Shown: piece by piece, positions 1 to 64,000 of the stretch
Numbering within the stretch: position 1 is the first letter of the stretch
Layout of the letters: the number at the start of each line of letters is the position of its first letter
NCBI GenBank assembly: GCA_028717645.1
Contig: JAQUNK010000001.1
Location: 68,794-132,793 of the forward strand
Length of the DNA stretch: 64,000 bases
Source of the DNA: Candidatus Omnitrophota bacterium
Lineage (GTDB): Bacteria; Omnitrophota; Gorgyraeia; Gygaellales; JAMWDD01
Reading direction: 5' to 3'
Position numbers and translations under genes: made by a program
The notes under the pieces: generated by a model
The model's database searches: none
What the model was told of the DNA's origin: nothing
The model's input: the letters and a program-made list of their open reading frames with translations, nothing else

Positions 1-1437
1 CGAAAATTGTCATTAGGCATTTTTAGCGACCATTATATCATGCGCCCGCTATATTTTATTTTTCTCAATATCTGGTCGCATTTATTCGGCATCAATGAAG
101 TGATCACAAGGTTGCCGTCAGCGATATTCGGGGTTTTAGCCGTGGTGGCAGTATATTTTCTTGCCAAAGAACTATTCGACCATAAGACCGCAAATATCGC
201 TTCTTTCCTCATGGCAATTTCTTATTACCAGATAGCATGGTCTCAAGAGGTAAGATATTATTCCTTATTTTTACTGATGTGCCTGCTTTCTAATCTATAT
301 TATTTCAGGCTCATAAAATTATCGGATGGAAAACATTGTTTTGCTTATCTTTTAACAACAATTATGGCGATTTTTACTTTGCCTATAGCTATCATTATGC
401 CCGTTATTCAACTGGGCCATTATTGTATATTTGCAAGGGGTGCCATTGGCAGGAAGATATGGCTAGTGAATATATTCATTGCTGCCGTAATTCTTATATT
501 GGCCGGCCTGGGGTCAGCGGTAAAGGGGAATATCCTGGAAGATATGCTACTTGCCCCTTCTTTTAAGCTTAGTATTCAGAATATCCTGAAATTGCTTAAT
601 ACCTTTAATAATGGAGGGGGCAACATTGCCCAGGGGGCATTGAGCAATTATATGGGGCAGAATGCCATATATTACCTATTTTTGAATATAATTTTTTATT
701 TCTTTTATCTTGGGGGCATATTTAAAGAAATAGGCGCAAAAAGTACCTTTAAAAATATATTGTTCCTGCTTGCCTGGCAGTGGATCCCTTTTCTAGGGCT
801 ATCTTTTCTTTATTTTTTTGGATTCCACCTGCTGGTAATGAGGTACTTCATATTTACCATGCCGGCGTATTATATAATTGTCGCCCGGGGCATAACTCAT
901 TTGAAATCGCGATTGCTGATAATTCCGCTTCTTATTTGTATCTTGCTTTTGAATATTCCTTCGCTTGCCGCTTACTATCATCCTAAAAATTATTATTCTT
1001 GGAGAGAAGTTTCCGGGAATGTGAAAGAAAAAGGCAGTAAAGACGATATAATAATTTTATCGCCCCTGCAAACACTTGCGCCATTTTGCCTTTATTATTT
1101 AAATGACCTGAAGGATTTCGGGTCGATAGGCAATGGTTATAATGGAAAGGGGATAAAAATCAATGGTAATTGGCAAGACAGGTTCTATGATAAGGGGATC
1201 ATTATCTGGGGGATAAATATGGGCCAGACCGCTAAATTTATCGCTGAATTTTCCTCCTGGAAACAAAAAAGCGCAGGGAGCGGGAATATCTGGATTATCC
1301 TTCAGGGAGACTGGGTCGGAAAGGATGAGTCCGGCCTTTTGAAAAATTATTTCGATTCCTATTCTTGCCTGGCTGAAGAAACCTTTTATCCTTTTGAGGG
1401 CATAAAAGTGTTCAGGTATAAGTTGAAACAGAGATGA
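1..1437 (+). CDS. GT39 / ArnT-PMT-like integral membrane glycosyltransferase. The 5' end is probably truncated by the window edge.
   Basis: 476-aa multi-TM ORF. The N-terminus aligns with an internal TM2-3 region of ArnT/PMT-family proteins, and the reading frame is open back to position 1. The ORF-track start is a TTG. Confidence 0.55.
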   Translation, partial: RKLSLGIFSDHYIMRPLYFIFLNIWSHLFGINEVITRLPSAIFGVLAVVAVYFLAKELFDHKTANIASFLMAISYYQIAWSQEVRYYSLFLLMCLLSNLYYFRLIKLSDGKHCFAYLLTTIMAIFTLPIAIIMPVIQLGHYCIFARGAIGRKIWLVNIFIAAVILILAGLGSAVKGNILEDMLLAPSFKLSIQNILKLLNTFNNGGGNIAQGALSNYMGQNAIYYLFLNIIFYFFYLGGIFKEIGAKSTFKNILFLLAWQWIPFLGLSFLYFFGFHLLVMRYFIFTMPAYYIIVARGITHLKSRLLIIPLLICILLLNIPSLAAYYHPKNYYSWREVSGNVKEKGSKDDIIILSPLQTLAPFCLYYLNDLKDFGSIGNGYNGKGIKINGNWQDRFYDKGIIIWGINMGQTAKFIAEFSSWKQKSAGSGNIWIILQGDWVGKDESGLLKNYFDSYSCLAEETFYPFEGIKVFRYKLKQR

Positions 1438-2201
1438 ATAATATAAAATTGATATCCATTATTATTCCCGTATTTAATGAAGAAGGCAACATCCGAGAAT
1501 CATATCTGAAACTGAAAGATGCCCTTGATCTCTTGGGCTATGATTCCGAAGTAATTTATATAAATGACGGCAGCACTGATAGCGGAGGCAGTATAATTAA
1601 AGAGATCTGCGGTAGCGATCGGTCCGTAAAGGCAATAACTTTTATGAAGAATTACGGCCAGGATGCTGCTTTGGCCGCGGGCTTTAGGCATGCCCGGGGC
1701 GACGTAATAATCGCCATGGATAGCGACCTCCAGGATGACCCTGGAGACATAAAATTATTTTTAGAGAAAATAAATGAAGGGTATGATTTAGTGTGCGGTT
1801 GGCGTAAATCGCGGCCCAGGCGGCACATCCTCAGAGAAATATTGGCTTTTGCAGGGAATAGGTCAGGGATGGCCGTCTTCGGATTGCCTTTTCATGATTT
1901 TAACGCAACTTTTAAGGCTTATAGAAGAACCGCCTTGGATAATTTTTATTTTTTTAAAGGATTCCATCGTTTTATCCCTGTATTGGCAACCATGAATAAC
2001 TTAAATATTAAAGAGATAGAAATAAGGAATAACCCCCGTTTTAGCGGGCATTCTAAATATGCATTTTTTGGCCTAAAGAGAGTATCTATAGTATTAAAAG
2101 ATGCAGTAGCGTTGATCTGTTCCAAACATATCTTTAAAAAGAAAATTGACCTGGTCCTTGCGGAAGTAAAATATGAAATTTCAGAAAAATATAATATATA
2201 A
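1434..2201 (+). CDS. GT2-family glycosyltransferase, similar to dolichol/polyprenol-phosphate mannose or glucose synthase.
   Basis: GT2 motifs IIPVFNEEGNI, YINDGSTD and DSDLQDDP, with a C-terminal TM segment. The start overlaps the previous stop by 4 nt. Confidence 0.8.
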   Translation: MNNIKLISIIIPVFNEEGNIRESYLKLKDALDLLGYDSEVIYINDGSTDSGGSIIKEICGSDRSVKAITFMKNYGQDAALAAGFRHARGDVIIAMDSDLQDDPGDIKLFLEKINEGYDLVCGWRKSRPRRHILREILAFAGNRSGMAVFGLPFHDFNATFKAYRRTALDNFYFFKGFHRFIPVLATMNNLNIKEIEIRNNPRFSGHSKYAFFGLKRVSIVLKDAVALICSKHIFKKKIDLVLAEVKYEISEKYNI

Positions 2202-2210
2202 ATCTTTTCT

Positions 2211-2885
2211 ATGAAAAGAGCGGATAATTTATATATAAAGGCAATAATCTTTGATATGGACGGTGTGATCACGAATACCATGCCGTATCATTTTGACGCC
2301 TGGAAAACCTCTTTGGCCAAGAGAGGGATAGAGGTGAATTGCTACGATGTGTATAAGCGCGAGGGCCAGCGCGGTAAAGAAACAATAAAAGAAATATGCA
2401 GGGAGCATCGTTCTGATTTGAGCAGGGCCGAGCAGGATAAGGTTCTTAGTGAGAAAGAAAGAATATTCAATGCTACTGTGAAAATAAAATTTATTAAAGG
2501 CTCAAGGCCGTTTTTAAGAAAATTAAAAAACAGGGGGTTCTTTCTTTCGATCGTTACCGGGACTTCCAGGAAAGAAGTAAAAAAGATATTGCCAAAGAAT
2601 ATTTACGACCTTTTTGACGTGATCATAACCGCGGATGAAGTATCTTATGGCAAGCCTCACCCTGAACCATTCCTGTTGGCCTTAAATAATCTGGGTATTG
2701 CAAAGAAGGATGCTGTAGTCATAGAAAACGCGCCTTTTGGCATCGAATCGGCAAAGAAGGCTGGCCTTTATTGTATCGCCATAGAAACATCCCTACCTGG
2801 GAAATTTCTTAAAGGCGCGGACAGGGTTTTTAGATCCATCGCGCAATTGCAAGAGAGGGTAAATTTCATTAATTCTAAGAGGTGA
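2211..2885 (+). CDS. HAD-superfamily hydrolase, similar to beta-phosphoglucomutase or phosphatase.
   Basis: HAD motif I (IIFDMDGVITNT), with SIVTGTS and K...ENAPFGIESAKKAG motifs. Confidence 0.75.
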   Translation: MKRADNLYIKAIIFDMDGVITNTMPYHFDAWKTSLAKRGIEVNCYDVYKREGQRGKETIKEICREHRSDLSRAEQDKVLSEKERIFNATVKIKFIKGSRPFLRKLKNRGFFLSIVTGTSRKEVKKILPKNIYDLFDVIITADEVSYGKPHPEPFLLALNNLGIAKKDAVVIENAPFGIESAKKAGLYCIAIETSLPGKFLKGADRVFRSIAQLQERVNFINSKR

Positions 2886-2888
2886 ATT

Positions 2889-3962
2889 ATGTCCAAAGTC
2901 TATTTTATTGCCGCTAAGGATAAAAATAATATTAAAGATAATTCCAGAAAACTTCTTTATTTGGTTGAACAAAGTAAATTATTGGACCTGATCAAGAAAG
3001 AAGACCTCGTAGCCCTAAAACTCCATTTCGGAGAAGATAAAAATACCGGCTATGTCAATCCGGAATACTTGGGATTGCTTGTAGGCGAAGTCAGAAAGAG
3101 AGGGGCCAAGCCATTCCTTACTGATACGAACACGCTTTATAAAGGAAGGCGTGCGAATGCCGTTGACCATTTAGAGATAGCCTTAGAGCATGGCTTTGTT
3201 CCGGATAAGGCCCGGGCGCCGATATTCATTGCCGATGGTTTTATGGGCGAAGATTACGAAGAAGTAGAGATCAGCCAAAAATTCTTTAAAACTGCTTTTG
3301 TCGCTAAAGGAATAAGGAGCGCGGATAGCATGGTAGTTGTTTCGCACTTTAAGGGGCACATCATGACCGGCTTCGGCGGCGCTTTAAAGAACTTGGGTAT
3401 GGGTTGTGCCGCAAGAGTGGGCAAATTAAAACAGCATGCCGATGTTTCTCCTTTTGTAGTAATAGAAAAATGTATTGCCTGCGAGAAATGCGTAGTGAGT
3501 TGCCCGGTATCGGCGATCAAGATGGCCGGCGGCAAGGCGAGCATCGATAATAAAAAGTGTATTGGCTGCGCAAACTGTATCGCGGTTTGTCCGGTAGCGG
3601 CTATAGAGGTGAACTACGCGCATGGCGCGGATACTATCCAGCAGAAAATGATAGAATATGCGAGTGCTGCTTTAAAGGGGAAAGAAAAGAGGTGCGTATT
3701 CATAAACTTTGCGATGAAGATAACCAAGGAATGCGACTGCCTGGCCAAGGATGATCCTTTGATCTGCGAGGATATCGGTATTTTTACGTCTTCCGACCCG
3801 GTGAGCCTGGATAAGGCCTGTGTAGATATAATAAATAAGGTGAACGGAAAGGATATTTTCCGCCAAGCGCATCCGGAAAGGGACTGGTCAATACAGTTGG
3901 CGCACGCTGCTAAGCTCGGCATCGGCTCACTTGATTACGAATTAATAGAATATAAGATTTAA
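2889..3962 (+). CDS. DUF362-domain iron-sulfur protein with 2x[4Fe-4S] ferredoxin domains.
   Basis: The N-terminal ~200 aa resemble the DUF362 family. It also carries CIACEKCVVSCP and CIGCANCIAVCP ferredoxin motifs. A strong SD (AGAGGTGA) precedes the ATG. Confidence 0.6.
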   Translation: MSKVYFIAAKDKNNIKDNSRKLLYLVEQSKLLDLIKKEDLVALKLHFGEDKNTGYVNPEYLGLLVGEVRKRGAKPFLTDTNTLYKGRRANAVDHLEIALEHGFVPDKARAPIFIADGFMGEDYEEVEISQKFFKTAFVAKGIRSADSMVVVSHFKGHIMTGFGGALKNLGMGCAARVGKLKQHADVSPFVVIEKCIACEKCVVSCPVSAIKMAGGKASIDNKKCIGCANCIAVCPVAAIEVNYAHGADTIQQKMIEYASAALKGKEKRCVFINFAMKITKECDCLAKDDPLICEDIGIFTSSDPVSLDKACVDIINKVNGKDIFRQAHPERDWSIQLAHAAKLGIGSLDYELIEYKI

Positions 3963-3973
3963 GTTATTTATCC

Positions 3974-4002
3974 TTGACAACTTTGGCTAAAAGTAGTATT
4001 TT
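3974..4002 (+). promoter_or_regulatory. Sigma70-like promoter (TTGACA-17 nt-TATTTT) upstream of the hydrogenase locus.
   Basis: TTGACA at 3974-3979 and TATTTT at 3997-4002 with a 17-nt spacer, in the 124-bp intergenic gap before the 4087 CDS. Confidence 0.45.
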
Positions 4003-4033
4003 ATTAACCTCCATATTTTTTTTGGGGTATATT

Positions 4034-4049
4034 TGTGATAATTTTCACA
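4034..4049. promoter_or_regulatory. CRP/FNR-family-type palindrome TGTGA-N6-TCACA.
   Basis: Perfect TGTGATAATTTTCACA, about 38 bp upstream of the 4087 start codon and downstream of the predicted -10. Confidence 0.45.
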
Positions 4050-4086
4050 AAGTAGTCCTCCGCAAAGGCTCTGGAAACCTGCTTTA

Positions 4087-5181
4087 ATGGAAACTTATTT
4101 CTTAAAGAACGAAGATATTTTACGCTTTTACGCATTAGTCGCCCGGGATTACGAGCTCTATGTCCCGGTAAAGGCGGAAACTAAGCTTAAGGTCGACTGC
4201 GACTACCAATTTAAGCTGCCTACAGTTGATTACCGCGTTGAATCCTACCCTAAAGTAGATAAAGAAAAAATAGTTTTCAGTGAATACCGCTCGTTTGAGC
4301 CGATACGTAGTTTCTTTACTCGCGCTAAAGAGAAAGTCGCTGATTATTTTGATCCTAGCGCGGATAATGGAACGGAAAGACCGCTGGCTATCTGCGGGGT
4401 CAAGAATTGCGACCTTTTTTCGCTTAAAATACAGGATTTTGTTTTCTTAGGCGGTGAAGAGCCGGATCCGATTTATAAAAAAAGGCGCGAGACCGCCCTG
4501 ATTATTTCCAGCGACTGCCCCAGCTTTAAAGAAGTCTGTTTTTGCCTGGCCTTTGATATCCCACCGCATGTAAGTGAAGGTTTCGATATCAATTTATCTC
4601 CTCTTGATGACGGATACCTCCTGGATTTTGCCTCGGAAAAGGCAAAGAAAGTAGCGGCTACGCTCAAGGATATTCTTGTTAAGGCCGAAAGCAGGCAGCT
4701 ACATCTACGTAATATCAGAAGAGATGCGGTGGTAAAGCGCCTCAAGGAGCATCTTTCCCATCATCAAATTCCCAAAAAAGAAGCTTTACAGGAGATCGTC
4801 GTTTCCGGCCTTGATTCGCCGGTCTGGAAAGAGCAAATGCAGACTTGCGTTGAATGCGGCGGCTGCGTTTTTATGTGCGATACCTGCCACTGTTTTCTTT
4901 TAAGTGATGAACCGATAGGTACGGGTAACCAGAGAGTAAGAAGTTGGGATGGCTGCCTTTATAAGAATTTTACCCGCGTCGCCGGAGGGGCAAACCCTTT
5001 AAAAATGCGTTATATGCGGCTACGCAACCGCTACCTTAAGAAATTCGATTTTTTCATCACAAACATCGGCTTCCAGGCCTGCTGTGGCTGCGGAAGATGT
5101 ATTGATGTTTGTCCGGGAAAAATCGACATCCGTTATATTCTAAGAAAATTATATGAAGAAAAACATCTATCAGCCCATTGA
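4087..5181 (+). CDS. 4Fe-4S cluster protein, similar to sulfhydrogenase beta (HydB) or anaerobic sulfite reductase AsrA.
   Basis: CVECGGCVFMCDTCHC and CCGCGRCIDVCPG cysteine clusters. Its 3' end is coupled to the flavoprotein gene that follows. Confidence 0.55.
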   Translation: METYFLKNEDILRFYALVARDYELYVPVKAETKLKVDCDYQFKLPTVDYRVESYPKVDKEKIVFSEYRSFEPIRSFFTRAKEKVADYFDPSADNGTERPLAICGVKNCDLFSLKIQDFVFLGGEEPDPIYKKRRETALIISSDCPSFKEVCFCLAFDIPPHVSEGFDINLSPLDDGYLLDFASEKAKKVAATLKDILVKAESRQLHLRNIRRDAVVKRLKEHLSHHQIPKKEALQEIVVSGLDSPVWKEQMQTCVECGGCVFMCDTCHCFLLSDEPIGTGNQRVRSWDGCLYKNFTRVAGGANPLKMRYMRLRNRYLKKFDFFITNIGFQACCGCGRCIDVCPGKIDIRYILRKLYEEKHLSAH

Positions 5182-5971
5182 GGCGGTTATTGAAGACGTC
5201 CGGCAGGAAACAGCCGCAATAAAGACTTTTGTCTTTAAGCCGAAATCTCCATTCTCATTCCGTACCGGGCAATTTATCGAGCTTACCGTTCCGGGCTTCG
5301 GAGAGGCGCCCTTTACGCCTTCGTCTGACCCTGCGATAGCGGAAAAATTAGAAGTGACCATTATGAAAGCGGGTAAGGTCACGGCAGTGTTGCATAATAT
5401 GAAGAAGGGCGATGTAGTCGGCATACGCGGGCCTTACGGCAAGGGATACCCCTTGGATAAATTTAAGGGTAAGGATATTCTTATAGTTGGTGGCGGCGTG
5501 GGGCTAGCTCCATTACGGTCATTCTTATACGCGCTTTTTGCCGATATAGATAAATATAATAAAATAATTTTACGCTATGGTTCGCGCACTTCCAATGATA
5601 TTGTCTATAAAGATATTATTCCCGAGTGGTCAAAAAAGAAAAAAGTAGATATCATGACTACCGTCGATATGGGAGATCCTGCCTGGAAGGGCAATGTGGG
5701 GCTGGTTACGACGATATTAAACGACTTGCCGTTGGACCTGAAAAAAGCAGTGGGGGTGGTTTGCGGCCCGCCGATCATGATGAAATTCGTGACGCTAAAA
5801 TTGCTTGAGCTGGGGTTTAAGCCGCAGGATATTTATTTATCCATGGAAAAGAACATGTCTTGCGGGCTGGGTAAATGCGGGCATTGCCGATTGGGTAAAT
5901 TTTATGTTTGTAAGGATGGCCCGGTGTTCGCTTACGAAGACATAAAAAATATGCACGATATCTGGGATTAA
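5153..5971 (+). CDS. FAD/NAD(P)-binding oxidoreductase with a C-terminal [2Fe-2S], similar to PyrK, HydG or AsrB.
   Basis: RTGQFIEL (flavin binding), GGGVGLAPLRS (NAD(P) binding) and a C-terminal CGLGKCGHCRLGKFYVCKDGPVF motif. Confidence 0.7.
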   Translation: MKKNIYQPIEAVIEDVRQETAAIKTFVFKPKSPFSFRTGQFIELTVPGFGEAPFTPSSDPAIAEKLEVTIMKAGKVTAVLHNMKKGDVVGIRGPYGKGYPLDKFKGKDILIVGGGVGLAPLRSFLYALFADIDKYNKIILRYGSRTSNDIVYKDIIPEWSKKKKVDIMTTVDMGDPAWKGNVGLVTTILNDLPLDLKKAVGVVCGPPIMMKFVTLKLLELGFKPQDIYLSMEKNMSCGLGKCGHCRLGKFYVCKDGPVFAYEDIKNMHDIWD

Positions 5972-5978
5972 TATAGAG

Positions 5979-6479
5979 ATGAAGAGATTATTTGTGGATC
6001 TTGAACTTTGCAGCAAATGCGATGAATGTTCGGTCTGTTGCGATTATTTTTATCATCCGCAGAATAACGGCATTGCGTCTTTACGCGAATACGCGACTTT
6101 TGCCACTATCTGCCGGCATTGCGAACAGGCGCCGTGCGTCAATGCCTGTTATCATGATGCATTAGAGCGTGCCAGCGATGGGCACATCAAACGCTATAAA
6201 ATGCGCTGTACCAGCTGTAAATCCTGCTCTGTGGCTTGCCCGTTCGGGATAATTTTTCAGGACTTTATTCCTTATCTGGACTCAAAATGCGATTTTTGTA
6301 TCGGCCGGTCAGATAAATTTCCGGCCTGTATCGCCAGTTGCCCCGAGCACGCTGTTGAAGTAAAAGACGTAGAAGAAAGCCTGGAACAAAATATTTATTT
6401 CGTGGGCGAACACTTGGCTGTGCATAGTTTGAAGTGGTCAAGGGAAGACCTGCAGCCGCCTAAACCGAAGAAGAAATGA
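5979..6479 (+). CDS. Polyferredoxin electron-transfer subunit with four [4Fe-4S] clusters, similar to HycB, HydN or CooF.
   Basis: Four Cys clusters (CSKCDECSVCC, CRHCEQAPCVNAC, CTSCKSCSVACPFG, CDFC...CIASCP), colinear with HycB. Confidence 0.7.
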   Translation: MKRLFVDLELCSKCDECSVCCDYFYHPQNNGIASLREYATFATICRHCEQAPCVNACYHDALERASDGHIKRYKMRCTSCKSCSVACPFGIIFQDFIPYLDSKCDFCIGRSDKFPACIASCPEHAVEVKDVEESLEQNIYFVGEHLAVHSLKWSREDLQPPKPKKK

Positions 6480-7387
6480 AATTATTGCTTAGTTATCTCA
6501 TATTCCCGGGGTTTTTATTCAGTGCATGCATAGGTTTATTCGCCGGTTGGGTGGACAGAAAGGTCACTGCGCGTATCCAATATCGCGTAGGCCCGCCGTG
6601 GTATCAGAATTTCATGGATATCGTAAAGTTATTGCATAAAGAGATCATTATACCTGAGGGCGCGAGGCTTACCTTTTTATTCGCGCCATTCTTAGGGCTC
6701 TTAAGCGTGGTCTTGATGTCTACCATATTGGGCAGGAGTTTAAATATCTACGCTTCGGGTTTTAGCGGTGACCTCATTGTGATCGTTTATTTGTTGGTTA
6801 TGCCGGCGATAGCCATGATCATTGGTGCATCTTCTTCCGAGAATCCACTGGCTTCTATCGGCGCATCGCGTGAGATCAAGGCGGTCCTGGCTTACGAATT
6901 ACCTTTTATCCTTTCGATTATCGCGATCATCGTAAAATCCGGAGGGAGCATCCGGATAGGAAGCATTCTGAACCACCAGGCCTTTGCCGGATCTAACATC
7001 GCTTCTTTTTCCGGGGCCCTGGCTTTTATCGTGGTTTTATTCTCGATACAGGCAAAGCTATGTTTTGTGCCTTTTGATGCTTCTGAGGCGGAGCAGGAAC
7101 TTATGGCCGGTACTTTGATCGAGTATTCGGGCTTGCCTTTGGCGATGTTTAAATTAACCAAGGCGATATTGCTTTATGCGTTGCCGGTATTTTTGATCGT
7201 TTTATTTATGGGCAAGGATATCAGCCCGATATTCCTGATTGGTAAATATATTTTGATCTTAGTGTCGATCATCCTGATCAAAAATACCAACCCGCGTTTG
7301 CGTATCGACCAGACATTAAGATTTTTCTGGGGGCCGATGGCTGTACTAGCGGTATTGGCATTGGGATTGACTTTATTCGGATTATAA
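6476..7387 (+). CDS. Membrane subunit of a group 4 hydrogenase, NuoH-like (also similar to HycD, EchB, MbhM).
   Basis: Eight predicted TM segments. The RIQYRVGPPWYQNF signature is shared with NuoH and HycD. Confidence 0.8.
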   Translation: MKLLLSYLIFPGFLFSACIGLFAGWVDRKVTARIQYRVGPPWYQNFMDIVKLLHKEIIIPEGARLTFLFAPFLGLLSVVLMSTILGRSLNIYASGFSGDLIVIVYLLVMPAIAMIIGASSSENPLASIGASREIKAVLAYELPFILSIIAIIVKSGGSIRIGSILNHQAFAGSNIASFSGALAFIVVLFSIQAKLCFVPFDASEAEQELMAGTLIEYSGLPLAMFKLTKAILLYALPVFLIVLFMGKDISPIFLIGKYILILVSIILIKNTNPRLRIDQTLRFFWGPMAVLAVLALGLTLFGL

Positions 7388-7388
7388 A

Positions 7389-7820
7389 ATGAGCCTGAAA
7401 ATAAAAGCTTTAACTAAATCTCTCTGGGTTTTCCATGCTGCTACTTCACCGTGCAATAACTGTGATATCGAAGTGTTGGATCTTTTTACTCCGCGCCATG
7501 ATATTGAAAGATTCGGGATGACCCTAGTGGGAAGCGTTAGGCATGCGGATGTGCTTGTGGTCACTGGTGTGCCTAATTATAAAACTAAAGAAAGGCTGAA
7601 GAAATTATACAGCCAGGTCTCCAAACCGTGTCTGGTGGTGGCCATAGGAAATTGCGCCTGCGGTAGGATTATGTTCAAGGAATCCTACAATAGCCCTTGC
7701 CCGGTGGATGAAGTGGTGCCGGTCGATGTCTATATCCCGGGCTGCCCGCCGAAGCCGGAGGCGATGATCGCGGGGATCGTAAAGCTGATTAATAAACTTA
7801 AAGCAAAAGAGAAGAAATAA
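7389..7820 (+). CDS. [NiFe]-hydrogenase small subunit, NuoB-like (also similar to EchC, MbhJ, HycG).
   Basis: CNNCDIEV, GNCACGR and PGCPPKPEA motifs typical of NuoB-like proximal-cluster subunits. Confidence 0.8.
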   Translation: MSLKIKALTKSLWVFHAATSPCNNCDIEVLDLFTPRHDIERFGMTLVGSVRHADVLVVTGVPNYKTKERLKKLYSQVSKPCLVVAIGNCACGRIMFKESYNSPCPVDEVVPVDVYIPGCPPKPEAMIAGIVKLINKLKAKEKK

Positions 7821-8263
7821 TGCTTGTCCTAGAAAGAGTAAAAGAAAAGTTAGCCAATAAGGCCTTTGATTGGTACGAACATACGCCAAGACGGGTTTAT
7901 TTTAAAATGGACCCCAAGGATATTAAGCATGTGGCGAATGCCTTGTTCAAGGACCTGGGTTTCAGGTTTATTATTGCCACTGGCTGCGATACGCCGGAAG
8001 GCATTGAGATCCTGTACCATTTTGGTTATGACAAGGCCGGCCTGATCGTTTCCGGACGGACGTTATTAAAAGATAAGAAAAAACCAGAAATAGATTCTAT
8101 CGCCCCGTTATTTGTTGGCGCTGAATGGATAGAGCGGGAGATGTGGGAACTTCTGGGGATAAATTTTATCGGGCATCCTAATTTAAAGCACCTGCTTTTG
8201 ATCGATGAATGGCCAAAGGGAGACTATCCTTTGCGCCACGACCTTAAAGAGGGGTCTAAATAA
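7820..8263 (+). CDS. NuoC-like 30-kDa subunit of the hydrogenase (also similar to EchD, MbhK).
   Basis: Overall similarity and length match the NuoC/HycE N-terminal domain. Its position between the small and large subunit genes agrees. Confidence 0.65.
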   Translation: MLVLERVKEKLANKAFDWYEHTPRRVYFKMDPKDIKHVANALFKDLGFRFIIATGCDTPEGIEILYHFGYDKAGLIVSGRTLLKDKKKPEIDSIAPLFVGAEWIEREMWELLGINFIGHPNLKHLLLIDEWPKGDYPLRHDLKEGSK

Positions 8264-9450
8264 TGTCAAAAAAAGTAATTATACCCATAGGGCCGTATCA
8301 CCCGCTGCAAGAAGAACCGGAATTTTTCCGGCTTTTTGTAGAGGGAGAGAAGGTCGTGGATATAGATATCGTCCTGGGTTATATGCACCGTGGCATCGAA
8401 GAGCTGGCTGAGCACAAACATTACGACCAGGTGGCCTTTTTGGTCGAGCGCATCTGCGGGATCTGTTCGAATTCGCATCCTTTTGCTTATGTCAATGCTG
8501 TAGAGAATATAGGTAAGATGGAGGTGCCGGAAAGGGCGCTCTACATCCGCACGATCATCGCGGAGTTGGAAAGATTGCATAGTCATTTATTATGGCTGGG
8601 CCTGGCCGGGCACTTTATCGGTTACAATACCGTCTGGATGTGGTCATGGCGTTATCGCGAGCCGGTGTTGGATTGTTTTGAAATGATCACCGGTAACCGC
8701 CAGCATTACGGAATGATGAAGATAGGCGGTGTCAGGCGTGATATCAAAGATGAAGATGTACCGGTGTTAAAAAAGACCCTTGATGAGTTGGTCCCGGCGT
8801 TAGATATGTTTAAGGGTGCGGTGATGGATGACCCGGTGATCCAGGCGCGGCTTAAGGGCGTGGGCGTGCTTACCAGGAAGCAGGCTATTGAATGGTGCGC
8901 GGTAGGGCCGACTGCCCGGGCGTCGGGAGTGGATATAGATATTCGTAGGGACGATCCTTATGGTGCGTATGATAAAGTAGATTGGAACGTGATCGTAGAA
9001 AAAGACGGCGATATATTTTCTAAAACAGTAGTGCGCATATTGGAGATGTATGAATCAGTAGGTATCATCCGTCAGTGCCTGGACAGGATGCCGAAGGGCG
9101 AGATCGATGCCAATGTCAAAGATATCCCTCCCGGGGAAGGTATCGGTAGAGTTGAGGCGCCGAGGGGCGAATGTTTCCATTATGTAAAAAGCGACGGGAC
9201 CAACCGGCCCCTGCGGCATAAGATCAGAGCGCCCAGTTATATGAATGTGGCAACTAACAAAGTGGCTGCAGTGGGCCAGACGATTTCCGATACGACGATC
9301 ACCCTGGCTGCGGTTGACCCTTGCTACTGCTGTACAGAGAGGGTGATGGTTGTAGACAAGAAGACCAACGGCAAGATCATGGATGGCTTGGACCTGGTAA
9401 GATTGTCCCAGGAAAAGACGGAAAAAATTAAAAAGGCGCTTAAGCAATGA
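8263..9450 (+). CDS. Group 4 [NiFe]-hydrogenase large subunit, NuoD-like (also similar to EchE, MbhL, HycE).
   Basis: N-terminal RICGICSNSH (L1 CxxC) and C-terminal DPCYCCTER (L2 DPCxxC) nickel-iron ligand motifs are both present. Confidence 0.85.
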   Translation: MSKKVIIPIGPYHPLQEEPEFFRLFVEGEKVVDIDIVLGYMHRGIEELAEHKHYDQVAFLVERICGICSNSHPFAYVNAVENIGKMEVPERALYIRTIIAELERLHSHLLWLGLAGHFIGYNTVWMWSWRYREPVLDCFEMITGNRQHYGMMKIGGVRRDIKDEDVPVLKKTLDELVPALDMFKGAVMDDPVIQARLKGVGVLTRKQAIEWCAVGPTARASGVDIDIRRDDPYGAYDKVDWNVIVEKDGDIFSKTVVRILEMYESVGIIRQCLDRMPKGEIDANVKDIPPGEGIGRVEAPRGECFHYVKSDGTNRPLRHKIRAPSYMNVATNKVAAVGQTISDTTITLAAVDPCYCCTERVMVVDKKTNGKIMDGLDLVRLSQEKTEKIKKALKQ

Positions 9451-11117
9451 CCACTAGCCGCTTTTATCCATTACTGAGATTGGACGCCCTGAACAGTTTT
9501 GTGGTTCTGGCCATAGCGTTGTTCTCTGCCCTCACAATAATTTATTCTTTGAAATTCATAAAAGAAAAGCGGCTGCAATATTATACCTATATTATCCTGA
9601 CTGCTTTCGCCTCAATCGGGGTGGTCCTGGCGAACAATCTTATCCTGCTTCTGGTTTTCTGGGGATTTCTGGGCCTGACATTGTATCTATTGGTTAGCAT
9701 GGGCCAGGGCTCGACCGATGCGGCCAAAAAGACCTTGATCATCGTAGGCGGGTCAGACGCCTTGATGCTTTTGGGTGTGGCTATAATTTATTTTCTCACC
9801 GACACCTTTTATCTGGACGCAATAAGGCTGGAGTTTAACAGTAGCCTGGCGGTTATTTCCTATATCTGTATCGCCCTGGCTTGTTTTGCGAAAGCAGGGG
9901 CAATACCGCTACATACTTGGATACCCGACGCTGCTAAGTCAGCGCCTGCTCCGGTAGCCGCCTTTCTGCCTGCATCTTTGGATAAATTATTGGGGATCTA
10001 TTTATTAGCCCGCCTGAATCTGGACCTGTTCACGATGAATACGGCAATGAATACTTTCCTTATGGTTATTGGTGCAGTGACCATAATCACGGCGGTAATG
10101 ATGGCTTTGGTACAGCATAATTTAAAAAGGCTTTTGGGTTATCACGCGGTTTCACAGGTCGGTTATATGGTTTTAGGTATTGGTACGGGAAATCCCATTG
10201 GTATCGCCGGCGGGATATTCCATATGCTGAACCATGCCGTATACAAATCCTGTTTGTTCTTTACCGCGGGTAACATTGAATACCGCGCGAAAACGTCCGA
10301 ACTTGATGAATTAGGGGGATTGGCTAAATTGATGCCGGTTACTTATATTTCCTGTCTGGTAGCCAGCTTTTCCATATCCGGCGTACCGCCTTTTAATGGT
10401 TTCTTCTCTAAATGGATGATCTATCAGGGCCTGGTTACCCAATTACAGAGTGCGGATTACAGGATACAGGCGATAAATATCTTGTGCCTGGCAGCGGCTA
10501 TGTTCGGCTCAGGGCTTACCCTGGCCAGTTTTATGAAGCTAATTCATGCGGCATTTCTTGGCCAACCGAACAATGCGCTCATCCGGCGCTCGTTGCAAGG
10601 AGGGCATAAAGATGAGGTGCCATTCTCCATGTGGCTGCCGCCCTTGATATTAGCGGTTATCTGCGTTGTATTCGGTGTATTCGCTTATCAAATCCCGCTC
10701 AGGGTTTTTATTTTTCCCGCTGTGCCGGGAGTAGATTTTATCGGGACGTGGTTTGCCGGGTTATCTACTTTATTGATTGCTTCAGGACTTGTTTTAGGAT
10801 TATTTATATTTAGATCAAGAGGCCTGGGGTCTTTCATCCGGCAGGATGCGGCCTTTATGGGTTGTGAACCGGAAGACCTGGATAAACACCGGATCACCGG
10901 AATAGAATTTTATAACACGATAAAAGAATACGGCATATTAAAAGGGATTTATCAGAAGGCCGAATCAGGAGTTTATGATATCTACGAACAGGTCAAGAAG
11001 GTTTTGTCCGGCGCAGGCAGGTTCCTGCAATATCTGCATAACGGAGTACTGCCTTCGTATCTGATCTGGGCGCTTTTGGGAATGATCGGTTTATTCCTTA
11101 TTCTGATGAAGGGTTAA
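9447..11117 (+). CDS. NuoL/MrpA-like proton- or sodium-pumping antiporter subunit (also similar to MbhH).
   Basis: 556 aa with about 14 predicted TM segments. Conserved HAVYKSCLFF...GVPPFNGFFSK antiporter-domain motifs. Confidence 0.75.
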   Translation: MTTSRFYPLLRLDALNSFVVLAIALFSALTIIYSLKFIKEKRLQYYTYIILTAFASIGVVLANNLILLLVFWGFLGLTLYLLVSMGQGSTDAAKKTLIIVGGSDALMLLGVAIIYFLTDTFYLDAIRLEFNSSLAVISYICIALACFAKAGAIPLHTWIPDAAKSAPAPVAAFLPASLDKLLGIYLLARLNLDLFTMNTAMNTFLMVIGAVTIITAVMMALVQHNLKRLLGYHAVSQVGYMVLGIGTGNPIGIAGGIFHMLNHAVYKSCLFFTAGNIEYRAKTSELDELGGLAKLMPVTYISCLVASFSISGVPPFNGFFSKWMIYQGLVTQLQSADYRIQAINILCLAAAMFGSGLTLASFMKLIHAAFLGQPNNALIRRSLQGGHKDEVPFSMWLPPLILAVICVVFGVFAYQIPLRVFIFPAVPGVDFIGTWFAGLSTLLIASGLVLGLFIFRSRGLGSFIRQDAAFMGCEPEDLDKHRITGIEFYNTIKEYGILKGIYQKAESGVYDIYEQVKKVLSGAGRFLQYLHNGVLPSYLIWALLGMIGLFLILMKG

Positions 11118-11118
11118 G

Positions 11119-11637
11119 ATGGAAGTACATATTCTTTTGATATTCATGATTATCGGCGCAATAGTGGCTTTGGAGGCTAGAGACTTATTGTCGAGCGTGA
11201 TCGTGCTGGGGGTGGTGAGCTTTGCCCTCTGCTTGGCTTTTCTTATCCTTAAGGCACCGGACTTGGCTATTACGCAACTGGTGGTTGAGATTTTGTGTTT
11301 GATTATCCTGATCAGGGCAACGATCAAGCGGGACTTACCTCTGGCCATAGAAGGCCGCTGGATCTTTAATACCATTTCCACGGTAGTCTTTATTTGCGTG
11401 TTCCTTTATTTTGTCATGCTTGCCTTAAGAGAACTGCCTGTTTTCGGCGAGCCGATAATGGCCGTAGTGAGAGAATACCTGGAAAAAGGCAAGACCGAGA
11501 CCGGAGCGGTGAATCTAGTGACTGCGGTGGTCCTGAATTTCCGCGCCTACGATACGCTCGGTGAGGCGGCAGTCTTATTTACTTCTATCATCGGGATAGT
11601 GGCGGTTTTACGCAGCCCAGGGAAGAAGAAAGATTAG
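11119..11637 (+). CDS. Mrp-complex membrane subunit, MnhB-like DUF4040 domain (similar to MbhD/E).
   Basis: APDLAITQLVVE motif and four predicted TM segments. Confidence 0.6.
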   Translation: MEVHILLIFMIIGAIVALEARDLLSSVIVLGVVSFALCLAFLILKAPDLAITQLVVEILCLIILIRATIKRDLPLAIEGRWIFNTISTVVFICVFLYFVMLALRELPVFGEPIMAVVREYLEKGKTETGAVNLVTAVVLNFRAYDTLGEAAVLFTSIIGIVAVLRSPGKKKD

Positions 11638-12087
11638 ATGGAAAATAAACCAAAGACAGGTATGAGCCTGATAGTCAAGACGATCACCCGCTTGATCGTG
11701 GGTTTAGTTTTGCTTTTCGGCATATATATTGTTTTGCACGGGCATCTTTCTCCGGGTGGTGGTTTTTCCGGAGGGGTGATCGTGGCCTTGTCCTTTGTGC
11801 TGATGATGCTTGCTTTCGGAGAAGACGTGGCTGTGGCAAAAATTTCCAGGAATCTTGCCTCTAACCTGGAAAGTATCGGCGCGCTGATGTTTTTATTCAT
11901 CGCTATTTTAGGTTTTCTGGGCGGTTCATTCTTCTTGAATATATTATCTACGGGAACACCTTTTAAATTATTTAGCGCAGGCACGATTATTTTAAGCAAT
12001 ATTTCTATCGGGATAAAAGTAGGCATAGGATTATTTGCCATATTCCTGGCTTTAGTAATTTTGGAAAAGACAAAGAGGGAAAGGTAA
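11638..12087 (+). CDS. Na+/H+ antiporter subunit B (MnhB/MrpB).
   Basis: HLSPGGGFSGG motif characteristic of the MnhB domain, in a small membrane protein. Confidence 0.65.
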   Translation: MENKPKTGMSLIVKTITRLIVGLVLLFGIYIVLHGHLSPGGGFSGGVIVALSFVLMMLAFGEDVAVAKISRNLASNLESIGALMFLFIAILGFLGGSFFLNILSTGTPFKLFSAGTIILSNISIGIKVGIGLFAIFLALVILEKTKRER

Positions 12088-12091
12088 TTAA

Positions 12092-12430
12092 ATGAGCCTC
12101 TATATATTGTGCATGATATTGTTTTGCATAGGCATTTACGGAGTGCTGCGCAAGCGTAATTTAGTAAAAATTATCATCGGCTTGGCTATTATGGGCTATT
12201 CCATAAATTTATTTCTTGTTCTTTTAGGCTATCGCTTCCACGGCCGGGCGGCTATCGAGGCAGAAACCCAGGATATCTTAAGCATGGTTGACCCGTTGCC
12301 ACAGGCCATGGCGCTTACTTCGATCGTAATCAGTCTGGGGATCCTCGCTTTGGTTATTTCCATCGCCATCAGGATCTACGAAAAATACGGCACGTTCGAT
12401 ATTACCAAGATAAAGAGGCTGAAGGGTTAG
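12092..12430 (+). CDS. Na+/H+ antiporter subunit C (MnhC/MrpC, NuoK-like).
   Basis: 112 aa with three predicted TM segments and NuoK/MnhC-like sequence. Confidence 0.65.
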   Translation: MSLYILCMILFCIGIYGVLRKRNLVKIIIGLAIMGYSINLFLVLLGYRFHGRAAIEAETQDILSMVDPLPQAMALTSIVISLGILALVISIAIRIYEKYGTFDITKIKRLKG

Positions 12431-13939
12431 ATGAAAGACGTAAATATCATTCCTTTATTTGTGATCATTCCGCTTTTGACGGCTTTTTTGATCGCGCTGC
12501 TCGGTAAAACAATAAAAAACTTTTCCGAGAAGATAATTGTCGCAAGCAGCAGTTTGCTCCTGGCTTTTTCTTTGTATTCGCAGATATTGCTTAGGCACAC
12601 TCCGTTAAAGACCTTAGTTTACAATGTCGGCGGATGGCTTCCGCCTTTTGGGATATCCATGGTCTTGGACGGATTAAGCAGTTTTATGCTCATAGTCGTC
12701 AATTTGATCGCTTTCTTCGTGGCCGTATATTCCTTAAGCTATATGGAAAAATATACGGATAAGCCGAAATTCTTCACCTTATTTGCTTTGATGGTTTCTG
12801 GCTTAAATGGCGTAATCGTTACCGGGGATATATTCAATCTTTTCGTATTTTTGGAGATCGCTTCAATTGCCAGTTACGCGCTGGTTGCCTTTGGCACGCA
12901 AGCAGAGGAACTCGAAGCTTCGTTCAAATATACGATCATGGGTACAGTTGCTTCCAGTTTCATATTTCTCGGGATCGTTTTTCTCTATGGTTTTGCCTCG
13001 ACACTGAATATGGCGCACATGGCTTCGGTATTGAATTCTAAATTAAGCATCTGGCTCCTGCCTTTCGTAAGCGTTCTATTTCTGGCGGGTTTTAGTTTGA
13101 AAGCGGCAATGGTCCCTTTCCACGGTTGGCTTCCCGACGCACATTCATCGGCGCCCGCTTCAATTTCCGCTATGCTTTCTGGCGTGTTGATCAAGACGTT
13201 GGGTATTTATGCGATGATGAGAATCTTCTTCAATGTCTTAGGGATAACCCAGGCCCAGTTGAGCATACTGATGTTTTTAGGCTCGCTTTCTATAATTACA
13301 GGCGCGATACTGGCTTTTTCGCAGTGGGATTTCAAAAGATTATTGGCTTATTCTACCATTAGCCAGGTCGGCTATATTGTTTTAGGCCTTGGCTTGGGCA
13401 CGCCGTTGGGAATATTCGGCGCGTTATTCCATTTATTCAACCATTCGGTGTTTAAATCACTGCTTTTTTTAAATTCCGGAGCAGTAGACTATGCCGCCAG
13501 CACCCGAGACCTAAGAGAAACAGGGGGGTTAAACAAAGTAATGCCTGTGACTACCAAGACCAATTTTATCGCCTCGATGTCCATTTCCGGCATACCGCCA
13601 TTCAGTGGATTTTTCAGTAAGCTGATCATTATTTTTGCTTGTATCCAAAAGGGCCATATCGGATACGGCTTATGCGCGGTAATAGGGAGCATTTTAACCT
13701 TGATCTATTTTATGAAATTGCAAAAGTTCGTCTTTTTAGGCGAGCTGAAAGATAAATTTAAGCAGATAGCAGAAGTTCCTTACCTGATGAGGTTTTCTAT
13801 GATTTGCCTCGCTGCCATCTGTATTTTGGCAGGTTTTCTGCTTCTTCCTGCCTTAAGGCCATTTTTGGACAGGGCCTCGGATGTTTTATTGGGCGGTACT
13901 AATTATGCGGCCGCTGTTATGGGGGCTGCTCTAAGATAA
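12431..13939 (+). CDS. Na+/H+ antiporter subunit D (MnhD/MrpD, NuoM/N-like).
   Basis: 502 aa with about 14 predicted TM segments. WLPDAHSSAPASISAMLSGV and GIPPFSGFFSK antiporter motifs. Confidence 0.75.
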   Translation: MKDVNIIPLFVIIPLLTAFLIALLGKTIKNFSEKIIVASSSLLLAFSLYSQILLRHTPLKTLVYNVGGWLPPFGISMVLDGLSSFMLIVVNLIAFFVAVYSLSYMEKYTDKPKFFTLFALMVSGLNGVIVTGDIFNLFVFLEIASIASYALVAFGTQAEELEASFKYTIMGTVASSFIFLGIVFLYGFASTLNMAHMASVLNSKLSIWLLPFVSVLFLAGFSLKAAMVPFHGWLPDAHSSAPASISAMLSGVLIKTLGIYAMMRIFFNVLGITQAQLSILMFLGSLSIITGAILAFSQWDFKRLLAYSTISQVGYIVLGLGLGTPLGIFGALFHLFNHSVFKSLLFLNSGAVDYAASTRDLRETGGLNKVMPVTTKTNFIASMSISGIPPFSGFFSKLIIIFACIQKGHIGYGLCAVIGSILTLIYFMKLQKFVFLGELKDKFKQIAEVPYLMRFSMICLAAICILAGFLLLPALRPFLDRASDVLLGGTNYAAAVMGAALR

Positions 13940-14433
13940 TGAAAAACAAAATTACTTTATTTATTATCTGGTATATCCTTTGGATGTGCTTAACCTGGCC
14001 GTTCGACCCTGAGCACGCGATAGTAGGTATCGCCGTTGCGGGATTCATTACCTTTATTACTAGTGATCTATTTACGCCGAGGCTGGAACATTTTGGCCAG
14101 ATAAACAGGTATTTATGGTTTTTCTATTTCGTATTTTTGTTCCTCGGGGAGTGTTTAAAGGCAAATATCAATGTGGCAATAAGGGTTCTTAACCCAAAAT
14201 TACCTATTCATCCCGGTATTGTTAAGGTAAAGACAGATTTGAAATCGGAGATAGGCATCACCTTTTTGGGAAATTGTCTTACACTTGCCTCGGGCACACT
14301 CTGTGTAGATGTTGACCAGGAAAGAAGATTTCTTTATGTCCACTCACTTGATGTCAAATCTCAAGATACTGGAGAATCAGCGCAATTGATCGTAAATAAG
14401 TTTGAAAAAGTTCTAGAGAGGATTTTTGAATGA
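13939..14433 (+). CDS. Na+/H+ antiporter subunit E (MnhE/MrpE).
   Basis: Size, N-terminal TM pair, and position between the mrpD and mrpF homologs. Confidence 0.55.
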   Translation: MKNKITLFIIWYILWMCLTWPFDPEHAIVGIAVAGFITFITSDLFTPRLEHFGQINRYLWFFYFVFLFLGECLKANINVAIRVLNPKLPIHPGIVKVKTDLKSEIGITFLGNCLTLASGTLCVDVDQERRFLYVHSLDVKSQDTGESAQLIVNKFEKVLERIFE

Positions 14434-14792
14434 TGAAGACCCTACGTTATTTCCTGGGCATGATCTTACTATTAGCGGCGTTATTATTGGTGAGCCTTTA
14501 CCCGTTACCGTCGCTATTGAATTGGCAGTCGCCTTTTTTGGCGCACTGTTTTTTCATCTTCATGCTTTGTTTCCTGATCTGTATTATTAGGATAATTATC
14601 GGGCCGACCTCTGCGGACAGGGCGGTGGTCATCAATACTTTGGGGATCTTTATTGTCGGTTTCTGCGCCATATTAAGTATTCCCACGGGCAGGGATTGGT
14701 ATCTGGATATTGCCATTGCCTGGGCGCTGCAGAGCTTCGTGGGGGCCCTCGCCTTTGCCAAGTATTTAGAGGGAAGGGGGTTCGATGAATAA
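14430..14792 (+). CDS. Na+/H+ antiporter subunit F (MnhF/MrpF).
   Basis: 120 aa with three predicted TM segments, at the MrpF position. Confidence 0.55.
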   Translation: MMKTLRYFLGMILLLAALLLVSLYPLPSLLNWQSPFLAHCFFIFMLCFLICIIRIIIGPTSADRAVVINTLGIFIVGFCAILSIPTGRDWYLDIAIAWALQSFVGALAFAKYLEGRGFDE

Positions 14793-15108
14793 TATTATCG
14801 GCACCGTATTTATTATTATAGGGTTGGTATTCGATGTTATCGGCTGTATCGGGCTTATTCGTTTTCCCGATGTCTACAGCCGTTTGCAGTCCAGTACCAA
14901 ATGCGCTGTTTTAGGCACTGTAAGCATTCTTCTCGGTACTTTTATTATCAGAGGGGTGAGCCCCACGGGCGTCAAGGCGTTTTTAACCGCGGTATTTTTG
15001 TTGCTTACTGCACCCGTAGCAGCGCATGCACTGGCGCGAGGCGCATATAAGTCTGCGGCAAGGCTTTGGGAAAAATCTGTTTGCGACGATTACGCTGAAA
15101 ATAAGTGA
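14785..15108 (+). CDS. Na+/H+ antiporter subunit G (MnhG/MrpG).
   Basis: GLIRFPDVYSRLQSSTK matches the MnhG signature (RFPD.Y.RLHA). Confidence 0.7.
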   Translation: MNNIIGTVFIIIGLVFDVIGCIGLIRFPDVYSRLQSSTKCAVLGTVSILLGTFIIRGVSPTGVKAFLTAVFLLLTAPVAAHALARGAYKSAARLWEKSVCDDYAENK

Positions 15109-15118
15109 GGACACAATC

Positions 15119-15718
15119 TTGAGATATCCTAAATTACGTGAATTAAAAGAAGCGATCAAGGCCCTGATCAAGGGGCCATATACGTCCAAGTTCCCCTTAA
15201 AGGCGCATAAACCTTTCCCGCGGTTCAGGGGCAGGCCCGAATACCATGAAGAGGATTGCGTAGGTTGTGGCGCCTGTTTTCAGGTCTGTCCGGCCAAAGC
15301 CATTGAAATGCAGGATATCGGAACAAAGAGGATCCTGACCGTACATTGGGATATGTGCGTTTTCTGCGGGCAATGCCAGGCAAATTGCATTACGGAGAAA
15401 GGTATTATGCTTTCAAACGAATTCGATCTGGCTACTACTGAGAAGAGGGAAGACCTTAAGCAGGAAATAGAAAAAGAATTCGTAGTTTGCACTTGCTGTG
15501 GTGAAAGGATCGTGCCGCGCGACCATATTTTATGGGTGGCCAAAAAGGTTGGTCCGCTGGTATTTTCAAACGCTTCTTTAATGCTTTTCTATTTAGAGAA
15601 CCTTGGAGTATCTGAGGAAAGCAAATCTTCTAAACCATCTGCGCAGGAATTTTCACGCGCCGACAGGATAAAAGTGCTTTGTCCCAAGTGCCGGCGCGAG
15701 GCAGTGATCCAATCCTAA
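15119..15718 (+). CDS. NuoI-like 2x[4Fe-4S] ferredoxin subunit (similar to MbhN), with a C-terminal CxxC...CxxC zinc-ribbon extension.
   Basis: CVGCGACFQVCP and CVFCGQCQANC motifs, plus C-terminal CTCCGER...CPKC. The ORF-track start at 15026 overlaps mnhG by 83 nt. A TTG at 15119 preceded by GTGAGGA (SD-like) is the more likely start. Confidence 0.6.
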   Translation: MRYPKLRELKEAIKALIKGPYTSKFPLKAHKPFPRFRGRPEYHEEDCVGCGACFQVCPAKAIEMQDIGTKRILTVHWDMCVFCGQCQANCITEKGIMLSNEFDLATTEKREDLKQEIEKEFVVCTCCGERIVPRDHILWVAKKVGPLVFSNASLMLFYLENLGVSEESKSSKPSAQEFSRADRIKVLCPKCRREAVIQS

Positions 15719-15740
15719 GCGAATCTAACCTTATTTTAAA

Positions 15741-16919
15741 ATGTGTTATTCTATTCCCGGTAAAGTTATCGCGATCAAAGAAAACATCGTTTCGGTCGAC
15801 TATTTTGGCGAAGATAAGAAAGCAAAAAATGATTTTTTCACGCTAAAATTAGGCGACTATGTTTATGCGCAGGGCGGCTTTGTGGTGCAGAAGATCTCTG
15901 AACGAGAGGCGCTGCCGGTTCTGGAAAGCTGGAAGGAGCTCTTTGTTAAACTCCAAGAGGCGGACCTTAAGCTTTCGCAAAACCCCAAGACGCTTTATCA
16001 GCGGGCAAACTATATCCGCAATAAATATCTGGGCAATGCCTGTTGTATCCACGGGATCATTGAATTTTCCAATTATTGCCGTTCGGATTGCCTTTATTGC
16101 GGGATAAGAAAAAGCAATACCGTGCTTAAGCGCTACCGCATGGAACCAGAGGAGATAGTAAAGACGGCGGTGGATGCGGTAAAAACTTTAGGTTTTAAGG
16201 CGCTGGTGCTACAATCCGGCGAAGATACCTGGTATGATGACGATAAGCTTGTGGAGATAGTCAAAAAAATAAGGGAAAAAGCCGCGGTCCTCTTGGTTCT
16301 AAGCATCGGAGAAAGGGGCATAAAAACATATCAGAAACTTTATGATGCTGGGGCACGCGGAGCGCTCCTGCGTTTTGAAACAAGCAATCCGGCTTTGTAT
16401 GAGAAGATGCGGCCGGCTCACAAACTAGCGGAGCGTGTGGAATTGCTTAAAGAATTACGTGAAATGGGTTATCTGACCATGACCGGATTCCTGATCGGCA
16501 CACCCGGCCAGACAGATGAAGATATCCAAAATGATATCAAGCTTACCGCTAGCCTCGGTACGGATATGTTTTCCTTTGGCCCGTTCATCCCACATCCGGG
16601 CACACCCTTAGGTAAAAATTCTGCGCCTGGGCTAGACCGCGTTTTAAGCGTAATTGCCAATACCCGCCTAAGCTACCCAGAGGCAAAGATCCTGGTGACC
16701 ACGGCCATGGAGACACTGGATAAAGAGAATGGGATGAAGTTCGGGCTTTTATCTGGAGGCAATTCGCTGATGGTAAATTTGACTCCTGCCCAATACCAGC
16801 GGCTCTACGATATCTACCCGGATCGGGCAGGTGTCGCAGAAGACGTTGTCCAAAGAATCAATTCTGCAATAAAATTACTCTATTCCCTTGGCCGCGCACC
16901 GGCTGACCTCGGCCTCTAA
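15741..16919 (+). CDS. Fusion protein with an N-terminal HypC/HupF-like domain joined to a HydE-type radical SAM enzyme ([FeFe]-hydrogenase maturase family).
   Basis: The N-terminus MCYSIPGKV...GDYVYAQGGFVVQKISEREA matches the HypC fold (MCxxxP, GD.V.V..GFA...EA). The remainder is colinear with HydE: IIEFSNYCRSDCLYCGIRKSN...RYRMEPEEIV, LVLQSGED, FIPHPGTPL, NLTPAQYQRLYDIYP. Confidence 0.7.
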   Translation: MCYSIPGKVIAIKENIVSVDYFGEDKKAKNDFFTLKLGDYVYAQGGFVVQKISEREALPVLESWKELFVKLQEADLKLSQNPKTLYQRANYIRNKYLGNACCIHGIIEFSNYCRSDCLYCGIRKSNTVLKRYRMEPEEIVKTAVDAVKTLGFKALVLQSGEDTWYDDDKLVEIVKKIREKAAVLLVLSIGERGIKTYQKLYDAGARGALLRFETSNPALYEKMRPAHKLAERVELLKELREMGYLTMTGFLIGTPGQTDEDIQNDIKLTASLGTDMFSFGPFIPHPGTPLGKNSAPGLDRVLSVIANTRLSYPEAKILVTTAMETLDKENGMKFGLLSGGNSLMVNLTPAQYQRLYDIYPDRAGVAEDVVQRINSAIKLLYSLGRAPADLGL

Positions 16920-16990
16920 AAGCTAATCAAAACACGCCGCTCGAAATCAGCCCAAGCCACCCGCCCCTGACCCGTGCATATTAATATTTC

Positions 16991-17020
16991 TTGCAAGACT
17001 TATCCGGCCGAGGTTATAAT
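16991..17020 (+). promoter_or_regulatory. Sigma70-like promoter (TTGCAA-17/18 nt-TATAAT) for nadE.
   Basis: TTGCAA at 16991-16996 and TATAAT at 17015-17020. The SD AAGGAG lies 6 nt before the ATG at 17047. Confidence 0.5.
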
Positions 17021-17046
17021 ATAGGTTAAATTATGAAGGAGACGGA

Positions 17047-18735
17047 ATGATTTTACGCATCGCTATGGCCCAGATCAACAGCTGGTTGGGCGATTTTAAG
17101 TATAATACGGACAAGATCTATAACTTTATCAATAAGGCTAAGGCCGCGCAGTGCGATATCGTAATATTCCCTGAATTAGCCATACCGGGTTATCCTCCTG
17201 AAGACCTCATCTACAAAAAAGATTTCTTGAGGGAAAATAAACATTATCTGGATTTGATCCGGGATTTTAGCAAAGATATCGGTGTGGTGGTTGGTTTTGT
17301 CGAAGAAGAGAAGGGTAAAATTTATAATAGCGCCGCATTCATCTATAACAGGCGACTCTGCGGGGTTTATAGAAAAATGCACTTGCCTAATTATGGCGTG
17401 TTTGATGAAAAGCGTTATTTTTCATCCGGGGCGGATTTTAAAATTTATGATTTTGGCGGCGTAAAGATCGGCCTGGATATCTGCGAAGATATCTGGGAGG
17501 GTGGGCCGATACCGGAGCAGGCAAAGGCAGGCAGCTCAATAATTTTTGCCATTAACGCCTCGCCCTTTCATCAGGGCAAGATGGACTTACGTATGGATAC
17601 CCTAAAAGAGCAAGCTAAAGAGAACAAAGTCTATATCGCCTATACGAACTTAGTCGGCGGGCAGGATGAATTGATCTTTGACGGCAGAAGCATCCTGATC
17701 GATACGAAGGGGAAAACATTGGTCCAGGGGAAAGCATTTGCAGAGGATTTATGCCTTTATGATATCGACCCTAAAAGTTTACCTAAGAAAAAAGTGAATC
17801 ATAAAAAATTAGTCAGGATTCCGGTAAAGAGATCGGTCATAGAAGCTGTTAAAGAGCCGTTGACGATTAAAGAAAGTGCCAAGCTCGACCCAGCTGAGGA
17901 AATTTATAAGGCATTAGTTTTGGGACTGCGAGATTATGTGTTAAAGAACAGTTTTAAGAAAGTGGTTTTAGGTTTAAGCGGCGGCATCGACTCTGCTTTA
18001 GTCTCGGCATTAGCTATGGATGCGTTAGGCAAAGAAAATGTCATTGGTGTATTTATGCCGTCCCAATTTACCTCAGGAGAAAGTAAGGAAGACGCGCTGG
18101 CCGTGGCGAATAATTTAGGGATCAATATCCACACGATCTCTATCCAGGATATTTTCTTAAAATATCTGGAAGGGTTAGCGCCGCAGTTCCAAGGTACTAC
18201 CAGGGGCATTGCCGAAGAAAATGTGCAGGCGCGTATCAGAGGGAATATCTTGATGGCGCTTTCTAACAAATTCGGCTGGTTGGTTCTGACCACTGGAAAT
18301 AAAAGCGAAATCAGTGTCGGGTATACTACTTTATACGGTGATGCCGCAGGAGGCTTTGCGCCGATCAAGGACGTACCCAAGACATTGGTCTATGAATTAG
18401 CCAGGTATAGAAATTCTCTTTCCCGCCCGATAATCCCTGAAAGGGTTTTTAGCAAAGCGCCGACCGCGGAACTAAGGGAGAATCAAAAGGACCAGGATAC
18501 GCTTCCGCCCTATGAGGTCCTAGACCCGATATTAAAGGCTTATATTGAGGATGAGAAGTCTTTGGACAAGATCGTCGCTTCAGGTTTTGATAGAGAGGTC
18601 GTAAAACTGACCATTGAGATGGTTGATAAAAATGAATATAAACGCCGGCAGTCCGCTCCGGGGATCAAGATTACGCCCAAGGCCTTTGGCCGTGACCGCC
18701 GCATGCCGATCACGAATAGATTCAAACAATTCTAA
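17047..18735 (+). CDS. nadE: Glutamine-dependent NAD+ synthetase.
   Basis: N-terminal CN-hydrolase domain (MAQINSWLGD...FPELAIPGYPPED) plus a C-terminal NAD-synthetase PP-loop (GLSGGIDSALV). Confidence 0.9.
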   Translation: MILRIAMAQINSWLGDFKYNTDKIYNFINKAKAAQCDIVIFPELAIPGYPPEDLIYKKDFLRENKHYLDLIRDFSKDIGVVVGFVEEEKGKIYNSAAFIYNRRLCGVYRKMHLPNYGVFDEKRYFSSGADFKIYDFGGVKIGLDICEDIWEGGPIPEQAKAGSSIIFAINASPFHQGKMDLRMDTLKEQAKENKVYIAYTNLVGGQDELIFDGRSILIDTKGKTLVQGKAFAEDLCLYDIDPKSLPKKKVNHKKLVRIPVKRSVIEAVKEPLTIKESAKLDPAEEIYKALVLGLRDYVLKNSFKKVVLGLSGGIDSALVSALAMDALGKENVIGVFMPSQFTSGESKEDALAVANNLGINIHTISIQDIFLKYLEGLAPQFQGTTRGIAEENVQARIRGNILMALSNKFGWLVLTTGNKSEISVGYTTLYGDAAGGFAPIKDVPKTLVYELARYRNSLSRPIIPERVFSKAPTAELRENQKDQDTLPPYEVLDPILKAYIEDEKSLDKIVASGFDREVVKLTIEMVDKNEYKRRQSAPGIKITPKAFGRDRRMPITNRFKQF

Positions 18736-18742
18736 CAATTCA

Positions 18743-19567
18743 ATGGAAGAAAAATTAGCCAAATTAAAAAATATTTTAGGCCGTATAGATTCTGCGTTGG
18801 TTGCTTATTCCGGCGGAGTAGACAGTACCTTTTTACTCAAGGTTGTTTGTGATTGTTTAAGAAAAGAAAGAGTATTGGCTGTAACTGCGAATTCCGAGAC
18901 TTATCCCAGTGATGAATTAAAACTTGCCAGGCGCCTGGCCGATAAATTCAGGGTTAGGCATTTGATTATCGAGACGAGCGAATTACATAATCCGAAATTC
19001 AGCAATAACCCGGTTAACCGCTGTTATTATTGCAAGCGCGAACTTTTTTCCAGGCTCAAAGAGATCGCCCGGGATGAAAAAATAGAATATGTTTTGGATG
19101 CAACGCAGGCTTCGGATAGTTTTGATTTTCGTCCCGGAGACAAAGCCAAAAAAGAATTAGGCATTCGTTCGCCATTAAAAGAAGCAGGCTTTACTAAAGA
19201 AGACGTCCGGCAATTAAGCAAAAAATTCAAACTTCCTACCTGGGATATGCCGTCAAAAGCATGCCTGGCATCCAGGTTCCCTTATGGGATGAGGATAACC
19301 CGGGATGGTCTGCGCCGCGTTGAGAAAGCAGAAAAGATCATAAGATCCCTGGGCTTTTCGCAGGTCAGGGTACGTAATTATGACAGTACCGCGAAGATAG
19401 AAGTGGAAAAAGGCAAAGTTCCTTTTTTGATTTCAAAGTTGAGGCCAGAGAACTTGGCCAAAATCAAGAAAATAGGCTATAAATATATTACCGTGGATTT
19501 AGAAGGCTACAGAACCGGCAGTATGAACGAGGGTATAAAATTCGAAGCACGAAATCCTAAATCCTAA
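18743..19567 (+). CDS. larE: LarE-like ATP-dependent sulfur transferase (PP-loop ATP pyrophosphatase, TIGR00268 family).
   Basis: PP-loop AYSGGVDSTFLL, with three conserved Cys (RCYYCKR and KACLASR). The in-frame ATG at 18743 is preferred over the ORF-track start at 18614, which overlaps nadE. Confidence 0.6.
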   Translation: MEEKLAKLKNILGRIDSALVAYSGGVDSTFLLKVVCDCLRKERVLAVTANSETYPSDELKLARRLADKFRVRHLIIETSELHNPKFSNNPVNRCYYCKRELFSRLKEIARDEKIEYVLDATQASDSFDFRPGDKAKKELGIRSPLKEAGFTKEDVRQLSKKFKLPTWDMPSKACLASRFPYGMRITRDGLRRVEKAEKIIRSLGFSQVRVRNYDSTAKIEVEKGKVPFLISKLRPENLAKIKKIGYKYITVDLEGYRTGSMNEGIKFEARNPKS

Positions 19568-19610
19568 GCAAATCACAAATCCAAAATCTCAATGGTCCAA
19601 ACTAAAATGT

Positions 19611-19675
19611 TTAGAATTTGGAAAATTAGAATTTCGAATTTGTTTCGGGTTTCGATATTAGAATTTCGAATTTGT
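19611..19675. repeat. Direct repeats of ATTAGAATTTCGAATTTGT upstream of the cysteine desulfurase gene.
   Basis: Perfect 19-bp copies at 19625-19643 and 19657-19675, plus a partial copy (TTAGAATTTGG) at 19611-19621. Each contains the TTCGAA core. Confidence 0.6.
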
Positions 19676-19714
19676 CCAATAATTTAAAGCAATACATTAT
19701 AAAGTGAGGTTAAA

Positions 19715-20878
19715 ATGAAGCGTATATATTTTGATTATGCCGCCACTGCACCTACGGATCCGGAAGTTCTAAAAGCAATGCAGCCGTATTTTACCGAAAA
19801 GTTCGGCAATCCTTCCAGTATCCATTCTTTTGGGCAGGAGGCAAAAAAAGGTATTGAAGACGCGCGCGAGATCCTGGCTAATTTTATTGGCGCTAGCCCG
19901 GATGAAATTATTTTTACTTCCGGCGGGACAGAATCGGACAATTTTGCCCTGGAAGGCGTGGCTTATGCCCTGAAGGCAAAAGGAAACCACATTATTACCA
20001 GTGCCATCGAGCATCATGCGATCACCGAGGTAGCGAAATTCATGGAAAAGCACGATTTTAAGGTTACCTTGGTGGGTGTGGATAAATACGGCATGGTCAA
20101 TCCTGATGATATCAGGAAGGCAATTACGGATAAAACCATCCTTATTTCCGTAATGCATGCAAATAATGAAATCGGTACGATCCAGCCGATCGCGGAAATA
20201 GGAAAGATCGCCAAGGAAAAGGGGATCGCTTTCCATACCGACGCAGTCCAGACCATAGGCCATATTCCGGTTAACGTGAATGATCTCGGCGTAGATCTAC
20301 TTTCGCTTTCTGCGCATAAATTTTACGGGCCAAAAGGAGTAGGTGCGCTTTATGTCAGGAAAGGCACGCGCATAAACCGGTTCTTGCATGGCGGCGACCA
20401 GGAAAAAGGCAGGCGCGCTTCTACGCAGAATACTCCCGGTATTGTCGGCTTGGGCAAGGCGATCGAGATCTGCAAATTAAAGATGAGTGAGGAAACGGCT
20501 TTACAGAGCAAATGGCGGGATAGGTTGATCAAAGAGATCCCCGCCAGGATCCCTGATGTATTGCTCAATGGCCATCCGACCTCGCGGCTGCCGAATAATG
20601 TCAATTTCTCGATCAAGTACGTCGAAGGCGAGTCCATGATCCTGCATTTGGATATGCTTGGCGTGGCGGTATCTACCGGTTCAGCCTGTACTTCCGGTTC
20701 GCTTGAGCCGTCGCATGTGCTTCTGGCCACGGGCCTGACCCATGAATTGGCCCACGGTTCGGTGCGCATTACCTTAGGCAGATACAATACAGATAGTGAA
20801 ATAGATTATTTTCTAAATAACTTTCCGCAAATTGTAGAAAACCTGCGTAAGATGTCTCCGCTTTACGAAAAGAAATAA
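19715..20878 (+). CDS. iscS: Cysteine desulfurase (IscS/NifS class, class V aminotransferase).
   Basis: PLP-lysine motif SAHKFYGPKGVGALYV and an active-site Cys loop (STGSACTSGS). Confidence 0.85.
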   Translation: MKRIYFDYAATAPTDPEVLKAMQPYFTEKFGNPSSIHSFGQEAKKGIEDAREILANFIGASPDEIIFTSGGTESDNFALEGVAYALKAKGNHIITSAIEHHAITEVAKFMEKHDFKVTLVGVDKYGMVNPDDIRKAITDKTILISVMHANNEIGTIQPIAEIGKIAKEKGIAFHTDAVQTIGHIPVNVNDLGVDLLSLSAHKFYGPKGVGALYVRKGTRINRFLHGGDQEKGRRASTQNTPGIVGLGKAIEICKLKMSEETALQSKWRDRLIKEIPARIPDVLLNGHPTSRLPNNVNFSIKYVEGESMILHLDMLGVAVSTGSACTSGSLEPSHVLLATGLTHELAHGSVRITLGRYNTDSEIDYFLNNFPQIVENLRKMSPLYEKK

Positions 20879-21834
20879 TGCGTGATAGGATCTTAGAGTA
20901 TCTAAAAAAGACCGACAGTTATATTTCAGGCGAAGAATTGAGCCGGCATCTGAAGGTAAGCCGCGCTGCCGTCTGGAAACATATCCAGGAGTTGCGGCTT
21001 TCCGGCTACGAGATCGTCGCTGTACCGCATCTGGGGTATCATCTCACTGCCTGCCCGGATAAGCTTCTTCCCCAGGAAATTTCTTTCGGCCTGGAGACAA
21101 AATCATTCGGCAAAAAGATCTATTATTATGACACTATCGGCTCGACCATGGACGCAGCTATGGAGGCGGGATTAAAGGGTGCCCTAGAAGGCACGGTAAT
21201 TATCGCCGAAACGCAGACCAAGGGCCGCGGCAGGCTCGCTCGCCATTGGCTTTCGCCCAAATACAAAGGAATTTATTTTTCTTTGATCCTGCGGCCGAAA
21301 TTATTGCCCCAGGAAACACCCCGTTTAACGCTGCTGAGCGCCGTAGCGGTTTGCGAAGCGATAAAAGAGGTAAGCCGCCTGGATGTTAATATCAAGTGGC
21401 CCAATGATATTCTCATTAATGAGAAAAAACTCGGCGGGATATTGACTGAATTAAGCGCAGAAACCGATGAAGTGCGCTTCATTGTTATCGGTATCGGCAT
21501 TAATGTGAATACGGATAAAACTCAAGCCCTACCGCATGCCACATCCCTTAAGGAAGAAAATGGAGAAACGATCAGCCGTGCGGCGCTAGTGAAGGCAATA
21601 TTAAAAAGGCTGGAAATAAATTACCAAATTTTTAAAAAACAGGGCTTCCATCCGATAATCGATAAATGGAGGCACTTTTCCAGCACCTTAGGTTCGCGGA
21701 TCAAGGTAACTTGTCAGAAGGAGCACATCGAGGGCGAGGCAATAGATATAGACATGGACGGCGGGCTCCTGGTGCGCAAGGACTCCGGTTTTATCGAAAA
21801 GGTTATGGCTGGAGACGTGGTGAAATTGGGTTGA
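20878..21834 (+). CDS. birA: Bifunctional biotin--[acetyl-CoA-carboxylase] ligase and biotin operon repressor.
   Basis: N-terminal HTH (ISGEELSRHLKVSRAAVWKHI), GRGRLARHW ligase motif and a C-terminal SH3-like domain. Confidence 0.85.
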   Translation: MRDRILEYLKKTDSYISGEELSRHLKVSRAAVWKHIQELRLSGYEIVAVPHLGYHLTACPDKLLPQEISFGLETKSFGKKIYYYDTIGSTMDAAMEAGLKGALEGTVIIAETQTKGRGRLARHWLSPKYKGIYFSLILRPKLLPQETPRLTLLSAVAVCEAIKEVSRLDVNIKWPNDILINEKKLGGILTELSAETDEVRFIVIGIGINVNTDKTQALPHATSLKEENGETISRAALVKAILKRLEINYQIFKKQGFHPIIDKWRHFSSTLGSRIKVTCQKEHIEGEAIDIDMDGGLLVRKDSGFIEKVMAGDVVKLG

Positions 21835-21858
21835 CAAAGCCACGTTTGGTGTTATAAT
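21831..21858 (+). promoter_or_regulatory. Sigma70-like promoter (TTGACA-16 nt-TATAAT) driving the FMN riboswitch and rib operon.
   Basis: TTGACA at 21831-21836 overlaps the birA stop codon. TATAAT lies at 21853-21858. Confidence 0.6.
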
Positions 21859-21865
21859 ATAAATA

Positions 21866-21982
21866 ATCTTCGGGGCAGGGTGTAAATCCCGACCGGCGGT
21901 AAAGCCCGCAACCCCCGGCAATAAGCTGGGGCTGATCTGGTGAGATTCCAGGGCCGATGGTATAGTCCAGATGGAAGAAGAT
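21866..21982 (+). ncRNA. FMN riboswitch (RFN element) aptamer.
   Basis: CTTCGGGGCAGGGTGTAAATCCCGACCGGCGGTAAAGCCCGCAA...GGTGAGATTCCAGGGCCGATGGTATAGTCCAGATGGAAGAAGA matches the conserved RFN core, and the P1 strands pair (TCTTC/GAAGA). It lies upstream of ribBA and ribH. Confidence 0.85.
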
Positions 21983-21994
21983 AAAAAGGATAAC

Positions 21995-22030
21995 TGTCCC
22001 CGAAGTCTATTTCGGGGATTTTTTTTTAAT
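21995..22030 (+). terminator. Intrinsic terminator (riboswitch expression platform).
   Basis: TCCCCGAAG-tctat-TTCGGGGA hairpin followed by a T9 run. Its 5' strand CCCCGAAG is complementary to CTTCGGGG at the aptamer 5' end, which would allow an antiterminator to form. Confidence 0.75.
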
Positions 22031-22046
22031 GAGCAGATGACTTACG
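22028..22046. repeat. Left copy of a 19-bp inverted repeat (AATGAGCAGATGACTTACG) bracketing ribBA.
   Basis: An exact reverse complement is found at 23526-23544. The left copy also forms a local hairpin with GGCGTAAGTC at 22062-22071. Confidence 0.7.
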
Positions 22047-22227
22047 CCCTTTTATTAAGTCTAAGGCGTAAGTCATAGGCCGTAAGGCCGTCTGCGAATA
22101 AACCCCGCACCTTTTATTTATTCAAATGTTTTATTTTTTGAAAACAAATACTAGAAAGGTGCGGGGTAAGTTCGGACACATAAGTTATGTCGCTTATATG
22201 TCTTCAGAAAAAAGAGCTCCATAACTT

Positions 22228-23466
22228 ATGTCCTCACTTATGTTTAATTCCATTGAAGAAATAATCGCAGAGTTAAAGCAGGGCAGGATGGTTATCGTGG
22301 TTGATGATGCTGACCGCGAGAACGAGGGCGACCTGATCATGTCCGCTACGCATATCCAGCCGCAGGATATAAATTTTATGGCCAAATTCGCCCGCGGGCT
22401 CATCTGTGTACCAATGGAAAAGGCGCGCCTGGATAAATTGGGGCTGCATCCGATGTTGGATGACGCAGCTTCCGCTACTTTAAAAAAAGATGCCTATTCT
22501 ACTGCTTGGATGATCTCAACCGATGCGGCCTCCGGGATCACTACGGGTATTTCTGCTTATGACCGGGCGCATACGATAAAAGTATTGATCGACCCCCAAG
22601 CAAAGGCTGAAGACCTCATCCGGCCTGGGCACTTGTTTCCTTTACAGGCATCCGACGGCGGAGTCTTGGTGCGTGCCGGGCATACCGAAGCCTGTGTAGA
22701 TCTGATGAAATTATCCGGCCTTTATCCGGCAGGCGTGATCTGTGAGATCATGAATGAGGATGGTTCTATGGCCCGTTTACCGGAGTTGAAGAAATTTGCG
22801 TTGGCACACGGCCTTAAGATGATCTCCATCGCTGACCTGATCGAATACCGCCGCAGGCACGAAAAGCTCATCGAGAAAGTTACCGAGACGAACCTGCCTA
22901 CGGAATTCGGCGAGTTTAAATTAATGATTTACCGTGATTCTATCACTGGGCAGAGCCACTTAGCACTTTCTATCGGCATGGAAAATTTAGGCGTTGATGC
23001 TGAGCCGGTCCTGGTACGCGTGCATTCCGAGTGCCTTACCGGTGATGTGTTCGGGTCTTTGCGTTGTGATTGCGGGAAGCAATTGAAAGAGGCCATGCGC
23101 CTGATCGGCGAAACGCACAGGGGCGTTATCCTTTATATGAACCATGAAGGAAGGGGTATTGGCCTGGAAAATAAGATCCGCGCCTATAATCTTCAGGAGC
23201 AGGGCCTGGATACGGTCGAGGCGAATGAGGCCCTGGGTTTTAAACCGGACCTGCGTGATTACGGGATAGGCGCTCAGATACTCGTGGACCTGGGGATAAA
23301 AAATATCAGTTTGCTTACGAATAATCCGCGCAAGATCGTGGGCTTGGAAGGTTTTGGGCTAAAAGTAACCGAGCGCGTGCCACTGGAGATAGAGCCGAAT
23401 CCGAAAAATTACAAGTACTTAAAGACGAAGAAAGAGAAATTAGGGCACCAGATTAATATCAAATGA
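22228..23466 (+). CDS. ribBA: Bifunctional 3,4-dihydroxy-2-butanone-4-phosphate synthase / GTP cyclohydrolase II.
   Basis: DHBP synthase motifs (VVDDADRENEGDL, RAGHTEA) plus GCH-II motifs (CLTGDVFGSLRCDCG, NHEGRGIGL). Confidence 0.9.
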   Translation: MSSLMFNSIEEIIAELKQGRMVIVVDDADRENEGDLIMSATHIQPQDINFMAKFARGLICVPMEKARLDKLGLHPMLDDAASATLKKDAYSTAWMISTDAASGITTGISAYDRAHTIKVLIDPQAKAEDLIRPGHLFPLQASDGGVLVRAGHTEACVDLMKLSGLYPAGVICEIMNEDGSMARLPELKKFALAHGLKMISIADLIEYRRRHEKLIEKVTETNLPTEFGEFKLMIYRDSITGQSHLALSIGMENLGVDAEPVLVRVHSECLTGDVFGSLRCDCGKQLKEAMRLIGETHRGVILYMNHEGRGIGLENKIRAYNLQEQGLDTVEANEALGFKPDLRDYGIGAQILVDLGIKNISLLTNNPRKIVGLEGFGLKVTERVPLEIEPNPKNYKYLKTKKEKLGHQINIK

Positions 23467-23525
23467 AGACGCATTAACAGTCAAACAAGCGAGCTATGGC
23501 TTGCGTCTCCGCCTACGGCGGATTC

Positions 23526-23544
23526 CGTAAGTCATCTGCTCATT
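23526..23544. repeat. Right copy of the 19-bp inverted repeat (CGTAAGTCATCTGCTCATT), immediately upstream of the ribH SD.
   Basis: Reverse complement of 22028-22046. It is followed by the GAAGGAGG SD and the ribH ATG at 23559. Confidence 0.7.
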
Positions 23545-23558
23545 GAAGGAGGAAGAAA

Positions 23559-24023
23559 ATGGTTAAAAGCATCGAGGGAGAATTGATCGCAAAAGGGAAA
23601 TCATTCGGCGTGGTGATCTCGCGTTTCAATGATTTTATCACTAAGGAGCTGGTATCCGGATGCCTGGATACTTTAATCAGGCACGGTGCAAACGACAAAG
23701 ACATATCTTTGTTCTGGGTTCCCGGCGCTTTTGAGATCCCGCAGGTCGCCCAGCGTATCGCCAAGTTAAAAAAATACGATGCTATAATTTGTTTGGGTGC
23801 GATAATCAGGGGTGCCACTCCGCATTTCGAGTATATCGCTTCCGAGGCGGCAAAGGGTGTGGCTAAAGTAGCTTTGGATACTGCCATACCAGTAGTCTTC
23901 GGCGTAATTACCGCGGATACCATTGAACAGGCCATTGAACGCGCCGGCACAAAGGACGGAAATAAAGGCAAGGACGCCGCGTTAAATGCGATTGAAATGG
24001 CAAATCTGGTAGACAAGATCTGA
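23559..24023 (+). CDS. ribH: 6,7-dimethyl-8-ribityllumazine synthase.
   Basis: 154 aa with [10 protein letters not shown]...[11 protein letters not shown]...[13 protein letters not shown] lumazine synthase motifs. Confidence 0.9.
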
Positions 24024-24030
24024 TCTAAAA

Positions 24031-24441
24031 ATGAGAAAAAGAACCCAGGCCAGAGAATTTGCTTTGCAGATCCTCTATAAAATAGATATTACCAAAGACG
24101 GCTGTACAGAGTCCTTGAGTGAATTTTGGTCGAATGCCGAAAAAAAGACCGATGGCCAAATGAAGGAGTTTACCGAACGGCTGGTCAAGGGAGTAATGGG
24201 GCATGTCGCAGATATCGATAGCCAGATCAGCAAGTATGCCCAGAATTGGCAGCTGAAGCGCATGGCCGTAGTAGACAGGAATATTTTACGCCTGGGCTGT
24301 TTTGAACTTCTCTACTGTGAAGATGTCCCTCCTAAGGTATCCATCAACGAAGCCATTGACCTGGCAAAAAAGTATTCCGGGCTTGAAGCAGGAAAATTTG
24401 TCAACGGGATACTCGATAAAATAAAATCCAGTAAAAATTGA
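24031..24441 (+). CDS. nusB: Transcription antitermination factor NusB.
   Basis: 136 aa NusB-like sequence (REFALQILY...AVVDRNILRLGCFELLY). The ribH-nusB pairing is conserved. Confidence 0.85.
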   Translation: MRKRTQAREFALQILYKIDITKDGCTESLSEFWSNAEKKTDGQMKEFTERLVKGVMGHVADIDSQISKYAQNWQLKRMAVVDRNILRLGCFELLYCEDVPPKVSINEAIDLAKKYSGLEAGKFVNGILDKIKSSKN

Positions 24442-25271
24442 TGAAATTCGCAGACCTGCACTTGCATACCAATTATTCCGACGGCACATCCGAGCCCGTA
24501 GAGCTCGTCAGAGAGGCCAAAAAAGCGGGCCTGGATTGTATCGCGCTGGCGGACCACGATACCATTGAGGGTATTAATCCGGCGCTGGAGGCAGCGGCTC
24601 AGGAAGGCATTGAGCTGATCCCCGGCATAGAGCTAAGCTGCGAATACAATGATGCGGAAGTGCACATCCTAGGATATCTTATAGACTATAAGGACAAACA
24701 ATTCATCGAGAAGCTGGCCGCAATCAGGAAGATAAGGGAATCGCGCCTTCATGAGATGATCGAGAAACTTAAAGGCCTAAAAGTGGATATCCAGATCGAG
24801 GATGTATTGAAATTATGCCGCACAAATAATGTCGGCAGGCTCCATCTGGCCCGGGCGATCGTGAAAAAAGGTTATGCGCAATCTATTTCAGAGGCCTTTC
24901 AAAGATTTATCGGTGATAATTCTCCTGCTTATGTCTGTGGTTTTAAGCTTAAGCCCGAAGAGGCGATCAAGATCATTTTAAGCGCCAGGGGTATTCCGGT
25001 GTTGGCCCATCCCTATATCTTAGGTAACGACGGGCTGATCACGCAATTTATCGGGTACGGCTTAAGAGGCATTGAGGTCTACTATCCTGAACATACCAAA
25101 AACAAAACCCTGCTTTACGAAAAATTAGCAAAAGAACGCGGCCTCCTGATCACCGGTGGTTCGGATTACCACGGTGCATCGAAACCGGAAATAAATATCG
25201 GCATTATCAAGATCCCCTACGCATTAGTAGAAAAATTGAAAGAAGAAAAGGCGAAAATTGAAACGAGATAA
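24438..25271 (+). CDS. PHP-domain metal-dependent phosphoesterase (TrpH/YciV-like).
   Basis: N-terminal ADLHLHTNYSDG and ALADHDT motifs of the PHP family. Confidence 0.7.
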   Translation: MMKFADLHLHTNYSDGTSEPVELVREAKKAGLDCIALADHDTIEGINPALEAAAQEGIELIPGIELSCEYNDAEVHILGYLIDYKDKQFIEKLAAIRKIRESRLHEMIEKLKGLKVDIQIEDVLKLCRTNNVGRLHLARAIVKKGYAQSISEAFQRFIGDNSPAYVCGFKLKPEEAIKIILSARGIPVLAHPYILGNDGLITQFIGYGLRGIEVYYPEHTKNKTLLYEKLAKERGLLITGGSDYHGASKPEINIGIIKIPYALVEKLKEEKAKIETR

Positions 25272-26367
25272 TAACTATTATATGGATCTGGCTATAAAGC
25301 TTGCTTTAAGGGCAAAAGGCAAAACTTCACCTAACCCTTTGGTTGGAGCCTTGGTGCTGAAGAAGGGTAAGGTCATAGGAAAGGGTTATCATAAGGCTGC
25401 TGGCTTGCCTCATGCTGAAGTTGTTGCTTTGGATCAGGCAGGTAAAAACGCTCAGGGCTCGATATTATTTGTTACGCTTGAACCTTGCACGCACTTCGGC
25501 AGGACACCGCCCTGCGTGAACAGGATCATTAAGGCCGGGGTCAAGAAAGTAGTCGTAGGCATGGAAGACCCCAACTCCATAAATAACGGTAAAGGCATCG
25601 AGGCCTTGCGTAAAAGCGGCATTAGCGTTGAATACGGTTTCCGGCAGGAGAAATTAAAAAAGATCAATGAAGTTTTCTTAAAATACATCACTAAAAAAAT
25701 ACCTTTTGTCACGGTAAAAGTAGCCGAGTCCTTAGACGGTAAAATTGCCACGCGCGCCGGTTCATCCAAATGGGTTACCGCGGATGCCTCGAGGGCCTAC
25801 GCGAATAAGATGCGCCAGGATTTTGATGCAGTAATGGTGGGCGTAAATACTGTTTTAAGGGATGATCCTGAACTTACCTGCCGCGTTCCACGGAAGGTAA
25901 AAGATCAGCCGGTAAGGATAATAGTAGACAGCCATCTAAGTACGCCGCAGAATGCCAAGATTTTTCAAGGCCCAGGAAAGGTAATTATCGCTACTTTAAA
26001 GAGCCAGAGCGGGCAGGAAACCGATAACCGCCTGATACTGGCAGAAAAAGCAACGATCCTGGAAGTAAAAGAAAAGAACGGGCAGATCAACCTCTACGAC
26101 CTGATGAAAAAATTGGCTAAAATGGAAATAACCAATATTCTGGTTGAGGGTGGTGGTTCTTTGATCGGTTCTTTGTTTGACGAGAGCCTGGTAGACAGGG
26201 TATTTTTCTTTCTTGCCCCTAAGATCATCGGAGGTAGAGGAGCGGTTGGTTCAGTGGAAGGCAATGGCATAAGAGAGCTAACCAGGGCGCCGTTCATAGA
26301 AAATATCCTTTTTAAGAAATTAGGTGATGACTTTTTGATCGAAGGCTACGTTAAATATCATAAATAA
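25258..26367 (+). CDS. ribD: Bifunctional diaminohydroxyphosphoribosylaminopyrimidine deaminase / 5-amino-6-(5-phosphoribosylamino)uracil reductase.
   Basis: Deaminase zinc motifs (HAEVVAL, PCTHFGRTPPC) plus a C-terminal RibD reductase domain. Confidence 0.9.
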   Translation: MKRDNNYYMDLAIKLALRAKGKTSPNPLVGALVLKKGKVIGKGYHKAAGLPHAEVVALDQAGKNAQGSILFVTLEPCTHFGRTPPCVNRIIKAGVKKVVVGMEDPNSINNGKGIEALRKSGISVEYGFRQEKLKKINEVFLKYITKKIPFVTVKVAESLDGKIATRAGSSKWVTADASRAYANKMRQDFDAVMVGVNTVLRDDPELTCRVPRKVKDQPVRIIVDSHLSTPQNAKIFQGPGKVIIATLKSQSGQETDNRLILAEKATILEVKEKNGQINLYDLMKKLAKMEITNILVEGGGSLIGSLFDESLVDRVFFFLAPKIIGGRGAVGSVEGNGIRELTRAPFIENILFKKLGDDFLIEGYVKYHK

Positions 26368-26418
26368 TCCTCCTGTCCCTTTAAGTTCACCCGCCGGAAA
26401 ACTCCCCATAACAAATGC

Positions 26419-27234
26419 TTGATAAACAGAATAAAGAGTGTTAAACTTAAATTTATGTATAAGTCTAAGAATAATAGTATGTTAAGAGCCATTGCTATAG
26501 CGGTATTATTCCTTATTATCCGTTTCCTATTCCTGCAAAATAATGCCTGGCAGTCAAATATATTATTATTGATAGCCTTAGGCCTGATCACGATCGTCGC
26601 GACATACCGTTATCCTTTGATCAAGGGCCTGGTTATCGCCACAGCCTTACTTTACGCGTTCATCCTTCTTTCTTTTTATACCCTTTGGGCCGGGGCTAGA
26701 TTCCATGACTATTTAGCTCCTGCCAGCGTTATTCTGGTTACTTATGCCTGCGTTGCTTTATATAAATATTTTTCCTGTTTTGCCAAAGGTATCCAGCTTA
26801 AGGACAAGGCCCTTATCGATACTTCGACCGGCTTATATATACAGAGATACTTTGAAGTAAGGCTGGAAAGTGAATTTAACCAGGCCATGCGCAGGTGTTA
26901 CCCTTTTTCTGTAGTGGCGGTATCTTTTGATGCAGACCTGAAAAGCGTAAGCTTGATCATAAAAAATTATTCGCGTAAACAGGACTTCGTCGCTTATTGC
27001 GGAAAAGAGAAGATCTACGCATTGCTTCCCGGGACAAAAGAAAAAGGGGCATTGGTCTACGCCGAGAAACTTAAAAAGGCCGTAGAAAACACCTTGAAAG
27101 TAAACATCAGTTTGGGTATAGTCAATTATCCGGACGCAGACGCAGGCTCATGGCAGAAAATTTTAGAATACGCCGAAGAGGCCTTACGCAAATCCCAAGA
27201 AACACGCGCCATATATGTTTACCGGAATCATTGA
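26419..27234 (+). CDS. Membrane protein with a degenerate GGDEF-like C-terminal domain, probably not catalytic.
   Basis: Four N-terminal predicted TM segments, then TGLYIQRYF...FSVVAVSFDAD...DFVAYCGKEKIYALLPG. The GGDEF signature is replaced by CGKEK. The true start could be an internal Met at 26455 or 26479. Confidence 0.5.
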   Translation: MINRIKSVKLKFMYKSKNNSMLRAIAIAVLFLIIRFLFLQNNAWQSNILLLIALGLITIVATYRYPLIKGLVIATALLYAFILLSFYTLWAGARFHDYLAPASVILVTYACVALYKYFSCFAKGIQLKDKALIDTSTGLYIQRYFEVRLESEFNQAMRRCYPFSVVAVSFDADLKSVSLIIKNYSRKQDFVAYCGKEKIYALLPGTKEKGALVYAEKLKKAVENTLKVNISLGIVNYPDADAGSWQKILEYAEEALRKSQETRAIYVYRNH

Positions 27235-27808
27235 AGAGCTAGGGAAGGTAAAAAGCTTTTCCAGAAGGGCCACTTTCTCATTATTGGAAGTTGATTGTGA
27301 GAAAATACTGGAAGACACCAAAATAGGCGATAGTATTTCGGTCAATGGTGTCTGCCTTACCGTGATTGAGAAAAAATCCCCGTTGATCGATTTTGAGGTA
27401 ATGCCTGAGACGCTTAAAAAGAGCAATTTAGGCAAGCTAAAGATAAATGCGCCGGTTAATTTAGAGCGTGCTTTAAAATTCAATGACAGGGTCGGCGGGC
27501 ATTTTATCAGCGGCCATGTTGATTATTTAGGCGTGATCCGGAAGAAAAGCCAAACTAGTGAAGGCACTATTTTTGAAATTGGTATACCCGCTGAATTTAC
27601 GCCGTTTATCGTAGCTAAGGGTTCAGTGGCGGTCGACGGGATAAGTTTGACCGTAATAGAAAAAAATGCAGGTAGTTTTACCGTCGGTATTATCCCGCAT
27701 ACGTTGAACAATACTACGTTAAAGGTAAAAAATATTTCAGATACGGTAAATATTGAGTGCGACATGCTTGCGAAGTTCGCAAAGTCAGCGCTTGAAAATT
27801 CAAAATAA
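27215..27808 (+). CDS. ribE: Riboflavin synthase alpha subunit.
   Basis: MFTGIIEELGKV N-terminus and duplicated lumazine-binding repeats (SVNGVCLTV / SVAVDGISLTV). Confidence 0.9.
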   Translation: MFTGIIEELGKVKSFSRRATFSLLEVDCEKILEDTKIGDSISVNGVCLTVIEKKSPLIDFEVMPETLKKSNLGKLKINAPVNLERALKFNDRVGGHFISGHVDYLGVIRKKSQTSEGTIFEIGIPAEFTPFIVAKGSVAVDGISLTVIEKNAGSFTVGIIPHTLNNTTLKVKNISDTVNIECDMLAKFAKSALENSK

Positions 27809-27822
27809 TTTATTAGGCAATA

Positions 27823-27877
27823 CGGGGCGTGGCTCGGTTTTCAGCCGAAGGCTGATCCGCCTGCGGCGGAGGCTAGA
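27823..27877 (+). other. tRNA-like fragment: a partial duplicate of the 5' acceptor and D-arm of the downstream tRNA-Pro, interrupted by a 35-nt structured insert.
   Basis: CGGGGCGTGGCTC (13/13 identical to the tRNA 5' end), then GGTTTTCAGCCGAAGGCTGATCCGCCTGCGGCGGAG (two short hairpins), then GCTAGAGCGCC, which matches the tRNA D-stem. Confidence 0.5.
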
Positions 27878-27912
27878 GCGCCTTACAAAATTTTAGAATA
27901 AAAAAGATAATT

Positions 27913-27991
27913 TCGGGGCGTGGCTCAGTTTGGCTAGAGCGCTTGGTTCGGGACCAAGAGGTCGACAGTTCAAGTCTGTCCGCCCCGACCA
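27913..27991 (+). tRNA. tRNA-Pro (anticodon CGG).
   Basis: CGGGGCG acceptor stem, GCTCAGTTTGGCTAGAGC D-arm, anticodon stem-loop CTTGG-TTCGGGA-CCAAG, GTTCAAGTC T-arm and a 3' CGCCCCGACCA with encoded CCA. Confidence 0.85.
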
Positions 27992-28009
27992 AATTTTAAG
28001 GAGGATCGC

Positions 28010-28489
28010 TTGATGGAGCATTCCCAGAAGACCGGAATAAGCTTCGGTATCACTTCTGCGACCATTACCACCTTAGGGTTGATGGTGGGCCTGGATTCCA
28101 GCACACATTCTAAGATGGTGGTCATCGGCGGTGTATTGACCATTGCCATAGCCGATGCCTTTTCCGACGCCTTAGGCATACACATTTCCGAAGAGTCGGA
28201 AAATGTGCATACTTCAGCACAGATCTGGCAGGCGACCATTTCTACCTTTTTGGCTAAATTTATTTTCGCTATGACCTTCCTCGTCGCAATTTTACTACTT
28301 AGTTTGCCGGTTGCGATCATCGTTAATATAATCTACGGGCTTACCTTACTGGGTTTGTTCAGTTTTTATATCGCTAAGGACCAGGGTGCTAAATGCTGCG
28401 GCGTCATTGCGGAACACCTGCTTATTGCCGTTATCGTCATTGTGACTACGCATTACGTCGGCCATCTGATCGGCAAGTTATTTAATTAA
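28010..28489 (+). CDS. Small membrane protein, similar to the VIT1/CCC1 family (iron/manganese transporter domain).
   Basis: GISFGITSATITTLGLMVGL...AIADAFSDALGIHISEESE resembles the VIT-family TM core, in a 159-aa hydrophobic protein. Confidence 0.4.
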   Translation: MMEHSQKTGISFGITSATITTLGLMVGLDSSTHSKMVVIGGVLTIAIADAFSDALGIHISEESENVHTSAQIWQATISTFLAKFIFAMTFLVAILLLSLPVAIIVNIIYGLTLLGLFSFYIAKDQGAKCCGVIAEHLLIAVIVIVTTHYVGHLIGKLFN

Positions 28490-28794
28490 TGCTAAAAAGG
28501 TGCGGGGTGAAGAGAGAAACATCCTCTCATTGCGTTCACGTATTGTACAAGGGTATGGTCCAGGGCGTAGGTTTCCGTTTCACTGCTTCAAGCCTGGCGC
28601 AAAATCTAAGGATAAAGGGCTGGGTGAAGAATTTGCCCGGCGGCGATGTTGAACTGGTGGCAGAGCAGAAAAAAGAAGTTTTAGAAGAATTTTTGTCCCA
28701 GATCAACCGTTATTTTTCCAGGTATATCCATTCCGCGCAAATAGACTGGGAGATCGCGAGTTCGGGGTTCAAGGATTTTCAGATAAAGTTTTAA
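28489..28794 (+). CDS. acyP: Acylphosphatase.
   Basis: VQGVGFRFT...GWVKNLPGGDVELVAEQ acylphosphatase signatures. The true start may be the internal Met at 28555. Confidence 0.75.
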   Translation: MLKRCGVKRETSSHCVHVLYKGMVQGVGFRFTASSLAQNLRIKGWVKNLPGGDVELVAEQKKEVLEEFLSQINRYFSRYIHSAQIDWEIASSGFKDFQIKF

Positions 28795-28884
28795 TGACGA
28801 CACAACTTATGGAGCAAGGCGACATAAGTTGTATGTTGGAATTAAGTTCTCCCGCCAATAATTTTATGGCGGGCGGGATCACTT

Positions 28885-31654
<2,770 letters not shown>

Positions 31655-31682
31655 ATGATGGGGTGGAAAAGGAGATGATTAA

Positions 31683-32171
31683 ATGAGGCGTAAGTTCTTT
31701 TCAATATTTGTCAGTTGTTTATTGATTGTTATTCTTACCGGATGCGAGGCATTTGTACGTAAATTTACCAGGAAGCCTAAAGAACAAAAAAAAGAGGAAA
31801 TGGTCTTGGCGCCCGAAGAGTACAAAGATAAGACCACTCCCGAGCAGCGTTATCGGCAGTACTTTCTATTCTGGGAGTCATGGCAGGAAGAGCTGACCAC
31901 TTCTTTTCTAGAACATAGGAGCCTGCAAAAAAAGGTTGACTGTATGGAACAGGCGATCAAGAATTTACAAGAAATGCGTAAACTTATCGCAAATGAAGCC
32001 AAGCAAAAATCGCTGGATAAATACCTACAACAGTCGATACGCTTAAGAGATATGATCGCAGATGATATTTATGGCAGGAATGACGATGAGAACAGGGAAC
32101 GCGGTGAGTCCATCCGGAGGACCGTTTCTCGGTATTTTGATTATCCGGCCGTTAAGAATTTTGTAAAATGA
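31683..32171 (+). CDS. Hypothetical lipoprotein.
   Basis: Signal peptide with an LTGC lipobox, then a charged, probably helical region. No recognisable family. Confidence 0.45.
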   Translation: MRRKFFSIFVSCLLIVILTGCEAFVRKFTRKPKEQKKEEMVLAPEEYKDKTTPEQRYRQYFLFWESWQEELTTSFLEHRSLQKKVDCMEQAIKNLQEMRKLIANEAKQKSLDKYLQQSIRLRDMIADDIYGRNDDENRERGESIRRTVSRYFDYPAVKNFVK

Positions 32172-32791
32172 TTTTTAGAAAAATTGTAGTCGGCCCGATA
32201 CAGGCGAATTGTTATATTTTGGCCGATGAACTGACCAGGTGTGCGGTGATCATCGATCCCGGAGCAGATGTGAAGAAAATAAATGCGGTTCTGGAAGAGC
32301 TGAATTTAAAGCCGGAGATAGTGATCAATACGCATGGGCATTTCGACCATATCGGCGCGGACGGTGAATTCGGCGTGCCGGTATATATCCATAAAAAAGA
32401 CGCGTCGTGTTTAAGCGATAGCAATAAGAACTTTTCCGCCTGGATGGGGCATCCTCTAAAAGTGAAGGCGCAGGAGATAAAGTTCCTGGAGGATAATGAG
32501 GATATAAGTGTCGGGGAGATCAGCCTTCAGGTGCTCCATACTCCGGGGCACACCCCGGGAGGGATATCTTTGGCCTTAAAGGGGCATGAACCGAAGGTCA
32601 TTTTTACCGGAGATACATTATTCAGGGGCAGCATCGGCAGGACGGACATGCCGGAGGCATCAGAAAAGGTCTTATTGGATTCTATCAGGAATAAAATTTT
32701 AAAATTTACGGATGATACGATAATTTATCCGGGCCATGGCCCGGAGTCGAGCATCGGCACGGAGCGGAAAGAGAACCCGTATTTAACGTAA
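32168..32791 (+). CDS. MBL-fold metallo-hydrolase (similar to hydroxyacylglutathione hydrolase, GloB).
   Basis: THGHFDH metal-binding motif and GHTPG. Confidence 0.75.
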   Translation: MIFRKIVVGPIQANCYILADELTRCAVIIDPGADVKKINAVLEELNLKPEIVINTHGHFDHIGADGEFGVPVYIHKKDASCLSDSNKNFSAWMGHPLKVKAQEIKFLEDNEDISVGEISLQVLHTPGHTPGGISLALKGHEPKVIFTGDTLFRGSIGRTDMPEASEKVLLDSIRNKILKFTDDTIIYPGHGPESSIGTERKENPYLT

Positions 32792-32792
32792 A

Positions 32793-33680
32793 ATGCGCGA
32801 ACTGATAGATCTTTTTCTTAATTATTTATCCGTAGAAAGGAACCTGGCAAAGAATACCCTGGTTGCCTATAAAAAGGACCTGGAGCGTTTTATGGATTAT
32901 CTGGAAAGTCAGCGTATAGCCGTGTTGTCCAAGACTAAAAAAGATGATATCACCGGTTTTATGCTTACCCAAAAAGATAAGGGCATTTCCTCCAGTTCCA
33001 TTTCCCGCCGCCTGGCCGCGATAAAAGTATTTTATCGTTTTTTGGTCAGGGAAAGGGTTCTATCAGCCGATCCGACCAGCCTGATGGAATCGCCCAAGCT
33101 ATGGAAAAAAATTCCCAATGTATTGTCTTTAAGCGAAATAGATTCCTTGCTTATCCAGCCGGACACTAAGACCAAACAAGGGGTGCGGGACAGGGCTATT
33201 CTGGAAACGATGTATGCCACGGGTATGCGCGTTTCCGAGGCCGCGGATCTAAAGTTAGAAGATGTAAATTTAGAAGTAGGGTTCTTGCGCTGTTTGGGAA
33301 AAGGCAGCAAGGAGCGGATCATCCCTTTGGGAAAAAAGGCGATTGAGTCCCTGAACAAATATATTAAAGAAGCGCGGCCCGCTTTTTTGGGAAAGAAAGA
33401 AAGCACGTATTTGTTCCTCAGCCGTTCTGGAAAAAGGATTTCACGTCAATCGCTGTGGAAATTGATAAAAAAGTACGCGCGGCAAGCTAAAATCAAGACG
33501 CAGATTAAGCCGCATATACTACGGCACTCTTTTGCCACACATCTGTTGGAAAGAGGGGCGGACCTGCGTTCCGTGCAGGAGATGCTCGGGCATTCGGATA
33601 TTTCCACCACCCAGATCTATACGCATATAAACAAAGACAGGTTAAAGACGATACACAGAACATATCATCCCAGGCCATAA
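32793..33680 (+). CDS. xerD: Site-specific tyrosine recombinase of the XerC/XerD family (chromosome dimer resolution).
   Basis: 295 aa. The catalytic region has R...HILRHSFATHLL...LGHSDISTTQIYTH with the tyrosine in YTH. Assigning XerC versus XerD is ambiguous. Confidence 0.8.
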   Translation: MRELIDLFLNYLSVERNLAKNTLVAYKKDLERFMDYLESQRIAVLSKTKKDDITGFMLTQKDKGISSSSISRRLAAIKVFYRFLVRERVLSADPTSLMESPKLWKKIPNVLSLSEIDSLLIQPDTKTKQGVRDRAILETMYATGMRVSEAADLKLEDVNLEVGFLRCLGKGSKERIIPLGKKAIESLNKYIKEARPAFLGKKESTYLFLSRSGKRISRQSLWKLIKKYARQAKIKTQIKPHILRHSFATHLLERGADLRSVQEMLGHSDISTTQIYTHINKDRLKTIHRTYHPRP

Positions 33681-33683
33681 AAT

Positions 33684-34964
33684 ATGGAAAAATATCTCAG
33701 GCTTTTGCCAGCGGAACTAAAAGAAGTGATCTCCTACGCCCAGAATATTTCCGGTCAATTAGAATACCGGGCATATCTGGTGGGAGGTTTTGTCAGGGAT
33801 TTGATCTTAGACGTTCCCAACCTGGATATGGATATCGTGGTTGAAGGAGACGGGCTTAAGTTCGCCGAGGCACTTTGTAATTGTATGGACGGAAAACTTA
33901 CCAAGCACCGCCGTTTTGGCACGGCGACGGTAATTTTACCCAATAAAATAAAGATAGACGTTGCCACGGCAAGAAAAGAAACCTATGCACATCCTGCAGC
34001 ACTCCCCGTGGTTTCTCCGGGAGATATCAGAGATGATCTTGCCCGCCGCGATTTTACCATTAATGCCATGGCGATCAATATTTCTTCAGCTGGTTTCGGG
34101 AATTTCATCGATTTTTTTCACGGCAAAGACGACCTTTTGCTTAAACGTATCCGTATCCTGCATGACCTGAGTTTTATCGATGATCCGACAAGGATATTGC
34201 GGGCCATCAGGTTCGAACAGCGCTATGGCCTGAAGATAGAGCCGCATACCTACAGTTTATTAAGGCAGGCATTGAAAAAGGGAGTCCTGGAAAAAGTGGA
34301 TAAGCAAAGGATTAGGGACGAAATGATCCTTACTTTAAAAGAACGGGAGCCGGTAAAGTATATAAAGCGTATCAGTAAACTTATCGGCTTGTCTTTTTTC
34401 AGCCCTAAATTGAGGCCGGCACAAGCCAAGTTCCTATATCTGGCAAAGGCCAAAAAAGAGATCGCCTGGTTCAAGAAGTCTTTTCCCAAAAAGAGGATGC
34501 TCGACGCCTGGCTTATTTATCTGATGGCCATGCTCAAAGACGCTGACAGGGCCGAGCTCTTATCTCTATGCAGAAAATTTGCTTTTCGGATGGGAGAAAC
34601 CAAAAGGATCCAATCTTACGCGCACGCCTTTAACAAGGCAGATACATTATTGGCTAAAAAAGATATCGCGCCAAGCAAGGTCTATCAGCTGCTTGAGCCG
34701 TTGAGCTACGAAGTGATCATACTGATAAGAGCATTGACCAGGAAAAAAGAAGTGAAAATGAATATCGAAGATTTTTTCCGGGTCTATAACGGCACACGTA
34801 TCCATGTTAATGGCGATGACTTAAAGAGCCTGGGTATAAAACCCGGGCCGGCCTTTAAGAACATACTTATAAAGTTGCTGTATGCCAAAATAGATTACCA
34901 GTTTAAAAGCAAAGAAGAGGAACTGGCTTTTGTCAGGACCTTATCGATTAAGAAATGGAGTTGA
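33684..34964 (+). CDS. tRNA nucleotidyltransferase / poly(A) polymerase family protein (CCA-adding enzyme-like).
   Basis: N-terminal pol-beta-type head GGFVRDLIL...DMDIVVEG and an RxxRF(E) motif (RAIRFEQRYG). Confidence 0.7.
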   Translation: MEKYLRLLPAELKEVISYAQNISGQLEYRAYLVGGFVRDLILDVPNLDMDIVVEGDGLKFAEALCNCMDGKLTKHRRFGTATVILPNKIKIDVATARKETYAHPAALPVVSPGDIRDDLARRDFTINAMAINISSAGFGNFIDFFHGKDDLLLKRIRILHDLSFIDDPTRILRAIRFEQRYGLKIEPHTYSLLRQALKKGVLEKVDKQRIRDEMILTLKEREPVKYIKRISKLIGLSFFSPKLRPAQAKFLYLAKAKKEIAWFKKSFPKKRMLDAWLIYLMAMLKDADRAELLSLCRKFAFRMGETKRIQSYAHAFNKADTLLAKKDIAPSKVYQLLEPLSYEVIILIRALTRKKEVKMNIEDFFRVYNGTRIHVNGDDLKSLGIKPGPAFKNILIKLLYAKIDYQFKSKEEELAFVRTLSIKKWS

Positions 34965-34969
34965 TCTAA

Positions 34970-35350
34970 ATGAGCCGTGCAGAAAGAGTTTCCCAGATGT
35001 TAAAAGAAGAAGTAAGTAATATCATGCATAATGACCTGAAGGACCCGCGCATCGGTTTTATTACGGTCACGCGGGTGGAACTGACGGATGATCTGCGTTA
35101 TGCAAAGATTTATTTCAGTATTCTAGGTACGGACATAGAACAGGAAAATACGAAAAAGGCGGTGAATAATTCTTTGGGTTTTATCCGCAGGCTGGTCGCC
35201 GAGAGGATGAATTTAAGGTTCGTGCCGGAAATTGTTTTTAAGCAGGACAGGTCTGCGCAATACAGCTTCGAGATCGAAGAGGCATTAAATAAAATAAAGG
35301 AATTGAAAAATGAGCCTAGAAAAGTGCGTCGAGTGCATAAGAAAAAATAG
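34970..35350 (+). CDS. rbfA: Ribosome-binding factor A.
   Basis: 126 aa with the RbfA KH-like fold signature DPRIGFITVTRVELTDDLRYAKIYFS. Confidence 0.85.
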   Translation: MSRAERVSQMLKEEVSNIMHNDLKDPRIGFITVTRVELTDDLRYAKIYFSILGTDIEQENTKKAVNNSLGFIRRLVAERMNLRFVPEIVFKQDRSAQYSFEIEEALNKIKELKNEPRKVRRVHKKK

Positions 35351-36272
35351 ATCCTTTCTTATTACCACCCATATCAATGTAGAAGGCGACGCGTTGGGTT
35401 CGGAACTTGCCTTCGCGGGCCTGCTTAAGGCAAAAGGGAAAAAGGTCTTTATCCTGAATCAGGATAAAGTGCCGCAGGAGTATAGCTTTCTGCCGGGGAC
35501 AAAAAGTGTCAGGACCGAACTGAACAATTTTAATTTTGATGTCGCAGCCATCCTTGATTGCTCCGACTTGAACCGCTCGGGAGAAATACGCAAGGTATTC
35601 AAGAAAGATACGTTTATCCTTAATATCGACCATCATATCAGTAACAGCCGTTTTGCTCAGATAAACTGGGTAAAGCCGCATGCCTCATCTACCGCGGAGA
35701 TGGTTTATGAGCTCTTTAAGAAAATGCGCGTACCTTTGAATAAAAATGACGCGATGGCACTTTACGCGGGAATACTTACCGATACCGGGTCATTCCGCTA
35801 TTCGAATACCACTTACAAGACCCATGCGATGGCCGCTGAGCTTTTAAAGCACGGCATTATCCCCAAAGAAGTTTATAAGCACATTTATCAATCCAATACT
35901 TTCGAGGACATGAAGGTCCTGGCCGGGATGCTCTCTTCGGCCGAACGCGACAAAAGAGGCGGGTTGATCTGGTTTACCATTCCACAGAAGGTCCTTAGGC
36001 AGGCTAATCCGCATTTTGACTTTACGGAACACGTTTTGTCATTTGGGCGTAAAATCAAAGGAGCCGAAGTAGTGGCGTTATTTAAGGAAAATCTGGGTAA
36101 TAAATATCAGATCAAGGTTAATTTAAGGTCCCAGGGAAAATGTGATGTCAATAAAATCGCGAAATATTTCGGCGGAGGCGGACATCGCAGTGCCAGCGCC
36201 TGTACCATAAATGGCAGGCTTGCTGTAGTCCGCAGGGATGTTTTAAGCAAGATTAAAGAGGTCCTCTATTGA
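35310..36272 (+). CDS. nrnA: DHH/DHHA1 phosphoesterase (NrnA-like oligoribonuclease / pAp phosphatase).
   Basis: DHH motifs (ITTHINVEGDALGS, DHH at IDHHISN) and a C-terminal GGGH (DHHA1). It overlaps the rbfA 3' end. Confidence 0.75.
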   Translation: MSLEKCVECIRKNRSFLITTHINVEGDALGSELAFAGLLKAKGKKVFILNQDKVPQEYSFLPGTKSVRTELNNFNFDVAAILDCSDLNRSGEIRKVFKKDTFILNIDHHISNSRFAQINWVKPHASSTAEMVYELFKKMRVPLNKNDAMALYAGILTDTGSFRYSNTTYKTHAMAAELLKHGIIPKEVYKHIYQSNTFEDMKVLAGMLSSAERDKRGGLIWFTIPQKVLRQANPHFDFTEHVLSFGRKIKGAEVVALFKENLGNKYQIKVNLRSQGKCDVNKIAKYFGGGGHRSASACTINGRLAVVRRDVLSKIKEVLY

Positions 36273-36937
36273 TGCCGGACGGCATATTTATCGTCAATAA
36301 ACCTCAAGGCCTTACTTCTCATGACGTAGTGGATTGCGTGAGGAAGAGCCTCAAGATCAAGCGCGTGGGCCATGCAGGGACCTTGGACCCTTTAGCTACG
36401 GGCGTATTGATAATCCTCGTAGGCAAGGCCACAAAATTCTTCAATAAATTTTCAGGCATGGATAAAGAGTATGTTGCTACGGTAACCCTGGGCAAGGTTA
36501 CTACTACGGGAGATTGCCAGGGTGGTACCAAACTTGAGCAAAATTTTTCCCACATTACCGAAGCCATGGTCAGCGAAGCCTTGAATTCTTTCCTCGGCGA
36601 ACAAGAGCAGGTCCCACCGATGTTCTCGGCAGTTAAATATAAGGGAAAAAAATTATACCAGTTTGCCAGGCGGGGAATTGAGGTCCCCCGCAAACCGCGC
36701 AAGATCAATATCAAAGAATTAAAGCTGATGTATTTTAAGCCTCCGGACGTAGAAATTTATCTACGTTGTTCCAAGGGCACGTATGTAAGGAAACTGGCGG
36801 AAGACATCGGTGAAAAGCTCGGTTGCGGAGGATGTGTTTCCAAGATTGAGAGAGTGGGGATAGGCGAATTTAACATAAAAGATGCGATCACAATAGATAA
36901 GATAAATGAAAGTTATCTCAAGCCCTGGAAAAATTAA
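36269..36937 (+). CDS. truB: tRNA pseudouridine(55) synthase.
   Basis: HAGTLDPLATGVL catalytic-Asp motif. The rbfA-nrnA-truB-ribF neighbourhood is conserved. Confidence 0.9.
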   Translation: MMPDGIFIVNKPQGLTSHDVVDCVRKSLKIKRVGHAGTLDPLATGVLIILVGKATKFFNKFSGMDKEYVATVTLGKVTTTGDCQGGTKLEQNFSHITEAMVSEALNSFLGEQEQVPPMFSAVKYKGKKLYQFARRGIEVPRKPRKINIKELKLMYFKPPDVEIYLRCSKGTYVRKLAEDIGEKLGCGGCVSKIERVGIGEFNIKDAITIDKINESYLKPWKN

Positions 36938-37805
36938 ACACAGGTTCAATCGTCCGGCCGTAGCCATTGGTATTTTTGATGGTCTTCATCGCGGCCATAT
37001 CTTTGTTATAAAAAAACTGGTTAAGTTCGCCAGGCAGGCGAAGGCCAGGAGCATCGTTGTTACTTTTCATCCGCATCCTGCGAAAGAAAAAAGCCTGCTT
37101 TCTTTAAGGCACAGGATAAAATTGATCAAAGGCCTGGGCGTTGATATCTGTGCGGTGATTGGTTTTACCAAAAAATTCTCCGAGATCGCTCCGCAAGATT
37201 TTATCAGGAACGTTCTGGTAAAAAAGTTCAATCCTCAGGCAGTGTTCGTAGGCGAAAATTTTACCTTCGGTAAAAACGCATCCGGCAATGTGAAATTCTT
37301 AGAAAGTATATCTGCAAAATATGATTTCAATTTATTTTCCATCCCTGTCGTCAAATCAAACAACAGGATAATCAGCAGTACTTATATCCGCGCACTGATC
37401 AGGAGGGGCAGGATAGCGGCCGCACATAGGTTATTGGGCCGTCCGGTAGCGGTGCTGGGTACCGTCGTAAAAGGCAGCGGTTTGGGCAGGCTTTGGAATG
37501 TACCTACGGCGAATATCGACCCACACCACGAGGTTTTACCCGCTGACGGCGTTTATGCGGTCAAGGTCAAACTGGGTGACAAGCTTCTGAACGGGGTTTG
37601 CTATATCGGGAAAGTTTCCGTGGTAAAAAAACGTCCGTATCATATCGAAGTATATATTTTTAATTTTCACAAAAGGATTTACGGCAAAGACTTGGAAATA
37701 CTTTTCGTCAAAAAAATGCGCGATGCCCGTCGGTACGCTGAAAAAGAACAGTTGATCAGGCAGATAAAAAAAGACATAGGCAAGGCAAAAAAAGCCGTAA
37801 AATAA
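36906..37805 (+). CDS. ribF: Bifunctional riboflavin kinase / FMN adenylyltransferase.
   Basis: N-terminal FAD synthetase (GIFDGLHRGH) and C-terminal riboflavin kinase (PTANI...GVYAV) domains. Confidence 0.9.
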   Translation: MKVISSPGKIKHRFNRPAVAIGIFDGLHRGHIFVIKKLVKFARQAKARSIVVTFHPHPAKEKSLLSLRHRIKLIKGLGVDICAVIGFTKKFSEIAPQDFIRNVLVKKFNPQAVFVGENFTFGKNASGNVKFLESISAKYDFNLFSIPVVKSNNRIISSTYIRALIRRGRIAAAHRLLGRPVAVLGTVVKGSGLGRLWNVPTANIDPHHEVLPADGVYAVKVKLGDKLLNGVCYIGKVSVVKKRPYHIEVYIFNFHKRIYGKDLEILFVKKMRDARRYAEKEQLIRQIKKDIGKAKKAVK

Positions 37806-37921
37806 CAGATTTTCCGCCGTTTGTGGGATTTATCCAACCCGCCATAACCACAACAGCTATGGTTTCACCCATCTAAAATACACAATTTATTGTAATCGCA
37901 GAGGTTAAGGAAAAAAAATCC

Positions 37922-37950
37922 TTGACAGTATGGGCATTTTTGACTATACT
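37922..37950 (+). promoter_or_regulatory. Sigma70-like promoter of the dcw cluster (TTGACA-17 nt-TATACT).
   Basis: TTGACA at 37922-37927 and TATACT at 37945-37950, preceded by an A-tract (AAGGAAAAAAAATCC). Confidence 0.6.
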
Positions 37951-37960
37951 TTGATTACAA

Positions 37961-37986
37961 AGTGGTGATAAGTGGAGTAAAGTGGA
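37961..37986 (+). promoter_or_regulatory. Probable MraZ operator: three direct repeats AGTGG(T/A) at exactly 10-bp spacing.
   Basis: AGTGGTgataAGTGGAgtaaAGTGGA lies between the -10 and the mraZ ATG at 37994. MraZ is known to bind phased direct repeats in its own promoter. Confidence 0.55.
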
Positions 37987-37993
37987 GAAATAG

Positions 37994-38431
37994 ATGTTTT
38001 ACGGTGAATACAAACATACTATTGATAGGAAGGGTCGTATAATCCTTCCGGCGAAATTCAGAGAAGCCGCTAAGTCGAACTTTATCGAAAAGTTTTTTGT
38101 TACGCGCGGCCTGGATAAATGTCTTTTTATGTTTTCCGAGGAAGAATGGCGCTCGCAGGAACAGAAATTTAAGGCCATGTCTTTTACCCATCAGCAGTCG
38201 CGCGTTTTTAACCGCATATTTTTTTCCGGAGCCGTTGAGATTATCCCTGACCGGCAGGGAAGGATCCTCTTGCCCCAATATCTTAAAGACGACGCCGGGA
38301 TCAAAAGAGACGTTCTTATTGTGGGTGTGTCGAATCGTATCGAGATCTGGGCACAGGATGAATGGAACAAATTCTACGGTAATTCCAGGCAGTCTTTTGA
38401 AGAGATTGCCGAGAAATTAATGGAGAGTTGA
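37994..38431 (+). CDS. mraZ: Transcriptional regulator MraZ.
   Basis: MFYGEYKHTIDRKGRIILP, with a duplicated DUF-MraZ repeat (second copy ...DRQGRILLP). Confidence 0.9.
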   Translation: MFYGEYKHTIDRKGRIILPAKFREAAKSNFIEKFFVTRGLDKCLFMFSEEEWRSQEQKFKAMSFTHQQSRVFNRIFFSGAVEIIPDRQGRILLPQYLKDDAGIKRDVLIVGVSNRIEIWAQDEWNKFYGNSRQSFEEIAEKLMES

Positions 38432-39330
38432 GTTGTGTGGAAATTCATTACCATATCCCTGTAATGTGTAAAGAAGTAGTAGAATATCTAAATTTGAGGC
38501 CGGGTAGCGTTGTAATAGACGCTACTATCGGTACAGCCGGCCATTCTGTAGAGATCTTAAAAAAGATCCTGCCTGGCGGCCTGCTTATCGGCATCGATAA
38601 GGATGAGGAAACTTTATCGGTAACGAGAGAACGGCTGAAGGAATTCCGAGACAGGCTGATATTGGTCCACGAAGATTTCCGTAATATCGATAACGTGGTC
38701 AGGAACCTTAAGCTCGGCGGTGTTGATGCCATACTTTTCGATTTGGGTATCTCCAGTTTTCAGTTGGATAATCCCGAGCGCGGGTTTAGTTTTACGAATG
38801 AGGGGCCGCTGGATATGCGCATGGACAGGCAAAATTTTATTTCTGCGTATGACCTGGTAAACAATCTCAATGCCGATGAGATATCCAATATACTCTGGTC
38901 TTTTGGCGAAGAACACTGGCACAATCGCATCGCCCGGCACATGGTTGAAGAGAGAAGAAAAATTCCTATTGCAACTACGCGACAATTAAGTAATATAGTT
39001 GTTAATTCAATTCCTGAAAAAGCAAGGCACAAGAAGACCCATGCCGCCACAAAGACGTTTCAGGCCTTACGCATCGCGGTAAACAGGGAGCTGGAAGCGG
39101 AAGAAGAGGCCCTGAAAAAATCCGTAGGCCTGTTGAACCGCGGTGGCAGGATCTGCGTTCTGGCGTTCCATTCTTTAGAAGATCGCCTGGTGAAGGTAAA
39201 TTTCAAGAATTTTTCCAATACAGGCGAGCTGAAGATCATCACGCCCAAGCCGCTGGTCGCTTCAGAAGAAGAAAAATATGCGAACCCTTTGAGCCGGAGC
39301 GCTAAATTAAGGGTAGCGGAGAGGTTATAA
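38428..39330 (+). CDS. rsmH: 16S rRNA (cytosine1402-N4)-methyltransferase.
   Basis: HIPVM...DATIGTAGHS...DLGISS SAM-methyltransferase MraW signatures. Confidence 0.9.
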   Translation: MSCVEIHYHIPVMCKEVVEYLNLRPGSVVIDATIGTAGHSVEILKKILPGGLLIGIDKDEETLSVTRERLKEFRDRLILVHEDFRNIDNVVRNLKLGGVDAILFDLGISSFQLDNPERGFSFTNEGPLDMRMDRQNFISAYDLVNNLNADEISNILWSFGEEHWHNRIARHMVEERRKIPIATTRQLSNIVVNSIPEKARHKKTHAATKTFQALRIAVNRELEAEEEALKKSVGLLNRGGRICVLAFHSLEDRLVKVNFKNFSNTGELKIITPKPLVASEEEKYANPLSRSAKLRVAERL

Positions 39331-39334
39331 TTAG

Positions 39335-39694
39335 ATGAGATTCAATAGGTTCTTATCAGGCGCGTTTTTCGTTACTGCGGTAAGCCTTTTTTATGTTTAC
39401 CAGCAGACGAGCATCTATACCCTGGCTTATTCAGGCGAAAAGAAACAGCGCGTCTATCAGGATTTGCTTGATAAGAACAACCTCTTGAGATATAATCTAA
39501 ATGTAGTCACTTCTTTATCGGCCATGGGCAATAAGGTCCTGGAAGCTTCCGAGTTCGAAATGCCTGCCGAAAACAGAATAGTAAAATTAGAATACCCTAG
39601 AGAGAAAGTGGTTATCGCAAAGAATAAAATTGCCGAAATCTTTAACATCTTTGGATTTAAGTCACAGGCAGAAGCTAGGACCGTTAACCACTAA
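39335..39694 (+). CDS. ftsL: FtsL-like cell division protein.
   Basis: 119 aa with a single N-terminal TM segment, then a coiled-coil. Sits in the canonical rsmH-ftsL-ftsI position. Confidence 0.6.
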   Translation: MRFNRFLSGAFFVTAVSLFYVYQQTSIYTLAYSGEKKQRVYQDLLDKNNLLRYNLNVVTSLSAMGNKVLEASEFEMPAENRIVKLEYPREKVVIAKNKIAEIFNIFGFKSQAEARTVNH

Positions 39695-39748
39695 GCCCTA
39701 CGCATTTCTTCTAACTGTTAAATTATCGCTACGGATTTCTAGACTGAC

Positions 39749-41470
39749 GTGTATATAAAGGAATTTTCCCGCAGGTTCTATATTGTTTTTCTATCTTTCC
39801 TCGTATTCTTTACCTTTATTATTGCCCGTCTTTTTTTTATCCAATTTTTCCATGGCCGCTATTTAAGCGCCATTGCCGAAAAACAGCAGAGCCTTTATAT
39901 TGAGCTTGAGCCCCAAAGAGGAATAATCTATGATTCAAGCGCTAGGCCCCTGGCGATCAATATCGCGGCGCAATCATTATACGCCGTGCCTAGAGAAATA
40001 AAGGATAAAGAAAAAATCATAGCGGCTCTCGCGCCGATATTGAATGCAGATTACAGTTATCTCAAAGATAGGCTTTACCGCAATAAGTCTTTTGTTTGGT
40101 TAGCCAGAAAGATCACTCCTCAGCAAACAGAAAAAATCAAGGCGCTTAAAATCAAAGGATTAGGGTTTATCCGGGAAAATAAGCGCGCTTATCCCAATGG
40201 CTACCTCGCCAGCCACATAGTTGGTTTTACGGACATAGACAATCATGGCTTGAGCGGAGAGGAGTTGGCCTACGATAAATATTTAAAAGGCGTATCGGGA
40301 TGGGCATTTTTTTTAAGGGATGCGCGGCAGAATAGGCTTGATATCGCCGCACAGATGGTTTCTCCCCGGGACGGGTTGGATATTGTCCTGACCATAGATG
40401 AAGTGATACAATACATAGCGGAAAAGGAGCTGGACAAGGCCGCTAAAGATTATAATGCCAAGGGCGCTTCGCTTGTTGTGTTGGATCCTTATACGGGAAG
40501 GGTTCTGGCGCTAGTTAACCGGCCGACCTTTGACCTGAATTATGTTTCTTCGACTTCTTCAGATGTCAGGCGTAACCGCGCGATCTGCGATTTATTCGAA
40601 CCTGGTTCGGTTTTTAAAATTGTCACTGCTTCCGCGGCCCTGGAGGAAAATAAGGTCAATGAGAACGATAAATTTTTCTGCGAGAACGGCAGCTATCGCG
40701 TGGCCAATCACATCCTGCACGACCACCAATCGCACGGCTGGCTCACTTTTAGAGAAGTCATCGAACAATCCAGCAATATCGGCACGACCAAGGTCGCTCA
40801 GATACTCGGCCCGGAAGTGGTTTATCGTTATGCAAAACTTTTTGGTTTTGGAAGCGACACGGGCATAGACCTGCCGGGTGAAATAAGGGGCATGCTTAAG
40901 GAACCCCGATTTTGGTCAAAAACGTCCATTGGTGCCGTGCCCATAGGCCAGGAAGTGGGTGTCAATGTGCTTCAGCTGGCTACTGCCATAGCTGCTATTG
41001 CCAACGGCGGTTACCTGATGAAGCCGTTTGTCGTCAGTGCCATACAGGATAAACAGCAGCATGTGCTCCGCCAGTATAAGCCCATGGCCATACGCAGGGT
41101 CATTTCCGTGAATACGGCCGAACGCATGAAGATGATATTAAAAGGCGTAGTGAATGATGGTACAGGAAAGCTGGGTAAGCCGGCGAGTTTTACTGCGGCC
41201 GGTAAAACCGGTACCGCGCAGAAATTAGAACCGGATGGCAGGTATTCCCACAATAAATTCGTTGCTTCTTTTATCGGCTTTGCTCCGGCAGAAGAGCCGT
41301 TGATAGTCATTGCAGTAGTAGTAGATGAGCCGCATCCATATTATTTCGGCGGAGTAGTCGCAGCGCCGGCGTTTAAAAATGTGGCCGAAGAAGTTATAAA
41401 ATATCTTAAGGCAAAGCAGTTGAATGCGAACAGGCTTACGGGGATAAATGAGATTACGAGAATTAATTAA
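39749..41470 (+). CDS. ftsI: Peptidoglycan D,D-transpeptidase FtsI (PBP3).
   Basis: N-terminal TM segment, PBP dimerisation domain and transpeptidase motifs (SVFK = SxxK, SSN = SxN, KTGT). Confidence 0.9.
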   Translation: MYIKEFSRRFYIVFLSFLVFFTFIIARLFFIQFFHGRYLSAIAEKQQSLYIELEPQRGIIYDSSARPLAINIAAQSLYAVPREIKDKEKIIAALAPILNADYSYLKDRLYRNKSFVWLARKITPQQTEKIKALKIKGLGFIRENKRAYPNGYLASHIVGFTDIDNHGLSGEELAYDKYLKGVSGWAFFLRDARQNRLDIAAQMVSPRDGLDIVLTIDEVIQYIAEKELDKAAKDYNAKGASLVVLDPYTGRVLALVNRPTFDLNYVSSTSSDVRRNRAICDLFEPGSVFKIVTASAALEENKVNENDKFFCENGSYRVANHILHDHQSHGWLTFREVIEQSSNIGTTKVAQILGPEVVYRYAKLFGFGSDTGIDLPGEIRGMLKEPRFWSKTSIGAVPIGQEVGVNVLQLATAIAAIANGGYLMKPFVVSAIQDKQQHVLRQYKPMAIRRVISVNTAERMKMILKGVVNDGTGKLGKPASFTAAGKTGTAQKLEPDGRYSHNKFVASFIGFAPAEEPLIVIAVVVDEPHPYYFGGVVAAPAFKNVAEEVIKYLKAKQLNANRLTGINEITRIN

Positions 41471-42899
41471 ATCATTGGATCTGAACATTTCCGACGCGCA
41501 GGATTTTGAGGTAAAGGGCATAACTTGTGATTCGCGTCAGGTGAAAAATGATTTTATCTTTGTGGCGATAAACGGCAATAAAATGAACGGCAATCTGTTT
41601 ATCCCTGAAGCGGTGAAAAACGGGGCACGGCTGGTCATCTTGGATGCCGCGACAGAAGAGGTTAAAGGTATTACTTTTATCCGCGTGAATGACAGCCGTA
41701 TTGCACTCGCCACGCTTGCTGCGGATTTTTACGGTTATCCTTCCCGAAAAATGAAGGTCGTGGGAATAACCGGGACCAATGGTAAAACTACCATCACCTA
41801 CCTTATCGAACATATCTTAAGACAGGCCGGATACAAGGCCGGGGTTATCGGTACGATAAATTATCGTTTCCAGAATAAGGTTATTTCTGCCAAAAATACC
41901 ACCCCGGGAGCGGAAGCGATACAATCTTTACTCGCCCAGATGTATAATGAAGATATCCGTTATGTGGCTATGGAAGTTTCTTCGCATGCGCTGGACCAGG
42001 GAAGGGTCAAAGGGGTGGACTTTTCTACCGCCGTATTCACCAATCTTACCCAGGACCATCTGGATTACCACAAAGATATGGAGGAATATTTCAGGGCGAA
42101 ATCACTGCTTTTCAAAAATCTGAATTCCGGGGCCCTGGCGGTGATCAATAAAGATTCTCCTTTTTCCCAGAGATTGATAAATTCAACCAGCGCCAGGGTC
42201 ATTACCTATAGTTTAAGGCAGGGAGCGGATATAGCTGCTTCTAAGATCAAATTAGGCGTATACGGCACCAGTTTTTATATTACCTCATCAGAAATAAAGA
42301 CGGAAATAAACACGAAACTTATCGGTAGGCACAATGTTTATAATATCCTGGCCGCATTCGCCTTTGCCCTCCAGGAAGGTTTGGATGCACAGGATATAAA
42401 GAAATCAATAGAAGGCTTTAGCTGTGTTCCGGGCAGGCTCGAGGAAATAGACCTGGGCCAACCATTCAAGGTCTTTGTGGACTATGCCCATACCGAAGAT
42501 GCATTGTTTAACGTTATCACCAGCCTGAAAGAAATAGCGCATAATAGGATCATTGTAGTCTTTGGCTGCGGCGGAGACCGCGATGCAGCCAAGAGGCCGA
42601 AGATGGGCCGGGTCACCACGGAATTGGCAGACAAGGTGATCATTACCGCGGATAATCCGCGCAGCGAAAATGCCGAAGATATCATCAAAGACATATTAAA
42701 AGGCGTTAAGAGGGATAATTATAAGATCGTCGTTGACCGGGGCCTGGCGATAAAAGAGGCCCTGACCATGGCGCGGAATAATGATATAGTTTTACTTGCA
42801 GGCAAAGGGCATGAGGATTACCAGGTATTTAAGGATAGGACAATAAATTTTGATGACCGAGAGGAAGCGAGGAAATGCTTACTGTCCCTGATATCCTAA
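41448..42899 (+). CDS. murE: UDP-N-acetylmuramoyl-L-alanyl-D-glutamate--2,6-diaminopimelate ligase.
   Basis: Mur ligase P-loop GITGTNGKTT and the DAP-selecting DNPR motif (ADNPRSE). Confidence 0.9.
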   Translation: MRLRELIKSLDLNISDAQDFEVKGITCDSRQVKNDFIFVAINGNKMNGNLFIPEAVKNGARLVILDAATEEVKGITFIRVNDSRIALATLAADFYGYPSRKMKVVGITGTNGKTTITYLIEHILRQAGYKAGVIGTINYRFQNKVISAKNTTPGAEAIQSLLAQMYNEDIRYVAMEVSSHALDQGRVKGVDFSTAVFTNLTQDHLDYHKDMEEYFRAKSLLFKNLNSGALAVINKDSPFSQRLINSTSARVITYSLRQGADIAASKIKLGVYGTSFYITSSEIKTEINTKLIGRHNVYNILAAFAFALQEGLDAQDIKKSIEGFSCVPGRLEEIDLGQPFKVFVDYAHTEDALFNVITSLKEIAHNRIIVVFGCGGDRDAAKRPKMGRVTTELADKVIITADNPRSENAEDIIKDILKGVKRDNYKIVVDRGLAIKEALTMARNNDIVLLAGKGHEDYQVFKDRTINFDDREEARKCLLSLIS

Positions 42900-44236
42900 A
42901 GGCGACCGGCGGGAAGCTCCTGCAGGGTAGGACCGATTCCCTGATGATCGGAGTTTCCATAGATTCGCGCACCCTCAAACAGGGCGATTTATTTATTGCG
43001 CTAAAGGGCAAAAATTTTAACGGCCATAATTTTGTGCGCCATGCGCTCCAGAAGCGTGCTGCAGGGATCATCAGCCAGGCGGATATAACAACGACCAATG
43101 CCTACGCGCATATACCGGTGATCAAAGTAAAGGATAGCACTAAGGCCTTGGGTGACATAGCCAGGTATCACCGCAGCAGGTTTGACCTACCGGTCGTGGC
43201 GGTCACTGGCTCAAACGGTAAGACCACTACCAAGGATATGCTTGCCTGGATATTGGGCGGCAGTTTTTCTGTTCTAAAAAATACAGGCACCAAAAATAAC
43301 GCCATTGGCGTACCTCTTACGTTGTTGGGCCTGGGCCCGCGGCATGATATTTGCGTTTTGGAAATGGGTACGAACCATTTCGGCGAGATCGCGCATCTGA
43401 CTAAAATAGCCAATCCCAATATCGGTCTGATCACCAATATCGGCCCTTCGCACCTGGAATTTTTTAAAGATAAAAAGGGGGTTTTAAAAGAAAAAAGCGA
43501 TCTGATCAAAGGCCTGGCTTCTCCGGCGATCAGCCTGATAAATGCGGATGATGAGTTTCTGGGTAAGGCCAGGCAATTATATGGCTCTCGGCCCCTATTT
43601 AAGTTCGGGCTGAAAAATATTACTGAATTCCGCGCCTCGTCCATAAGATGCCGGGCCGCGGAAAAAATAGAATTCCTGGTAAATAGAGAACATAAATTCG
43701 TTTTACGTACCTGCGGCCTGCATAATGTCTATAATGCGCTCGCGGCAATAGGAGTAGCAAGGTTATTTGGCCTGGAATACCGGGACATGGCCAAGCGTTT
43801 GAATAATTTTAGTTTTCCCGAAGGCAGGCTTAAGTTCATCCGGATGGATAAAATAAATTTTATCGACGATACCTATAATTCTAATCCGCTTTCTTTGGAT
43901 TGGGCGCTGAGCGCCTTAAAAAATATGGAAATAAAAGGCAGGAAGATTTTTATCATGGGCGATATGCTGGAGCTGGGTGCGGGCGCCAGCGCATTGCATC
44001 GGCAGGCAGCGGAGAAGATCGGGCCAGTGTGCGATTATTTTATTTCCGTAGGAAAACTGGCCAGGCTGTCGGCGGAAGTGCTTAGGGAAAAAAAGAGAGC
44101 CGCGGATCGGGTCTTTAGCTGTAGTTCTCCCGGCGAAGCGAGGGATGTCCTCTTGAATAAAATAATCCCCGGTAGGCATGATATAGTCTTGGTCAAGGGC
44201 TCGCGCGGGTTAACTATGGAGAAGGTTTTTAGATAA
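42875..44236 (+). CDS. murF: UDP-N-acetylmuramoyl-tripeptide--D-alanyl-D-alanine ligase.
   Basis: Mur ligase P-loop GSNGKTTTK, in the murE-murF-mraY context. Confidence 0.9.
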   Translation: MLTVPDILKATGGKLLQGRTDSLMIGVSIDSRTLKQGDLFIALKGKNFNGHNFVRHALQKRAAGIISQADITTTNAYAHIPVIKVKDSTKALGDIARYHRSRFDLPVVAVTGSNGKTTTKDMLAWILGGSFSVLKNTGTKNNAIGVPLTLLGLGPRHDICVLEMGTNHFGEIAHLTKIANPNIGLITNIGPSHLEFFKDKKGVLKEKSDLIKGLASPAISLINADDEFLGKARQLYGSRPLFKFGLKNITEFRASSIRCRAAEKIEFLVNREHKFVLRTCGLHNVYNALAAIGVARLFGLEYRDMAKRLNNFSFPEGRLKFIRMDKINFIDDTYNSNPLSLDWALSALKNMEIKGRKIFIMGDMLELGAGASALHRQAAEKIGPVCDYFISVGKLARLSAEVLREKKRAADRVFSCSSPGEARDVLLNKIIPGRHDIVLVKGSRGLTMEKVFR

Positions 44237-45327
44237 TGCTTTATTATTTACTTTTTCCTTTCCACGATATATTACCGGTCTTCAATGTCATCAGGTACAT
44301 TACTTTTCGTGCCGGCATGGCTGCCTTAACCGCATTTTTGTTGAGCCTTCTTATCGGCCCGCGCCTTATTCATAAACTAAAAAAAATGCATATCGGCCAG
44401 GAAGTGAGAAAAGAAGAAGACAGCGCCCAGCTTTATGATTTGCACAGGAAAAAGCAGGGCACGCCGACAATGGGCGGTTTACTGATATTGTTGTCGATAG
44501 TAAGCGCCAACCTGCTTTGGGCGGACATACTCAACAAATACCTGATCATTGCCTGCCTGGGTACGGTCTGGTTAGGCGCGGTAGGTTTTTACGATGATTA
44601 TCTAAAGATCATCAAAAAACAATCCAAGGGTCTGAGCGCTAAAAATAAACTTGCCTGGCAGATGTTTTTAGGGTTGGTTTTAGGGATAATTTTTATGTTG
44701 GACCCGAACCTGAGTACGAAGTTAGATATCCCTTTTTTAAAAGACGTTGCCATAAATTTAGGTTATTTTTATATTCTTTTTGTCATCCTGATCATAGCCG
44801 GTTCTTCGAATGCGGTCAATCTTACCGATGGGCTGGATGGCCTGGCCATCGGCATAGTGATCATGGTAGCCATTGCCTATAGTGTTCTCGGTTACGTTAC
44901 CGGAAATGCTCTTTTCAGCAAATACCTGCTTGTTCCTTTTATTCCTGGTACTGCCGAGCTCACTGTTTTCTGCGCCAGCATTGTTGGCGCGGGCCTGGGT
45001 TTCCTATGGTTCAATTGTTATCCGGCTACCGTCTTTATGGGCGATACCGGATCCTTGGCCCTGGGCGGAGCGCTGGGCCTGGTGGCTATTATGATCAAAA
45101 AAGAATTGCTTCTGGTGATCGTGGGCGGGGTACTAGTGCTGGAGGCGTTTTCAGTGATACTGCAGGTAGGTTCCTTTAAATTGAGGAAGAAAAGGATATT
45201 CCAGATCGCACCATTGCACCATCATTTTCAGTTTTTAGGCTGGTCGGAAACAAAGGTGATCGTACGTTTCTGGATCGTTGCCGCACTATTCGCATTGTTC
45301 ACCCTGGTGACGCTAAAGTTGAGATGA
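44236..45327 (+). CDS. mraY: Phospho-N-acetylmuramoyl-pentapeptide transferase.
   Basis: Ten predicted TM segments. NAVNLTDGLDGLA and FMGDTGSLALGG MraY signatures. Confidence 0.95.
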   Translation: MLYYLLFPFHDILPVFNVIRYITFRAGMAALTAFLLSLLIGPRLIHKLKKMHIGQEVRKEEDSAQLYDLHRKKQGTPTMGGLLILLSIVSANLLWADILNKYLIIACLGTVWLGAVGFYDDYLKIIKKQSKGLSAKNKLAWQMFLGLVLGIIFMLDPNLSTKLDIPFLKDVAINLGYFYILFVILIIAGSSNAVNLTDGLDGLAIGIVIMVAIAYSVLGYVTGNALFSKYLLVPFIPGTAELTVFCASIVGAGLGFLWFNCYPATVFMGDTGSLALGGALGLVAIMIKKELLLVIVGGVLVLEAFSVILQVGSFKLRKKRIFQIAPLHHHFQFLGWSETKVIVRFWIVAALFALFTLVTLKLR

Positions 45328-46589
45328 AGAACCCCGGTTATTTTAAAGGAAAGAAAGTTACGGTAGTAGGCCTGGCCAGAAGCGGCGAGGCCGCTTCTTT
45401 ATTATTGAAAGACCTGGGCGCTGAAGTTTGCATTACAGATGCCAAAGATAACGAGGCCTTAAGAAAAACTGCCGATACCCTTAAGGCGCGCGGCATTAAA
45501 GAAATAGAATTAGGCAAGCATACGCAAAGGCTTATCCAGGGCCAAGACCTGGTAGTGATCAGCCCCGGCGTAAGCGATAAGTCGCCGGCAATTATCTGGG
45601 CGGACGAATTGAAAATACCGGTGATCAGCGAAATAGAACTTTCTTATCTGGCGTGTCCGGCAAAAATCATTGCCACTACGGGGACCAATGGTAAGACCAC
45701 GGTAGCTACCTTGATCGGGAAAATTATTCAGGCTTCCGGTAAAAATGCGGTGATCTGCGGTAACATCGGCAATCCTTTTGCCGGAGAAATAAATAAATTA
45801 AAAACGGGCGACTTTGTTTCTCTGGAGGTAAGTTCTTTTCAGCTGGAAAGGATCAGGGAATTTAAGCCGTTCATTGCGCTGATTTTGACCTTCACCCCGG
45901 ATCATTTAGACAGATATAAGGATATTACAGAATACCTGGCGGCAAAAAAGCGCATCTATATGAACCAGGATAAGAATGATTACCTAGTTTTAAATGATGC
46001 GGATCCTGCCTTAAGGGCCTTAGGTAAAGAGGCCAGGGCAAATGTGCGTTATTTTAAAGAAGGTCCGGGACTGAATCCCAATCAGGCGGCGGTAATGGAG
46101 GTAGCAAATATCCTGGGACTGGATAGGAAATTGTGCTTAGAGGTCCTGCGTAATTTTAAAGGCATGGAACACCGCCTGGAATGGGTCTCTGAGCTGAATG
46201 GTATAGAATTTATCAATGATTCTAAGGCAACGAACGTAGAATCAGCGATTTGGGCGCTGAAGAACATAGATAAGCCCGTTATTTGGATCGCCGGAGGCAG
46301 GGATAAAGGCATAGATTATTCATCTATTGCTGGGTTGGCAAAGGAAAAGATCAGGGCACTTATTTTGATCGGCGAGGCCAAGGATAAGATAAAGAATGCT
46401 TTAGGTAAATTTGTTCCGTACGAAGAAGCCGTGTCCATGAAAAACGCCGTAGAGATCGCTTATAAAAAAGCCAAGCGTGGCGATTGTGTCTTGCTTTCTC
46501 CCATGTGCGCAAGTTTCGATATGTTCTTAAATTATGAAGACCGGGGCAGGGTGTTTAAGCAGGTAGTAAAAGATCTGGTTAAGGGATAA
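45324..46589 (+). CDS. murD: UDP-N-acetylmuramoylalanine--D-glutamate ligase.
   Basis: N-terminal Rossmann motif (VVGLARSG) and P-loop GTNGKTT. Confidence 0.9.
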   Translation: MKNPGYFKGKKVTVVGLARSGEAASLLLKDLGAEVCITDAKDNEALRKTADTLKARGIKEIELGKHTQRLIQGQDLVVISPGVSDKSPAIIWADELKIPVISEIELSYLACPAKIIATTGTNGKTTVATLIGKIIQASGKNAVICGNIGNPFAGEINKLKTGDFVSLEVSSFQLERIREFKPFIALILTFTPDHLDRYKDITEYLAAKKRIYMNQDKNDYLVLNDADPALRALGKEARANVRYFKEGPGLNPNQAAVMEVANILGLDRKLCLEVLRNFKGMEHRLEWVSELNGIEFINDSKATNVESAIWALKNIDKPVIWIAGGRDKGIDYSSIAGLAKEKIRALILIGEAKDKIKNALGKFVPYEEAVSMKNAVEIAYKKAKRGDCVLLSPMCASFDMFLNYEDRGRVFKQVVKDLVKG

Positions 46590-46591
46590 AG

Positions 46592-47683
46592 ATGCGCAGT
46601 TTACGCATATCATTAAGTATTATTACCGTGATGCTTATTTGTATAGGCATCGTGATGATCTATAGCGCCTCCAGTATTTATGCTTTGGATGTCTATCACG
46701 ACAGCACCTTTTTCCTGAAGAGGCACTTGGTGTTTGTATCCATAGGGCTTATCTTGACTTTTTTCGCCATGGCTTTTGATTACCGTAAATTAAAAAAGGC
46801 AGCTAAGCCTCTTTTGCTGGTTGCCTTGGTGCTCTTGGCTTTGGTCTTAGTGCCCGGACTGGGCCGGCAGGTAGCCGGAGCAAGAAGGTGGTTCAGATTC
46901 GGCATTATCAGTTTCCAGCCCTCGGAGCTACTGAGCCTGGCAATGATCATTTATATAGCGGATTTTCTGACGCGTAAAAAAGACCAGCTAAGGAATTTTT
47001 GGACGGGCTATGTGCCTCCGATGATGATCATGGGCGGTAGTGTTCTTTTGATCCTCTTGCAGCCGGACTTGGGCTCAGCCCTGGCCTTAAGCATCGTGGT
47101 TTTCCTTATGCTTTTTGTCGCCGGGGTAAGTGTAAAACATTTGGGCCTGGCGCTGGTCGCGATCATCCCCGTATTATATGTACTTATCTTTAGTGTGCCT
47201 TACCGCAGGGCGCGTATAGTTTCATTCCTGAATCCGTGGGCAGATCCACATGGAAGCGGTTTTCAGATCATCCAGTCCCAGGTGGCCCTGGGTTCGGGAA
47301 AGTTTTTGGGCCTGGGCCTGGGTCACAGCATACAAAAATTATTTTATCTGCCGGCGGCACACACTGATTTTATATTTTCGATTATCGGGGAAGAGATGGG
47401 CCTCTTGGGTACTCTGGCCCTGGCTGCGCTATTTATCCTTTTCGTCGTTAAGGGATTAAAGATCGTCAGTTTGACTGAAGATAGATTCGGATATTTCTTG
47501 GGATTAGGGATCGTGTTGATGATCGCGCTTAAGACAGTAGTGAATATGGGTGTTTCTACAGGGATACTGCCGACGAAAGGCCTACCTTTGCCTTTTATCA
47601 GCTACGGTGGTTCGTCCCTGGTACTGGATATGGTGGGCGTGGGCCTGCTTTTGAATATTTCGCGTTCCGGAGAATATCCATGA
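46592..47683 (+). CDS. ftsW: Peptidoglycan glycosyltransferase FtsW (SEDS family).
   Basis: Ten predicted TM segments. Conserved SEDS region RWFRFG...QPSE and the PLPFISYGGSS tail. Confidence 0.9.
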   Translation: MRSLRISLSIITVMLICIGIVMIYSASSIYALDVYHDSTFFLKRHLVFVSIGLILTFFAMAFDYRKLKKAAKPLLLVALVLLALVLVPGLGRQVAGARRWFRFGIISFQPSELLSLAMIIYIADFLTRKKDQLRNFWTGYVPPMMIMGGSVLLILLQPDLGSALALSIVVFLMLFVAGVSVKHLGLALVAIIPVLYVLIFSVPYRRARIVSFLNPWADPHGSGFQIIQSQVALGSGKFLGLGLGHSIQKLFYLPAAHTDFIFSIIGEEMGLLGTLALAALFILFVVKGLKIVSLTEDRFGYFLGLGIVLMIALKTVVNMGVSTGILPTKGLPLPFISYGGSSLVLDMVGVGLLLNISRSGEYP

Positions 47684-48765
47684 GAATTTTTATCGCCTGC
47701 GGCGGGACAGCCGGGCATTTCCTGCCTGCGCTTAGTTTTGCCGAGGCATTGCGCAGAAAAGCGCCGGATGCGGATACCTGGGTGGTCCTAACCAGGAGAA
47801 AAGTGGAACAAGAAGCTGATCTGGGCGGTCTTAAGGTATTACGCTTATCGCTAGTCCCGGTATCCAAGGATTTAAGCATAAAGAACCTGGCGGCAATATT
47901 GAAATTTATTTTTGGCTGTCTGCAAAGCCTGTATCTAGTGCTCCGGTTCAATCCCGATACGGTGATCGGTTTTGGCGGGTATGCCAGTTTTCCGGTTGTT
48001 TTCTTTTCTTCCTTATTGGGTAAAAAGACATTTATCCACGAACAAAATGTATCTGCCGGCATTTCAAATAAATTTTTAGCGCTCTTGGTAAGCAGGGTTG
48101 CGGTAAGTTTTCCACAGAGTGCGGGATCTTTTTACTGCAAAAAAAATAAGATTGTTTTTACCGGTAATCCTATAAGAAAAGACCTGTCCAGAGTGGATAG
48201 GAAAGAGGCGCTGGCTTATTTTAATTTGCCTGAAAATAAATTTACGCTTTTGGTCATGGGCGGCAGCCAGGGCAGCCGCAAGATCAATACGGAACTTATC
48301 CGCGCGTTAAACGCCTTGGACCTGGAGGATACTTTGCAGATCGTTCATTTAAGTGGTGCATTAGATTACGCGCAGCTTAAAGAAGAATACGGAAAAATGA
48401 AATACCGGGTGCATTTATCCGCTTTTTTAAAGGAAATGAAATTCGCTTACAGCGCGGCGGACCTGGCTATCTCCCGGTCCGGAGCCAGCAGTATAAATGA
48501 GATCATTTATTACCACCTGCCGGCAATACTCGTGCCTTATCCTTATGCCGCAAAGCATCAAAGAGAGAATGCGAAAGTTTTGCAAGATGAGGATGCTTGT
48601 ATTATAATAGAGAACGAAGATTTTAATTCGGAAAGGGTAAAGAATGAACTGGCAGGTCTCTTGAGAGATGATGAGCGCCTGGCTAATCTGCGCTCCAGGC
48701 TGAGCAATATCTTTCGGCCGAACGCCGGAGAAAATCTGGCGGACCTGGTCCTATCTTTAAATTAA
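47680..48765 (+). CDS. murG: UDP-N-acetylglucosamine--N-acetylmuramyl-(pentapeptide)-pyrophosphoryl-undecaprenol GlcNAc transferase.
   Basis: GGTAGH N-terminal motif and a GT28 C-terminal domain (ISRSGASSINE). Confidence 0.9.
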   Translation: MRIFIACGGTAGHFLPALSFAEALRRKAPDADTWVVLTRRKVEQEADLGGLKVLRLSLVPVSKDLSIKNLAAILKFIFGCLQSLYLVLRFNPDTVIGFGGYASFPVVFFSSLLGKKTFIHEQNVSAGISNKFLALLVSRVAVSFPQSAGSFYCKKNKIVFTGNPIRKDLSRVDRKEALAYFNLPENKFTLLVMGGSQGSRKINTELIRALNALDLEDTLQIVHLSGALDYAQLKEEYGKMKYRVHLSAFLKEMKFAYSAADLAISRSGASSINEIIYYHLPAILVPYPYAAKHQRENAKVLQDEDACIIIENEDFNSERVKNELAGLLRDDERLANLRSRLSNIFRPNAGENLADLVLSLN

Positions 48766-48768
48766 AAT

Positions 48769-50151
48769 ATGCAAGATAAAAAAGAAAATAAAAATATTTA
48801 CTTTATCGGTATCGGCGGCATCGGGATGAGCGGCATTGCGCTTATCCTGCTTAAAAAAGGATACGTAGTAGAGGGCTCTGATGTAAAAGATAGCAATATT
48901 ATCAATCAATTGCGCAGGGCCGGTGCTAAGATCTATATCGGCCACAACGCTGAGAACCTCAAGGAAGGCACAAACATAGTGGTTTATTCTTCGGCGATAA
49001 AAGAAGATAACCCGGAACTGAAGGAGGCCCGCAGGCGGCACCTGACCGTGATGCGCAGGGCCGAAAGCCTGGCGCGCCTGATGGAAGACAAGACCGTGAT
49101 CACGGTGACCGGAGCACACGGCAAGACCACTACTACTTCTTTGGCTTCCTACCTTTTGTTCAAGGCAAATCTTAATCCTACGGTGGCGGTAGGGGGCATA
49201 TTGCGTAACCTGGATAACAATGCCCTCTTAGGCAGCGGCAAGTTCTTCGTTGCTGAAGCGGATGAGTCTGACGGATCATTCCTGCACTATAAGCCGGACT
49301 ACTCTATTATCACCAACATAGATTACGAGCATATGGATTTTTACAAGGATTGGCCAAACCTCATAAGTACCTACAGGAAATTTATCAATAATACGAAAGA
49401 AAGCGGCATGGTATTCTGCTGCGGAGACGATATCAACCTCAAAGATATCCTGAAGACCTGTAAAAATAAGCATCTTCTTTTCGGCCTGACCAAAGATTCA
49501 GATATCCATCCCAAAGACATAAAAATGCGGGACTGGCTCACCGAATACGAATGTATCTACAAGAATAAATCGCTGGGGAAATTTTCCCTGCCGTTAATGG
49601 GTACGCATAATGTTTCGAATTCGCTTGCCGTGATCGGGCTGGGTATGGAACTGGACCTGGACCTGAAGGTGATAAAAGAAACGCTGTCCACCTTCAAGGG
49701 TTCCGAGCGCAGGCTACAGATAAAACTCGAACAGGACGGGATATTAGTGGTGGATGATTATGCGCACCATCCTACCGAGATCAGGGCGGTGCTTAACGCT
49801 ATCAGGAATTTGAACAATAGAAGGATCGTGACTATTTTCCAGCCGCATCGCTATTCGCGCACGAAATTGCTTATGGATGAATTCGCTACCTGTTTTGACC
49901 TTTCCGATTATAACATTATCACGGATATTTATCCTGCCAGCGAAGAACCCATCGAAGGGATAAGCGGCAGGAGCATTTACGAAAAAGTAAAACAGAGCGG
50001 ACATAAAGAAACCCATTTTCTGCCCAAGGAAGAGATCGTAGATTATGTATGTAAGATCCTTAAACCCCAGGACCTGGTGATCACCCTGGGGGCAGGAGAT
50101 ATTTATAAGGTAAACAATGACCTGGTCTCAAAACTTAAGAAAGCGCCTTAA
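48769..50151 (+). CDS. murC: UDP-N-acetylmuramate--L-alanine ligase.
   Basis: YFIGIGGIGMSGIA N-terminus and P-loop GAHGKTTTTS. Confidence 0.9.
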   Translation: MQDKKENKNIYFIGIGGIGMSGIALILLKKGYVVEGSDVKDSNIINQLRRAGAKIYIGHNAENLKEGTNIVVYSSAIKEDNPELKEARRRHLTVMRRAESLARLMEDKTVITVTGAHGKTTTTSLASYLLFKANLNPTVAVGGILRNLDNNALLGSGKFFVAEADESDGSFLHYKPDYSIITNIDYEHMDFYKDWPNLISTYRKFINNTKESGMVFCCGDDINLKDILKTCKNKHLLFGLTKDSDIHPKDIKMRDWLTEYECIYKNKSLGKFSLPLMGTHNVSNSLAVIGLGMELDLDLKVIKETLSTFKGSERRLQIKLEQDGILVVDDYAHHPTEIRAVLNAIRNLNNRRIVTIFQPHRYSRTKLLMDEFATCFDLSDYNIITDIYPASEEPIEGISGRSIYEKVKQSGHKETHFLPKEEIVDYVCKILKPQDLVITLGAGDIYKVNNDLVSKLKKAP

Positions 50152-50998
50152 ATCGGGCGTTTTCCTTTCTCGTTATACGACTTTTCGGATCGGAGGGAAA
50201 GCGCGCTTTTTTATCGAGCCGAAAAACGTAAAAGAATTAACAGCCGTAATAAAAGAAGCGCGTAAGGCGAAGGTCCCTTACTATATTTTGGGTAACGGAA
50301 GCAATCTCTTAGTCAGCGATAAGGGCATAAACGGCGTAGTGATCAAATTATCCAGCCCTTATTTTAAAAAGGCCAGCTTCAAGAAAAATATTATAGATGC
50401 CGGCGCGGGATTGAACCTGGGGCAGATGATCGAAAAGGCCAGGAACAAGGGCCTGGGAGGCTGTGAATTCTTATCCGGTATACCGGCAACAGTGGGTGGC
50501 GCAGTAATGATGAACGCAGGTGCCAGGGGAGATTCTATCAGCGGCCTGATAAAAGAGGTCAAGGTGCTCGATAAAAATGGAAAGGTGGGTACCTTAGGCA
50601 AAGGTAAGCTTAAATTCGGTTACCGTAAGTCTAACCTCTCCCAATATATTTTATTAAGCGCCAAAATAAAATTAGAAAAGAGGCCAAAAGGAGAGATCGG
50701 CCAAAGGATCAGTGATTACCTGAGTGTGCGTAGGCAAACGCAGGATACGGGTAAACCCAACGCAGGTTGTGTATTTAAAAATCCCGCCGGTGATTCGGCA
50801 GGGAGACTGATCGACCTTTGCGGCCTCAAGGGAAAAAGGGTCCGGGATGCCCAGGTATCTTTCCGGCACGCTAATTTTATCGTCAACCGCGGCCGGGCAA
50901 AGGCAGAAGACGTGCTAAAGCTGGCATCTTTTGTCAAGCAAAGGGTAAAAGAAAGATTCGGCGTGGCACTGGAGGAAGAGATAAAAATATGGCAGTGA
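50117..50998 (+). CDS. murB: UDP-N-acetylenolpyruvoylglucosamine reductase.
   Basis: FAD-binding domain (TTFRIGG, GNGSNLL) and a C-terminal MurB domain. Confidence 0.9.
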   Translation: MTWSQNLRKRLKSGVFLSRYTTFRIGGKARFFIEPKNVKELTAVIKEARKAKVPYYILGNGSNLLVSDKGINGVVIKLSSPYFKKASFKKNIIDAGAGLNLGQMIEKARNKGLGGCEFLSGIPATVGGAVMMNAGARGDSISGLIKEVKVLDKNGKVGTLGKGKLKFGYRKSNLSQYILLSAKIKLEKRPKGEIGQRISDYLSVRRQTQDTGKPNAGCVFKNPAGDSAGRLIDLCGLKGKRVRDAQVSFRHANFIVNRGRAKAEDVLKLASFVKQRVKERFGVALEEEIKIWQ

Positions 50999-51933
50999 AT
51001 AATTTTGGAAAAATCGGCGTTTTATTAGGCGGGCCTTCTGCGGAAAGAGAGATCTCTCTTAAGTCCGGAAGGGCAGTCTATAAGGCCTTGAGCGATGCGG
51101 GTTACGATGTAGTTTTGATAGATATAGTAGACGACGATATCAAATCGAATGCCATACTTTTAAAAGAAAGCGCTATTGATGTGGCCTTTATTGCTTTGCA
51201 CGGCCATTTTGGCGAAGACGGACCGATGCAATCGATCTTGGAGGAACTAGATATACCTTACACAGGCTCAGGGCCGATGGCAAGCAAATTGGCCATGGAT
51301 AAAATTGCCTCTAGAAAAATATTCAAGAGCCGCGGCCTCTCTGTGCCAAAATGCCTGGAGGTAGATGATAAAGCCTATCGGATGGATGATGCGCTGTCCC
51401 TGCCTGTAGTGGTCAAGCCGGCAACCAATGGCTCAAGTATCGGGCTTTCCATTGTGGAAAACAAAAATGATTTTGCTAAGGCCCTGGAGACGGCGCTTAG
51501 CCTGGACAGCCGCGCGATAGTGGAAGAATATATCAAGGGAAGGGAATTTACCGTAGGTATCCTGAATGAAAAGGCCCTACCGGTGATAGAAGTAAAACCG
51601 CATAACAAATTCTTCGATTTCGAGGCAAAATATAAATCAGGGATGACCGATTATATCGTGCCTGCCCAGATCGATGAACGATTGAGCGAGCGTGCCAAGG
51701 AGGTAGGGTTGGCGGCGCATAGGGCCTTGGGTTGCCGGGGATTTTCCCGGGTCGATATGATCCTGGGGTCAGATGATAATTTTTATGTACTGGAGCTAAA
51801 TTCCATACCGGGCCTGACCGAAACCAGCCTTTTACCGAAGGCAGCAAGATGCGTGGGGATAGATTTCCTGAAACTATGTTTAATCTTAATCGAAGGTGCA
51901 TATGAAAAAAATAAAGATAGGGCCGTTAATTAA
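50989..51933 (+). CDS. ddl: D-alanine--D-alanine ligase.
   Basis: KIGVLLGGPSAEREISL N-terminus and ATP-grasp motifs (VVKPATNGSSIGLS, LELNSIPGLT). Confidence 0.9.
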   Translation: MAVNNFGKIGVLLGGPSAEREISLKSGRAVYKALSDAGYDVVLIDIVDDDIKSNAILLKESAIDVAFIALHGHFGEDGPMQSILEELDIPYTGSGPMASKLAMDKIASRKIFKSRGLSVPKCLEVDDKAYRMDDALSLPVVVKPATNGSSIGLSIVENKNDFAKALETALSLDSRAIVEEYIKGREFTVGILNEKALPVIEVKPHNKFFDFEAKYKSGMTDYIVPAQIDERLSERAKEVGLAAHRALGCRGFSRVDMILGSDDNFYVLELNSIPGLTETSLLPKAARCVGIDFLKLCLILIEGAYEKNKDRAVN

Positions 51934-52639
51934 ATTTTCCATTGCGTTCGCCGTACTCATCGCGCTTTTGGTCTATTTGGGTATTGCAGTATGCAATTTC
52001 CTGAAAGGTTCGGATTATTTTAAGATAAAAGATATCGTTGTAATCAATAACTATGTGGATTTCCCCACCCTAAAAGGGATAAATATATTTTCGTTGAACC
52101 TGAAAAACGTTTCTCAGGCCATACAGAACAAATGCCCCGACCAGAAACTGGTCAGGGTTTCCAAGGTAATGCCGAACCGCCTGATCATAGAATTTCAGAA
52201 GCGCGTGCCTTTGGCGGCTGTGCGGCTGGATAGGCTCTATTTTTTTGACAGCCAGGGTATTCTTTTTGAGATGCCGCAGGAGACCACCGCTTCCGCTTAC
52301 CCTATGATCACAGGCCTGAAGATCTCCAATCCCCGGCTGGGCGTAAAATATAATCTTAAGGATCTGGATGATGCGTTGCGCCTGGTAATACAGTCGGCGC
52401 GCCTGGGCTTATCCGGAAGGTATCCGATAAAGATGATCGATGTATCCAATCCGGATTACCTGACGTTCTCCATACTGAATAATCTCAAGATCAAGATACC
52501 CAACGACGGGATGCAGGAGAAACTGAGTGTTTTTATTTCCTTGATCTCCCAGGTAAATATGGATTTAAACAGAGTAGAATATATTGATTTAAGGTTTAAG
52601 GATCCGACGATCAAATTGAAAGGGGTCAATGAAAAATAA
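51896..52639 (+). CDS. ftsQ: Cell division protein FtsQ/DivIB (POTRA domain).
   Basis: N-terminal TM segment followed by a POTRA-like region (IKDIVVINNYVDFPT). In the ddl-ftsQ-ftsA position. Confidence 0.7.
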   Translation: MHMKKIKIGPLIKFSIAFAVLIALLVYLGIAVCNFLKGSDYFKIKDIVVINNYVDFPTLKGINIFSLNLKNVSQAIQNKCPDQKLVRVSKVMPNRLIIEFQKRVPLAAVRLDRLYFFDSQGILFEMPQETTASAYPMITGLKISNPRLGVKYNLKDLDDALRLVIQSARLGLSGRYPIKMIDVSNPDYLTFSILNNLKIKIPNDGMQEKLSVFISLISQVNMDLNRVEYIDLRFKDPTIKLKGVNEK

Positions 52640-53888
52640 TTTTATCTGTGCCGTAGATTTGGGTTCAAGTAAGCTTAGCGCCATAGTTTGTGTATTCAAT
52701 AAGCAGGGAAAAATAATCGATATGTCCATGGAGAGTGCTCCCTCCCGGGGCATCAAAGGCGGCCGGATCGTCGATTTTTCGGATTTATCCTCTAACCTGG
52801 AAAGCCTGCTTAAGAAGCTGGAGAAAGCTCAGGGCTCCAGGATCAAAGAGTTCTATACCAATGTTTCGGGCAATGAAATTTCTACGGCGCATTCTCGCGC
52901 GATTATTCCTTTGGCAGAGAGGGGCAATCGCGTGATTACCGACGCGGATATCTTTCGCGTGAAAGAACAGGCCAGGATACTCGGCACCAGCCTCCAGGAA
53001 GAAATTATCCACGAGATACCTTTTGGTTACATAGTCGACACGGATAATTTTTGTTCCGACCCGCGCGAACTGTATGCGCACAGGCTGGAGATAGATCTTT
53101 ATTTAATCTATGCCAAGCTTTCGCATATTCAAAGCCTGACGCGCATGGCGCACCAGCTGGGTTTTTCCATAAAAGGTATTTTTTATTCCGGTTTGATCAG
53201 CGCTAAGTTGGCCTTAGGCGAAAGTATCAGGCGTGCCACGGATATATTTTGCGATATTGGAGCCGATATGACGGACCTGGTATTCTTCAAGAACAACATT
53301 CTGCAAAGCCTCCAGGTACTGCCGATAGGCGGCGATGAGATTACCAGTGCCATTGCCAGGGGCCTCAGTATCCCTTTCGAACTGGCAGAAGAGATCAAGC
53401 GTAGTTCTGCGGTGATCGGCAAACCCGAAGATCTTCCGGCAGGAAAAGAGGTCATGGTAAATAAAGGCAGTAATTATATGCCCATAAAGCAGAGAGAGAT
53501 CTCCCGCATTGCCACTGAATCTGCCGCGGGTATGTGCCGCCAGATAAAGGAAGCGATAGATAAGGTTGCTCCGGCCAATACGATAAATAACCTTTTTATT
53601 TCTGGCAGGACGGTAATTCAGGAGGGATTTTTAGAAAAACTGGAAGAAGTTACCGGTATTCCCACGCGCCTCGTTCGTATTCCCGGCCACTTATTCATCA
53701 ATAATGAAATACATAACGAGCTCACATCTTCCTATATGAAAATGCTGACATACCTTAATGCCTTTGGCCTGGTCACGCATGCCGCCGAAAGCACACAGGA
53801 GAATAATATCTTGCGCCAGGTGCCTACCCTAAAGCCTTTATCCGGCGTAATCAATAAAGTAAAACAAGTATACCAGCAGTATTTTTAA
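52629..53888 (+). CDS. ftsA: Cell division protein FtsA (actin-like ATPase).
   Basis: ICAVDLGSSKLSAIV phosphate-1 motif, DIGADMTDLVFF and GGDEITSAIA motifs of the FtsA/actin fold. Confidence 0.85.
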   Translation: MKNNFICAVDLGSSKLSAIVCVFNKQGKIIDMSMESAPSRGIKGGRIVDFSDLSSNLESLLKKLEKAQGSRIKEFYTNVSGNEISTAHSRAIIPLAERGNRVITDADIFRVKEQARILGTSLQEEIIHEIPFGYIVDTDNFCSDPRELYAHRLEIDLYLIYAKLSHIQSLTRMAHQLGFSIKGIFYSGLISAKLALGESIRRATDIFCDIGADMTDLVFFKNNILQSLQVLPIGGDEITSAIARGLSIPFELAEEIKRSSAVIGKPEDLPAGKEVMVNKGSNYMPIKQREISRIATESAAGMCRQIKEAIDKVAPANTINNLFISGRTVIQEGFLEKLEEVTGIPTRLVRIPGHLFINNEIHNELTSSYMKMLTYLNAFGLVTHAAESTQENNILRQVPTLKPLSGVINKVKQVYQQYF

Positions 53889-53911
53889 TCTCGCTTTCCC
53901 TCCAAGACTTG

Positions 53912-53940
53912 TTGACACTATTTTTGTTTTGTGTTAATGT
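53912..53940 (+). promoter_or_regulatory. Possible sigma70-like promoter (TTGACA-17 nt-TAATGT) for yggS-proC.
   Basis: TTGACA at 53912-53917 and TAATGT at 53935-53940, in the 60-bp gap after ftsA. Confidence 0.35.
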
Positions 53941-53948
53941 TTTAGGCA

Positions 53949-54602
53949 ATGGTTAAGGATAATATCTCTAAAATAAAGGCCCAGATCGCGCATGCCTGCG
54001 CAAAGTCCGGCCGTAATGCCAATGAGGTAAGCATAGTTGCGGTAACCAAGGCTAGGGCGCCAGAGGATATTGAAGAGGTCCTGCGTGCAGGCCTCACTGA
54101 CGTCGGAGAAAACAAGATACAAGAGGCCGTTGCCAAGCAGGCTAAAGTAAAAGGTGCCCGCTGGCATTTTATCGGGCATCTGCAGACCAATAAAGTAAAA
54201 GAGGCGGTAAGGATATTCGATCTGATCCAATCTGTGGATAGCATTCATCTTGCCGAAGAGATAGACCGCCAGGCACAAAAGATCGGCAAGGTCCAGGATA
54301 TATTAGTAGAGATAAAGACATCCGCTGAGGCGACTAAATTTGGTTTCTTGCCCTTAGATCTGCCGCGGGCCATAGAAGAAATAACCAAGCTAAAAAACAT
54401 AAATCTGGCAGGGTTGATGACCATCGCAGCTCTTACAGGGGCAGCTGAAGGCAGCCGGCCGTATTTCCGTATTTTAAGGGAATTAAGGGATAAGATAAAT
54501 AAGGATTGGATCTTATCTATGGGCATGAGCGATGATTTCAAAATAGCGATAGAAGAAGGCTCGACCATGGTGAGAATCGGCAGGGCCATTTTTGAAGGTT
54601 AA
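53949..54602 (+). CDS. yggS: YggS/YlmE-family PLP homeostasis protein.
   Basis: 217 aa with the alanine-racemase N-terminal TIM-barrel fold and a PLP-lysine region (VSIVAVTKARAPEDI). Confidence 0.8.
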   Translation: MVKDNISKIKAQIAHACAKSGRNANEVSIVAVTKARAPEDIEEVLRAGLTDVGENKIQEAVAKQAKVKGARWHFIGHLQTNKVKEAVRIFDLIQSVDSIHLAEEIDRQAQKIGKVQDILVEIKTSAEATKFGFLPLDLPRAIEEITKLKNINLAGLMTIAALTGAAEGSRPYFRILRELRDKINKDWILSMGMSDDFKIAIEEGSTMVRIGRAIFEG

Positions 54603-55422
54603 GATGAAAAAGAGTGTCGGCATAATCGGTTGCGGGAATATGGGCAGGGCAATAGCTGAGCGTATTAGCCGGCATTATAAAGTCCATATCTTTGATAAAG
54701 ACAAAAATAAAACCAGGAATTTTAAAAAGGTAACCGTTGAAGAGAGTGCTAGAGGTTTGAGTATCAATAGCGACGTGATAATCTTAGCGGTTAAGCCCCA
54801 GGATTTTGATGTTGTCTTGGCTGCAATCAAAGATTATGCAGAGGATAAGATGGTAATTTCCATTGCTGCAGGGATATCCGCTAAATATATCGAAAAAAGA
54901 TTGGGAAAGGTGAAGGTAATCAGGGTCATGCCTAACCTGCCGGCAAAGATCGGTAAAGGCATGATCTGTTTAGCCAAGGGAAAGTTCGCTAAAGGTAAAG
55001 ACTTGGCTTTCGCCCGGCAGATATTTAATTATTTAGGTAAGACACTGGTTATTCAAGAAAAAATGATGAACGCTGCGACTGCGGTTTCAGGCAGCGGGCC
55101 GGGATTTCTTTTTGCTAAATTGGAAAACAAACCTAAGAAACAATGGTCGAAATATTGCAATGAATATTTTATTCCCGAGCTCCGAGAAGCTGCGATCAAC
55201 GTTGGTTTTAGTCCTGCGCAGGCAAGCTTATCCGCAATAATTACTACAAAGGGAAGCCTTGAATTATTAAAGAAAACTTATTATTCGCCAGGTGTTTTAT
55301 GTTCAAAAGTTGCTTCTAAGGGCGGGACTACAGAGGCGGGATTAAGGGTTTTGGATAAAAAAGGTTTAAATGCTGCGGTTGAAGCAGCAGTCAAAAGGGC
55401 TGTAGAATTATTAAGGAGTTAA
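54592..55422 (+). CDS. proC: Pyrroline-5-carboxylate reductase.
   Basis: VGIIGCGNMGRAI Rossmann motif and a P5CR C-terminal dimerisation region (GSGPGF...TSKGGTTEAG). Confidence 0.85.
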   Translation: MKVKMKKSVGIIGCGNMGRAIAERISRHYKVHIFDKDKNKTRNFKKVTVEESARGLSINSDVIILAVKPQDFDVVLAAIKDYAEDKMVISIAAGISAKYIEKRLGKVKVIRVMPNLPAKIGKGMICLAKGKFAKGKDLAFARQIFNYLGKTLVIQEKMMNAATAVSGSGPGFLFAKLENKPKKQWSKYCNEYFIPELREAAINVGFSPAQASLSAIITTKGSLELLKKTYYSPGVLCSKVASKGGTTEAGLRVLDKKGLNAAVEAAVKRAVELLRS

Positions 55423-55423
55423 T

Positions 55424-56296
55424 ATGGGCAGGATAGGAATTATCGGCGGAAGCGGTTTATACAGGATGGAAGGGTTGAAGCATTTAGAAGAGACAAATGT
55501 AGATACGCCTTTTGGAAAACCGTCTGATGCATTTTTATTGGGGGAAATAGAAGGTAAAGAGATCGCCTTTCTGCCGCGCCACGGCGTCGGCCATCGCATT
55601 TCACCGTCTGAAATAAATTACCGCGCCAATATCTACGCCATGAAAAAACTGGGCGTGGACAGGATCATTTCGGTTGCTGCCTGCGGGAGCCTTAAAGAAG
55701 AGATAAAACCTTTGGATTTTGTGGTAGTGGACCAGTATGTCGACCGCACCAACCATGCCCGCGAGATGTCTTTTTTTAATCAGGGCATAGTCGCGCATAT
55801 TTCTTTTTCGCATCCGGTCTGCAAGGAATTAAGCGAAATATTATATGACGTCGGGTACGAATCGGGGCGGGACATGAAAATAAAGATGCATAAGGGCGGC
55901 ACGTATATCAATATGGAAGGGCCGGCATTTTCGACGCTGGCTGAATCGAACCTTTACCGCAGCTGGGGTATGGACATCATCGGTATGACCAATATGGCCG
56001 AGGCCAGGCTTGCCCGTGAGGCGGAAATTTGTTATGCCACGTTAGCCGCGGTGACCGATTATGATTGTTGGCACCCGCAATACGAAACCATTACAGTAGA
56101 GATGGTGATAAAGAACCTGCAGAAGAATATCGACAATGCCAAGAAGATACTGCAGGCGACGCTGAAAAGATTACCCAAAGAAAGGACCTGTGCCTGCCGC
56201 GAGGCGTTAAAGAATGCCATTATCACCGACCCTAAACTTATACCTTTAGAGGTTAAAAAGGACCTGCAGGTCATTATCGGAAAATATATTAAATAA
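55424..56296 (+). CDS. mtnP: S-methyl-5'-thioadenosine phosphorylase (PNP/MTAP family).
   Basis: MGRIGIIGGSGLY N-terminus and the MTAP-type GMTNMAEARLAREAEICYA motif. Confidence 0.8.
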   Translation: MGRIGIIGGSGLYRMEGLKHLEETNVDTPFGKPSDAFLLGEIEGKEIAFLPRHGVGHRISPSEINYRANIYAMKKLGVDRIISVAACGSLKEEIKPLDFVVVDQYVDRTNHAREMSFFNQGIVAHISFSHPVCKELSEILYDVGYESGRDMKIKMHKGGTYINMEGPAFSTLAESNLYRSWGMDIIGMTNMAEARLAREAEICYATLAAVTDYDCWHPQYETITVEMVIKNLQKNIDNAKKILQATLKRLPKERTCACREALKNAIITDPKLIPLEVKKDLQVIIGKYIK

Positions 56297-56307
56297 AACT
56301 TATAAAA

Positions 56308-59115
56308 ATGGAATACAAAAATACCTTAAATCTGCCCAAGACCGATTTCTCCATGAAAGCGGACCTGGCAAAAAACGAACCCGGCTTTTTAAAAAAGTGG
56401 GAAGAGATCGGCCTGTATGATTTGATCAAGGCCCACTCAGCTACCCGGCCGAAATATATCCTGCATGACGGCCCGCCCTACGCCAACGGTGATATCCATA
56501 TCGGGCATGCCCTGAACAAAACCTTAAAAGATATCATTATCAAATATAAGACCATGAGCGGATTCTCTTGTAGTTATGTGCCTGGTTGGGACTGCCACGG
56601 CCTGCCGGTGGAGCATCAGCTATTTAAGGAATTAGGCATAACCAAGCACCAGATCGATCAGGTAGAATTCCGCAAAAAGGCCTATGCTTATGCCATGAAG
56701 TTCGTGAATATCCAGAAAGAACAATTCAAGCGGCTGGGTGTGACCGGCGATTGGGAGAGCCCATACCTTACCTTAGATAAGCAATATGAAGAGGCGATCG
56801 TGCGTTCTTTCGCCGAATTGGTCGAAAAAAAATATATTTATCGCGGGCTAAAACCGGTCAACTGGTGTTTTAAATGCGAAACTGCGCTTGCCGAGGCGGA
56901 AGTAGAATATGAAGACGACGCTTCCCCTTCGGTTTATCTAAAATTTGAACTGTTGGCTGCGCAGAAAAATTTACCGGCTATCCCGCAAGGGAAAAAAGTT
57001 TATGCTATTGTCTGGACGACTACGCCCTGGACATTGATCGCCAACGTAGCCATTGCCGTGCATCCTAATTTTGAATATGCGCTGGTTGAAACCGGGAATG
57101 AGATCTGGATAATCCAAAAAGACCTGGCCACTTCAGTTTTAGAAAAATTAGGCATCAAAGACTATAAGATAAAAAGTTATGTTTTAGGAAAGGATTTGGA
57201 CAGCGCGCAATATAACGATATCTTTAAGCCGGCCAGGCGCACAAATTTTAGATTCGTCCTGGCAGATTATGTTTCCAAAGAAGAAGGGACCGGCTGTGTG
57301 CATACCGCACCCGGCCACGGCCAGGAAGATTATTTAAGCGGCCAGCGTTATAATCTTGAAACAGTCATGCCGGTGAATGGCAAGGGCGAATTCTTCCAGG
57401 ACATTGCTATGGAATTTAAGGGACAGCATGTGTTTTCCGCCAACGAAAAGATCATCACGAAATTAAAACAACAAGGAAGCCTGCTTTATTCCGGAGAGAT
57501 CGCGCATACCTACCCGCACTGCTGGCGTTGCAAGACCCCGATCATCTTCAGGGCCACTGAGCAGTGGTTTTTAAAGATCGACCACGAGGGCTTGAGGAAA
57601 AAACTTCTTGCGGCCATAGCCAACCAGGTAAAATGGGTTCCTCCGGCCGGTAAAGAAAGGATTTCCGCGATGGTCGAATTAAGGCCGGACTGGTGCCTTT
57701 CGCGGCAGAGGTTATGGGGAGTACCCATACCTGCTTTAATTTGTACGCATTGCACTAAAGAGTTCCTGGATATAAAAGTAATTGAAAAATTCGCAGATAC
57801 CGTGGCAAAAGAGGGTTCGGATAGCTGGTTTACCAAAGATGTCAAAGAATTTTTACCCGCGGGTTTAAAATGCCCGCATTGCGGTGCCGAAGGATTTCTG
57901 AGATCCAGCGATATCCTTGATGTCTGGTTTGATTCTGGGGTGAGCAGTCAGGCCGTGCTTAAAAAGAGAAAGGAACTGGAATTTCCCGCTGCGCTTTATC
58001 TAGAGGGCTCTGACCAGCATCGGGGATGGTTTCAATCATCGCTGATCCCCGCAATGTGCATTGACGGTAAACCGCCTTTTAAAAGTGTACTCACACACGG
58101 ATTCGTAGTTGACGGAGAAGGAAAAAAGATGTCTAAGTCCCAGGGTAATGTCATTTCGCCCCAGGACATCATCCATAAATACGGCGCGGATATATTAAGG
58201 CTGTGGGTTGCCTCTAGCAATTACAATGAAGATATCCGTATTTCCGAAGAGATATTGAAGAATCTTATAGATGCATACCGTAAGATCCGTAATACCGCCA
58301 GGTTCCTGCTGGGCAATCTTGCGGACTTCGATCCTGTCAAAGACGCAGTAGATTATGAAAAACTGGATGATCTGGATAAATGGGCTTTGTACAGGCTTGA
58401 GGTAGTGCGCCAGGAAGTAGAGAAGGCCTATGAAAGTTTTGATTTTTGCCGGGCATTCCAGGAAATTTATAATTTTTGTAATATCGATCTCTCCAGTTTC
58501 TATCTGGATATCTTAAAGGATAAGCTTTATACCTTTAAGCGCAATTCTCTCTCTCGGCGCGCCTCGCAAACGGTACTCTGTGAAATCCTTTCTTACCTGG
58601 TGAGGCTTATTGCACCGATCCTTGCCTTTACTGCGGAAGAACTATTTAAGCACCTGCCCAAAAAACATGACTATGTAAATACCGAAAGCGTCCATCTTCT
58701 TTCCTGGCCCAAGCCCGAAGCCCGCTGGTTGAACCGGGAAGTGAGCGAGAAGCTGGATATCCTTTTTAAGATAAGGCCGCATATCCTGAAGCAGATAGAA
58801 GAACTACGCACGCAGGGCGGCATCGGCAGTTCCCTGGAGGCACAATTAATTTTGTTGACAAACAACGCAAAACGGTATACATTCTTAGCAAGTTATAAAG
58901 ATATTTTGTCCGCTGTTTTTATCGTTTCTAGCGTTAAAATAGAAAAGGTAGAGGTTTTAGAAAAACCTTTAAGCGAGGAATTGAACGACCTGGCAATAAA
59001 AGTAGCGCGTTCAGATGGTGAAAAATGCGCACGCTGCTGGAACTGGCGGCCGTCTGTTGGAGGGAATAAGGAACATCCTACGTTGTGTGACAGGTGCCTG
59101 GAAGCGATTAAGTAA
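56308..59115 (+). CDS. ileS: Isoleucine--tRNA ligase.
   Basis: HIGH (PYANGDIHIGH) and KMSKS motifs, a CP1 editing domain and a C-terminal zinc-binding CARCWNW...CDRC. Confidence 0.95.
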   Translation: MEYKNTLNLPKTDFSMKADLAKNEPGFLKKWEEIGLYDLIKAHSATRPKYILHDGPPYANGDIHIGHALNKTLKDIIIKYKTMSGFSCSYVPGWDCHGLPVEHQLFKELGITKHQIDQVEFRKKAYAYAMKFVNIQKEQFKRLGVTGDWESPYLTLDKQYEEAIVRSFAELVEKKYIYRGLKPVNWCFKCETALAEAEVEYEDDASPSVYLKFELLAAQKNLPAIPQGKKVYAIVWTTTPWTLIANVAIAVHPNFEYALVETGNEIWIIQKDLATSVLEKLGIKDYKIKSYVLGKDLDSAQYNDIFKPARRTNFRFVLADYVSKEEGTGCVHTAPGHGQEDYLSGQRYNLETVMPVNGKGEFFQDIAMEFKGQHVFSANEKIITKLKQQGSLLYSGEIAHTYPHCWRCKTPIIFRATEQWFLKIDHEGLRKKLLAAIANQVKWVPPAGKERISAMVELRPDWCLSRQRLWGVPIPALICTHCTKEFLDIKVIEKFADTVAKEGSDSWFTKDVKEFLPAGLKCPHCGAEGFLRSSDILDVWFDSGVSSQAVLKKRKELEFPAALYLEGSDQHRGWFQSSLIPAMCIDGKPPFKSVLTHGFVVDGEGKKMSKSQGNVISPQDIIHKYGADILRLWVASSNYNEDIRISEEILKNLIDAYRKIRNTARFLLGNLADFDPVKDAVDYEKLDDLDKWALYRLEVVRQEVEKAYESFDFCRAFQEIYNFCNIDLSSFYLDILKDKLYTFKRNSLSRRASQTVLCEILSYLVRLIAPILAFTAEELFKHLPKKHDYVNTESVHLLSWPKPEARWLNREVSEKLDILFKIRPHILKQIEELRTQGGIGSSLEAQLILLTNNAKRYTFLASYKDILSAVFIVSSVKIEKVEVLEKPLSEELNDLAIKVARSDGEKCARCWNWRPSVGGNKEHPTLCDRCLEAIK

Positions 59116-59121
59116 GGCTAC

Positions 59122-59529
59122 GTGGATATTCAAGGAGGCTTGATTAAAGTGAAAAAGAAACTGGATAAAAAAGAATTATTAGAGTTTAAGAAATTGGTCT
59201 TGAAGAAAAAAAGCGAGCTCATTGAGCAGATAAACCATATCTCCGAAGATACCCTGAAAAAGTCTCCCAAGGAGGCCTCCGGCGATATCTCCAGCTATAC
59301 CTACCATATGGCAGACGTAGCCACGGATACCTATGACCGCGAGTTCAGTATGTCTCTGGCTTCTAATGACAGGGCGATATTCTATGAAATCGAGGACGCC
59401 TTAAAAAAGATAGAAGACGGCACCTATGGCATTTGCGAAGAATGCAAAGACTTCATTGCAAAGGTAAGGCTAAGGGCGATCCCTTATGCGCGCCTTTGCC
59501 TGAAATGCCAAGAAAAGAAAGAAAAATAA
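59122..59529 (+). CDS. DksA/TraR-family C4-type zinc-finger protein.
   Basis: C-terminal CEECKDFI...CLKCQ four-Cys zinc finger preceded by a coiled-coil. The ileS-dksA-like-lspA arrangement occurs in several lineages. Confidence 0.7.
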   Translation: MDIQGGLIKVKKKLDKKELLEFKKLVLKKKSELIEQINHISEDTLKKSPKEASGDISSYTYHMADVATDTYDREFSMSLASNDRAIFYEIEDALKKIEDGTYGICEECKDFIAKVRLRAIPYARLCLKCQEKKEK

Positions 59530-59541
59530 CCCCCTTACTTT

Positions 59542-59988
59542 ATGGCCATTGTAAGCATAATCATCTTTGGCCTCATTCTTGATCAATCCACTAAATTTCT
59601 TGCCTTAAGGAATCTGGCCGTAAATGAATCCATCCCGGTGCTGAAAGGCATCTTTCACCTCACTTTGGTTTTTAATCGGGGTGCCGCTTTCGGCATATTC
59701 AAGAATTATACCACCTTTTTAATTATTGCTTCCTGTGCTACCATTCTTTTCATCGTCCTGAGCCTTAAGGAAAGTAGAAAGGTCAATCTGGTAAATATTT
59801 CTTTAAGTTTGATCTTAAGCGGGGCAATAGGAAATTTAATAGATCGGCTCAGGCTTGGCCTGGTCGTGGATTTCCTGGATTTCCGCGTTTGGCCCGTGTT
59901 TAATGTTGCGGACAGCATAATTACCATAGGCGCCTTATTATTGGCGTTCTCTTTATTCAGGCCCGGCAATGCAACCCATAATTTGTGA
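59542..59988 (+). CDS. lspA: Lipoprotein signal peptidase II.
   Basis: NRGAAFGIF, GNLIDR and FNVADS conserved SPase II boxes. Confidence 0.9.
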   Translation: MAIVSIIIFGLILDQSTKFLALRNLAVNESIPVLKGIFHLTLVFNRGAAFGIFKNYTTFLIIASCATILFIVLSLKESRKVNLVNISLSLILSGAIGNLIDRLRLGLVVDFLDFRVWPVFNVADSIITIGALLLAFSLFRPGNATHNL

Positions 59989-60706
59989 TATCGGCCCAAT
60001 ACATATTTTTTCTTACGGCCTGCTGCTAGTCTTGGCTCTTTTTACCGCTACGTTTTTAGCGGAGAAAGAAGCGGCAAGAGTGGGCATAAGCACGGATTTG
60101 ATCTGGAATATCGCGTTTATTTCCATCGTATCCGGCATCATCGGAGCACGCATATTCTATGTCCTTGAAAATATACAATTTTATTCCAAGCATACCCTGG
60201 AAATAATTCTATTGCAACATGGTGGATTGAGCTGGTTCGGGGGGCTGGGCCTGGGGCTTTTCAGCGCGTTCTATTACATGAAAAAGAAGTCCCTGCCGGT
60301 GGTCAAGATGCTTGATTTTTGGGCACCGTACCTTGCGCTTGCACACGCGATCGGTAGGATCGGTTGTCTCTTAAATGGGTGTTGCTATGGCAGGCCTTCA
60401 CCTTACGGCATTTATTTCCCGGTGCACGATAAAGTGCTCATACCCATCCAGATGTATTCGAGCCTGGCGCTTCTTTCCATCTTTATTATCCTCAGATTAT
60501 TACAGAAAAAACCCCGCCCCACAGGATTTATTATCTATACGTACCTTTTCCTGTATTCGATAGAAAGATTTATTATTGAATTTTTCCGCGCGGATAATAA
60601 GCAGATCATTTACGGCCTGACCTTATTTCAGATTATCGCCGCCGCTATATTTTTATTTTCGGCGGCAAAACTTTTTTTCTTAAGCAGGCCAAAGGTCTTA
60701 AAGTGA
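59969..60706 (+). CDS. lgt: Phosphatidylglycerol--prolipoprotein diacylglyceryl transferase.
   Basis: Lgt signature GRIGCLLNGCCYG with a multi-TM topology. Confidence 0.9.
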   Translation: MQPIICDIGPIHIFSYGLLLVLALFTATFLAEKEAARVGISTDLIWNIAFISIVSGIIGARIFYVLENIQFYSKHTLEIILLQHGGLSWFGGLGLGLFSAFYYMKKKSLPVVKMLDFWAPYLALAHAIGRIGCLLNGCCYGRPSPYGIYFPVHDKVLIPIQMYSSLALLSIFIILRLLQKKPRPTGFIIYTYLFLYSIERFIIEFFRADNKQIIYGLTLFQIIAAAIFLFSAAKLFFLSRPKVLK

Positions 60707-61605
60707 AGGAATATAAACTTAAGGTTTCCGAACAAGACTCAGGCAAGCGCCTCGATGCTTATATCCTGGAATCCTGCCGAAAGCACGAACTCGAATTTTC
60801 CCGCACGCACATCCAGAAGCTCATCCGTCAGGGCTATGTGGCTATAAACGAAAAGAAGCTTACGCCTAATTATAAGGTAAAGACGGGCGAGCTCATCAAT
60901 TTAAGCCTGGAAGAAAAAAAGCCTTTCCCGATAAAAGCCGAAAAGATACCCTTAGATATTGTCTATGAAGATGATGATGTGATCGTGGTGAATAAGCCTA
61001 TAGGCCTGGTGGTGCATCCTGCGGCGGGAAATCTGGAACATACCCTGGTGCAGGCCCTGCTTTTTCATAGTTCCAGGCTCTCCGATGTTAATCCCGAACG
61101 GCCCGGCATCGTGCATCGTTTGGACAAAGATACCTCGGGGCTTCTTCTGGTGGCGAGGACCAATGACGCGCATCAAAAATTGGTTAAACAATTCAGTAAA
61201 CATACCGTTAAGCGCCGTTACGTTGCCCTCGTCAAGGGCAGGGTGGAATTTGACGAAGGCAGCATTGATCTGCCTATAGGCAGGCACAGGATCAACCGCG
61301 AAAAAATGTCGGTGAGTTTCTTGCCCGAGGCCAAGGATGCGGTCACCCATTATCGTACACTTAAGCGGGGCAGGGATTATAGCCTGCTAGAACTTACTCC
61401 TTATACCGGCAGAACCCACCAACTGCGTGTGCACCTGGCTTCTTTGGGGCATCCTATCTGCGGCGATAAAAAATACGGCAAGACAGATACCTTTAAAAGG
61501 CTCATGCTGCATGCCCGATACATCGGATTTATACATCCCAAGAGTAAAAAATTCCTGGAATTCTCGACCGACATACCGCAGGAGTTCTCACAGCTGTTTA
61601 AGTGA
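60703..61605 (+). CDS. rluD: RluA-family 23S rRNA pseudouridine synthase (RluD-like) with an N-terminal S4 domain.
   Basis: S4 RNA-binding N-terminus (RLDAYIL), catalytic HRLDKDTSGLLL motif and GRTHQLRVHL. Confidence 0.85.
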   Translation: MKEYKLKVSEQDSGKRLDAYILESCRKHELEFSRTHIQKLIRQGYVAINEKKLTPNYKVKTGELINLSLEEKKPFPIKAEKIPLDIVYEDDDVIVVNKPIGLVVHPAAGNLEHTLVQALLFHSSRLSDVNPERPGIVHRLDKDTSGLLLVARTNDAHQKLVKQFSKHTVKRRYVALVKGRVEFDEGSIDLPIGRHRINREKMSVSFLPEAKDAVTHYRTLKRGRDYSLLELTPYTGRTHQLRVHLASLGHPICGDKKYGKTDTFKRLMLHARYIGFIHPKSKKFLEFSTDIPQEFSQLFK

Positions 61606-61612
61606 GGAAATT

Positions 61613-61640
61613 CTTGATTTTTAAATTTATGTTGTTATAA
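61613..61640 (+). promoter_or_regulatory. Sigma70-like promoter with an extended -10 (TTGATT-16 nt-TGTTATAAT).
   Basis: TTGATT at 61613-61618 and TG-n-TATAAT at 61632-61640, upstream of the coiled-coil protein gene. Confidence 0.45.
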
Positions 61641-61727
61641 TCAAATGAAGGCTTGATCTAGCGAGCGATAACGAAGCTAAGTCACGGGTCAAATTGCGCA
61701 TTAAAAAATATTTAGAGGGAGGAAAAA

Positions 61728-62525
61728 ATGTTTGGTTCAGAGAAATCGATGAAGCAAGCACTAATCGCCGCCGCGATCTTATTGGTGGTTTTTGGTTTTC
61801 TTTTCTTTGGCGAACATTCAAAAAGAAGTTCTTTGGAAAGGCAGCTTAATGAAGTAAACACGAAGTTAGCCTCGACGCAGGCCGCATTGAGCAGCGCGAA
61901 CAAAGAGGTAGACACCCTTGCGCAAAAACTGCAAATGACGGATATAAATTTACGCAATACTACCGAAGAGCTGAATAACCTGAAAGAAACCAAAAAAGAA
62001 CTGATGGCTCAGCTTGACCAGGTACGCGAGGAATTACAAAAACAGGTTTATGAAAAACTGGATCTGAAGCAGCGCCTGGATAAGGCAAAGGAAGAAGTCA
62101 AGTCGATCCAGGATGAATTGGGTAAGATGGAGGCAGTAAGGGCCGATCTAGAGGCGAAGATCAAAGATATAGAAGCAACGAGCACTTCGATAAAATCCAA
62201 TTCTAATATAGAACTTGGCCAGGTAGTCGTAGGCGGAGAAGGTGTTGCCAAGGCTGTTCCTGCGCAGCCCAGGGTAAAACCCACGCAACCCCTGAATGGG
62301 ACGGTCCTGGTAGTAAATAAAGAATACAATTTTGCCGTAATAAATTTAGGTAATAAGGATGGCCTGGGCCCGGATGATACTATCGCTGTGTACGACAAAG
62401 AAAAATTCATCGGAGACGTGAAAGTAGAAAAACTGCAGGAGGCAATGGCTGCGGTGAACTTCCTTACCCCCAGGTTAAAAGACAAGTTGGTTGCAGAAAA
62501 GGAATATGTTTTCAAGGTAAAGTGA
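61728..62525 (+). CDS. Hypothetical membrane-anchored coiled-coil protein.
   Basis: N-terminal TM segment, a ~130-aa heptad-rich coiled-coil (LERQLNEVNTKLAST...LEAKIKDIE), and a C-terminal ~90-aa beta-rich domain (VLVVNKEYNFAVINLGNKDG). Confidence 0.45.
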   Translation: MFGSEKSMKQALIAAAILLVVFGFLFFGEHSKRSSLERQLNEVNTKLASTQAALSSANKEVDTLAQKLQMTDINLRNTTEELNNLKETKKELMAQLDQVREELQKQVYEKLDLKQRLDKAKEEVKSIQDELGKMEAVRADLEAKIKDIEATSTSIKSNSNIELGQVVVGGEGVAKAVPAQPRVKPTQPLNGTVLVVNKEYNFAVINLGNKDGLGPDDTIAVYDKEKFIGDVKVEKLQEAMAAVNFLTPRLKDKLVAEKEYVFKVK

Positions 62526-63853
62526 TCCCTTTTTCCGTCAGGCATTCGGGGCATTTAAAGGGAGAGCTTAAGCTTTCCGGCGATAAGTCCATAACTCACC
62601 GCGCGATAATCGCCGGCGCAATTTCCGTCGGAAAAACCAGAATAAATAACCCCGCCGTAAATCTCGATTCTTTCCACACCACCCAAGCTTTTCGTAAACT
62701 TGGTATCCGCATTGTTCAACACTCTGCAAAATATATTACTGTTTTCGGCAATGGCCTGAGGGGGTTGCGCCAGGCGGCTGGGCCGGTCTATGTCGGTGAT
62801 TCCGGCACGACCATCAGGCTGCTGAGCGGTCTTTTGGCCGGCCAGGCATTCGATTCTACACTTACTGCAGGAAGATCTTTATCTGGCCGTCCGATGAAAA
62901 GGGTAATAGCGCCTATCCGTTTGATGGGCGGTGATATTTCTGCCAGGCACTTAAAAGGCAGCACGGAACTTTATCCTCCGCTTAAGATAAAAGGCAGGGC
63001 TTTAAAAGGGGTCGTTTATAAATTACCCGTAGCCTCTGCGCAGGTAAAATCGGCGATTATTTTGGCTGCGCTCTATGCAAAAAATAAGACCCGGATCATC
63101 GAGCCGATCAAGACGCGCGACCATACCGAAAGGATGTTGAAACTATTTAAGGCGGATATAAAAGTTAGCGGAAAGGCGATTACGGTTAAACCCGCCGAGG
63201 AACTTATTTCGCCCGGTTCGATCGTAGTACCCTCGGATATTTCTTCGGCAAGTTTCTTTATCGTGGCCGCACTGCTTTTACCCGGCTCAAGGATCAGGAT
63301 CAGGTCTGTCAGCCTTAATCCTACGCGCACGGGTTTTCTGCGCGTATTAAAACGTATGGGTGCGGATATTACTATTTATCCTTCAACACTTCATCCTTCT
63401 TTCGGCGAGCCGCGGGGCGATATCTTAGTAAGAAGCAGCCGGCTTAAAGGAACCATCGTTAAGAAAGAGGAAATACCTTCTTTGATCGACGAGCTGCCTA
63501 TTTTGATGACCGCGGCCTGTTTTGCCCAGGGTAAAACCCGTTTTATCGGCGTAAAAGAACTGAGGGTGAAGGAAACAGACCGGGTCAATTCGCTGGTGGC
63601 GAACCTGAAGAAGATGGGCGCTAAAATAGGGGTCGTGCGGGTAAGAGGCAAAGATGAAACGGTCCTGGTCCATGGCTCAGGGGCCCTGAGCGGGGCAAGG
63701 GTGAAGAGTTACGGCGACCATCGCACGGCAATGAGCTTGGTGGTCGCAGGCCTGGCGGCAAGAGGGAAAACCGGTATTGATGATATCTCTTGCATAGAAA
63801 AGTCTTTTCCTGATTTCACGCGGAAGTTGAGACATTTATTAAAGAAAGTTTGA
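62522..63853 (+). CDS. aroA: 3-phosphoshikimate 1-carboxyvinyltransferase (EPSP synthase).
   Basis: LSGDKSITHRA and VGDSGTTIRLL motifs. 443 aa. Confidence 0.9.
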   Translation: MIPFSVRHSGHLKGELKLSGDKSITHRAIIAGAISVGKTRINNPAVNLDSFHTTQAFRKLGIRIVQHSAKYITVFGNGLRGLRQAAGPVYVGDSGTTIRLLSGLLAGQAFDSTLTAGRSLSGRPMKRVIAPIRLMGGDISARHLKGSTELYPPLKIKGRALKGVVYKLPVASAQVKSAIILAALYAKNKTRIIEPIKTRDHTERMLKLFKADIKVSGKAITVKPAEELISPGSIVVPSDISSASFFIVAALLLPGSRIRIRSVSLNPTRTGFLRVLKRMGADITIYPSTLHPSFGEPRGDILVRSSRLKGTIVKKEEIPSLIDELPILMTAACFAQGKTRFIGVKELRVKETDRVNSLVANLKKMGAKIGVVRVRGKDETVLVHGSGALSGARVKSYGDHRTAMSLVVAGLAARGKTGIDDISCIEKSFPDFTRKLRHLLKKV

Positions 63854-63902
63854 TTATCCTGATCCGTAGGCTTGCTAGCCAATTTTTGTCATAAATTTTT
63901 AT

Positions 63903-63931
63903 TTGACATTGAGTTAAAACTTTGGTAATAT
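63903..63931 (+). promoter_or_regulatory. Sigma70-like promoter (TTGACA-17 nt-TAATAT).
   Basis: TTGACA at 63903-63908 and TAATAT at 63926-63931, followed by an ATG at 63939. Confidence 0.4.
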
Positions 63932-63938
63932 GCCTTCA

Positions 63939-64000
63939 ATGATTACTTTTAAACAAATCCAACACTTAATAAAGAAAGCTGCAGACAAAGTCCTTTCGCT
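63939..64000 (+). CDS. 5' end of an unidentified CDS truncated by the window edge.
   Basis: ATG at 63939 with an open frame (MITFKQIQHLIKKAADKVLS...) running to the window end. It sits close to the promoter, so it may be leaderless. Confidence 0.25.
   Translation, partial: MITFKQIQHLIKKAADKVLS

Follow-up and report, generated by a model that had tools for sequence, protein, structure and literature searches.

The closest described counterpart of the locus analysed here is the hun operon, which together with the Hun supercomplex was named in 2021 from metagenomes on in silico evidence only, and for which ferredoxin was proposed as electron donor acting via HunABC (Glass et al. 2021, bioRxiv 10.1101/536078). 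The operon was reported in Omnitrophica, Elusimicrobia, Atribacteria, Firmicutes, Bacteroidetes and Kosmotoga; AsrC is missing from it, and in some cases an optional molybdopterin protein is encoded between hunB and hunC (10.1101/536078). Genes resembling asrA and asrB were noted beside Mrp-linked hydrogenases in 2019, 2020 and 2026 (PMC6349859, 10.1101/765248, PMC13582414), related clusters being those of Saganbacteria RX5A (PMC6349859) and the "Mbh-Mrp-oxidoreductase type" of Elusimicrobia (10.1101/765248). The 2026 study described group 4b-like clusters carrying homologues of the beta and gamma subunits of Pyrococcus furiosus hydrogenase I (SHI) together with a non-catalytic Fdh-like protein and proposed coupling to NADPH; for variants with both components a three-way branched, bifurcating architecture was put forward (PMC13582414). 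In Omnitrophota MAGs only one hydrogenase each was reported, belonging to type 3b, 3d or A3, all NAD(P)-linked, or to the 4g type considered here (PMC8542988). Ferredoxin is already dealt with by Rnf, which these MAGs encode as well, and genome surveys regard the Omnitrophota enzyme as an Mbh coupled to ferredoxin.

The window, i.e. the whole 64-kb stretch of Candidatus Omnitrophota DNA that was analysed, carries at positions 4087-15718 exactly 16 tightly packed genes on the plus strand, hunA to hunP, in which neighbours overlap or stand at most 10 nt apart. Hydrogenase core, Mrp set, polyferredoxin and flavoprotein pair, all listed by an earlier sequence-only reading, were recovered on this strand at their given coordinates. 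Nothing structural distinguishes the locus from Hun of Glass et al.: the 16 genes are the same, their order is the published one (AsrA-like, AsrB-like, HycB-like, NuoH, NuoB, NuoC, large subunit, antiporter/Mrp, NuoI-like), and the diagnostic CGIC...CYCC signature of the large subunit is present. By gene content, order and motifs, positions 4087-15718 are assigned to the hun operon, predicted to encode a membrane-bound, ion-pumping [NiFe] hydrogenase with an NAD(P)H-type flavoprotein module. The novelty implied for this architecture by the sequence-only reading has to be given up, since the 16-gene operon was named in 2021, with Omnitrophica among its hosts.

For comparison, 80 related loci were picked at ≥63% identity to HunG, so that all synteny figures refer to the HunG clade; the example genome UBA9627 of Glass et al. 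is one of them (L038). They span at least 10 phyla and derive from Omnitrophota, Elusimicrobiota, Planctomycetota-labelled MAGs, Ignavibacteria, Verrucomicrobiota, Actinomycetota, Atribacterota, WOR-3, Dehalococcoidales and Clostridia. Loci were considered informative when they were long enough to show the upstream gene in question. The operon in the window is devoid of the optional molybdopterin protein of some hun operons, and tblastn detected no molybdopterin (Fdh-like) protein anywhere in the 64-kb window; nor was a CooS-like gene seen among the genes annotated, so that the earlier statements that FdhF and CooS are absent hold within these respective scopes. Likewise, an extra molybdoprotein occurs in only 2 of 56 related loci (L076, L079). 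The window and the other 54 loci thereby differ from the 2026 clusters, which share the Mrp-linked group 4 hydrogenase and the AsrA/AsrB (SHI-beta/gamma)-like genes, but carry a molybdopterin-family subunit and were proposed to bifurcate (PMC13582414).

A gene for a DUF362 protein with two [4Fe-4S] motifs (2889-3962, plus strand) precedes hunA and had been counted as a member of the system. However, this gene is absent from all 80 related loci and is separated from hunA by a gap of 124 nt (3963..4086), which contains the best sigma-70-like site of the region; it is an unrelated neighbour outside the hydrogenase system. The operon probably starts in this gap. The site, TTGACA-17-TATTTT at 3974-4002, is a consensus match only, and the total of promoter-like sites does not exceed the shuffled expectation.

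The hydrogenase core comprises HunD, E, F, G and P. HunD (6476..7387) is a NuoH/HycD/MbhM-like membrane subunit (Pfam NADHdh, 200 bits), HunE (7389..7820) a NuoB-like small subunit (Pfam Oxidored_q6; NCBIfam NuoB family, 136 bits) and HunF (7820..8263) a NuoC-like subunit (Pfam Complex1_30kDa). HunG (8263..9450; Pfam NiFeSe_Hases and Complex1_49kDa) is the group 4 [NiFe] hydrogenase large subunit; a Candidatus Omnitrophica protein at NCBI matches it with 100% identity. Its L1 (RICGICSNSH) and L2 (DPCYCCTER) motifs are kept across 81 sequences. The closest solved large subunit is MbhL of P. furiosus MBH (6cfw_L; 307 bits, 44.7% identity). HunG possesses a 35-residue C-terminal extension resembling that of HycE from the E. 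coli formate hydrogenlyase FHL-1 (group 4a), but is only 38.9% identical to HycE (7z0s_E). The large subunit does not fall into a characterised subgroup. HunP (15119..15718) is a HycF/NuoI-like subunit with two [4Fe-4S] clusters (NCBIfam formate hydrogenlyase FeS subunit, 95 bits), finds in HycF a better PDB match (69 bits) than in MbsN or MbhN and has a C-terminal CxxC...CxxC extension with conserved cysteines. Its most likely start is TTG 15119, yielding 199 aa: GAGGA is located 7 nt upstream and the NCBI gene call also has 199 aa, for which reasons an alternative start at ATG 15026 was rejected.

The Mrp/MBH-type membrane arm is encoded by hunH to hunO. HunH (9447..11117; 556 aa) is a NuoL/MrpA/MbhH-like antiporter subunit (Pfam Proton_antipo_M) matching MbhH and MrpA with 176 and 172 bits, while HunL (12431..13939; 502 aa) is MrpD/MbhH-like (Pfam Proton_antipo_N and Proton_antipo_M) and matches MbhH and MrpD with 272 and 249 bits. 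The remaining genes encode a fused MbhD/MbhE-like membrane subunit (HunI, 11119..11637; Pfam MbhD and MbhE), an MnhB/MrpB-domain subunit (HunJ, 11638..12087; Pfam MnhB), an MrpC/NuoK-like subunit (HunK, 12092..12430; Pfam Oxidored_q2) and proteins resembling MrpE (HunM, 13939..14433; Pfam MNHE), MrpF (HunN, 14430..14792; Pfam MrpF_PhaF) and MrpG (HunO, 14785..15108; Pfam PhaG_MnhG_YufB). MBH (group 4d; 6cfw) thus provides both the closest large subunit and the closest antiporter subunit, and shares with Hun the Mrp-type arm (MbhA-H equivalents), the NuoB/C/D/H/I-like core and the presumed Na+/H+ coupling. However, MBH has one antiporter-like subunit and Hun two (three in some relatives), and the NuoI-like subunit of Hun is nearer to HycF than to MbhN. 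The layout, with the hydrogenase core followed by Mrp genes, is that of the group 4b Fdh-Mfh-Mnh and CODH-Mch-Mnh types of Thermococcus.

The genes at the 5' end set Hun apart from these enzymes. HunA (4087..5181; 364 aa; Pfam Fer4_22) is an AsrA/sulfhydrogenase-beta-like FeS protein, which scores 157 bits with the NCBIfam model ShyB, 143 with HydB and 110 with AsrA, and matches the beta subunit of SHI (9nez_B) with E = 2.8e-36. HunB (5153..5971; 272 aa; Pfam FAD_binding_6, NAD_binding_1 and DHODB_Fe-S_bind) is an AsrB/sulfhydrogenase-gamma/PyrK-like flavoprotein with sites for FAD, NAD(P) and [2Fe-2S], matching SHI gamma (9nez_C) with E = 3.6e-56. Its FNR-type FAD and NAD(P) motifs and its [2Fe-2S] cysteines (GEAPFTPSS, GGGVGLAP, CGPPIMMKF, CGLGKCGHC...C) are conserved across 59 orthologues. 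Both proteins remain under the equivalog cut-offs for ShyB/C, HydB/G and AsrA/B and are therefore a subfamily of their own, so that these matches do not guarantee the substrate. Homology to SHI (group 3b; 9nez) covers the beta and gamma subunits including FeS, [2Fe-2S], FAD and the NADPH site. In contrast, SHI alpha and delta belong to group 3, whereas the catalytic subunits of Hun are group 4, membrane-anchored and Mrp-linked, and the score with the ShyA model is only 47 bits, where the cut-off is 700. HunC (5979..6479; 166 aa; Pfam Fer4_11) is a HycB/HydN-like polyferredoxin with four Cys4 motifs, whose PDB matches are HycB4 of HDCR and HycB of FHL. In FHL (7z0s), a HycB-like and a HycF-like connector wire the soluble dehydrogenase to the hydrogenase. 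Hun shares this connector, and by their matches to HycB and HycF we read HunC and HunP as its probable counterparts. Hun lacks the formate or CO dehydrogenase; the SHI-type beta/gamma pair occupies that position of FHL.

HunA is encoded directly upstream of the hydrogenase core in 54/55 and HunB in 56/56 informative loci, and HunC is present in 63 of 64. Median intergenic distances for the three genes are -7, 14 and 4 nt. Moreover, their pairwise identities correlate with those of HunG (r = 0.76-0.86; 0.76-0.82 for the HunA/HunB pair), similar to the core subunit HunP (0.875). Conserved synteny, co-divergence with HunG and the conserved motifs support the view, already taken by the sequence-only reading, that the pair is a conserved, predicted co-transcribed component of the hydrogenase rather than a stray neighbour.

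From these homologies we infer a 16-subunit complex with three parts: a group 4 [NiFe] core (HunD, E, F, G, P), an ion-translocating arm formed by HunH to HunO, two of which are antiporter-like, and a soluble electron arm in which the FHL-type connector (HunP, HunC) would lead to a sulfhydrogenase-type diaphorase (HunA, HunB). Electrons would pass from NAD(P)H via FAD and [2Fe-2S] in HunB, the FeS clusters of HunA, four [4Fe-4S] clusters in HunC, two in HunP and one in HunE to the NiFe site of HunG. That such a complex performs reversible NAD(P)H-H2 electron transfer and couples it, by way of its Mrp-like arm, to the movement of Na+/H+ is in our judgement the probable reading, though by no wide measure. 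Under standard conditions, making H2 from NAD(P)H costs ~18 kJ/mol, and the reaction becomes favourable only below ~70 Pa H2. Thus, an outward-pumping, NAD(P)H-driven enzyme would be expected only at very low H2. Coupling would therefore mean either that the ion gradient drives H2 release from NAD(P)H, or that the complex conserves energy, be it in reducing NAD(P)+ with H2 or in oxidising NAD(P)H where H2 is very low. Respiratory complex I shares the NuoB, C, D, H, I, K and L/M/N modules by homology and, should NAD(P)H prove to be the carrier, would also resemble Hun in combining NADH-type input with ion translocation. For input, Hun has an FNR/PyrK-type FAD protein where complex I has NuoEFG with FMN, and its electrons would be accepted by H+ at an intact NiFe site instead of by quinone.

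NAD(P)H is thus a plausible candidate for the physiological partner. This role is suggested by the homology of HunA/HunB to the NADPH-oxidising SHI subunits, by the NAD(P)-linked 3b, 3d and A3 hydrogenases of Omnitrophota with ferredoxin already handled by Rnf, and by the NADPH coupling independently proposed for related clusters (PMC13582414). Ferredoxin might instead feed HunABC, which would act as an FeS wire or docking platform while H2 evolution exports H+ or Na+; the FAD/NAD(P) site of HunB would then be structural, regulatory or unused. This was proposed by Glass et al. (10.1101/536078) and is assumed for the 4g enzymes of Omnitrophota, Cloacimonadota and Auribacterota. It fits the ferredoxin-dependent MbhL being the closest solved large subunit, the exergonic electron transfer from ferredoxin to H2, which suits an outward ion pump, and the ability of polyferredoxins like HunC to expose clusters to ferredoxin. 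However, MBH accepts ferredoxin directly at MbhN and does so without a HycB-, AsrA- or AsrB-like subunit, all of which Hun adds. HunB, a flavoprotein with fully conserved FAD and NAD(P) motifs that is retained in 56/56 loci spanning at least 10 phyla, does not readily fit the role of a passive wire, and its solved homologue provides the NADPH site of SHI. Moreover, Salmonella Asr is linked to NADH through AsrB and not to ferredoxin. We consider ferredoxin coupling possible but doubtful.

Both carriers could also act on the FeS chain, making the enzyme a hybrid of ferredoxin:NAD(P)+ oxidoreductase and hydrogenase or allowing confurcation to H2. Electrons could enter the long chain (~3 + 4 + 2 + 1 clusters) at several places, and the SHI-beta/gamma variant with an Fdh-like protein, for which the branched design was proposed (PMC13582414), has representatives in the clade (L076, L079). 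This appears unlikely for the locus studied here, as the window contains no second flavoprotein or Fdh-like subunit and the extra molybdoprotein is confined to these two loci. Furthermore, HunB corresponds to an NfnA/PyrK-type FAD and [2Fe-2S] subunit, and in Nfn flavin-based bifurcation takes place at another site.

Alternatively, HunAB could reduce sulfur compounds (sulfite, polysulfide or S0) at the expense of H2 or ferredoxin. In keeping with this, HunA reaches 110 bits with the AsrA model and HunB 230 bits with the AsrB model, and SHI, which has sulfur reductase activity in vitro, was first described as a sulfhydrogenase. The cut-offs of the two Asr models are higher (323 and 289 bits), however, and no AsrC-like siroheme subunit is encoded in the operon, as in hun operons in general (10.1101/536078). 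The Ni-binding cysteines of HunG are intact, which points to protons/H2 as substrate at the other end, and we regard a sulfur reductase as very improbable. The idea that the HydB/HydG-like genes belong to an unrelated pathway upstream of an ordinary Mbh-Mrp operon, a general possibility of which the DUF362 gene is an actual instance, is effectively refuted by the adjacency and orientation kept across phyla, the (near-)overlapping frames and the co-divergence with HunG.

As electron carrier of the Hun enzymes, the literature, including the original description of Hun, assumes ferredoxin, whereas the homology of HunA and HunB to SHI favours NAD(P)H.

Sixteen co-oriented genes, hunA to hunP, occupy window positions 4087-15718 on the + strand, and according to the ORF listing they either overlap or lie no more than 10 nt apart. 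Pfam and NCBIfam scans classified the product of hunA (4087-5181) as an AsrA/ShyB/HydB-like FeS protein and that of hunB (5153-5971) as an AsrB/ShyC/HydG/PyrK-like flavoprotein, which comprises the domains FAD_binding_6 and NAD_binding_1 and a C-terminal [2Fe-2S] domain (DHODB_Fe-S_bind). The next gene, hunC (5979-6479), encodes a HycB/HydN-like polyferredoxin with four Cys4 motifs and is separated from the large subunit gene by hunD, hunE and hunF, which encode NuoH-, NuoB- and NuoC-like subunits. The [NiFe] large subunit HunG (8263-9450) carries the motifs RICGICSNSH and DPCYCCTER as well as a HycE-like C-terminal extension. Downstream follow the antiporter-like subunit HunH (9447-11117), the MbhD/E-, MnhB-, MrpC-, MrpD-, MrpE-, MrpF- and MrpG-like subunits HunI to HunO and, as last protein, the HycF/NuoI-like HunP (15119-15718; 199 aa) with 2x[4Fe-4S]. 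The hydrogenase, Mrp and redox-partner genes listed in the sequence-only reading are thus all present. The window derives from a Candidatus Omnitrophota MAG. An Omnitrophica protein at NCBI matches HunG with 100% identity, and the same genes also occur on GCA_028710905.1.

Translation of hunP most probably starts at the TTG at 15119 rather than at the ATG at 15026, because a GAGGA motif precedes it by 7 nt and the protein called by NCBI likewise has 199 aa. HunP extends ~60 residues past its HycF/NuoI-like core (~15530-15710), and this extension contains a CxxC...CxxC arrangement (VCTCCGE...LCPKCRRE), the cysteines of which are conserved in 58 orthologues. It may represent a zinc-ribbon or hold an additional cluster, and could perhaps be the docking point of HunC. 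Fusions involving HunA, HunB, HunC or other subunits were sought in the related loci as evidence for contact, and none was found. Scanning for promoters and terminators gave total site counts that did not exceed those of shuffled sequence. The best sigma-70-like match of the region falls into the 124-nt gap between a DUF362 gene and hunA, a position that is the only suggestive outcome of the scan; convincing terminators were not detected inside the operon.

The sequence-only reading had regarded this architecture as differing from the ferredoxin-, formate- or CO-linked group 4 enzymes characterised so far. However, it agrees on every testable point with the 16-gene putative operon that Glass et al. 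named 'hun' (bioRxiv 10.1101/536078). In their description, HunA and HunB are AsrA/AsrB-like, the hydrogenase module includes HunC-F and HunP, the large subunit is HunG and the antiporter/Mrp part consists of HunH-O; the diagnostic signature is given by the metal-binding motifs CGIC (L1) and CYCC (L2) in HunG. The window operon shows the 16 genes in the published order with domains matching HunA-P one-for-one, both motifs in the translation of 8263-9450, and AsrA-/AsrB-like genes at the 5' end without AsrC. One of the related loci (L038) stems from UBA9627, an example genome of the same study (10.1101/536078). Hosts reported there are Atribacteria, Firmicutes, Omnitrophica, Elusimicrobia, Bacteroidetes and Kosmotoga isolates, HunG was assigned to HydDB group 4g, yet distant from other 4g sequences, and some MAGs carried a molybdopterin protein between hunB and hunC (10.1101/536078). 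Carnevali et al. 2019 described an 'enigmatic' Saganbacteria hydrogenase, accompanied by Mrp genes, cooF, asrA, asrB and an unclassifiable molybdoprotein, with its nearest relatives in Zixibacteria and Omnitrophica (PMC6349859), and Meheust et al. 2020 referred to an 'Mbh-Mrp-oxidoreductase type' (10.1101/765248). In surveys of Omnitrophota, the enzyme is recorded as 'group 4g, Mrp-linked' and taken for an Mbh that oxidises ferredoxin (PMC8542988, PMC10066038). A literature search for later work on Hun and for biochemical data returned only the original paper. The window therefore provides a new, clean and complete example of an already named, biochemically uncharacterised family, for which the question of carrier specificity and energy coupling has already been raised in print.

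To relate the HunA/HunB pair to the hydrogenase, we compared 80 loci obtained by scanning one genome per species, in which the large subunit is 63-82% identical to HunG of the window. Their labels cover at least 10 phyla and include Omnitrophota, Elusimicrobiota/Endomicrobia, Planctomycetota, Ignavibacteria, Verrucomicrobiota, Actinomycetota, Atribacterota, WOR-3, Dehalococcoidales and Clostridia. Searches by tblastn with all window proteins revealed that the order HydB-HydG-HycB-NuoH-B-C-D-antiporter-Mrp-NuoI is kept essentially throughout. Where enough upstream sequence was available, the AsrB-like gene was never missing (56 of 56 loci), and the AsrA-like and HycB-like genes were each missing only once (54 of 55 and 63 of 64 loci). 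These figures are valid for this clade only, as the loci were chosen by similarity to HunG; the rare missing genes are contig-end effects. Median spacings of the hunA, hunB and hunC genes are -7, 14 and 4 nt, and pairwise divergence of their products correlates with that of HunG (r = 0.76-0.86; 0.875 for the core NuoI-like subunit). Conserved adjacency, short spacing and divergence in step with HunG support the earlier assignment of the pair to the hydrogenase and effectively refute the idea that HunA and HunB are unrelated neighbours acting in another pathway.

The DUF362 protein, which had also been counted among the redox partners, does not share this association: it was detected by tblastn in 0 of 80 loci and is separated from hunA by the promoter-like 124-nt gap. 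Its gene (2889-3962), which also encodes 2x[4Fe-4S], begins 3 nt past a HAD-hydrolase gene (2211-2885) that is likewise found in 0 of the 80 loci, and glycosyltransferase genes precede both. The DUF362 gene is a bystander that belongs to this upstream unit.

HunA is homologous to the beta subunit (E = 2.8e-36) and HunB to the gamma subunit (E = 3.6e-56) of soluble hydrogenase I (SHI) of P. furiosus (9nez), which oxidises NADPH. Motifs of HunB are 90-100% conserved among 59 orthologues, i.e. the FAD-site motif GEAPFTPSS, the nucleotide-binding motifs GGGVGLAP and CGPPIMMKF and the [2Fe-2S] cysteines CGLGKCGHC...C. With its FAD and NAD(P) motifs and four [2Fe-2S] cysteines, HunB is predicted to be an NAD(P)H-dependent flavoprotein of the FNR/PyrK type. 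The resemblance to anaerobic sulfite reductase (Asr) might also be taken to indicate a sulfur-compound reductase, but this is very improbable: HunA reaches 110 bits on the AsrA model (equivalog cut-off 323) and HunB 230 bits on the AsrB model (cut-off 289), and no siroheme/AsrC-type gene is present in the operon or its immediate flanks, whereas AsrABC combines above-threshold AsrA and AsrB with the siroheme protein AsrC.

The catalytic core is that of a group 4 energy-converting hydrogenase, as judged from both CxxC Ni-Fe motifs, the NuoB-like small subunit and the NuoH-/NuoL-like membrane subunits. RICGICSNSH and DPCYCCTER, including the Ni-binding cysteines, are conserved in 81 aligned sequences. 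The closest solved proteins are MbhL of the P. furiosus membrane-bound hydrogenase MBH (6cfw; 44.7% identity, E = 1e-90) and HycE of E. coli (7z0s; 38.9% identity, E = 1e-82). As these values are far below the at least 63% within its own clade, HunG appears to fall outside any characterised subgroup. With 47 bits on the ShyA model (cut-off 700), it belongs to the NuoD/group 4 type. The window operon shares beta and gamma homologues with group 3b sulfhydrogenases but lacks the group 3 alpha/delta catalytic subunits. In public annotations, homologues of HunG are named 'nickel-dependent hydrogenase large subunit', 'NADH:ubiquinone oxidoreductase', 'NADH-quinone oxidoreductase subunit D' or 'membrane-bound hydrogenase subunit alpha', and due to this variation metagenome surveys probably count many Hun operons as complex I by mistake.

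The membrane arm is MBH/Mrp-like. HunL, the MrpD-like subunit, matches MbhH with 272 bits, and HunH scores about equally against MbhH and MrpA. Nevertheless, MBH consists of 14 subunits, possesses a single antiporter-like subunit and receives ferredoxin directly at its NuoI-like subunit, whereas the window operon adds a second antiporter-like subunit and the three soluble subunits HunA, HunB and HunC. The connector resembles that of formate hydrogenlyase (FHL), since the polyferredoxin matches HycB proteins and HunP scores higher with HycF than with MbsN and MbhN. In contrast to FHL and other group 4a-4b enzymes, the window operon lacks a molybdopterin formate dehydrogenase or CODH subunit. 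In agreement with the reported absence of FdhF, tblastn with the molybdopterin-family protein of locus L076 detected no ORF of this family in the 64-kb window (best E = 7.6), and no CooS-like domain was found among the annotated window genes. NADPH coupling and bifurcation were proposed in a 2026 study for group 4b clusters that combine SHI-beta/gamma homologues with a dead Fdh (PMC13582414). A branched enzyme using both ferredoxin and NAD(P)H would suit the molybdoprotein-bearing variants better than the window locus, which contains neither a second flavin nor an Fdh-like subunit, and we regard it as unlikely here.

Alternatively, ferredoxin could donate electrons to Hun, as in the published model. 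MBH is known to be driven by H2 formation from ferredoxin, an exergonic reaction, and polyferredoxins such as HunC may accept ferredoxin. MBH, however, accepts ferredoxin without any HunA-, HunB- or HunC-like subunit, the only solved HunAB homologue represents an NADPH site, and Asr of Salmonella is NADH-linked through AsrB. Moreover, a passive wire would hardly be expected to persist as a nucleotide-binding flavoprotein in all 56 informative loci across phyla. For these reasons ferredoxin as donor, although viable, seems less likely, and NAD(P)(H) is favoured as the plausible carrier at HunB. Omnitrophota MAGs were reported to encode one hydrogenase each, which is of type 3b, 3d, A3 or Hun-type 4g, and they encode Rnf for ferredoxin (PMC8542988). 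The one-hydrogenase pattern, 3b, 3d and A3 being NAD(P)-linked, and the presence of Rnf agree with NAD(P)(H) as carrier. Of the sequence-only reading, the inclusion of the HunA/HunB pair in the enzyme thus stands and putative coupling to NAD(P)H is the better-supported option, on grounds of homology, while the architecture itself had been recognised before.

We infer that HunA-P form a single complex, in which electrons would pass from NAD(P)H via FAD and [2Fe-2S] in HunB, FeS in HunA and the four clusters of HunC to the two clusters of HunP, and from there via one cluster in HunE to the NiFe site of HunG. Coupled to this electron transfer, Na+/H+ would move through HunD and HunH-O. Formation of H2 from NAD(P)H costs ~18 kJ/mol (standard potentials -320 and -414 mV) and is favourable only below ~70 Pa H2. 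Depending on H2 pressure, the enzyme might spend the gradient to push H2 formation, conserve energy from H2-dependent NAD(P)+ reduction, which would be relevant to the predicted acetogens of Omnitrophota (PMC10066038), or gain a small amount of energy by oxidising NAD(P)H in sediments where H2 is scavenged. Accepted with about even confidence, Hun would represent an uncharacterised class of respiratory enzymes, namely a reversible Na+/H+-translocating NAD(P)H:proton oxidoreductase and H2-ended analogue of complex I, whose FNR/PyrK-type HunAB input for NAD(P)H would have been acquired independently of NuoEFG.

The operons vary in composition. A short gene of the molybdopterin-oxidoreductase family between hunB and hunC is confined to L076 and L079, labelled Dehalococcoidales and WOR-3 (2 of 56 informative loci; L076 2006-3808, 600 aa; L079 1060-2613, 517 aa, with only the Fe4S4 domain signal left); this is the variant noted in the literature. 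Many Omnitrophota hun operons contain a gene for a 206-aa PhoU-domain protein between hunG and hunH, which is missing from the window (L001 11194-11814 and about ten other Omnitrophota-type loci, e.g. L002, L006, L011, L014, L015, L019, L023 and L036). PhoU domains are otherwise tied to the regulation of phosphate and Na+/Pi transport. At the same position, some operons encode a third antiporter-like subunit of 464 aa with Proton_antipo_N and Proton_antipo_M domains (L003 11798-13192; also L005, L013, L021, L029, L030, L035, L037-39, L042 and L044), so that members of the family differ in having either two or three putative pumping modules.

A + strand gene for a 392-aa HypC/HupF-radical SAM fusion (15741-16919) starts 22 nt after hunP. 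Its N-terminus is HypC/HupF (MCYSIPG...; TIGR00074, 47 bits) and its radical SAM part is of the HydE/PylB/BioB type (TIGR03956 rSAM_HydE, 261.9 bits; cut-off 254.6). Related database clusters (61-100% identity) number at least 120, and all of them contain PF01455 and PF04055. They derive from Omnitrophota, Elusimicrobiota, Desantisbacteria and Planctomycetota, and most homologues are named '[FeFe] hydrogenase maturase HydE' by NCBI. Copies are located 3' of hunP in 12-13 of the 80 loci (10 complete, the others cut by contig ends). Since the radical SAM enzyme is tethered to HypC and encoded next to a [NiFe] hydrogenase, it may have a [NiFe]-specific role in maturation, and the HydE name is likely a misannotation; no paper on this fusion was found in the literature. 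Further 3', a run of cofactor-related genes (17047-26367) encodes a glutamine-dependent NAD synthase (17047-18735), an ORF product without Pfam match (18614-19567), a NifS-type cysteine desulfurase (19715-20878), BirA (20878-21834), RibBA (22228-23466) and RibD (25258-26367). Location of NAD, FeS and flavin supply genes near an NAD(P)/FAD/FeS enzyme may be coincidence; in L008, NadE is found upstream of the hun operon instead. Gene-strand bias is very strong over the whole window: all genes annotated in the first 19 kb and every ORF of at least 180 aa between 19 and 64 kb are on the + strand, and GC skew is positive in 32 of 32 2-kb bins.

For the window alone, the result is the more modest one of a clean, complete example of a named operon. 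Group 4g/Hun hydrogenases are widespread, with thousands of close homologues in metagenomes, and metabolic reconstructions routinely treat them as ferredoxin-dependent H2 producers. If HunAB exchanges electrons with NAD(P)(H), such models mis-assign reducing equivalents and conserved energy in subsurface and anoxic communities, and the default 'ferredoxin-coupled group 4g' annotation of metagenome studies would be overturned. The family would then extend the energy-converting hydrogenases by a new carrier specificity and provide a second, independent wiring of a nicotinamide cofactor to a complex-I-type ion pump, which would offer fermenters and acetogens of at least 10 mostly uncultured phyla a direct, energy-coupled exchange between NAD(P)H and H2 at the membrane.

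Follow-up and report, generated by a model that had tools for sequence, protein, structure and literature searches.

The 64-kb stretch of DNA analysed here (hereafter the window) raises the question of why a gene lying directly downstream of a [NiFe] hydrogenase operon should encode, within a single protein, a domain of the HypC type and a radical-SAM enzyme of the HydE type. To our knowledge, the Fe(CN)2CO unit of [NiFe] hydrogenases has been assumed to come from HypCDEF in all cases, and our searches of the literature found no published description of a HypC-HydE fusion.

A HypC domain and a HydE-like barrel in one gene

The gene and the parts of its product are located as follows:

15741..16919, + strand: HypC-HydE-like fusion gene, a 392-aa ATG-to-stop reading frame matching PF01455, PF04055, TIGR03956 and TIGR00074
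15741..15944, + strand: HypC-like carrier domain (residues 1-68), from its full-length alignment with Thermococcus kodakarensis HypC (TkHypC, 2z1c) and the invariant residues of the family alignment A1
15945..16040, + strand: helical linker (residues 69-100), between the helix that ends the HypC-like domain and the one that begins the HydE-like barrel
15984..16904, + strand: HydE-like radical-SAM barrel (residues 82-388), with M276, M344 and R211 kept and V186 and G207 substituted
16041..16052, + strand: C101-C102-x-H104 on beta-strand 1, specific to the subfamily and invariant in A1
16077..16100, + strand: radical-SAM CX3CX2C motif (C113, C117, C120), aligned to C63, C67 and C70 of Thermotoga maritima HydE (TmHydE)

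This reading frame is a genuine fusion of a HypC domain (PF01455) with a HydE-like radical-SAM enzyme. The same protein is present in public databases in identical form (P0001; MDD5236625.1 and MDD5609996.1), where it bears the automatic name HydE. That two separate genes had been joined by a frameshift or an assembly error can be ruled out, because more than 120 independent clusters at 90% identity, and 80 species-representative genomes ranging from Omnitrophota to DPANN archaea, have the same one-ORF architecture. The AF2 model of the whole fusion (pLDDT 90.6, pTM 0.91) has beta strands over residues 6-52, followed by helices at 54-79 and 85-97.

The N-terminal part (residues 1-63) matched the Pfam HupF_HypC profile (PF01455) at 47-51 bits against a gathering score of 28.5; with TIGR00074 (cut-off 48), the isolated N-terminus reached 50.2 bits and the full protein 47.0 bits, the latter slightly under the cut-off. 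A PDB sequence search aligned T. kodakarensis HypC with this region at E = 4.5e-11, and since the HypC profiles were passed and TkHypC aligned over its whole length, an unrelated OB fold is ruled out. The window protein begins MCYSIPGK, and the domain pattern M1-C2-Y3-x-I5-P6-G7 is invariant (M1, C2, I5, P6 and G7 in 28/28 family members of A1), so that the MC(x)3P motif is present with Cys2 immediately after the initiator Met. Met-Cys2, the conserved Pro and a small beta-barrel with a C-terminal helix are shared with HypC, HybG and HupF, as is a location in [NiFe] operons beside HypA and a protease. Unlike those proteins, the domain is covalently joined to an enzyme, has no HypD in any of 80 neighbourhoods, and has lost the histidine of the VHxGF motif, which is functionally important in HypC: the residue (E. 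coli His51; IVHTGF in T. kodakarensis) is replaced by Gln44 (YAQGGF), invariantly across the fusion family.

The remainder of the protein scores 261.9 bits with TIGR03956 (rSAM_HydE), only marginally over the cut-off of 254.6, and lies below the cut-offs for PylB (143.3 vs. 348), BioB (85.8 vs. 225), ThiH (56.5 vs. 380) and HmdB/HcgA (TIGR03957, 61.8 vs. 320.9), making TIGR03956 by far the highest of these matches. TmHydE was the top match in the PDB sequence search (251 bits), and TmHydE structures occupied Foldseek ranks 1-10 (target-normalised TM 0.82-0.87, 41-42% identity), with weaker matches to PylB (27% identity) and BioB (~20%). Profile scores and fold together rule out a BioB, PylB, ThiH or HmdB identity. 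The alignment with TmHydE is colinear over its full length (residues 82-388), with 45% identity in conserved columns, a common (beta-alpha)8 fold, and retention of CX3CX2C, E58, N61, V105, L157, R159, M224, T268/T269 and M291 (TmHydE numbering). M276 and M344 of the window protein correspond to M224 and M291, which are kept in 16/16 and 13/16 of the fused representatives, and its R211 corresponds to R159.

The barrel nevertheless differs from HydE in ways other than its N-terminal extension. The radical-SAM domains of the fusions form a monophyletic HydE subfamily (188/200 bootstraps, 94%), and the barrel of the window protein is without C-terminal auxiliary-cluster cysteines. Further changes concern the exit site (S3), whose residues R54, T134 and R155 are replaced in the window protein by H104, V186 and G207. 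Across the fused clade R54 has become His (16/16), R155 Gly or Ala (16/16) and T134 a hydrophobic residue, whereas unfused HydE keep R54 in 107/121, T134 in 101/121 and R155 in 101/121. H52 is replaced by Cys: C102 aligns with TmHydE H52, as H104 does with R54, and the resulting C52/H54 signature is present in 16/16 fused representatives and in all 90 fusions taken from loci. R54 of HydE contacts the CN ligands of an Fe(I) species (PMC11826987), and R54, T134 and R155 reportedly line the HydE product site, where they contact CN ligands, and are required for HydA maturation (PMC10114646; PMC11826987). The separate clade and the loss of these three residues disfavour a plain canonical HydE. An Arg occupies position 154, one before the lost R155, in 13/22 clade members, and might partly compensate for that loss. 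The alignment here is ungapped and anchored, which speaks against a one-residue register shift as the cause of the missing R155, with Arg154 remaining as a caveat.

In the initial annotation, the first ~60 residues had been read as HypC/HupF-like on the strength of MC..P and Cys2, and this is borne out by PF01455 and, for the isolated domain, TIGR00074. The following ~330 residues had been equated with HydE; profile and fold agree with this, but the domain belongs to a distinct, non-canonical HydE-like subfamily. The peptide blocks on which these assignments were based all occur in the translation of 15741..16919.

The hydrogenase operon and the neighbourhoods of relatives

The surroundings of the gene within the window are:

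3974..4002, + strand: best promoter-like site (consensus match only), 5' of the gene that opens the operon
4087..15718, + strand: group 4 [NiFe] hydrogenase operon (Mbh/Mrp-type; Pfam, NCBIfam), which also encodes ShyB/ShyC-like NAD(P)-linked subunits
7389..7820, + strand: [NiFe] small subunit (NuoB-like, Oxidored_q6)
8263..9450, + strand: [NiFe] large subunit, with the Ni-binding Cys pairs RICGICSNSH and DPCYCCTER
16991..17020, + strand: promoter-like site between the fusion and nadE (consensus match only)
17047..20878, + strand: NadE, a LarE-like sulfur transferase and a NifS cysteine desulfurase

All genes of the operon are on the same strand, with short or overlapping junctions, and because the last of them stops at 15718, a spacer of 22 bp precedes the fusion. 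Promoter-like sites were located only ahead of the operon and past the fusion; the latter site, a consensus match only, suggests that the fusion closes the hydrogenase transcription unit. The large subunit has a 35-residue C-terminal tail and needs a maturation protease, and this Mbh-type hydrogenase is the likely client of the fusion. Whether the genes for NadE, LarE and NifS belong to the maturation system is uncertain; in the closest relative (L090) they follow the fusion in the same order. LarE and/or NifS also occur at two further loci (L011, L013).

Besides the fusion gene itself, the window contains no homologues of HydA, HydG, HydF, HypA-F or HycI. Genes of the hyp and hyd sets are likewise missing from the extended flanks available for this organism (L088, L089), which add no information. 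Since HydG, HypA and HycI are missing from the window, they would be encoded elsewhere in the genome, and the same could hold for HypDEF.

The neighbourhoods of related fusions were counted within ±10 kb at 80 species-representative scan loci (a set that does not include L001, discussed below). Most often the gene for the [NiFe] large subunit is followed in turn by those for the HycI protease, HypA, the fusion and HydG, the median spacing at these four junctions being -17, 1, 4 and 1 bp; both Ni-binding motifs are present in 35/36 of the neighbouring large subunits. [NiFe]-linked genes, which include enzymes of both the 3b type and group 4, are found at 45/80 loci and in 11/18 named lineages. 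HydG lies within 3 kb of the fusion at 41/80 loci. These HydG proteins are bona fide (TIGR03955, 537-547 bits vs. a cut-off of 312), the auxiliary-cluster motif is retained in 40/42 of them, and HypC-HydE-HydG triple fusions also occur (P0122 and P0129). In DPANN archaea the fusion-HydG pair stands mostly alone, with [NiFe] genes near it at only 2/11 loci.

HypC, HypD, HypE and HypF were found in none of the 80 fusion neighbourhoods. This absence is not an artefact of seed sensitivity: in a control centred on hydrogenases, the same seeds detected HypCDEF at about 10/80 loci, and never together with a fusion (Fisher p = 0.005). HydF occurs near the fusion at 1/80 loci and HydA at 3/80.

As regards the operon itself, the group 4 assignment in the initial annotation proved to be right (both Ni-binding motifs and the subunit annotation agree), our measurement returned the same 22 bp, and the homologue search gave the same result for the absence of HydA, HydG, HydF and hypABDEF from the window. 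The association with a [NiFe] hydrogenase that it proposed was likewise upheld by the database search, in which other HypC-radical-SAM fusions typically had [NiFe] operon neighbourhoods; the key partner, HydG, had been missed, being absent from the window.

A candidate route to the [NiFe] iron unit and its alternatives

We judge function here from sequence and gene context, and on that basis assign a probability of roughly 50% to the reading that HydG and the fusion form a radical-SAM system making the Fe-carbonyl-cyanide unit for [NiFe] hydrogenases, with the fusion as its carrier-plus-processing half. Such a system would replace or bypass HypCDEF. More tentatively, many anaerobic bacteria and archaea may dispense with HypCDEF altogether and derive the CO and CN of their [NiFe] Fe centre from tyrosine by way of HydG and the fusion. 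That an Fe(CO)x(CN)y cofactor might be made by an uncharacterised route, possibly for the adjacent [NiFe] hydrogenase, had already been suggested in the initial annotation, and this idea gains support from the operon packing, the absence of HypC, HypD, HypE and HypF from the 80 neighbourhoods, and the remodelled exit site.

Tyrosine cleavage and the assembly of a cysteine-bound Fe(CO)2(CN) complex are established chemistry of HydG, and the proposed pathway would begin with the formation of this complex on the dangler iron. The HydE-like barrel would then bind it, a 5'-deoxyadenosyl radical would attack the cysteine sulfur, and the amino-acid ligand would be removed; by comparison with the conserved catalytic residues of HydE, the Fe species would be held on M276 and M344. 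In canonical HydE, two Fe units would be brought together for HydF at an exit site lined with Arg and Thr; in the fusion, a single Fe unit may be caught by Cys102 and His104 and then handed over to Cys2 in the attached HypC-like domain, which would deliver it to the apo large subunit. HypA would next insert Ni and a HycI-type protease would trim the C-terminus, the order of events in the standard late [NiFe] pathway, and the genes for both are co-located with the fusion in relatives.

The proposed system has features of both known pathways. With HydG-HydE-HydF it shares a HydG whose auxiliary-cluster motif is intact, together with a HydE-type enzyme, the two mostly being encoded side by side; it differs in that the HydF scaffold, on which the HydE product is received, is rarely near, a HypC-type carrier is attached, and the apparent client is a [NiFe] enzyme. 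With HypCDEF it shares the supply of Fe ahead of HypA/HypB nickel insertion and trimming, and the Cys2 carrier fold; it would differ in obtaining CO and CN from tyrosine by radical-SAM chemistry, rather than CN from carbamoyl phosphate via HypF and HypE on HypCD. There is a parallel in the HydEF fusion of Chlamydomonas, reportedly described by Posewitz and colleagues in 2004, in which HydE is joined to the acceptor of its own product. By analogy, the HypC-like domain could be the acceptor of the product of the barrel, whereas in HydEF the partner is a C-terminal HydF and the client an [FeFe] hydrogenase.

Several observations count against a [NiFe] role: the TIGR03956 score just above the equivalog cut-off, the presence of HydA at four loci (at one of them with HydF), the solitary pairs of DPANN archaea, the lack of HydG, HypA and HycI in the window, the Arg154 that might stand in for R155, and a mismatch of ligands, in that the HydG product carries two CO and one CN and the [NiFe] site one CO and two CN.

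One alternative is that the fusion is simply this lineage's HydE, acting alongside HydG and HydF in the maturation of an [FeFe] hydrogenase whose genes lie elsewhere in the genome; its HypC-like domain would, as an accessory, shuttle the Fe synthon from HydG to HydE or from HydE to HydF, and its adjacency to [NiFe] genes would reflect the clustering of hydrogen-metabolism genes. We consider this unlikely, although the profile match, the HydE-like fold and the constancy of HydG as a partner all favour it. At L001, moreover, a genuine HydF (522 bits) and a HydA are both encoded no more than 10 kb from the fusion and its HydG, and HydA homologues are near the fusions at L031, L081 and L085. The fusions associated with HydA or HydF carry the same signature residues as the rest, and no separate "[FeFe]-type" subclass was found among them (90/90 fusions share the signature). 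Given these few relatives near HydA or HydF, a role in [FeFe] maturation may still hold. If this were the general function, however, it would be difficult to account for neighbourhoods in which [NiFe]-linked genes so far outnumber HydF and HydA, for the translational packing of the fusion with HycI and HypA, and for a clade separate from canonical HydE; nor do we know of any role of HypC in [FeFe] maturation. In addition, the product-site Arg and Thr residues have all been replaced, and their mutation reportedly impairs HydA maturation (PMC10114646).

Nor does it seem probable that the system supplements an otherwise normal Hyp pathway, in which HydG and the fusion would provide only CO, or a pre-carbonylated Fe, under anoxia, while a conventional HypD, HypE and HypF encoded elsewhere add the cyanides. 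HydG does make CO, the HypC-like domain keeps the Cys2 that is used in HypC-HypD complexes, and maturation genes can be dispersed, as HydG, HypA and HycI are missing from the window. It is also in favour of this model that the origin of the CO ligand of [NiFe] hydrogenases under anoxia is still elusive (PMC11565642). Against it, HypD, HypE, HypF and stand-alone HypC occur in none of the 80 fusion neighbourhoods, yet they are found at fusion-free control hydrogenase loci, and [NiFe] large subunits normally have HypCDEF among their most frequent neighbours (PMC12727194 Table 1). The replacement of the HypC His by Gln throughout the fusion family is a further difficulty, and since HydG also makes cyanide, HypEF would be redundant.

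Least probable, in our view, is a general, HydF-independent delivery system, in which HydG and the fusion make a carbonyl-cyanide unit with one iron and load it on a HypC-type carrier for more than one class of hydrogenase. Among the clients would be minimal [FeFe] enzymes from DPANN archaea, where HydEFG are mostly missing. In its favour are the solitary fusion-HydG pairs at 11 DPANN loci, where a hydrogenase is mostly not near, the few loci that mix [NiFe] and [FeFe] genes beside the fusion (L031), and the report that most HydA-bearing archaea are without conventional maturases, for which an alternative pathway has been proposed (PMC11216029). This model is countered by the overwhelmingly [NiFe] character of the context wherever there is one, by the absence of minimal HydA from the DPANN flanks examined with profile seeds, loose motifs and Pfam, and by the requirement of the H-cluster for a di-iron site with an azadithiolate bridge, for which there is no provider here.

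Implications for hydrogenase maturation

The fusion family combines the carrier of the [NiFe] pathway with radical-SAM chemistry known from the [FeFe] one, and it is wired into [NiFe] operons in at least 11 lineages, including tiny-genome CPR and DPANN organisms. If HydG and the fusion do build the Fe unit of these enzymes, the [NiFe] cofactor would have a second pathway, one based on radical-SAM enzymes, and the pair would be a directly testable candidate for the supply of both CO and CN under anoxia, where the source of CO has been elusive (PMC11565642). Such a pathway would also account for the "[FeFe] maturases" annotated in organisms in which only [NiFe] hydrogenases are visible, and it would offer a compact two-gene module for heterologous production of [NiFe] hydrogenases. 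The remodelled exit site, for its part, is a natural experiment on how HydE enzymes choose between a mono-iron and a di-iron product.

A HypC-HydE-like fusion behind a [NiFe] hydrogenase operon

The fusion is an uninterrupted open reading frame of 392 codons, whose translation contains all of the peptide blocks by which the initial annotation recognized a HypC-like domain joined to a HydE-type radical SAM maturase.

Features of the operon and fusion
4087-15718, + strand: hydrogenase operon, all genes on one strand
4087-5181, + strand: ShyB/AsrA-like subunit of a sulfhydrogenase-type beta/gamma pair
5153-5971, + strand: ShyC/AsrB-like FAD/NAD subunit of a sulfhydrogenase-type beta/gamma pair
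15741-16919, + strand: HypC-HydE-like fusion

In profile searches the N-terminus is HypC-like and the remainder HydE-like, each exceeding its curated cut-off: Pfam HupF_HypC covers residues 1-63 (47-51 bits, gathering score 28.5), TIGR00074 scores 50.2 bits (cut-off 48) on the N-terminus taken alone, and residues 79-374 narrowly exceed the cut-off of the HydE profile TIGR03956 (261.9 vs. 254.6 bits), with other radical SAM profiles far lower (PylB 143, BioB 86, HmdB 62, ThiH 57). A sequence search of solved structures aligned T. maritima HydE (TmHydE) end to end with the C-terminal 307 residues (251 bits), and the structure of T. kodakarensis HypC aligns with the N-terminus (E = 4.5e-11). The AlphaFold2 model, for which 28 homologues served as input, is confident (pLDDT 90.6, pTM 0.91); ten TmHydE entries head the list of similar structures (target-normalised TM 0.82-0.87, identity 41-42%), with PylB and BioB ranking below them. 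The HypC-like domain is among the most conserved regions of the family, with M1, C2, Y3, I5, P6 and G7 invariant, and an invariant Gln aligns with the conserved HypC histidine.

The 22 bp said to separate the fusion from the preceding stop codon were confirmed, and are too short for any promoter-like site. The best-scoring such sites, which are consensus matches only, lie ahead of the operon's first gene and in the stretch from the fusion to nadE, so that the fusion looks like the last gene of the operon. The 5' part encodes the two NAD(P)-linked subunits and a ferredoxin; besides the [NiFe] large subunit, the operon has NuoH-, NuoB- and NuoC-like subunits, a complete set of Mrp-type membrane subunits and a NuoI/HycF-like 2x[4Fe-4S] protein. 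Because the large subunit (8263-9450) carries both Ni-binding cysteine pairs (RICGICSNSH and DPCYCCTER) and a 35-residue C-terminal tail after the latter, it is that of a real [NiFe] enzyme needing cofactor insertion and proteolytic trimming. These motifs and the operon annotation agree on a group 4 [NiFe] hydrogenase, as first proposed, of the Mbh/Mrp type. The operon is a hybrid (i.e., sulfhydrogenase-type beta and gamma subunits and ferredoxin, then the membrane module, which recurs in relatives' loci L005, L009, L011 and L053), and its make-up suggests an NAD(P)H-linked, ion-translocating enzyme. The listed NuoI/HycF-like frame (15026-15718) overlaps the upstream MnhG-like gene by ~80 bp; since its profile match begins near residue 37-46, translation probably starts further 3' than position 15026.

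A widespread family with a remodelled HydE-like domain

A search of 5.8 billion proteins found more than 120 matching clusters at the 90% identity level, all with PF01455 and PF04055, ~392 aa long and 61-100% identical, and with each GTDB species represented by a single genome, a scan found 80 loci matching the entire fusion. The further HypC-radical SAM fusions sought by the initial annotation therefore exist, and their shared architecture excludes an assembly or frameshift artefact. Bacterial hosts include Omnitrophota, Planctomycetota, Elusimicrobiota, WOR-3, Desantis-, Sagan- and Margulisiibacteriota, Gammaproteobacteria, Spirochaetes, Syntrophales and CPR; archaeal hosts are Nano-, Micr- and Woesearchaeota. 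The sequences are already public but mis-described, being mostly auto-named HydE at NCBI, 'biotin synthase' at JGI, or 'radical SAM protein'.

When 1.84 billion representatives were searched with the radical SAM domain only, the nearest clusters were all fusions (420-450 aa), and canonical HydEs (330-365 aa) first appeared at ~47% identity or less. The domain is HydE-type, as claimed, but it forms a remodelled subfamily of its own, separate from canonical HydE (bootstrap 188/200, neighbour-joining tree). In T. maritima HydE numbering, the fusion clade always has Cys/His at positions 52/54, as against His/Tyr/Phe and Arg in canonical HydE; position 134 is hydrophobic rather than Thr, and position 155 is Gly/Ala rather than Arg, although 13 of 22 clade members have Arg at 154, one residue before. 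C63/C67/C70, E58, N61, V105, L157, R159, M224, T268/T269 and M291 are common to both, whereas the fusion lacks TmHydE's C-terminal auxiliary-cluster cysteines. In HydE, M224 and M291 hold an Fe(I)(CO)2(CN) species, and the exit (S3) site comprises a conserved threonine and two arginines, and mutation of one of the three impairs hydrogenase maturation (PMC10114646; PMC11826987). In the fusions the exit site is remodelled; from the residues kept and replaced, substrate-side radical chemistry looks intact and the product side looks rebuilt around the Cys/His pair.

Five proteins of 342-464 aa (P0134, P0135, P0141, P0144, P0229) show the Cys52/His54/Gly155 signature with no HypC domain detected; in these the HypC-like part may be encoded by a gene of its own, or the starts may be mis-called.

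Genomic partners

Profile seeds were used to annotate every locus locally, with neighbourhoods of ±10 kb; the order that recurs runs from the [NiFe] large subunit through a HycI-type protease, HypA and the fusion to HydG, with median gaps of -17, 1, 4 and 1 bp. Some [NiFe]-linked gene occurs in 45 of the 80 species-level loci (large subunit 37, HycI 31, HypA 24, HypB 3), and both Ni-binding motifs are intact in 35 of 36 neighbouring large subunits. This linkage spans 11 of 18 named lineages and two hydrogenase classes; other repeated neighbours are 3b-type gamma and delta subunits, Mrp subunits and Rex, and no conserved partner of unknown type emerged. In the closest long-contig relative (L090, 79% identity), the fusion follows a 3b-type enzyme and HycI, and the downstream NadE-LarE-NifS-BirA genes are those of the window: a different hydrogenase upstream of the same downstream genes speaks for a link in function and against synteny that was simply inherited.

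Downstream of the fusion, the window (17047-20878) and L090 (4065-7743) both encode NadE, a LarE-type sacrificial sulfur transferase and NifS cysteine desulfurase, and LarE and/or NifS also occur in L011 and L013; they might reflect sulfur or iron supply, or plain synteny. Directly 3' of the fusion in three Omnitrophota loci (L005 11185-13866, L012 4112, L078 7378) is a CbiM/CbiN-like/CbiQ/CbiO transporter, possibly for nickel uptake.

The gene adjoining the fusion in relatives encodes HydG (456 aa; TIGR03955, 537-547 bits, cut-off 312). It lies within 3 kb in 41/80 loci, and 40 of 42 partners have both the radical SAM motif and the C-terminal CX2CX22C auxiliary-cluster motif intact. P0122 (906 aa) and P0129 (881 aa) are HypC-HydE-HydG triple fusions; P0147 (803 aa) is a canonical-type HydE-HydG fusion without HypC.

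As the initial annotation held for HydA, HydG, HydF and HypA/B/D/E/F, the window's 64 kb contains no further match to HydG, HydF, HydA, HypA-F or HycI (profile seeds, those for HypA-F from E. coli), nor do ~18 kb of additional flank in a second assembly of the same organism. HycI, HypA and HydG, which stand between hydrogenase and fusion in relatives, must therefore be encoded elsewhere in this organism.

The proposed [NiFe] client and its alternatives

Stand-alone HypC, HypD, HypE and HypF were found in none of the 80 fusion loci (±10 kb, profile seeds), and these genes are among the commonest large-subunit neighbours in a published survey (PMC12727194 Table 1). In a control, which took the 3b-type large subunit as the centre of a metagenome scan (80 further loci), the E. 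coli seeds found HypC/D/E/F in ~10 loci, and are thus sensitive enough; five loci held the fusion, none of them overlapping those ~10. Among pooled loci of at least 6 kb containing a large subunit, none had both, 39 the fusion only, 8 HypCDEF only and 37 neither (one-sided Fisher p = 0.005). A less likely reading is that the fusion only adds a supply of CO to a Hyp pathway whose genes are dispersed.

HydG and the fusion might also form a HydF-independent system not confined to a single hydrogenase class. In DPANN archaea (L027-L029, L033, L035, L058, L059, L064, L080) they are a stand-alone two-gene unit among unrelated genes (H+-pyrophosphatase, ZIP transporter, ankyrin protein, methyltransferase), in most cases with no hydrogenase within 10 kb, and most HydA-bearing archaea are reported without HydEFG (PMC11216029).

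Lastly, the fusion could be an ordinary HydE serving an [FeFe] enzyme encoded elsewhere, as L001, L031, L081 and L085 would favour: in L001 (Omnitrophota, obtained ahead of the 80-locus scan) both HydF and HydA are nearby. Across the 80 loci, a convincing HydF occurs in one and a HydA homologue in three, and the residue signature is present in 90/90 fusions recovered from loci, those few with HydA or HydF nearby among them. The neighbourhoods as a whole point to [NiFe] rather than [FeFe]. In L001, a 730-aa radical SAM protein (12224-14416), whose C-terminus weakly matches HxsC, is encoded between HydF and the HydG-fusion pair.

The best-supported reading is that HydG and the fusion constitute a radical SAM route to the Fe-carbonyl-cyanide unit of [NiFe] large subunits. 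HydG and the fusion would make this unit, Cys102/His104 would hand it to Cys2, and this tethered HypC-type carrier would pass it to large subunits, whose maturation HypA and a HycI-type protease would complete; HypCDEF would be replaced or bypassed. The known product of HydG is 2 CO : 1 CN, and the ligand set required here is 2 CN : 1 CO.

Our full-text literature search found no description of a HypC-HydE fusion or of a HydG-linked [NiFe] maturation cluster, and how the [NiFe] CO ligand is made under anoxia is still elusive according to a 2024 study (PMC11565642). On the reading given here, known parts would be wired to a new client, and there is a substantial chance that with HydG and the fusion the [NiFe] cofactor has a second pathway.

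Follow-up and report, generated by a model that had tools for sequence, protein, structure and literature searches.

The window analyzed here is a 64-kb stretch of Omnitrophota DNA. Genes for an NAD synthetase, a LarE-family protein and a cysteine desulfurase, which the earlier note had described as clustered, were all found on its + strand, as nadE (17047-18735), larE (18743-19567) and nifS (19715-20878). A fourth conserved member of the cluster, birA (20878-21834, + strand), had been missed; the birA start codon and the nifS stop codon overlap in TAATG, and the gene encodes a bifunctional biotin ligase/repressor (TIGR00121, 237 bits; HTH_11, BPL and BPL_C domains). The nadE product is a glutamine-dependent NAD+ synthetase (NF010588, 738 bits vs a cutoff of 479) that matched both PF00795 (CN_hydrolase) and PF02540 (NAD_synthase). 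Its N-terminal nitrilase-type glutaminase contains FPEL at residue 41, YRKMHLP at 108 and CEDIW at 146, in which we take E43, K110 and C146 to be the catalytic triad, as in nitrilase-type glutaminases generally, and its C-terminal PP-loop synthetase contains SGGIDS at residue 311. The open reading frame list began larE at TTG 18614; the likely start is ATG 18743, 7 nt past the nadE stop, giving a predicted [4Fe-4S]-type LarE-family ATP-dependent sulfur insertase of 274 amino acids; an NCBI protein of equal length matches it at 100% identity.

The nadE ATG has an AGGAG ribosome-binding site in front of it. The promoter-like site 5' of nadE (TTGCAA-18-TATAAT, 10/12 consensus, 16991-17020, + strand) is a consensus match only, in a region where the count of such sites equals the shuffle expectation. 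At the 3' boundary of the unit, a perfect promoter (TTGACA-16-TATAAT, 21831-21858), an FMN riboswitch (21862-21986; RF00050, 117 bits vs a gathering score of 66) and its terminator (21996-22019), all on the + strand and together spanning 21831-22019, lead into a riboflavin operon.

Family membership and active-site residues of LarE

The assignment of the PP-loop protein to the LarE/TIGR00268 family was borne out by a score of 318 bits (cutoff 150) over model positions 1-259 of 259, with the second-best family below 30 bits in the profile search. A search of the PDB returned LarE of L. plantarum (E 2e-51) and of M. maripaludis (E 2e-26). Grouping with tRNA thiolases, which the earlier note had regarded, together with a genome lacking larA, larB and larC, as an argument against a Ni-pincer role, did not occur by sequence in the profile search: the family models for MnmA, TtcA, TtuA and ThiI gave no match at E <= 1e-3. 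The tRNA thiolases TtuA and TtcA belong to the superfamily of LarE and have likewise been proposed to use [4Fe-5S] chemistry (PMC9283937), but the window protein has no family-level match to them, only one to TilS_N (26.7 bits) that is below cutoff.

The motifs quoted previously, AYSGGVDSTFLL (SGGVDS at residue 23), RCYYCKR (C94 and C97) and KACLASR (C174), are present. Both the PP-loop SGGxDS, here S23-G-G-V-D-S28, and the sequence NRCYYCK were conserved in all of 80 homologs. A count of three cysteines had been given for this protein; C94, C97 and C174, of the CxxC...C type, do occur, but the protein has five cysteines, including C36 and C38. When cysteine conservation was examined, only C94, C97 and C174 proved invariant (80/80 homologs), and these align with the cysteines of M. 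maripaludis LarE (PDB 8CNZ). C94-Y-Y-C97 and C174 are predicted, from this subtype-defining motif, to ligate a [4Fe-4S] cluster. To treat three cysteines as a special LarE variant was an overstatement, as most LarE proteins are of this form (PMC9283937).

By alignment, S177, R209 and R211 correspond to L. plantarum Ser180, Arg212 and Arg214, which form the phosphate-binding site for P2CMN (PMC9283937). Equivalents of S177 were found in 78 of the 80 homologs, and those of R209 and R211 in all of them. Counting against a LarE of nickel-pincer nucleotide (NPN) synthesis, the window protein has K218 where 80/80 homologs have Arg. The active-site residues were identical in homologs linked to larB/larC (16 loci), to mnmA (22 loci) and to a desulfurase (6 loci: five nifS and one TIGR01977-type), and the LarE tree had no deep split among the mnmA-, nifS- and larBC-linked groups. 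The earlier suggestion that a nicotinate nucleotide might be thiolated in some other way is unsupported, because all active-site and phosphate-binding residues are those of homologs from larE-larB-larC clusters.

Comparison with characterized LarE proteins refined this picture. T. maritima LarE shares with the window protein the SGGxDS PP-loop, the CxxC...C arrangement and the Ser/Arg/Arg phosphate site (PMC9283937), and by analogy the window protein would be expected to use the same catalytic, non-sacrificial mechanism, in which a cysteine desulfurase provides the non-core sulfide. It differs in that T. maritima LarE has a fourth Cys beside the motif, where the window LarE has Ala (A173), and in that the desulfurase genes of T. 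maritima are distant from larE, whereas nifS is the next gene in the window and overlaps larE in close relatives. L. plantarum LarE (PDB 5UDQ) is 36.8% identical over 258 aligned residues, with the same PP-loop, the SRFPYG and VRVR substrate-phosphate motifs and the same overall length. However, it has W97 and A100 in place of C94 and C97, and its single donor, Cys176, is offset one residue from C174 and gives up its own sulfur to become dehydroalanine. As that mechanism is sacrificial and the cysteine layout is another one, the NCBI name 'sacrificial sulfur transferase' is wrong for the window LarE. M. maripaludis LarE (PDB 8CNZ/8CP3/8CP4; 32.6% identity) carries its aligned cysteines in NRCYNCK ... 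DTCMATR, but it is archaeal, diverges much further than the bacterial [4Fe-4S] LarEs do, and lacks PYG after the third Cys.

The nifS gene and the larE-nifS spacer

The nifS product is a NifS-type (class I) cysteine desulfurase and the presumed sulfur donor; it scored 580 bits against TIGR03402 (cutoff 530.75), with the IscS models under their own cutoffs. It contains K202 in SAHKFYGPKG and C325 in TGSACTS, presumably the PLP lysine and the catalytic loop Cys of NifS, as is general for IscS/NifS enzymes. No nifU was found adjacent to nifS.

The spacer of 147 nt between larE and nifS contains operator-like direct repeats (19611-19675, + strand). Two full copies of ATTAGAATTTCGAATTTGT, at 19625-19643 and 19657-19675, lie 32 nt from each other, and part of a third stands at 19611-19623. 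This motif is unique in the window, with two matches vs 0.04 expected and none of 100 shuffles giving two, and it was absent in relatives whose larE and nifS overlap. For nifS, a possible promoter (TTGTCC/TATAAA) and a ribosome-binding site (GTGAGG) lie 3' of the repeats. A spacer of this length, with a possible separate promoter, counts against a functional larE-nifS link.

Gene order in relatives

A larE-nifS-birA block was found in eight relatives (loci L003, L004, L005, L006, L067, L088/89, L090 and L091), in six of which the end of larE and the start of nifS share 4 nt, and birA lay 3' of nifS in every relative whose contig extends far enough. In the tree, the NifS-linked LarEs formed one monophyletic clade, so that this synteny amounts to about one evolutionary event followed by retention. 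In an unrelated lineage (L037), larE overlaps a gene for a TIGR01977-type desulfurase (432 bits vs a cutoff of 377). A class-V PLP cysteine desulfurase is also encoded beside the PP-loop sulfurtransferase that it serves in the B. subtilis pairs YrvO-MnmA and NifZ-ThiI. The same logic of adjacency fits larE-nifS, and mnmA-larE in other Omnitrophota; those pairs differ, however, in having tRNA targets, whereas the substrate of LarE is a small-molecule precursor of a cofactor, and NifS need not be dedicated to LarE. The earlier suggestion that the desulfurase is a plausible sulfur donor for LarE gained from the larE-nifS synteny, from the L037 pairing and from published IscS-to-LarE transfer, in which [4Fe-4S] LarE turned over catalytically with IscS and cysteine and E. 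coli IscS fed LarE in vitro (PMC9283937). Since other sulfur clients also need NifS, LarE is probably not the only protein that it supplies.

The genes 5' of larE vary, and include nadE, HcyBio with NIL-ferredoxin, an Rrf2 regulator and a glycosyltransferase. As had been proposed, nadE flanks larE: it is the next gene 5' of larE in the window and in L003, L088/89 and L090. The pathway link drawn through NaAD is weak, however, as nadE is upstream in some relatives only; a TadA-like gene separates it from larE in L006, and other genes take its place in L004, L005, L067 and L091. NadE makes NAD from NaAD, a pool also used by LarB, and it is probably loosely linked or incidental, not a pathway member.

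Elsewhere, larE adjoins and often overlaps mnmA (434 bits) in 21 loci, 18 of them in Omnitrophota, with tilS-ftsH-folP following 3', and in Geobacteraceae (L045) mnmA lies ~900 bp from larE. Genes of an accessory cofactor pathway are not usually placed in an mnmA/tilS housekeeping block, as larE is in most Omnitrophota, and this counts against a role in NPN synthesis. Other neighbors across lineages were cysK, HcyBio, a NifU-like gene and an Rrf2/IscR-like regulator. Clusters of larE-larB-larC were found in Clostridia, with LarE homologs 48-52% identical to the window protein (LarB 304 bits; LarC 228/161 bits).

Distribution of other lar genes

The earlier observation that the window contains no larB or larC held when tblastn was run with 14 LarB and 12 LarC sequences, and family scans of the open reading frames of the window gave no match for LarA, LarB or LarC. 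No larA, larB or larC was found in ~15 kb of flanks recovered from the same population, or within 10 kb of larE in ~25 Omnitrophota loci; the canonical larA-larB-larC-larE operon was thus found neither in the window nor in these loci. The LarB profile search returned Clostridia only among the 120 matches listed. At the level of the phylum, our evidence is two Omnitrophota genomes in the available portion of a published KO table (Seymour 2023), GCA_023819605.1 and GCA_023819315.1, for which K06864, K06898 and K09121, between them standing for larB, larC and larE, are entered as present and no larA was seen. The latter genome belongs to the class Velamenicoccia, as does the closest relative of the window. 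The genomes of relatives are small (~1.1-1.25 Mb), and keep larE.

Proposed role of LarE and NifS

Family membership, the diagnostic residues and the larE-nifS(-birA) order, often translationally coupled in this Omnitrophota clade, are observed. From these we consider it probable that 18743-19567 encodes a genuine catalytic [4Fe-4S] LarE, predicted to carry out the sulfur-insertion step of NPN synthesis by converting P2CMN to P2TMN with ATP, and that the adjoining NifS is its donor. In this mechanism, C94, C97 and C174 would coordinate a [4Fe-4S] cluster, leaving its fourth iron free, and NifS would take sulfur from free L-cysteine via PLP on K202 and carry it as a persulfide on C325. Transfer of the persulfide sulfur to the free iron would form a [4Fe-5S] species, the non-core sulfide of which may attack the acyl-adenylate to yield a thiocarboxylate. 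Two such rounds would give P2TMN, to which LarC, encoded elsewhere, would then add nickel. Both the chemistry of the cluster and the passage of sulfur from desulfurase to LarE are inferred by analogy with LarE of T. maritima and IscS of E. coli, and we infer that larB and larC lie elsewhere in the source genome. The LarE-NifS pair is of a known enzyme kind; it is no new system and leaves the picture of NPN biosynthesis unchanged.

An alternative is that LarE is a genuine NPN enzyme but that nadE-larE-nifS-birA are housekeeping genes kept by descent, with NifS acting as a general desulfurase for Fe-S assembly, MnmA and others. The single NifS-linked clade is consistent with this, as one rearrangement could explain the synteny; so are the variable gene 5' of larE, the conservation of birA, which has no NPN link, as strongly as nifS, the unrelated housekeeping genes on one strand that make up the rest of the window, and the distance between larE and the desulfurase genes in T. 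maritima (PMC9283937). However, the 4-nt larE/nifS overlap has been kept in six relatives at LarE identities down to 57-77%, in L037 larE overlaps, independently, a desulfurase gene of another subfamily in an unrelated lineage, and larE recurs beside sulfur genes (mnmA in 22 loci, cysK, HcyBio, the NifU-like gene and the Rrf2/IscR-like regulator). We therefore regard this alternative as unlikely.

It is more improbable still that LarE in Omnitrophota serves a purpose other than NPN, its ATP/[4Fe-4S] chemistry thiolating some other carboxylate or nucleotide, perhaps for the modification of tRNA: this would explain the placement of larE by mnmA/tilS or nifS and the missing nearby lar genes, and would suit its persistence in very small genomes and the K218 substitution, but the diagnostic residues, including the phosphate-site Ser/Arg/Arg, do not differ among linkage groups, the tree does not separate these groups deeply, and the tRNA-thiolase models gave no significant similarity. 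Moreover, Geobacteraceae have larE near mnmA while G. metallireducens has a characterized LarA homolog (PMC11770544), larB and larC are entered for both Omnitrophota genomes of the KO table, and other organisms, such as Haloferax volcanii, likewise have lar genes at dispersed sites (PMC8305020).

The locus offers natural, genome-encoded support for the supply of sulfur to [4Fe-4S]-type LarE by a cysteine desulfurase, earlier shown only in vitro with a heterologous partner, and a ready-made pair for the study of desulfurase-fed LarE. It also shows that 'sacrificial', the NCBI label, names the wrong mechanism for LarE of this majority type, and draws attention to the recurring placement of larE among sulfur-trafficking genes (nifS, mnmA, cysK and HcyBio).

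A DUF362-ferredoxin protein in the window

About 15% of genomes have larBCE without larA, for which a further NPN user has been postulated (PMC11796402). The same window encodes, at 2889-3962, a DUF362-2x[4Fe-4S] (DUF362-ferredoxin) protein that is found phylum-wide and is predicted to have a LarA fold. Its invariant H157, K167 and H183 align, in a weak profile alignment, with LarA H174, K184 and H200, which are reported (Desguin 2015) to serve respectively as the catalytic His, as the Lys that tethers NPN and as the His that ligates Ni. The His/Lys/His cofactor residues of LarA may be retained in this protein. A scheme in which Omnitrophota make NPN from scattered larB, larC and larE, with NifS feeding LarE and the DUF362-2x[4Fe-4S] protein using NPN instead of LarA, is a speculative one that we think has a small chance of being correct. 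Were it true, this protein would be a non-LarA NPN enzyme, with a hydride-transfer cofactor wired to iron-sulfur clusters, and the kind of NPN user postulated for larBCE genomes that lack larA (PMC11796402). This lead is possibly the larger point, as the protein is conserved across a phylum that seemingly has larBCE and lacks larA, and could be a candidate for the non-LarA user of NPN that has long been sought.

Organization of the nadE-larE-nifS-birA block

The window is made up of housekeeping genes of an uncultured Omnitrophota bacterium in a one-strand run, and includes a block of four plus-strand genes: nadE (17047-18735), encoding nitrilase-type glutaminase and PP-loop synthetase domains (NF010588, 738 bits against a cutoff of 479); larE (18743-19567; TIGR00268, 318 bits, cutoff 150); nifS (19715-20878; TIGR03402, 580 bits, cutoff 530.75); and birA (20878-21834), whose start overlaps the nifS stop. 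An earlier note had described the first three genes as a cluster, without birA, and their scores above cutoff bear out that these genes are real. The larE gene starts at a TTG (18614) in the ORF list; the ATG at 18743, which is 7 nt past the nadE stop, gives a 274-aa protein, the same as the database entries. The four-gene block was also present on contig JAQTTE010000092.1 of GCA_028710905.1.

A promoter-like site lies ahead of nadE (16991-17020, plus strand), and no plus-strand terminator-like site was found from there until 21996-22019, so that nadE, larE, nifS and birA are bounded as one block. The terminator at 21996-22019 belongs to an FMN riboswitch (21862-21986, plus strand; RF00050, 117 bits), which has its own perfect sigma-70 consensus promoter (21831-21858, plus strand; TTGACA-16-TATAAT with TG upstream) and is followed by a riboflavin operon of ribBA (22228), ribH, nusB, a PHP-domain gene, ribD, a GGDEF-domain gene (26419-27234) and ribE.

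The 147-nt spacer between larE and nifS contains an exact 19-nt direct repeat, ATTAGAATTTCGAATTTGT, in two copies 32 nt apart (19625-19643 and 19657-19675, plus strand) together with a partial third copy, and this repeat region (19611-19675) is positioned just 5' of nifS. The repeat was unique in the window, none of 100 shuffles gave two matches, and its sequence looks like that of an operator. It was missing from relatives in which larE and nifS overlap. As a possible -35/-10 pair is located 3' of the repeats in the same spacer, nifS-birA may in addition form a separately transcribed and regulated unit.

LarE family membership and conserved residues

The larE product is firmly a LarE by its sequence, both its family membership, which the earlier note had proposed and the TIGR00268 score confirmed, and its diagnostic residues being established at that level. 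Runner-up family models scored below 30 bits, and the family scan gave no match to the tRNA thiolase models MnmA, TtcA, TtuA and ThiI, so that the thiolase affiliation raised in the earlier note as a point to check was not borne out. The protein matched the LarE proteins of L. plantarum (PDB 5UDQ; E 2e-51, 36.8% identity) and M. maripaludis (PDB 8CNZ; E 2e-26, 32.6% identity), and was 100% identical to the NCBI MAG protein 'ATP-dependent sacrificial sulfur transferase LarE [Candidatus Omnitrophica bacterium]'.

We aligned the window protein with these two LarE proteins and with 80 homologs taken from genomes of GTDB species. In this alignment, the PP-loop, NRCYYCK (C94, C97), ACLASR (C174, S177, R178), R209 and R211 were invariant or nearly so; in L. 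plantarum LarE, the P2CMN phosphate is bound by Ser180, Arg212 and Arg214 (PMC9283937). At residue 218 the window protein and the identical database entry have a lysine, where L. plantarum LarE (R221) and each of the 80 homologs have an arginine. The window protein has five cysteines in all (C36, C38, C94, C97 and C174), among which only the CxxC...C set of C94, C97 and C174 is conserved. The third cysteine of this set, like that of T. maritima LarE, is offset by one residue from Cys176 of L. plantarum.

SGGxDS and CxxC...C are common to most LarE homologs, and in T. maritima LarE the CxxC...C cysteines bind a [4Fe-4S] cluster that is needed for activity (Chatterjee et al. 2022, PMC9283937). 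The three-Cys LarE of the window therefore represents the ordinary majority type, for which the word 'sacrificial' in the NCBI label is mechanistically inappropriate. The three cysteines had been read earlier as marking a [4Fe-4S]-dependent variant; the CxxC...C assignment held, whereas we rejected the idea that the three-Cys state is unusual, since it is the majority form.

Gene context of larE in related genomes

We fetched 80 larE loci (48-69% identity), grouped ORFs lying up to 6 kb from larE into clusters, and checked the main neighbour clusters against NCBIfam (MnmA, 434 bits; LarB, 304 bits; LarC, 228 and 161 bits; TilS N-domain). Clusters of larE-larB-larC were found at 14-16 loci, nearly all of them from Bacillota/Clostridia, plus one Thermoplasmata archaeon. 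At 21 loci, mnmA directly adjoined larE and often overlapped it, larE usually being upstream of tilS-ftsH-folP; 18 of these loci were from Omnitrophota and the rest from one Planctomycetia, one Schekmanbacteria and one deltaproteobacterial MAG. The loci with larE downstream of mnmA were L008, L014-L016, L021, L028, L033, L036, L038, L042, L046, L058, L060, L065, L074-L077, L081 and L082, and in those with full flanks larE sits at about 10,000. The order of this block is long and conserved (panB, panE-like, MeTr-like, DRTGG/Pta-N-like, apbE, mnmA, larE, ..., tilS, ftsH, folP), and the mnmA-larE block occurs in most Omnitrophota as well as in one Planctomycetia and one Schekmanbacteria MAG.

In the closest relatives of the window (loci L003, L004, L005, L006 and L067), larE was directly followed by nifS-birA, as it was in relatives from other collections (L088/89, 77% identity; L090, 63%; L091, 61%). 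In six of these nifS-birA relatives larE and nifS overlapped by 4 nt, indicating translational coupling. A cysK gene was present near larE at L004, L018, L025, L045 and L061, and an Rrf2/IscR-like regulator at L067. Directly upstream of larE-nifS-birA, L004 (1281-2904) and L091 (4158-6000) encode a sulfur-incorporating enzyme of the HcyBio type (PF01837) as well as a NIL-ferredoxin, with cysK, metX/metW and, in L091, a 73-aa NifU-like gene in the surroundings. At L090, moaA, moaC, a MOSC gene and moaB lie upstream of larE-nifS-birA and a biotin operon lies downstream of birA.

Direct placement of nadE upstream of larE was limited to the window, L003, L088/89 and L090; at L006 a TadA-like gene separates the two. 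The earlier note had connected nadE to the pathway through NaAD, and the adjacency itself was found in the window. Although nadE shares the NaAD pool with LarB, its position is too patchily conserved to support this pathway meaning, and we rejected a NaAD branch-point operon and treated nadE as an incidental or at most loosely linked neighbour.

Proposed role of LarE and alternative explanations

We consider it probable that the window encodes a genuine [4Fe-4S]-type LarE of NPN biosynthesis with the adjacent NifS supplying sulfur. By analogy, we infer that C94, C97 and C174 would bind the cluster and support [4Fe-5S] chemistry, and that LarE would take its sulfur from the neighbouring NifS during NPN synthesis. 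The desulfurase had previously been suggested as a plausible sulfur donor, and the conserved larE-nifS order and the pairing at L037 agree with this suggestion. At L037, which is from an unrelated lineage and groups with Bacillota, a class-V 'cysteine desulfurase family protein' (TIGR01977, 432 bits, cutoff 377) overlaps larE by 4 nt; the larE-desulfurase linkage is conserved and partly convergent. An explanation that we regard as unlikely, set beside this convergence, is that the adjacency in the window is an inherited housekeeping order, in which case NifS would be a general-purpose enzyme and the function of LarE would be unchanged.

In a neighbor-joining tree, the nifS-linked LarE proteins, including that of the window, formed one clade whose sister was an mnmA-linked Omnitrophota group, and the larBC-linked proteins were interspersed and not split off separately. 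The mnmA/tilS context hints that LarE might act on a different substrate, but this is quite improbable, as the active-site residues are identical in every gene context, no subfamily split separates the LarE proteins, and larE lies near mnmA (about 900 bp) at the Geobacteraceae locus L045, G. metallireducens having a characterised LarA homolog (PMC11770544). We also rejected a tRNA thiolase function deduced from mnmA adjacency, which residues and family scores oppose. The cluster is real, had mostly been read rightly and is ordinary: a typical, already annotated majority [4Fe-4S]-type LarE in an informative gene context, whose added value is modest, namely natural genomic support for a desulfurase-LarE partnership.

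Search for larB and larC

The absence of larB and larC from the window, stated in the earlier note, was upheld by tblastn with 14 LarB and 12 LarC queries, and family scans covering nearly every ORF of the window gave no LarA, LarB or LarC. No lar genes were found in approximately 15 kb of extra flank of the same population (roughly 9 kb before the window and 6 kb after it, on short contigs from GCA_028710905.1, a Logan assembly and GCA_028713695.1 that were recovered with LarE and the proteins at the window's two ends), no larB or larC within 10 kb of larE at any Omnitrophota locus, and no LarA with a LarA-like motif regex over all loci. A profile of seven LarB sequences searched against a large protein collection returned only Clostridia-type proteins among the 120 matches listed. 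We found no link between Omnitrophota and lactate racemase in the literature, and the accessible parts of the text and supplement of a 2026 Omnitrophota complete-genome preprint do not mention lar genes.

In the accessible part of the KO-count table of Seymour et al. 2023 (PMC10066038), two Omnitrophota genomes, GCA_023819605.1 (order B26-G9, 2.26 Mb) and GCA_023819315.1 (class Velamenicoccia, 1.88 Mb), both have K06864 (larE), K06898 (larB) and K09121 (larC), and K22373 (larA) is absent from the counts of both. The closest relative of the window, L003, is QZM4_2.bins.406 (class Velamenicoccia, order Gygaellales, approximately 1.1-1.25 Mb). Scattered lar genes are normal elsewhere, for example in Haloferax volcanii (PMC8305020), and larB, larC and larE occur without larA in about 15% of the genomes surveyed (PMC11796402). 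We infer that this genome probably has larB and larC elsewhere.

A DUF362-ferredoxin protein and other observations

Another gene of the window (2889-3962, plus strand) specifies a DUF362 protein into which a 2x[4Fe-4S] ferredoxin module is inserted; the protein is conserved across Omnitrophota (54-78% identity). DUF362 (PF04015) and the LarA domain DUF2088 belong to the same Pfam clan, CL0471 (PMC11770544). An AlphaFold2 model built from a 30-sequence alignment had a pLDDT of 89.4 and a pTM of 0.87, and the score then fell to 10.7 for ferredoxin-only matches. Sequence searches against the PDB matched only the ferredoxin insert. A C-terminal DUF362 profile gave no matches, and an N-terminal profile gave a weak match (E 0.67) to residues 133-201 of L. 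plantarum LarA, which placed the family-invariant H157, K167 and H183 on LarA H174, K184 and H200 in a common H-x2-[A/T]-G-F-x4-K motif. These LarA residues are reportedly (Desguin et al. 2015) the catalytic His, the NPN-tethering Lys and a nickel-ligating His. Three DUF362 gene neighbourhoods contained shikimate-pathway genes instead of lar genes. We put the protein forward, speculatively, as a candidate non-LarA user of NPN; it is the one observation here that might matter more widely.

A gene cluster at L085 (1585-7467; contig JAQTTE010000040.1), which lies some 2-8 kb ahead of the start of the window, comprises radical SAM genes, three in number, of which one is B12-binding and one has a SPASM domain, together with genes for another DUF362 protein of 388 aa and an aminotransferase. 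At the end of the dcw cluster (~38-53.9 kb), ftsA (52629-53888, plus strand) is directly followed by a YggS-family gene (53949-54602, plus strand), and ftsZ was not found in its usual position. The stretch 4087-6479 (plus strand), which separates the DUF362 gene from those of the membrane hydrogenase, holds genes resembling sulfhydrogenase beta/gamma or anaerobic sulfite reductase AsrA/AsrB and one for a HydN-type Fe-S protein, all scoring below the family cutoffs. The group-4-like membrane [NiFe] hydrogenase/Mrp-type gene set (6476-15718) is directly followed by a gene (15741-16919, plus strand) in which an N-terminal HypC/HupF domain (PF01455, 47 bits) is fused to a radical SAM enzyme above the HydE cutoff (TIGR03956, 262 against 254.6). 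It is odd to find a [NiFe] chaperone domain joined to a maturase of the [FeFe] type. The fusion is 79% identical in L003, where it follows hydrogenase subunits and a maturation protease.
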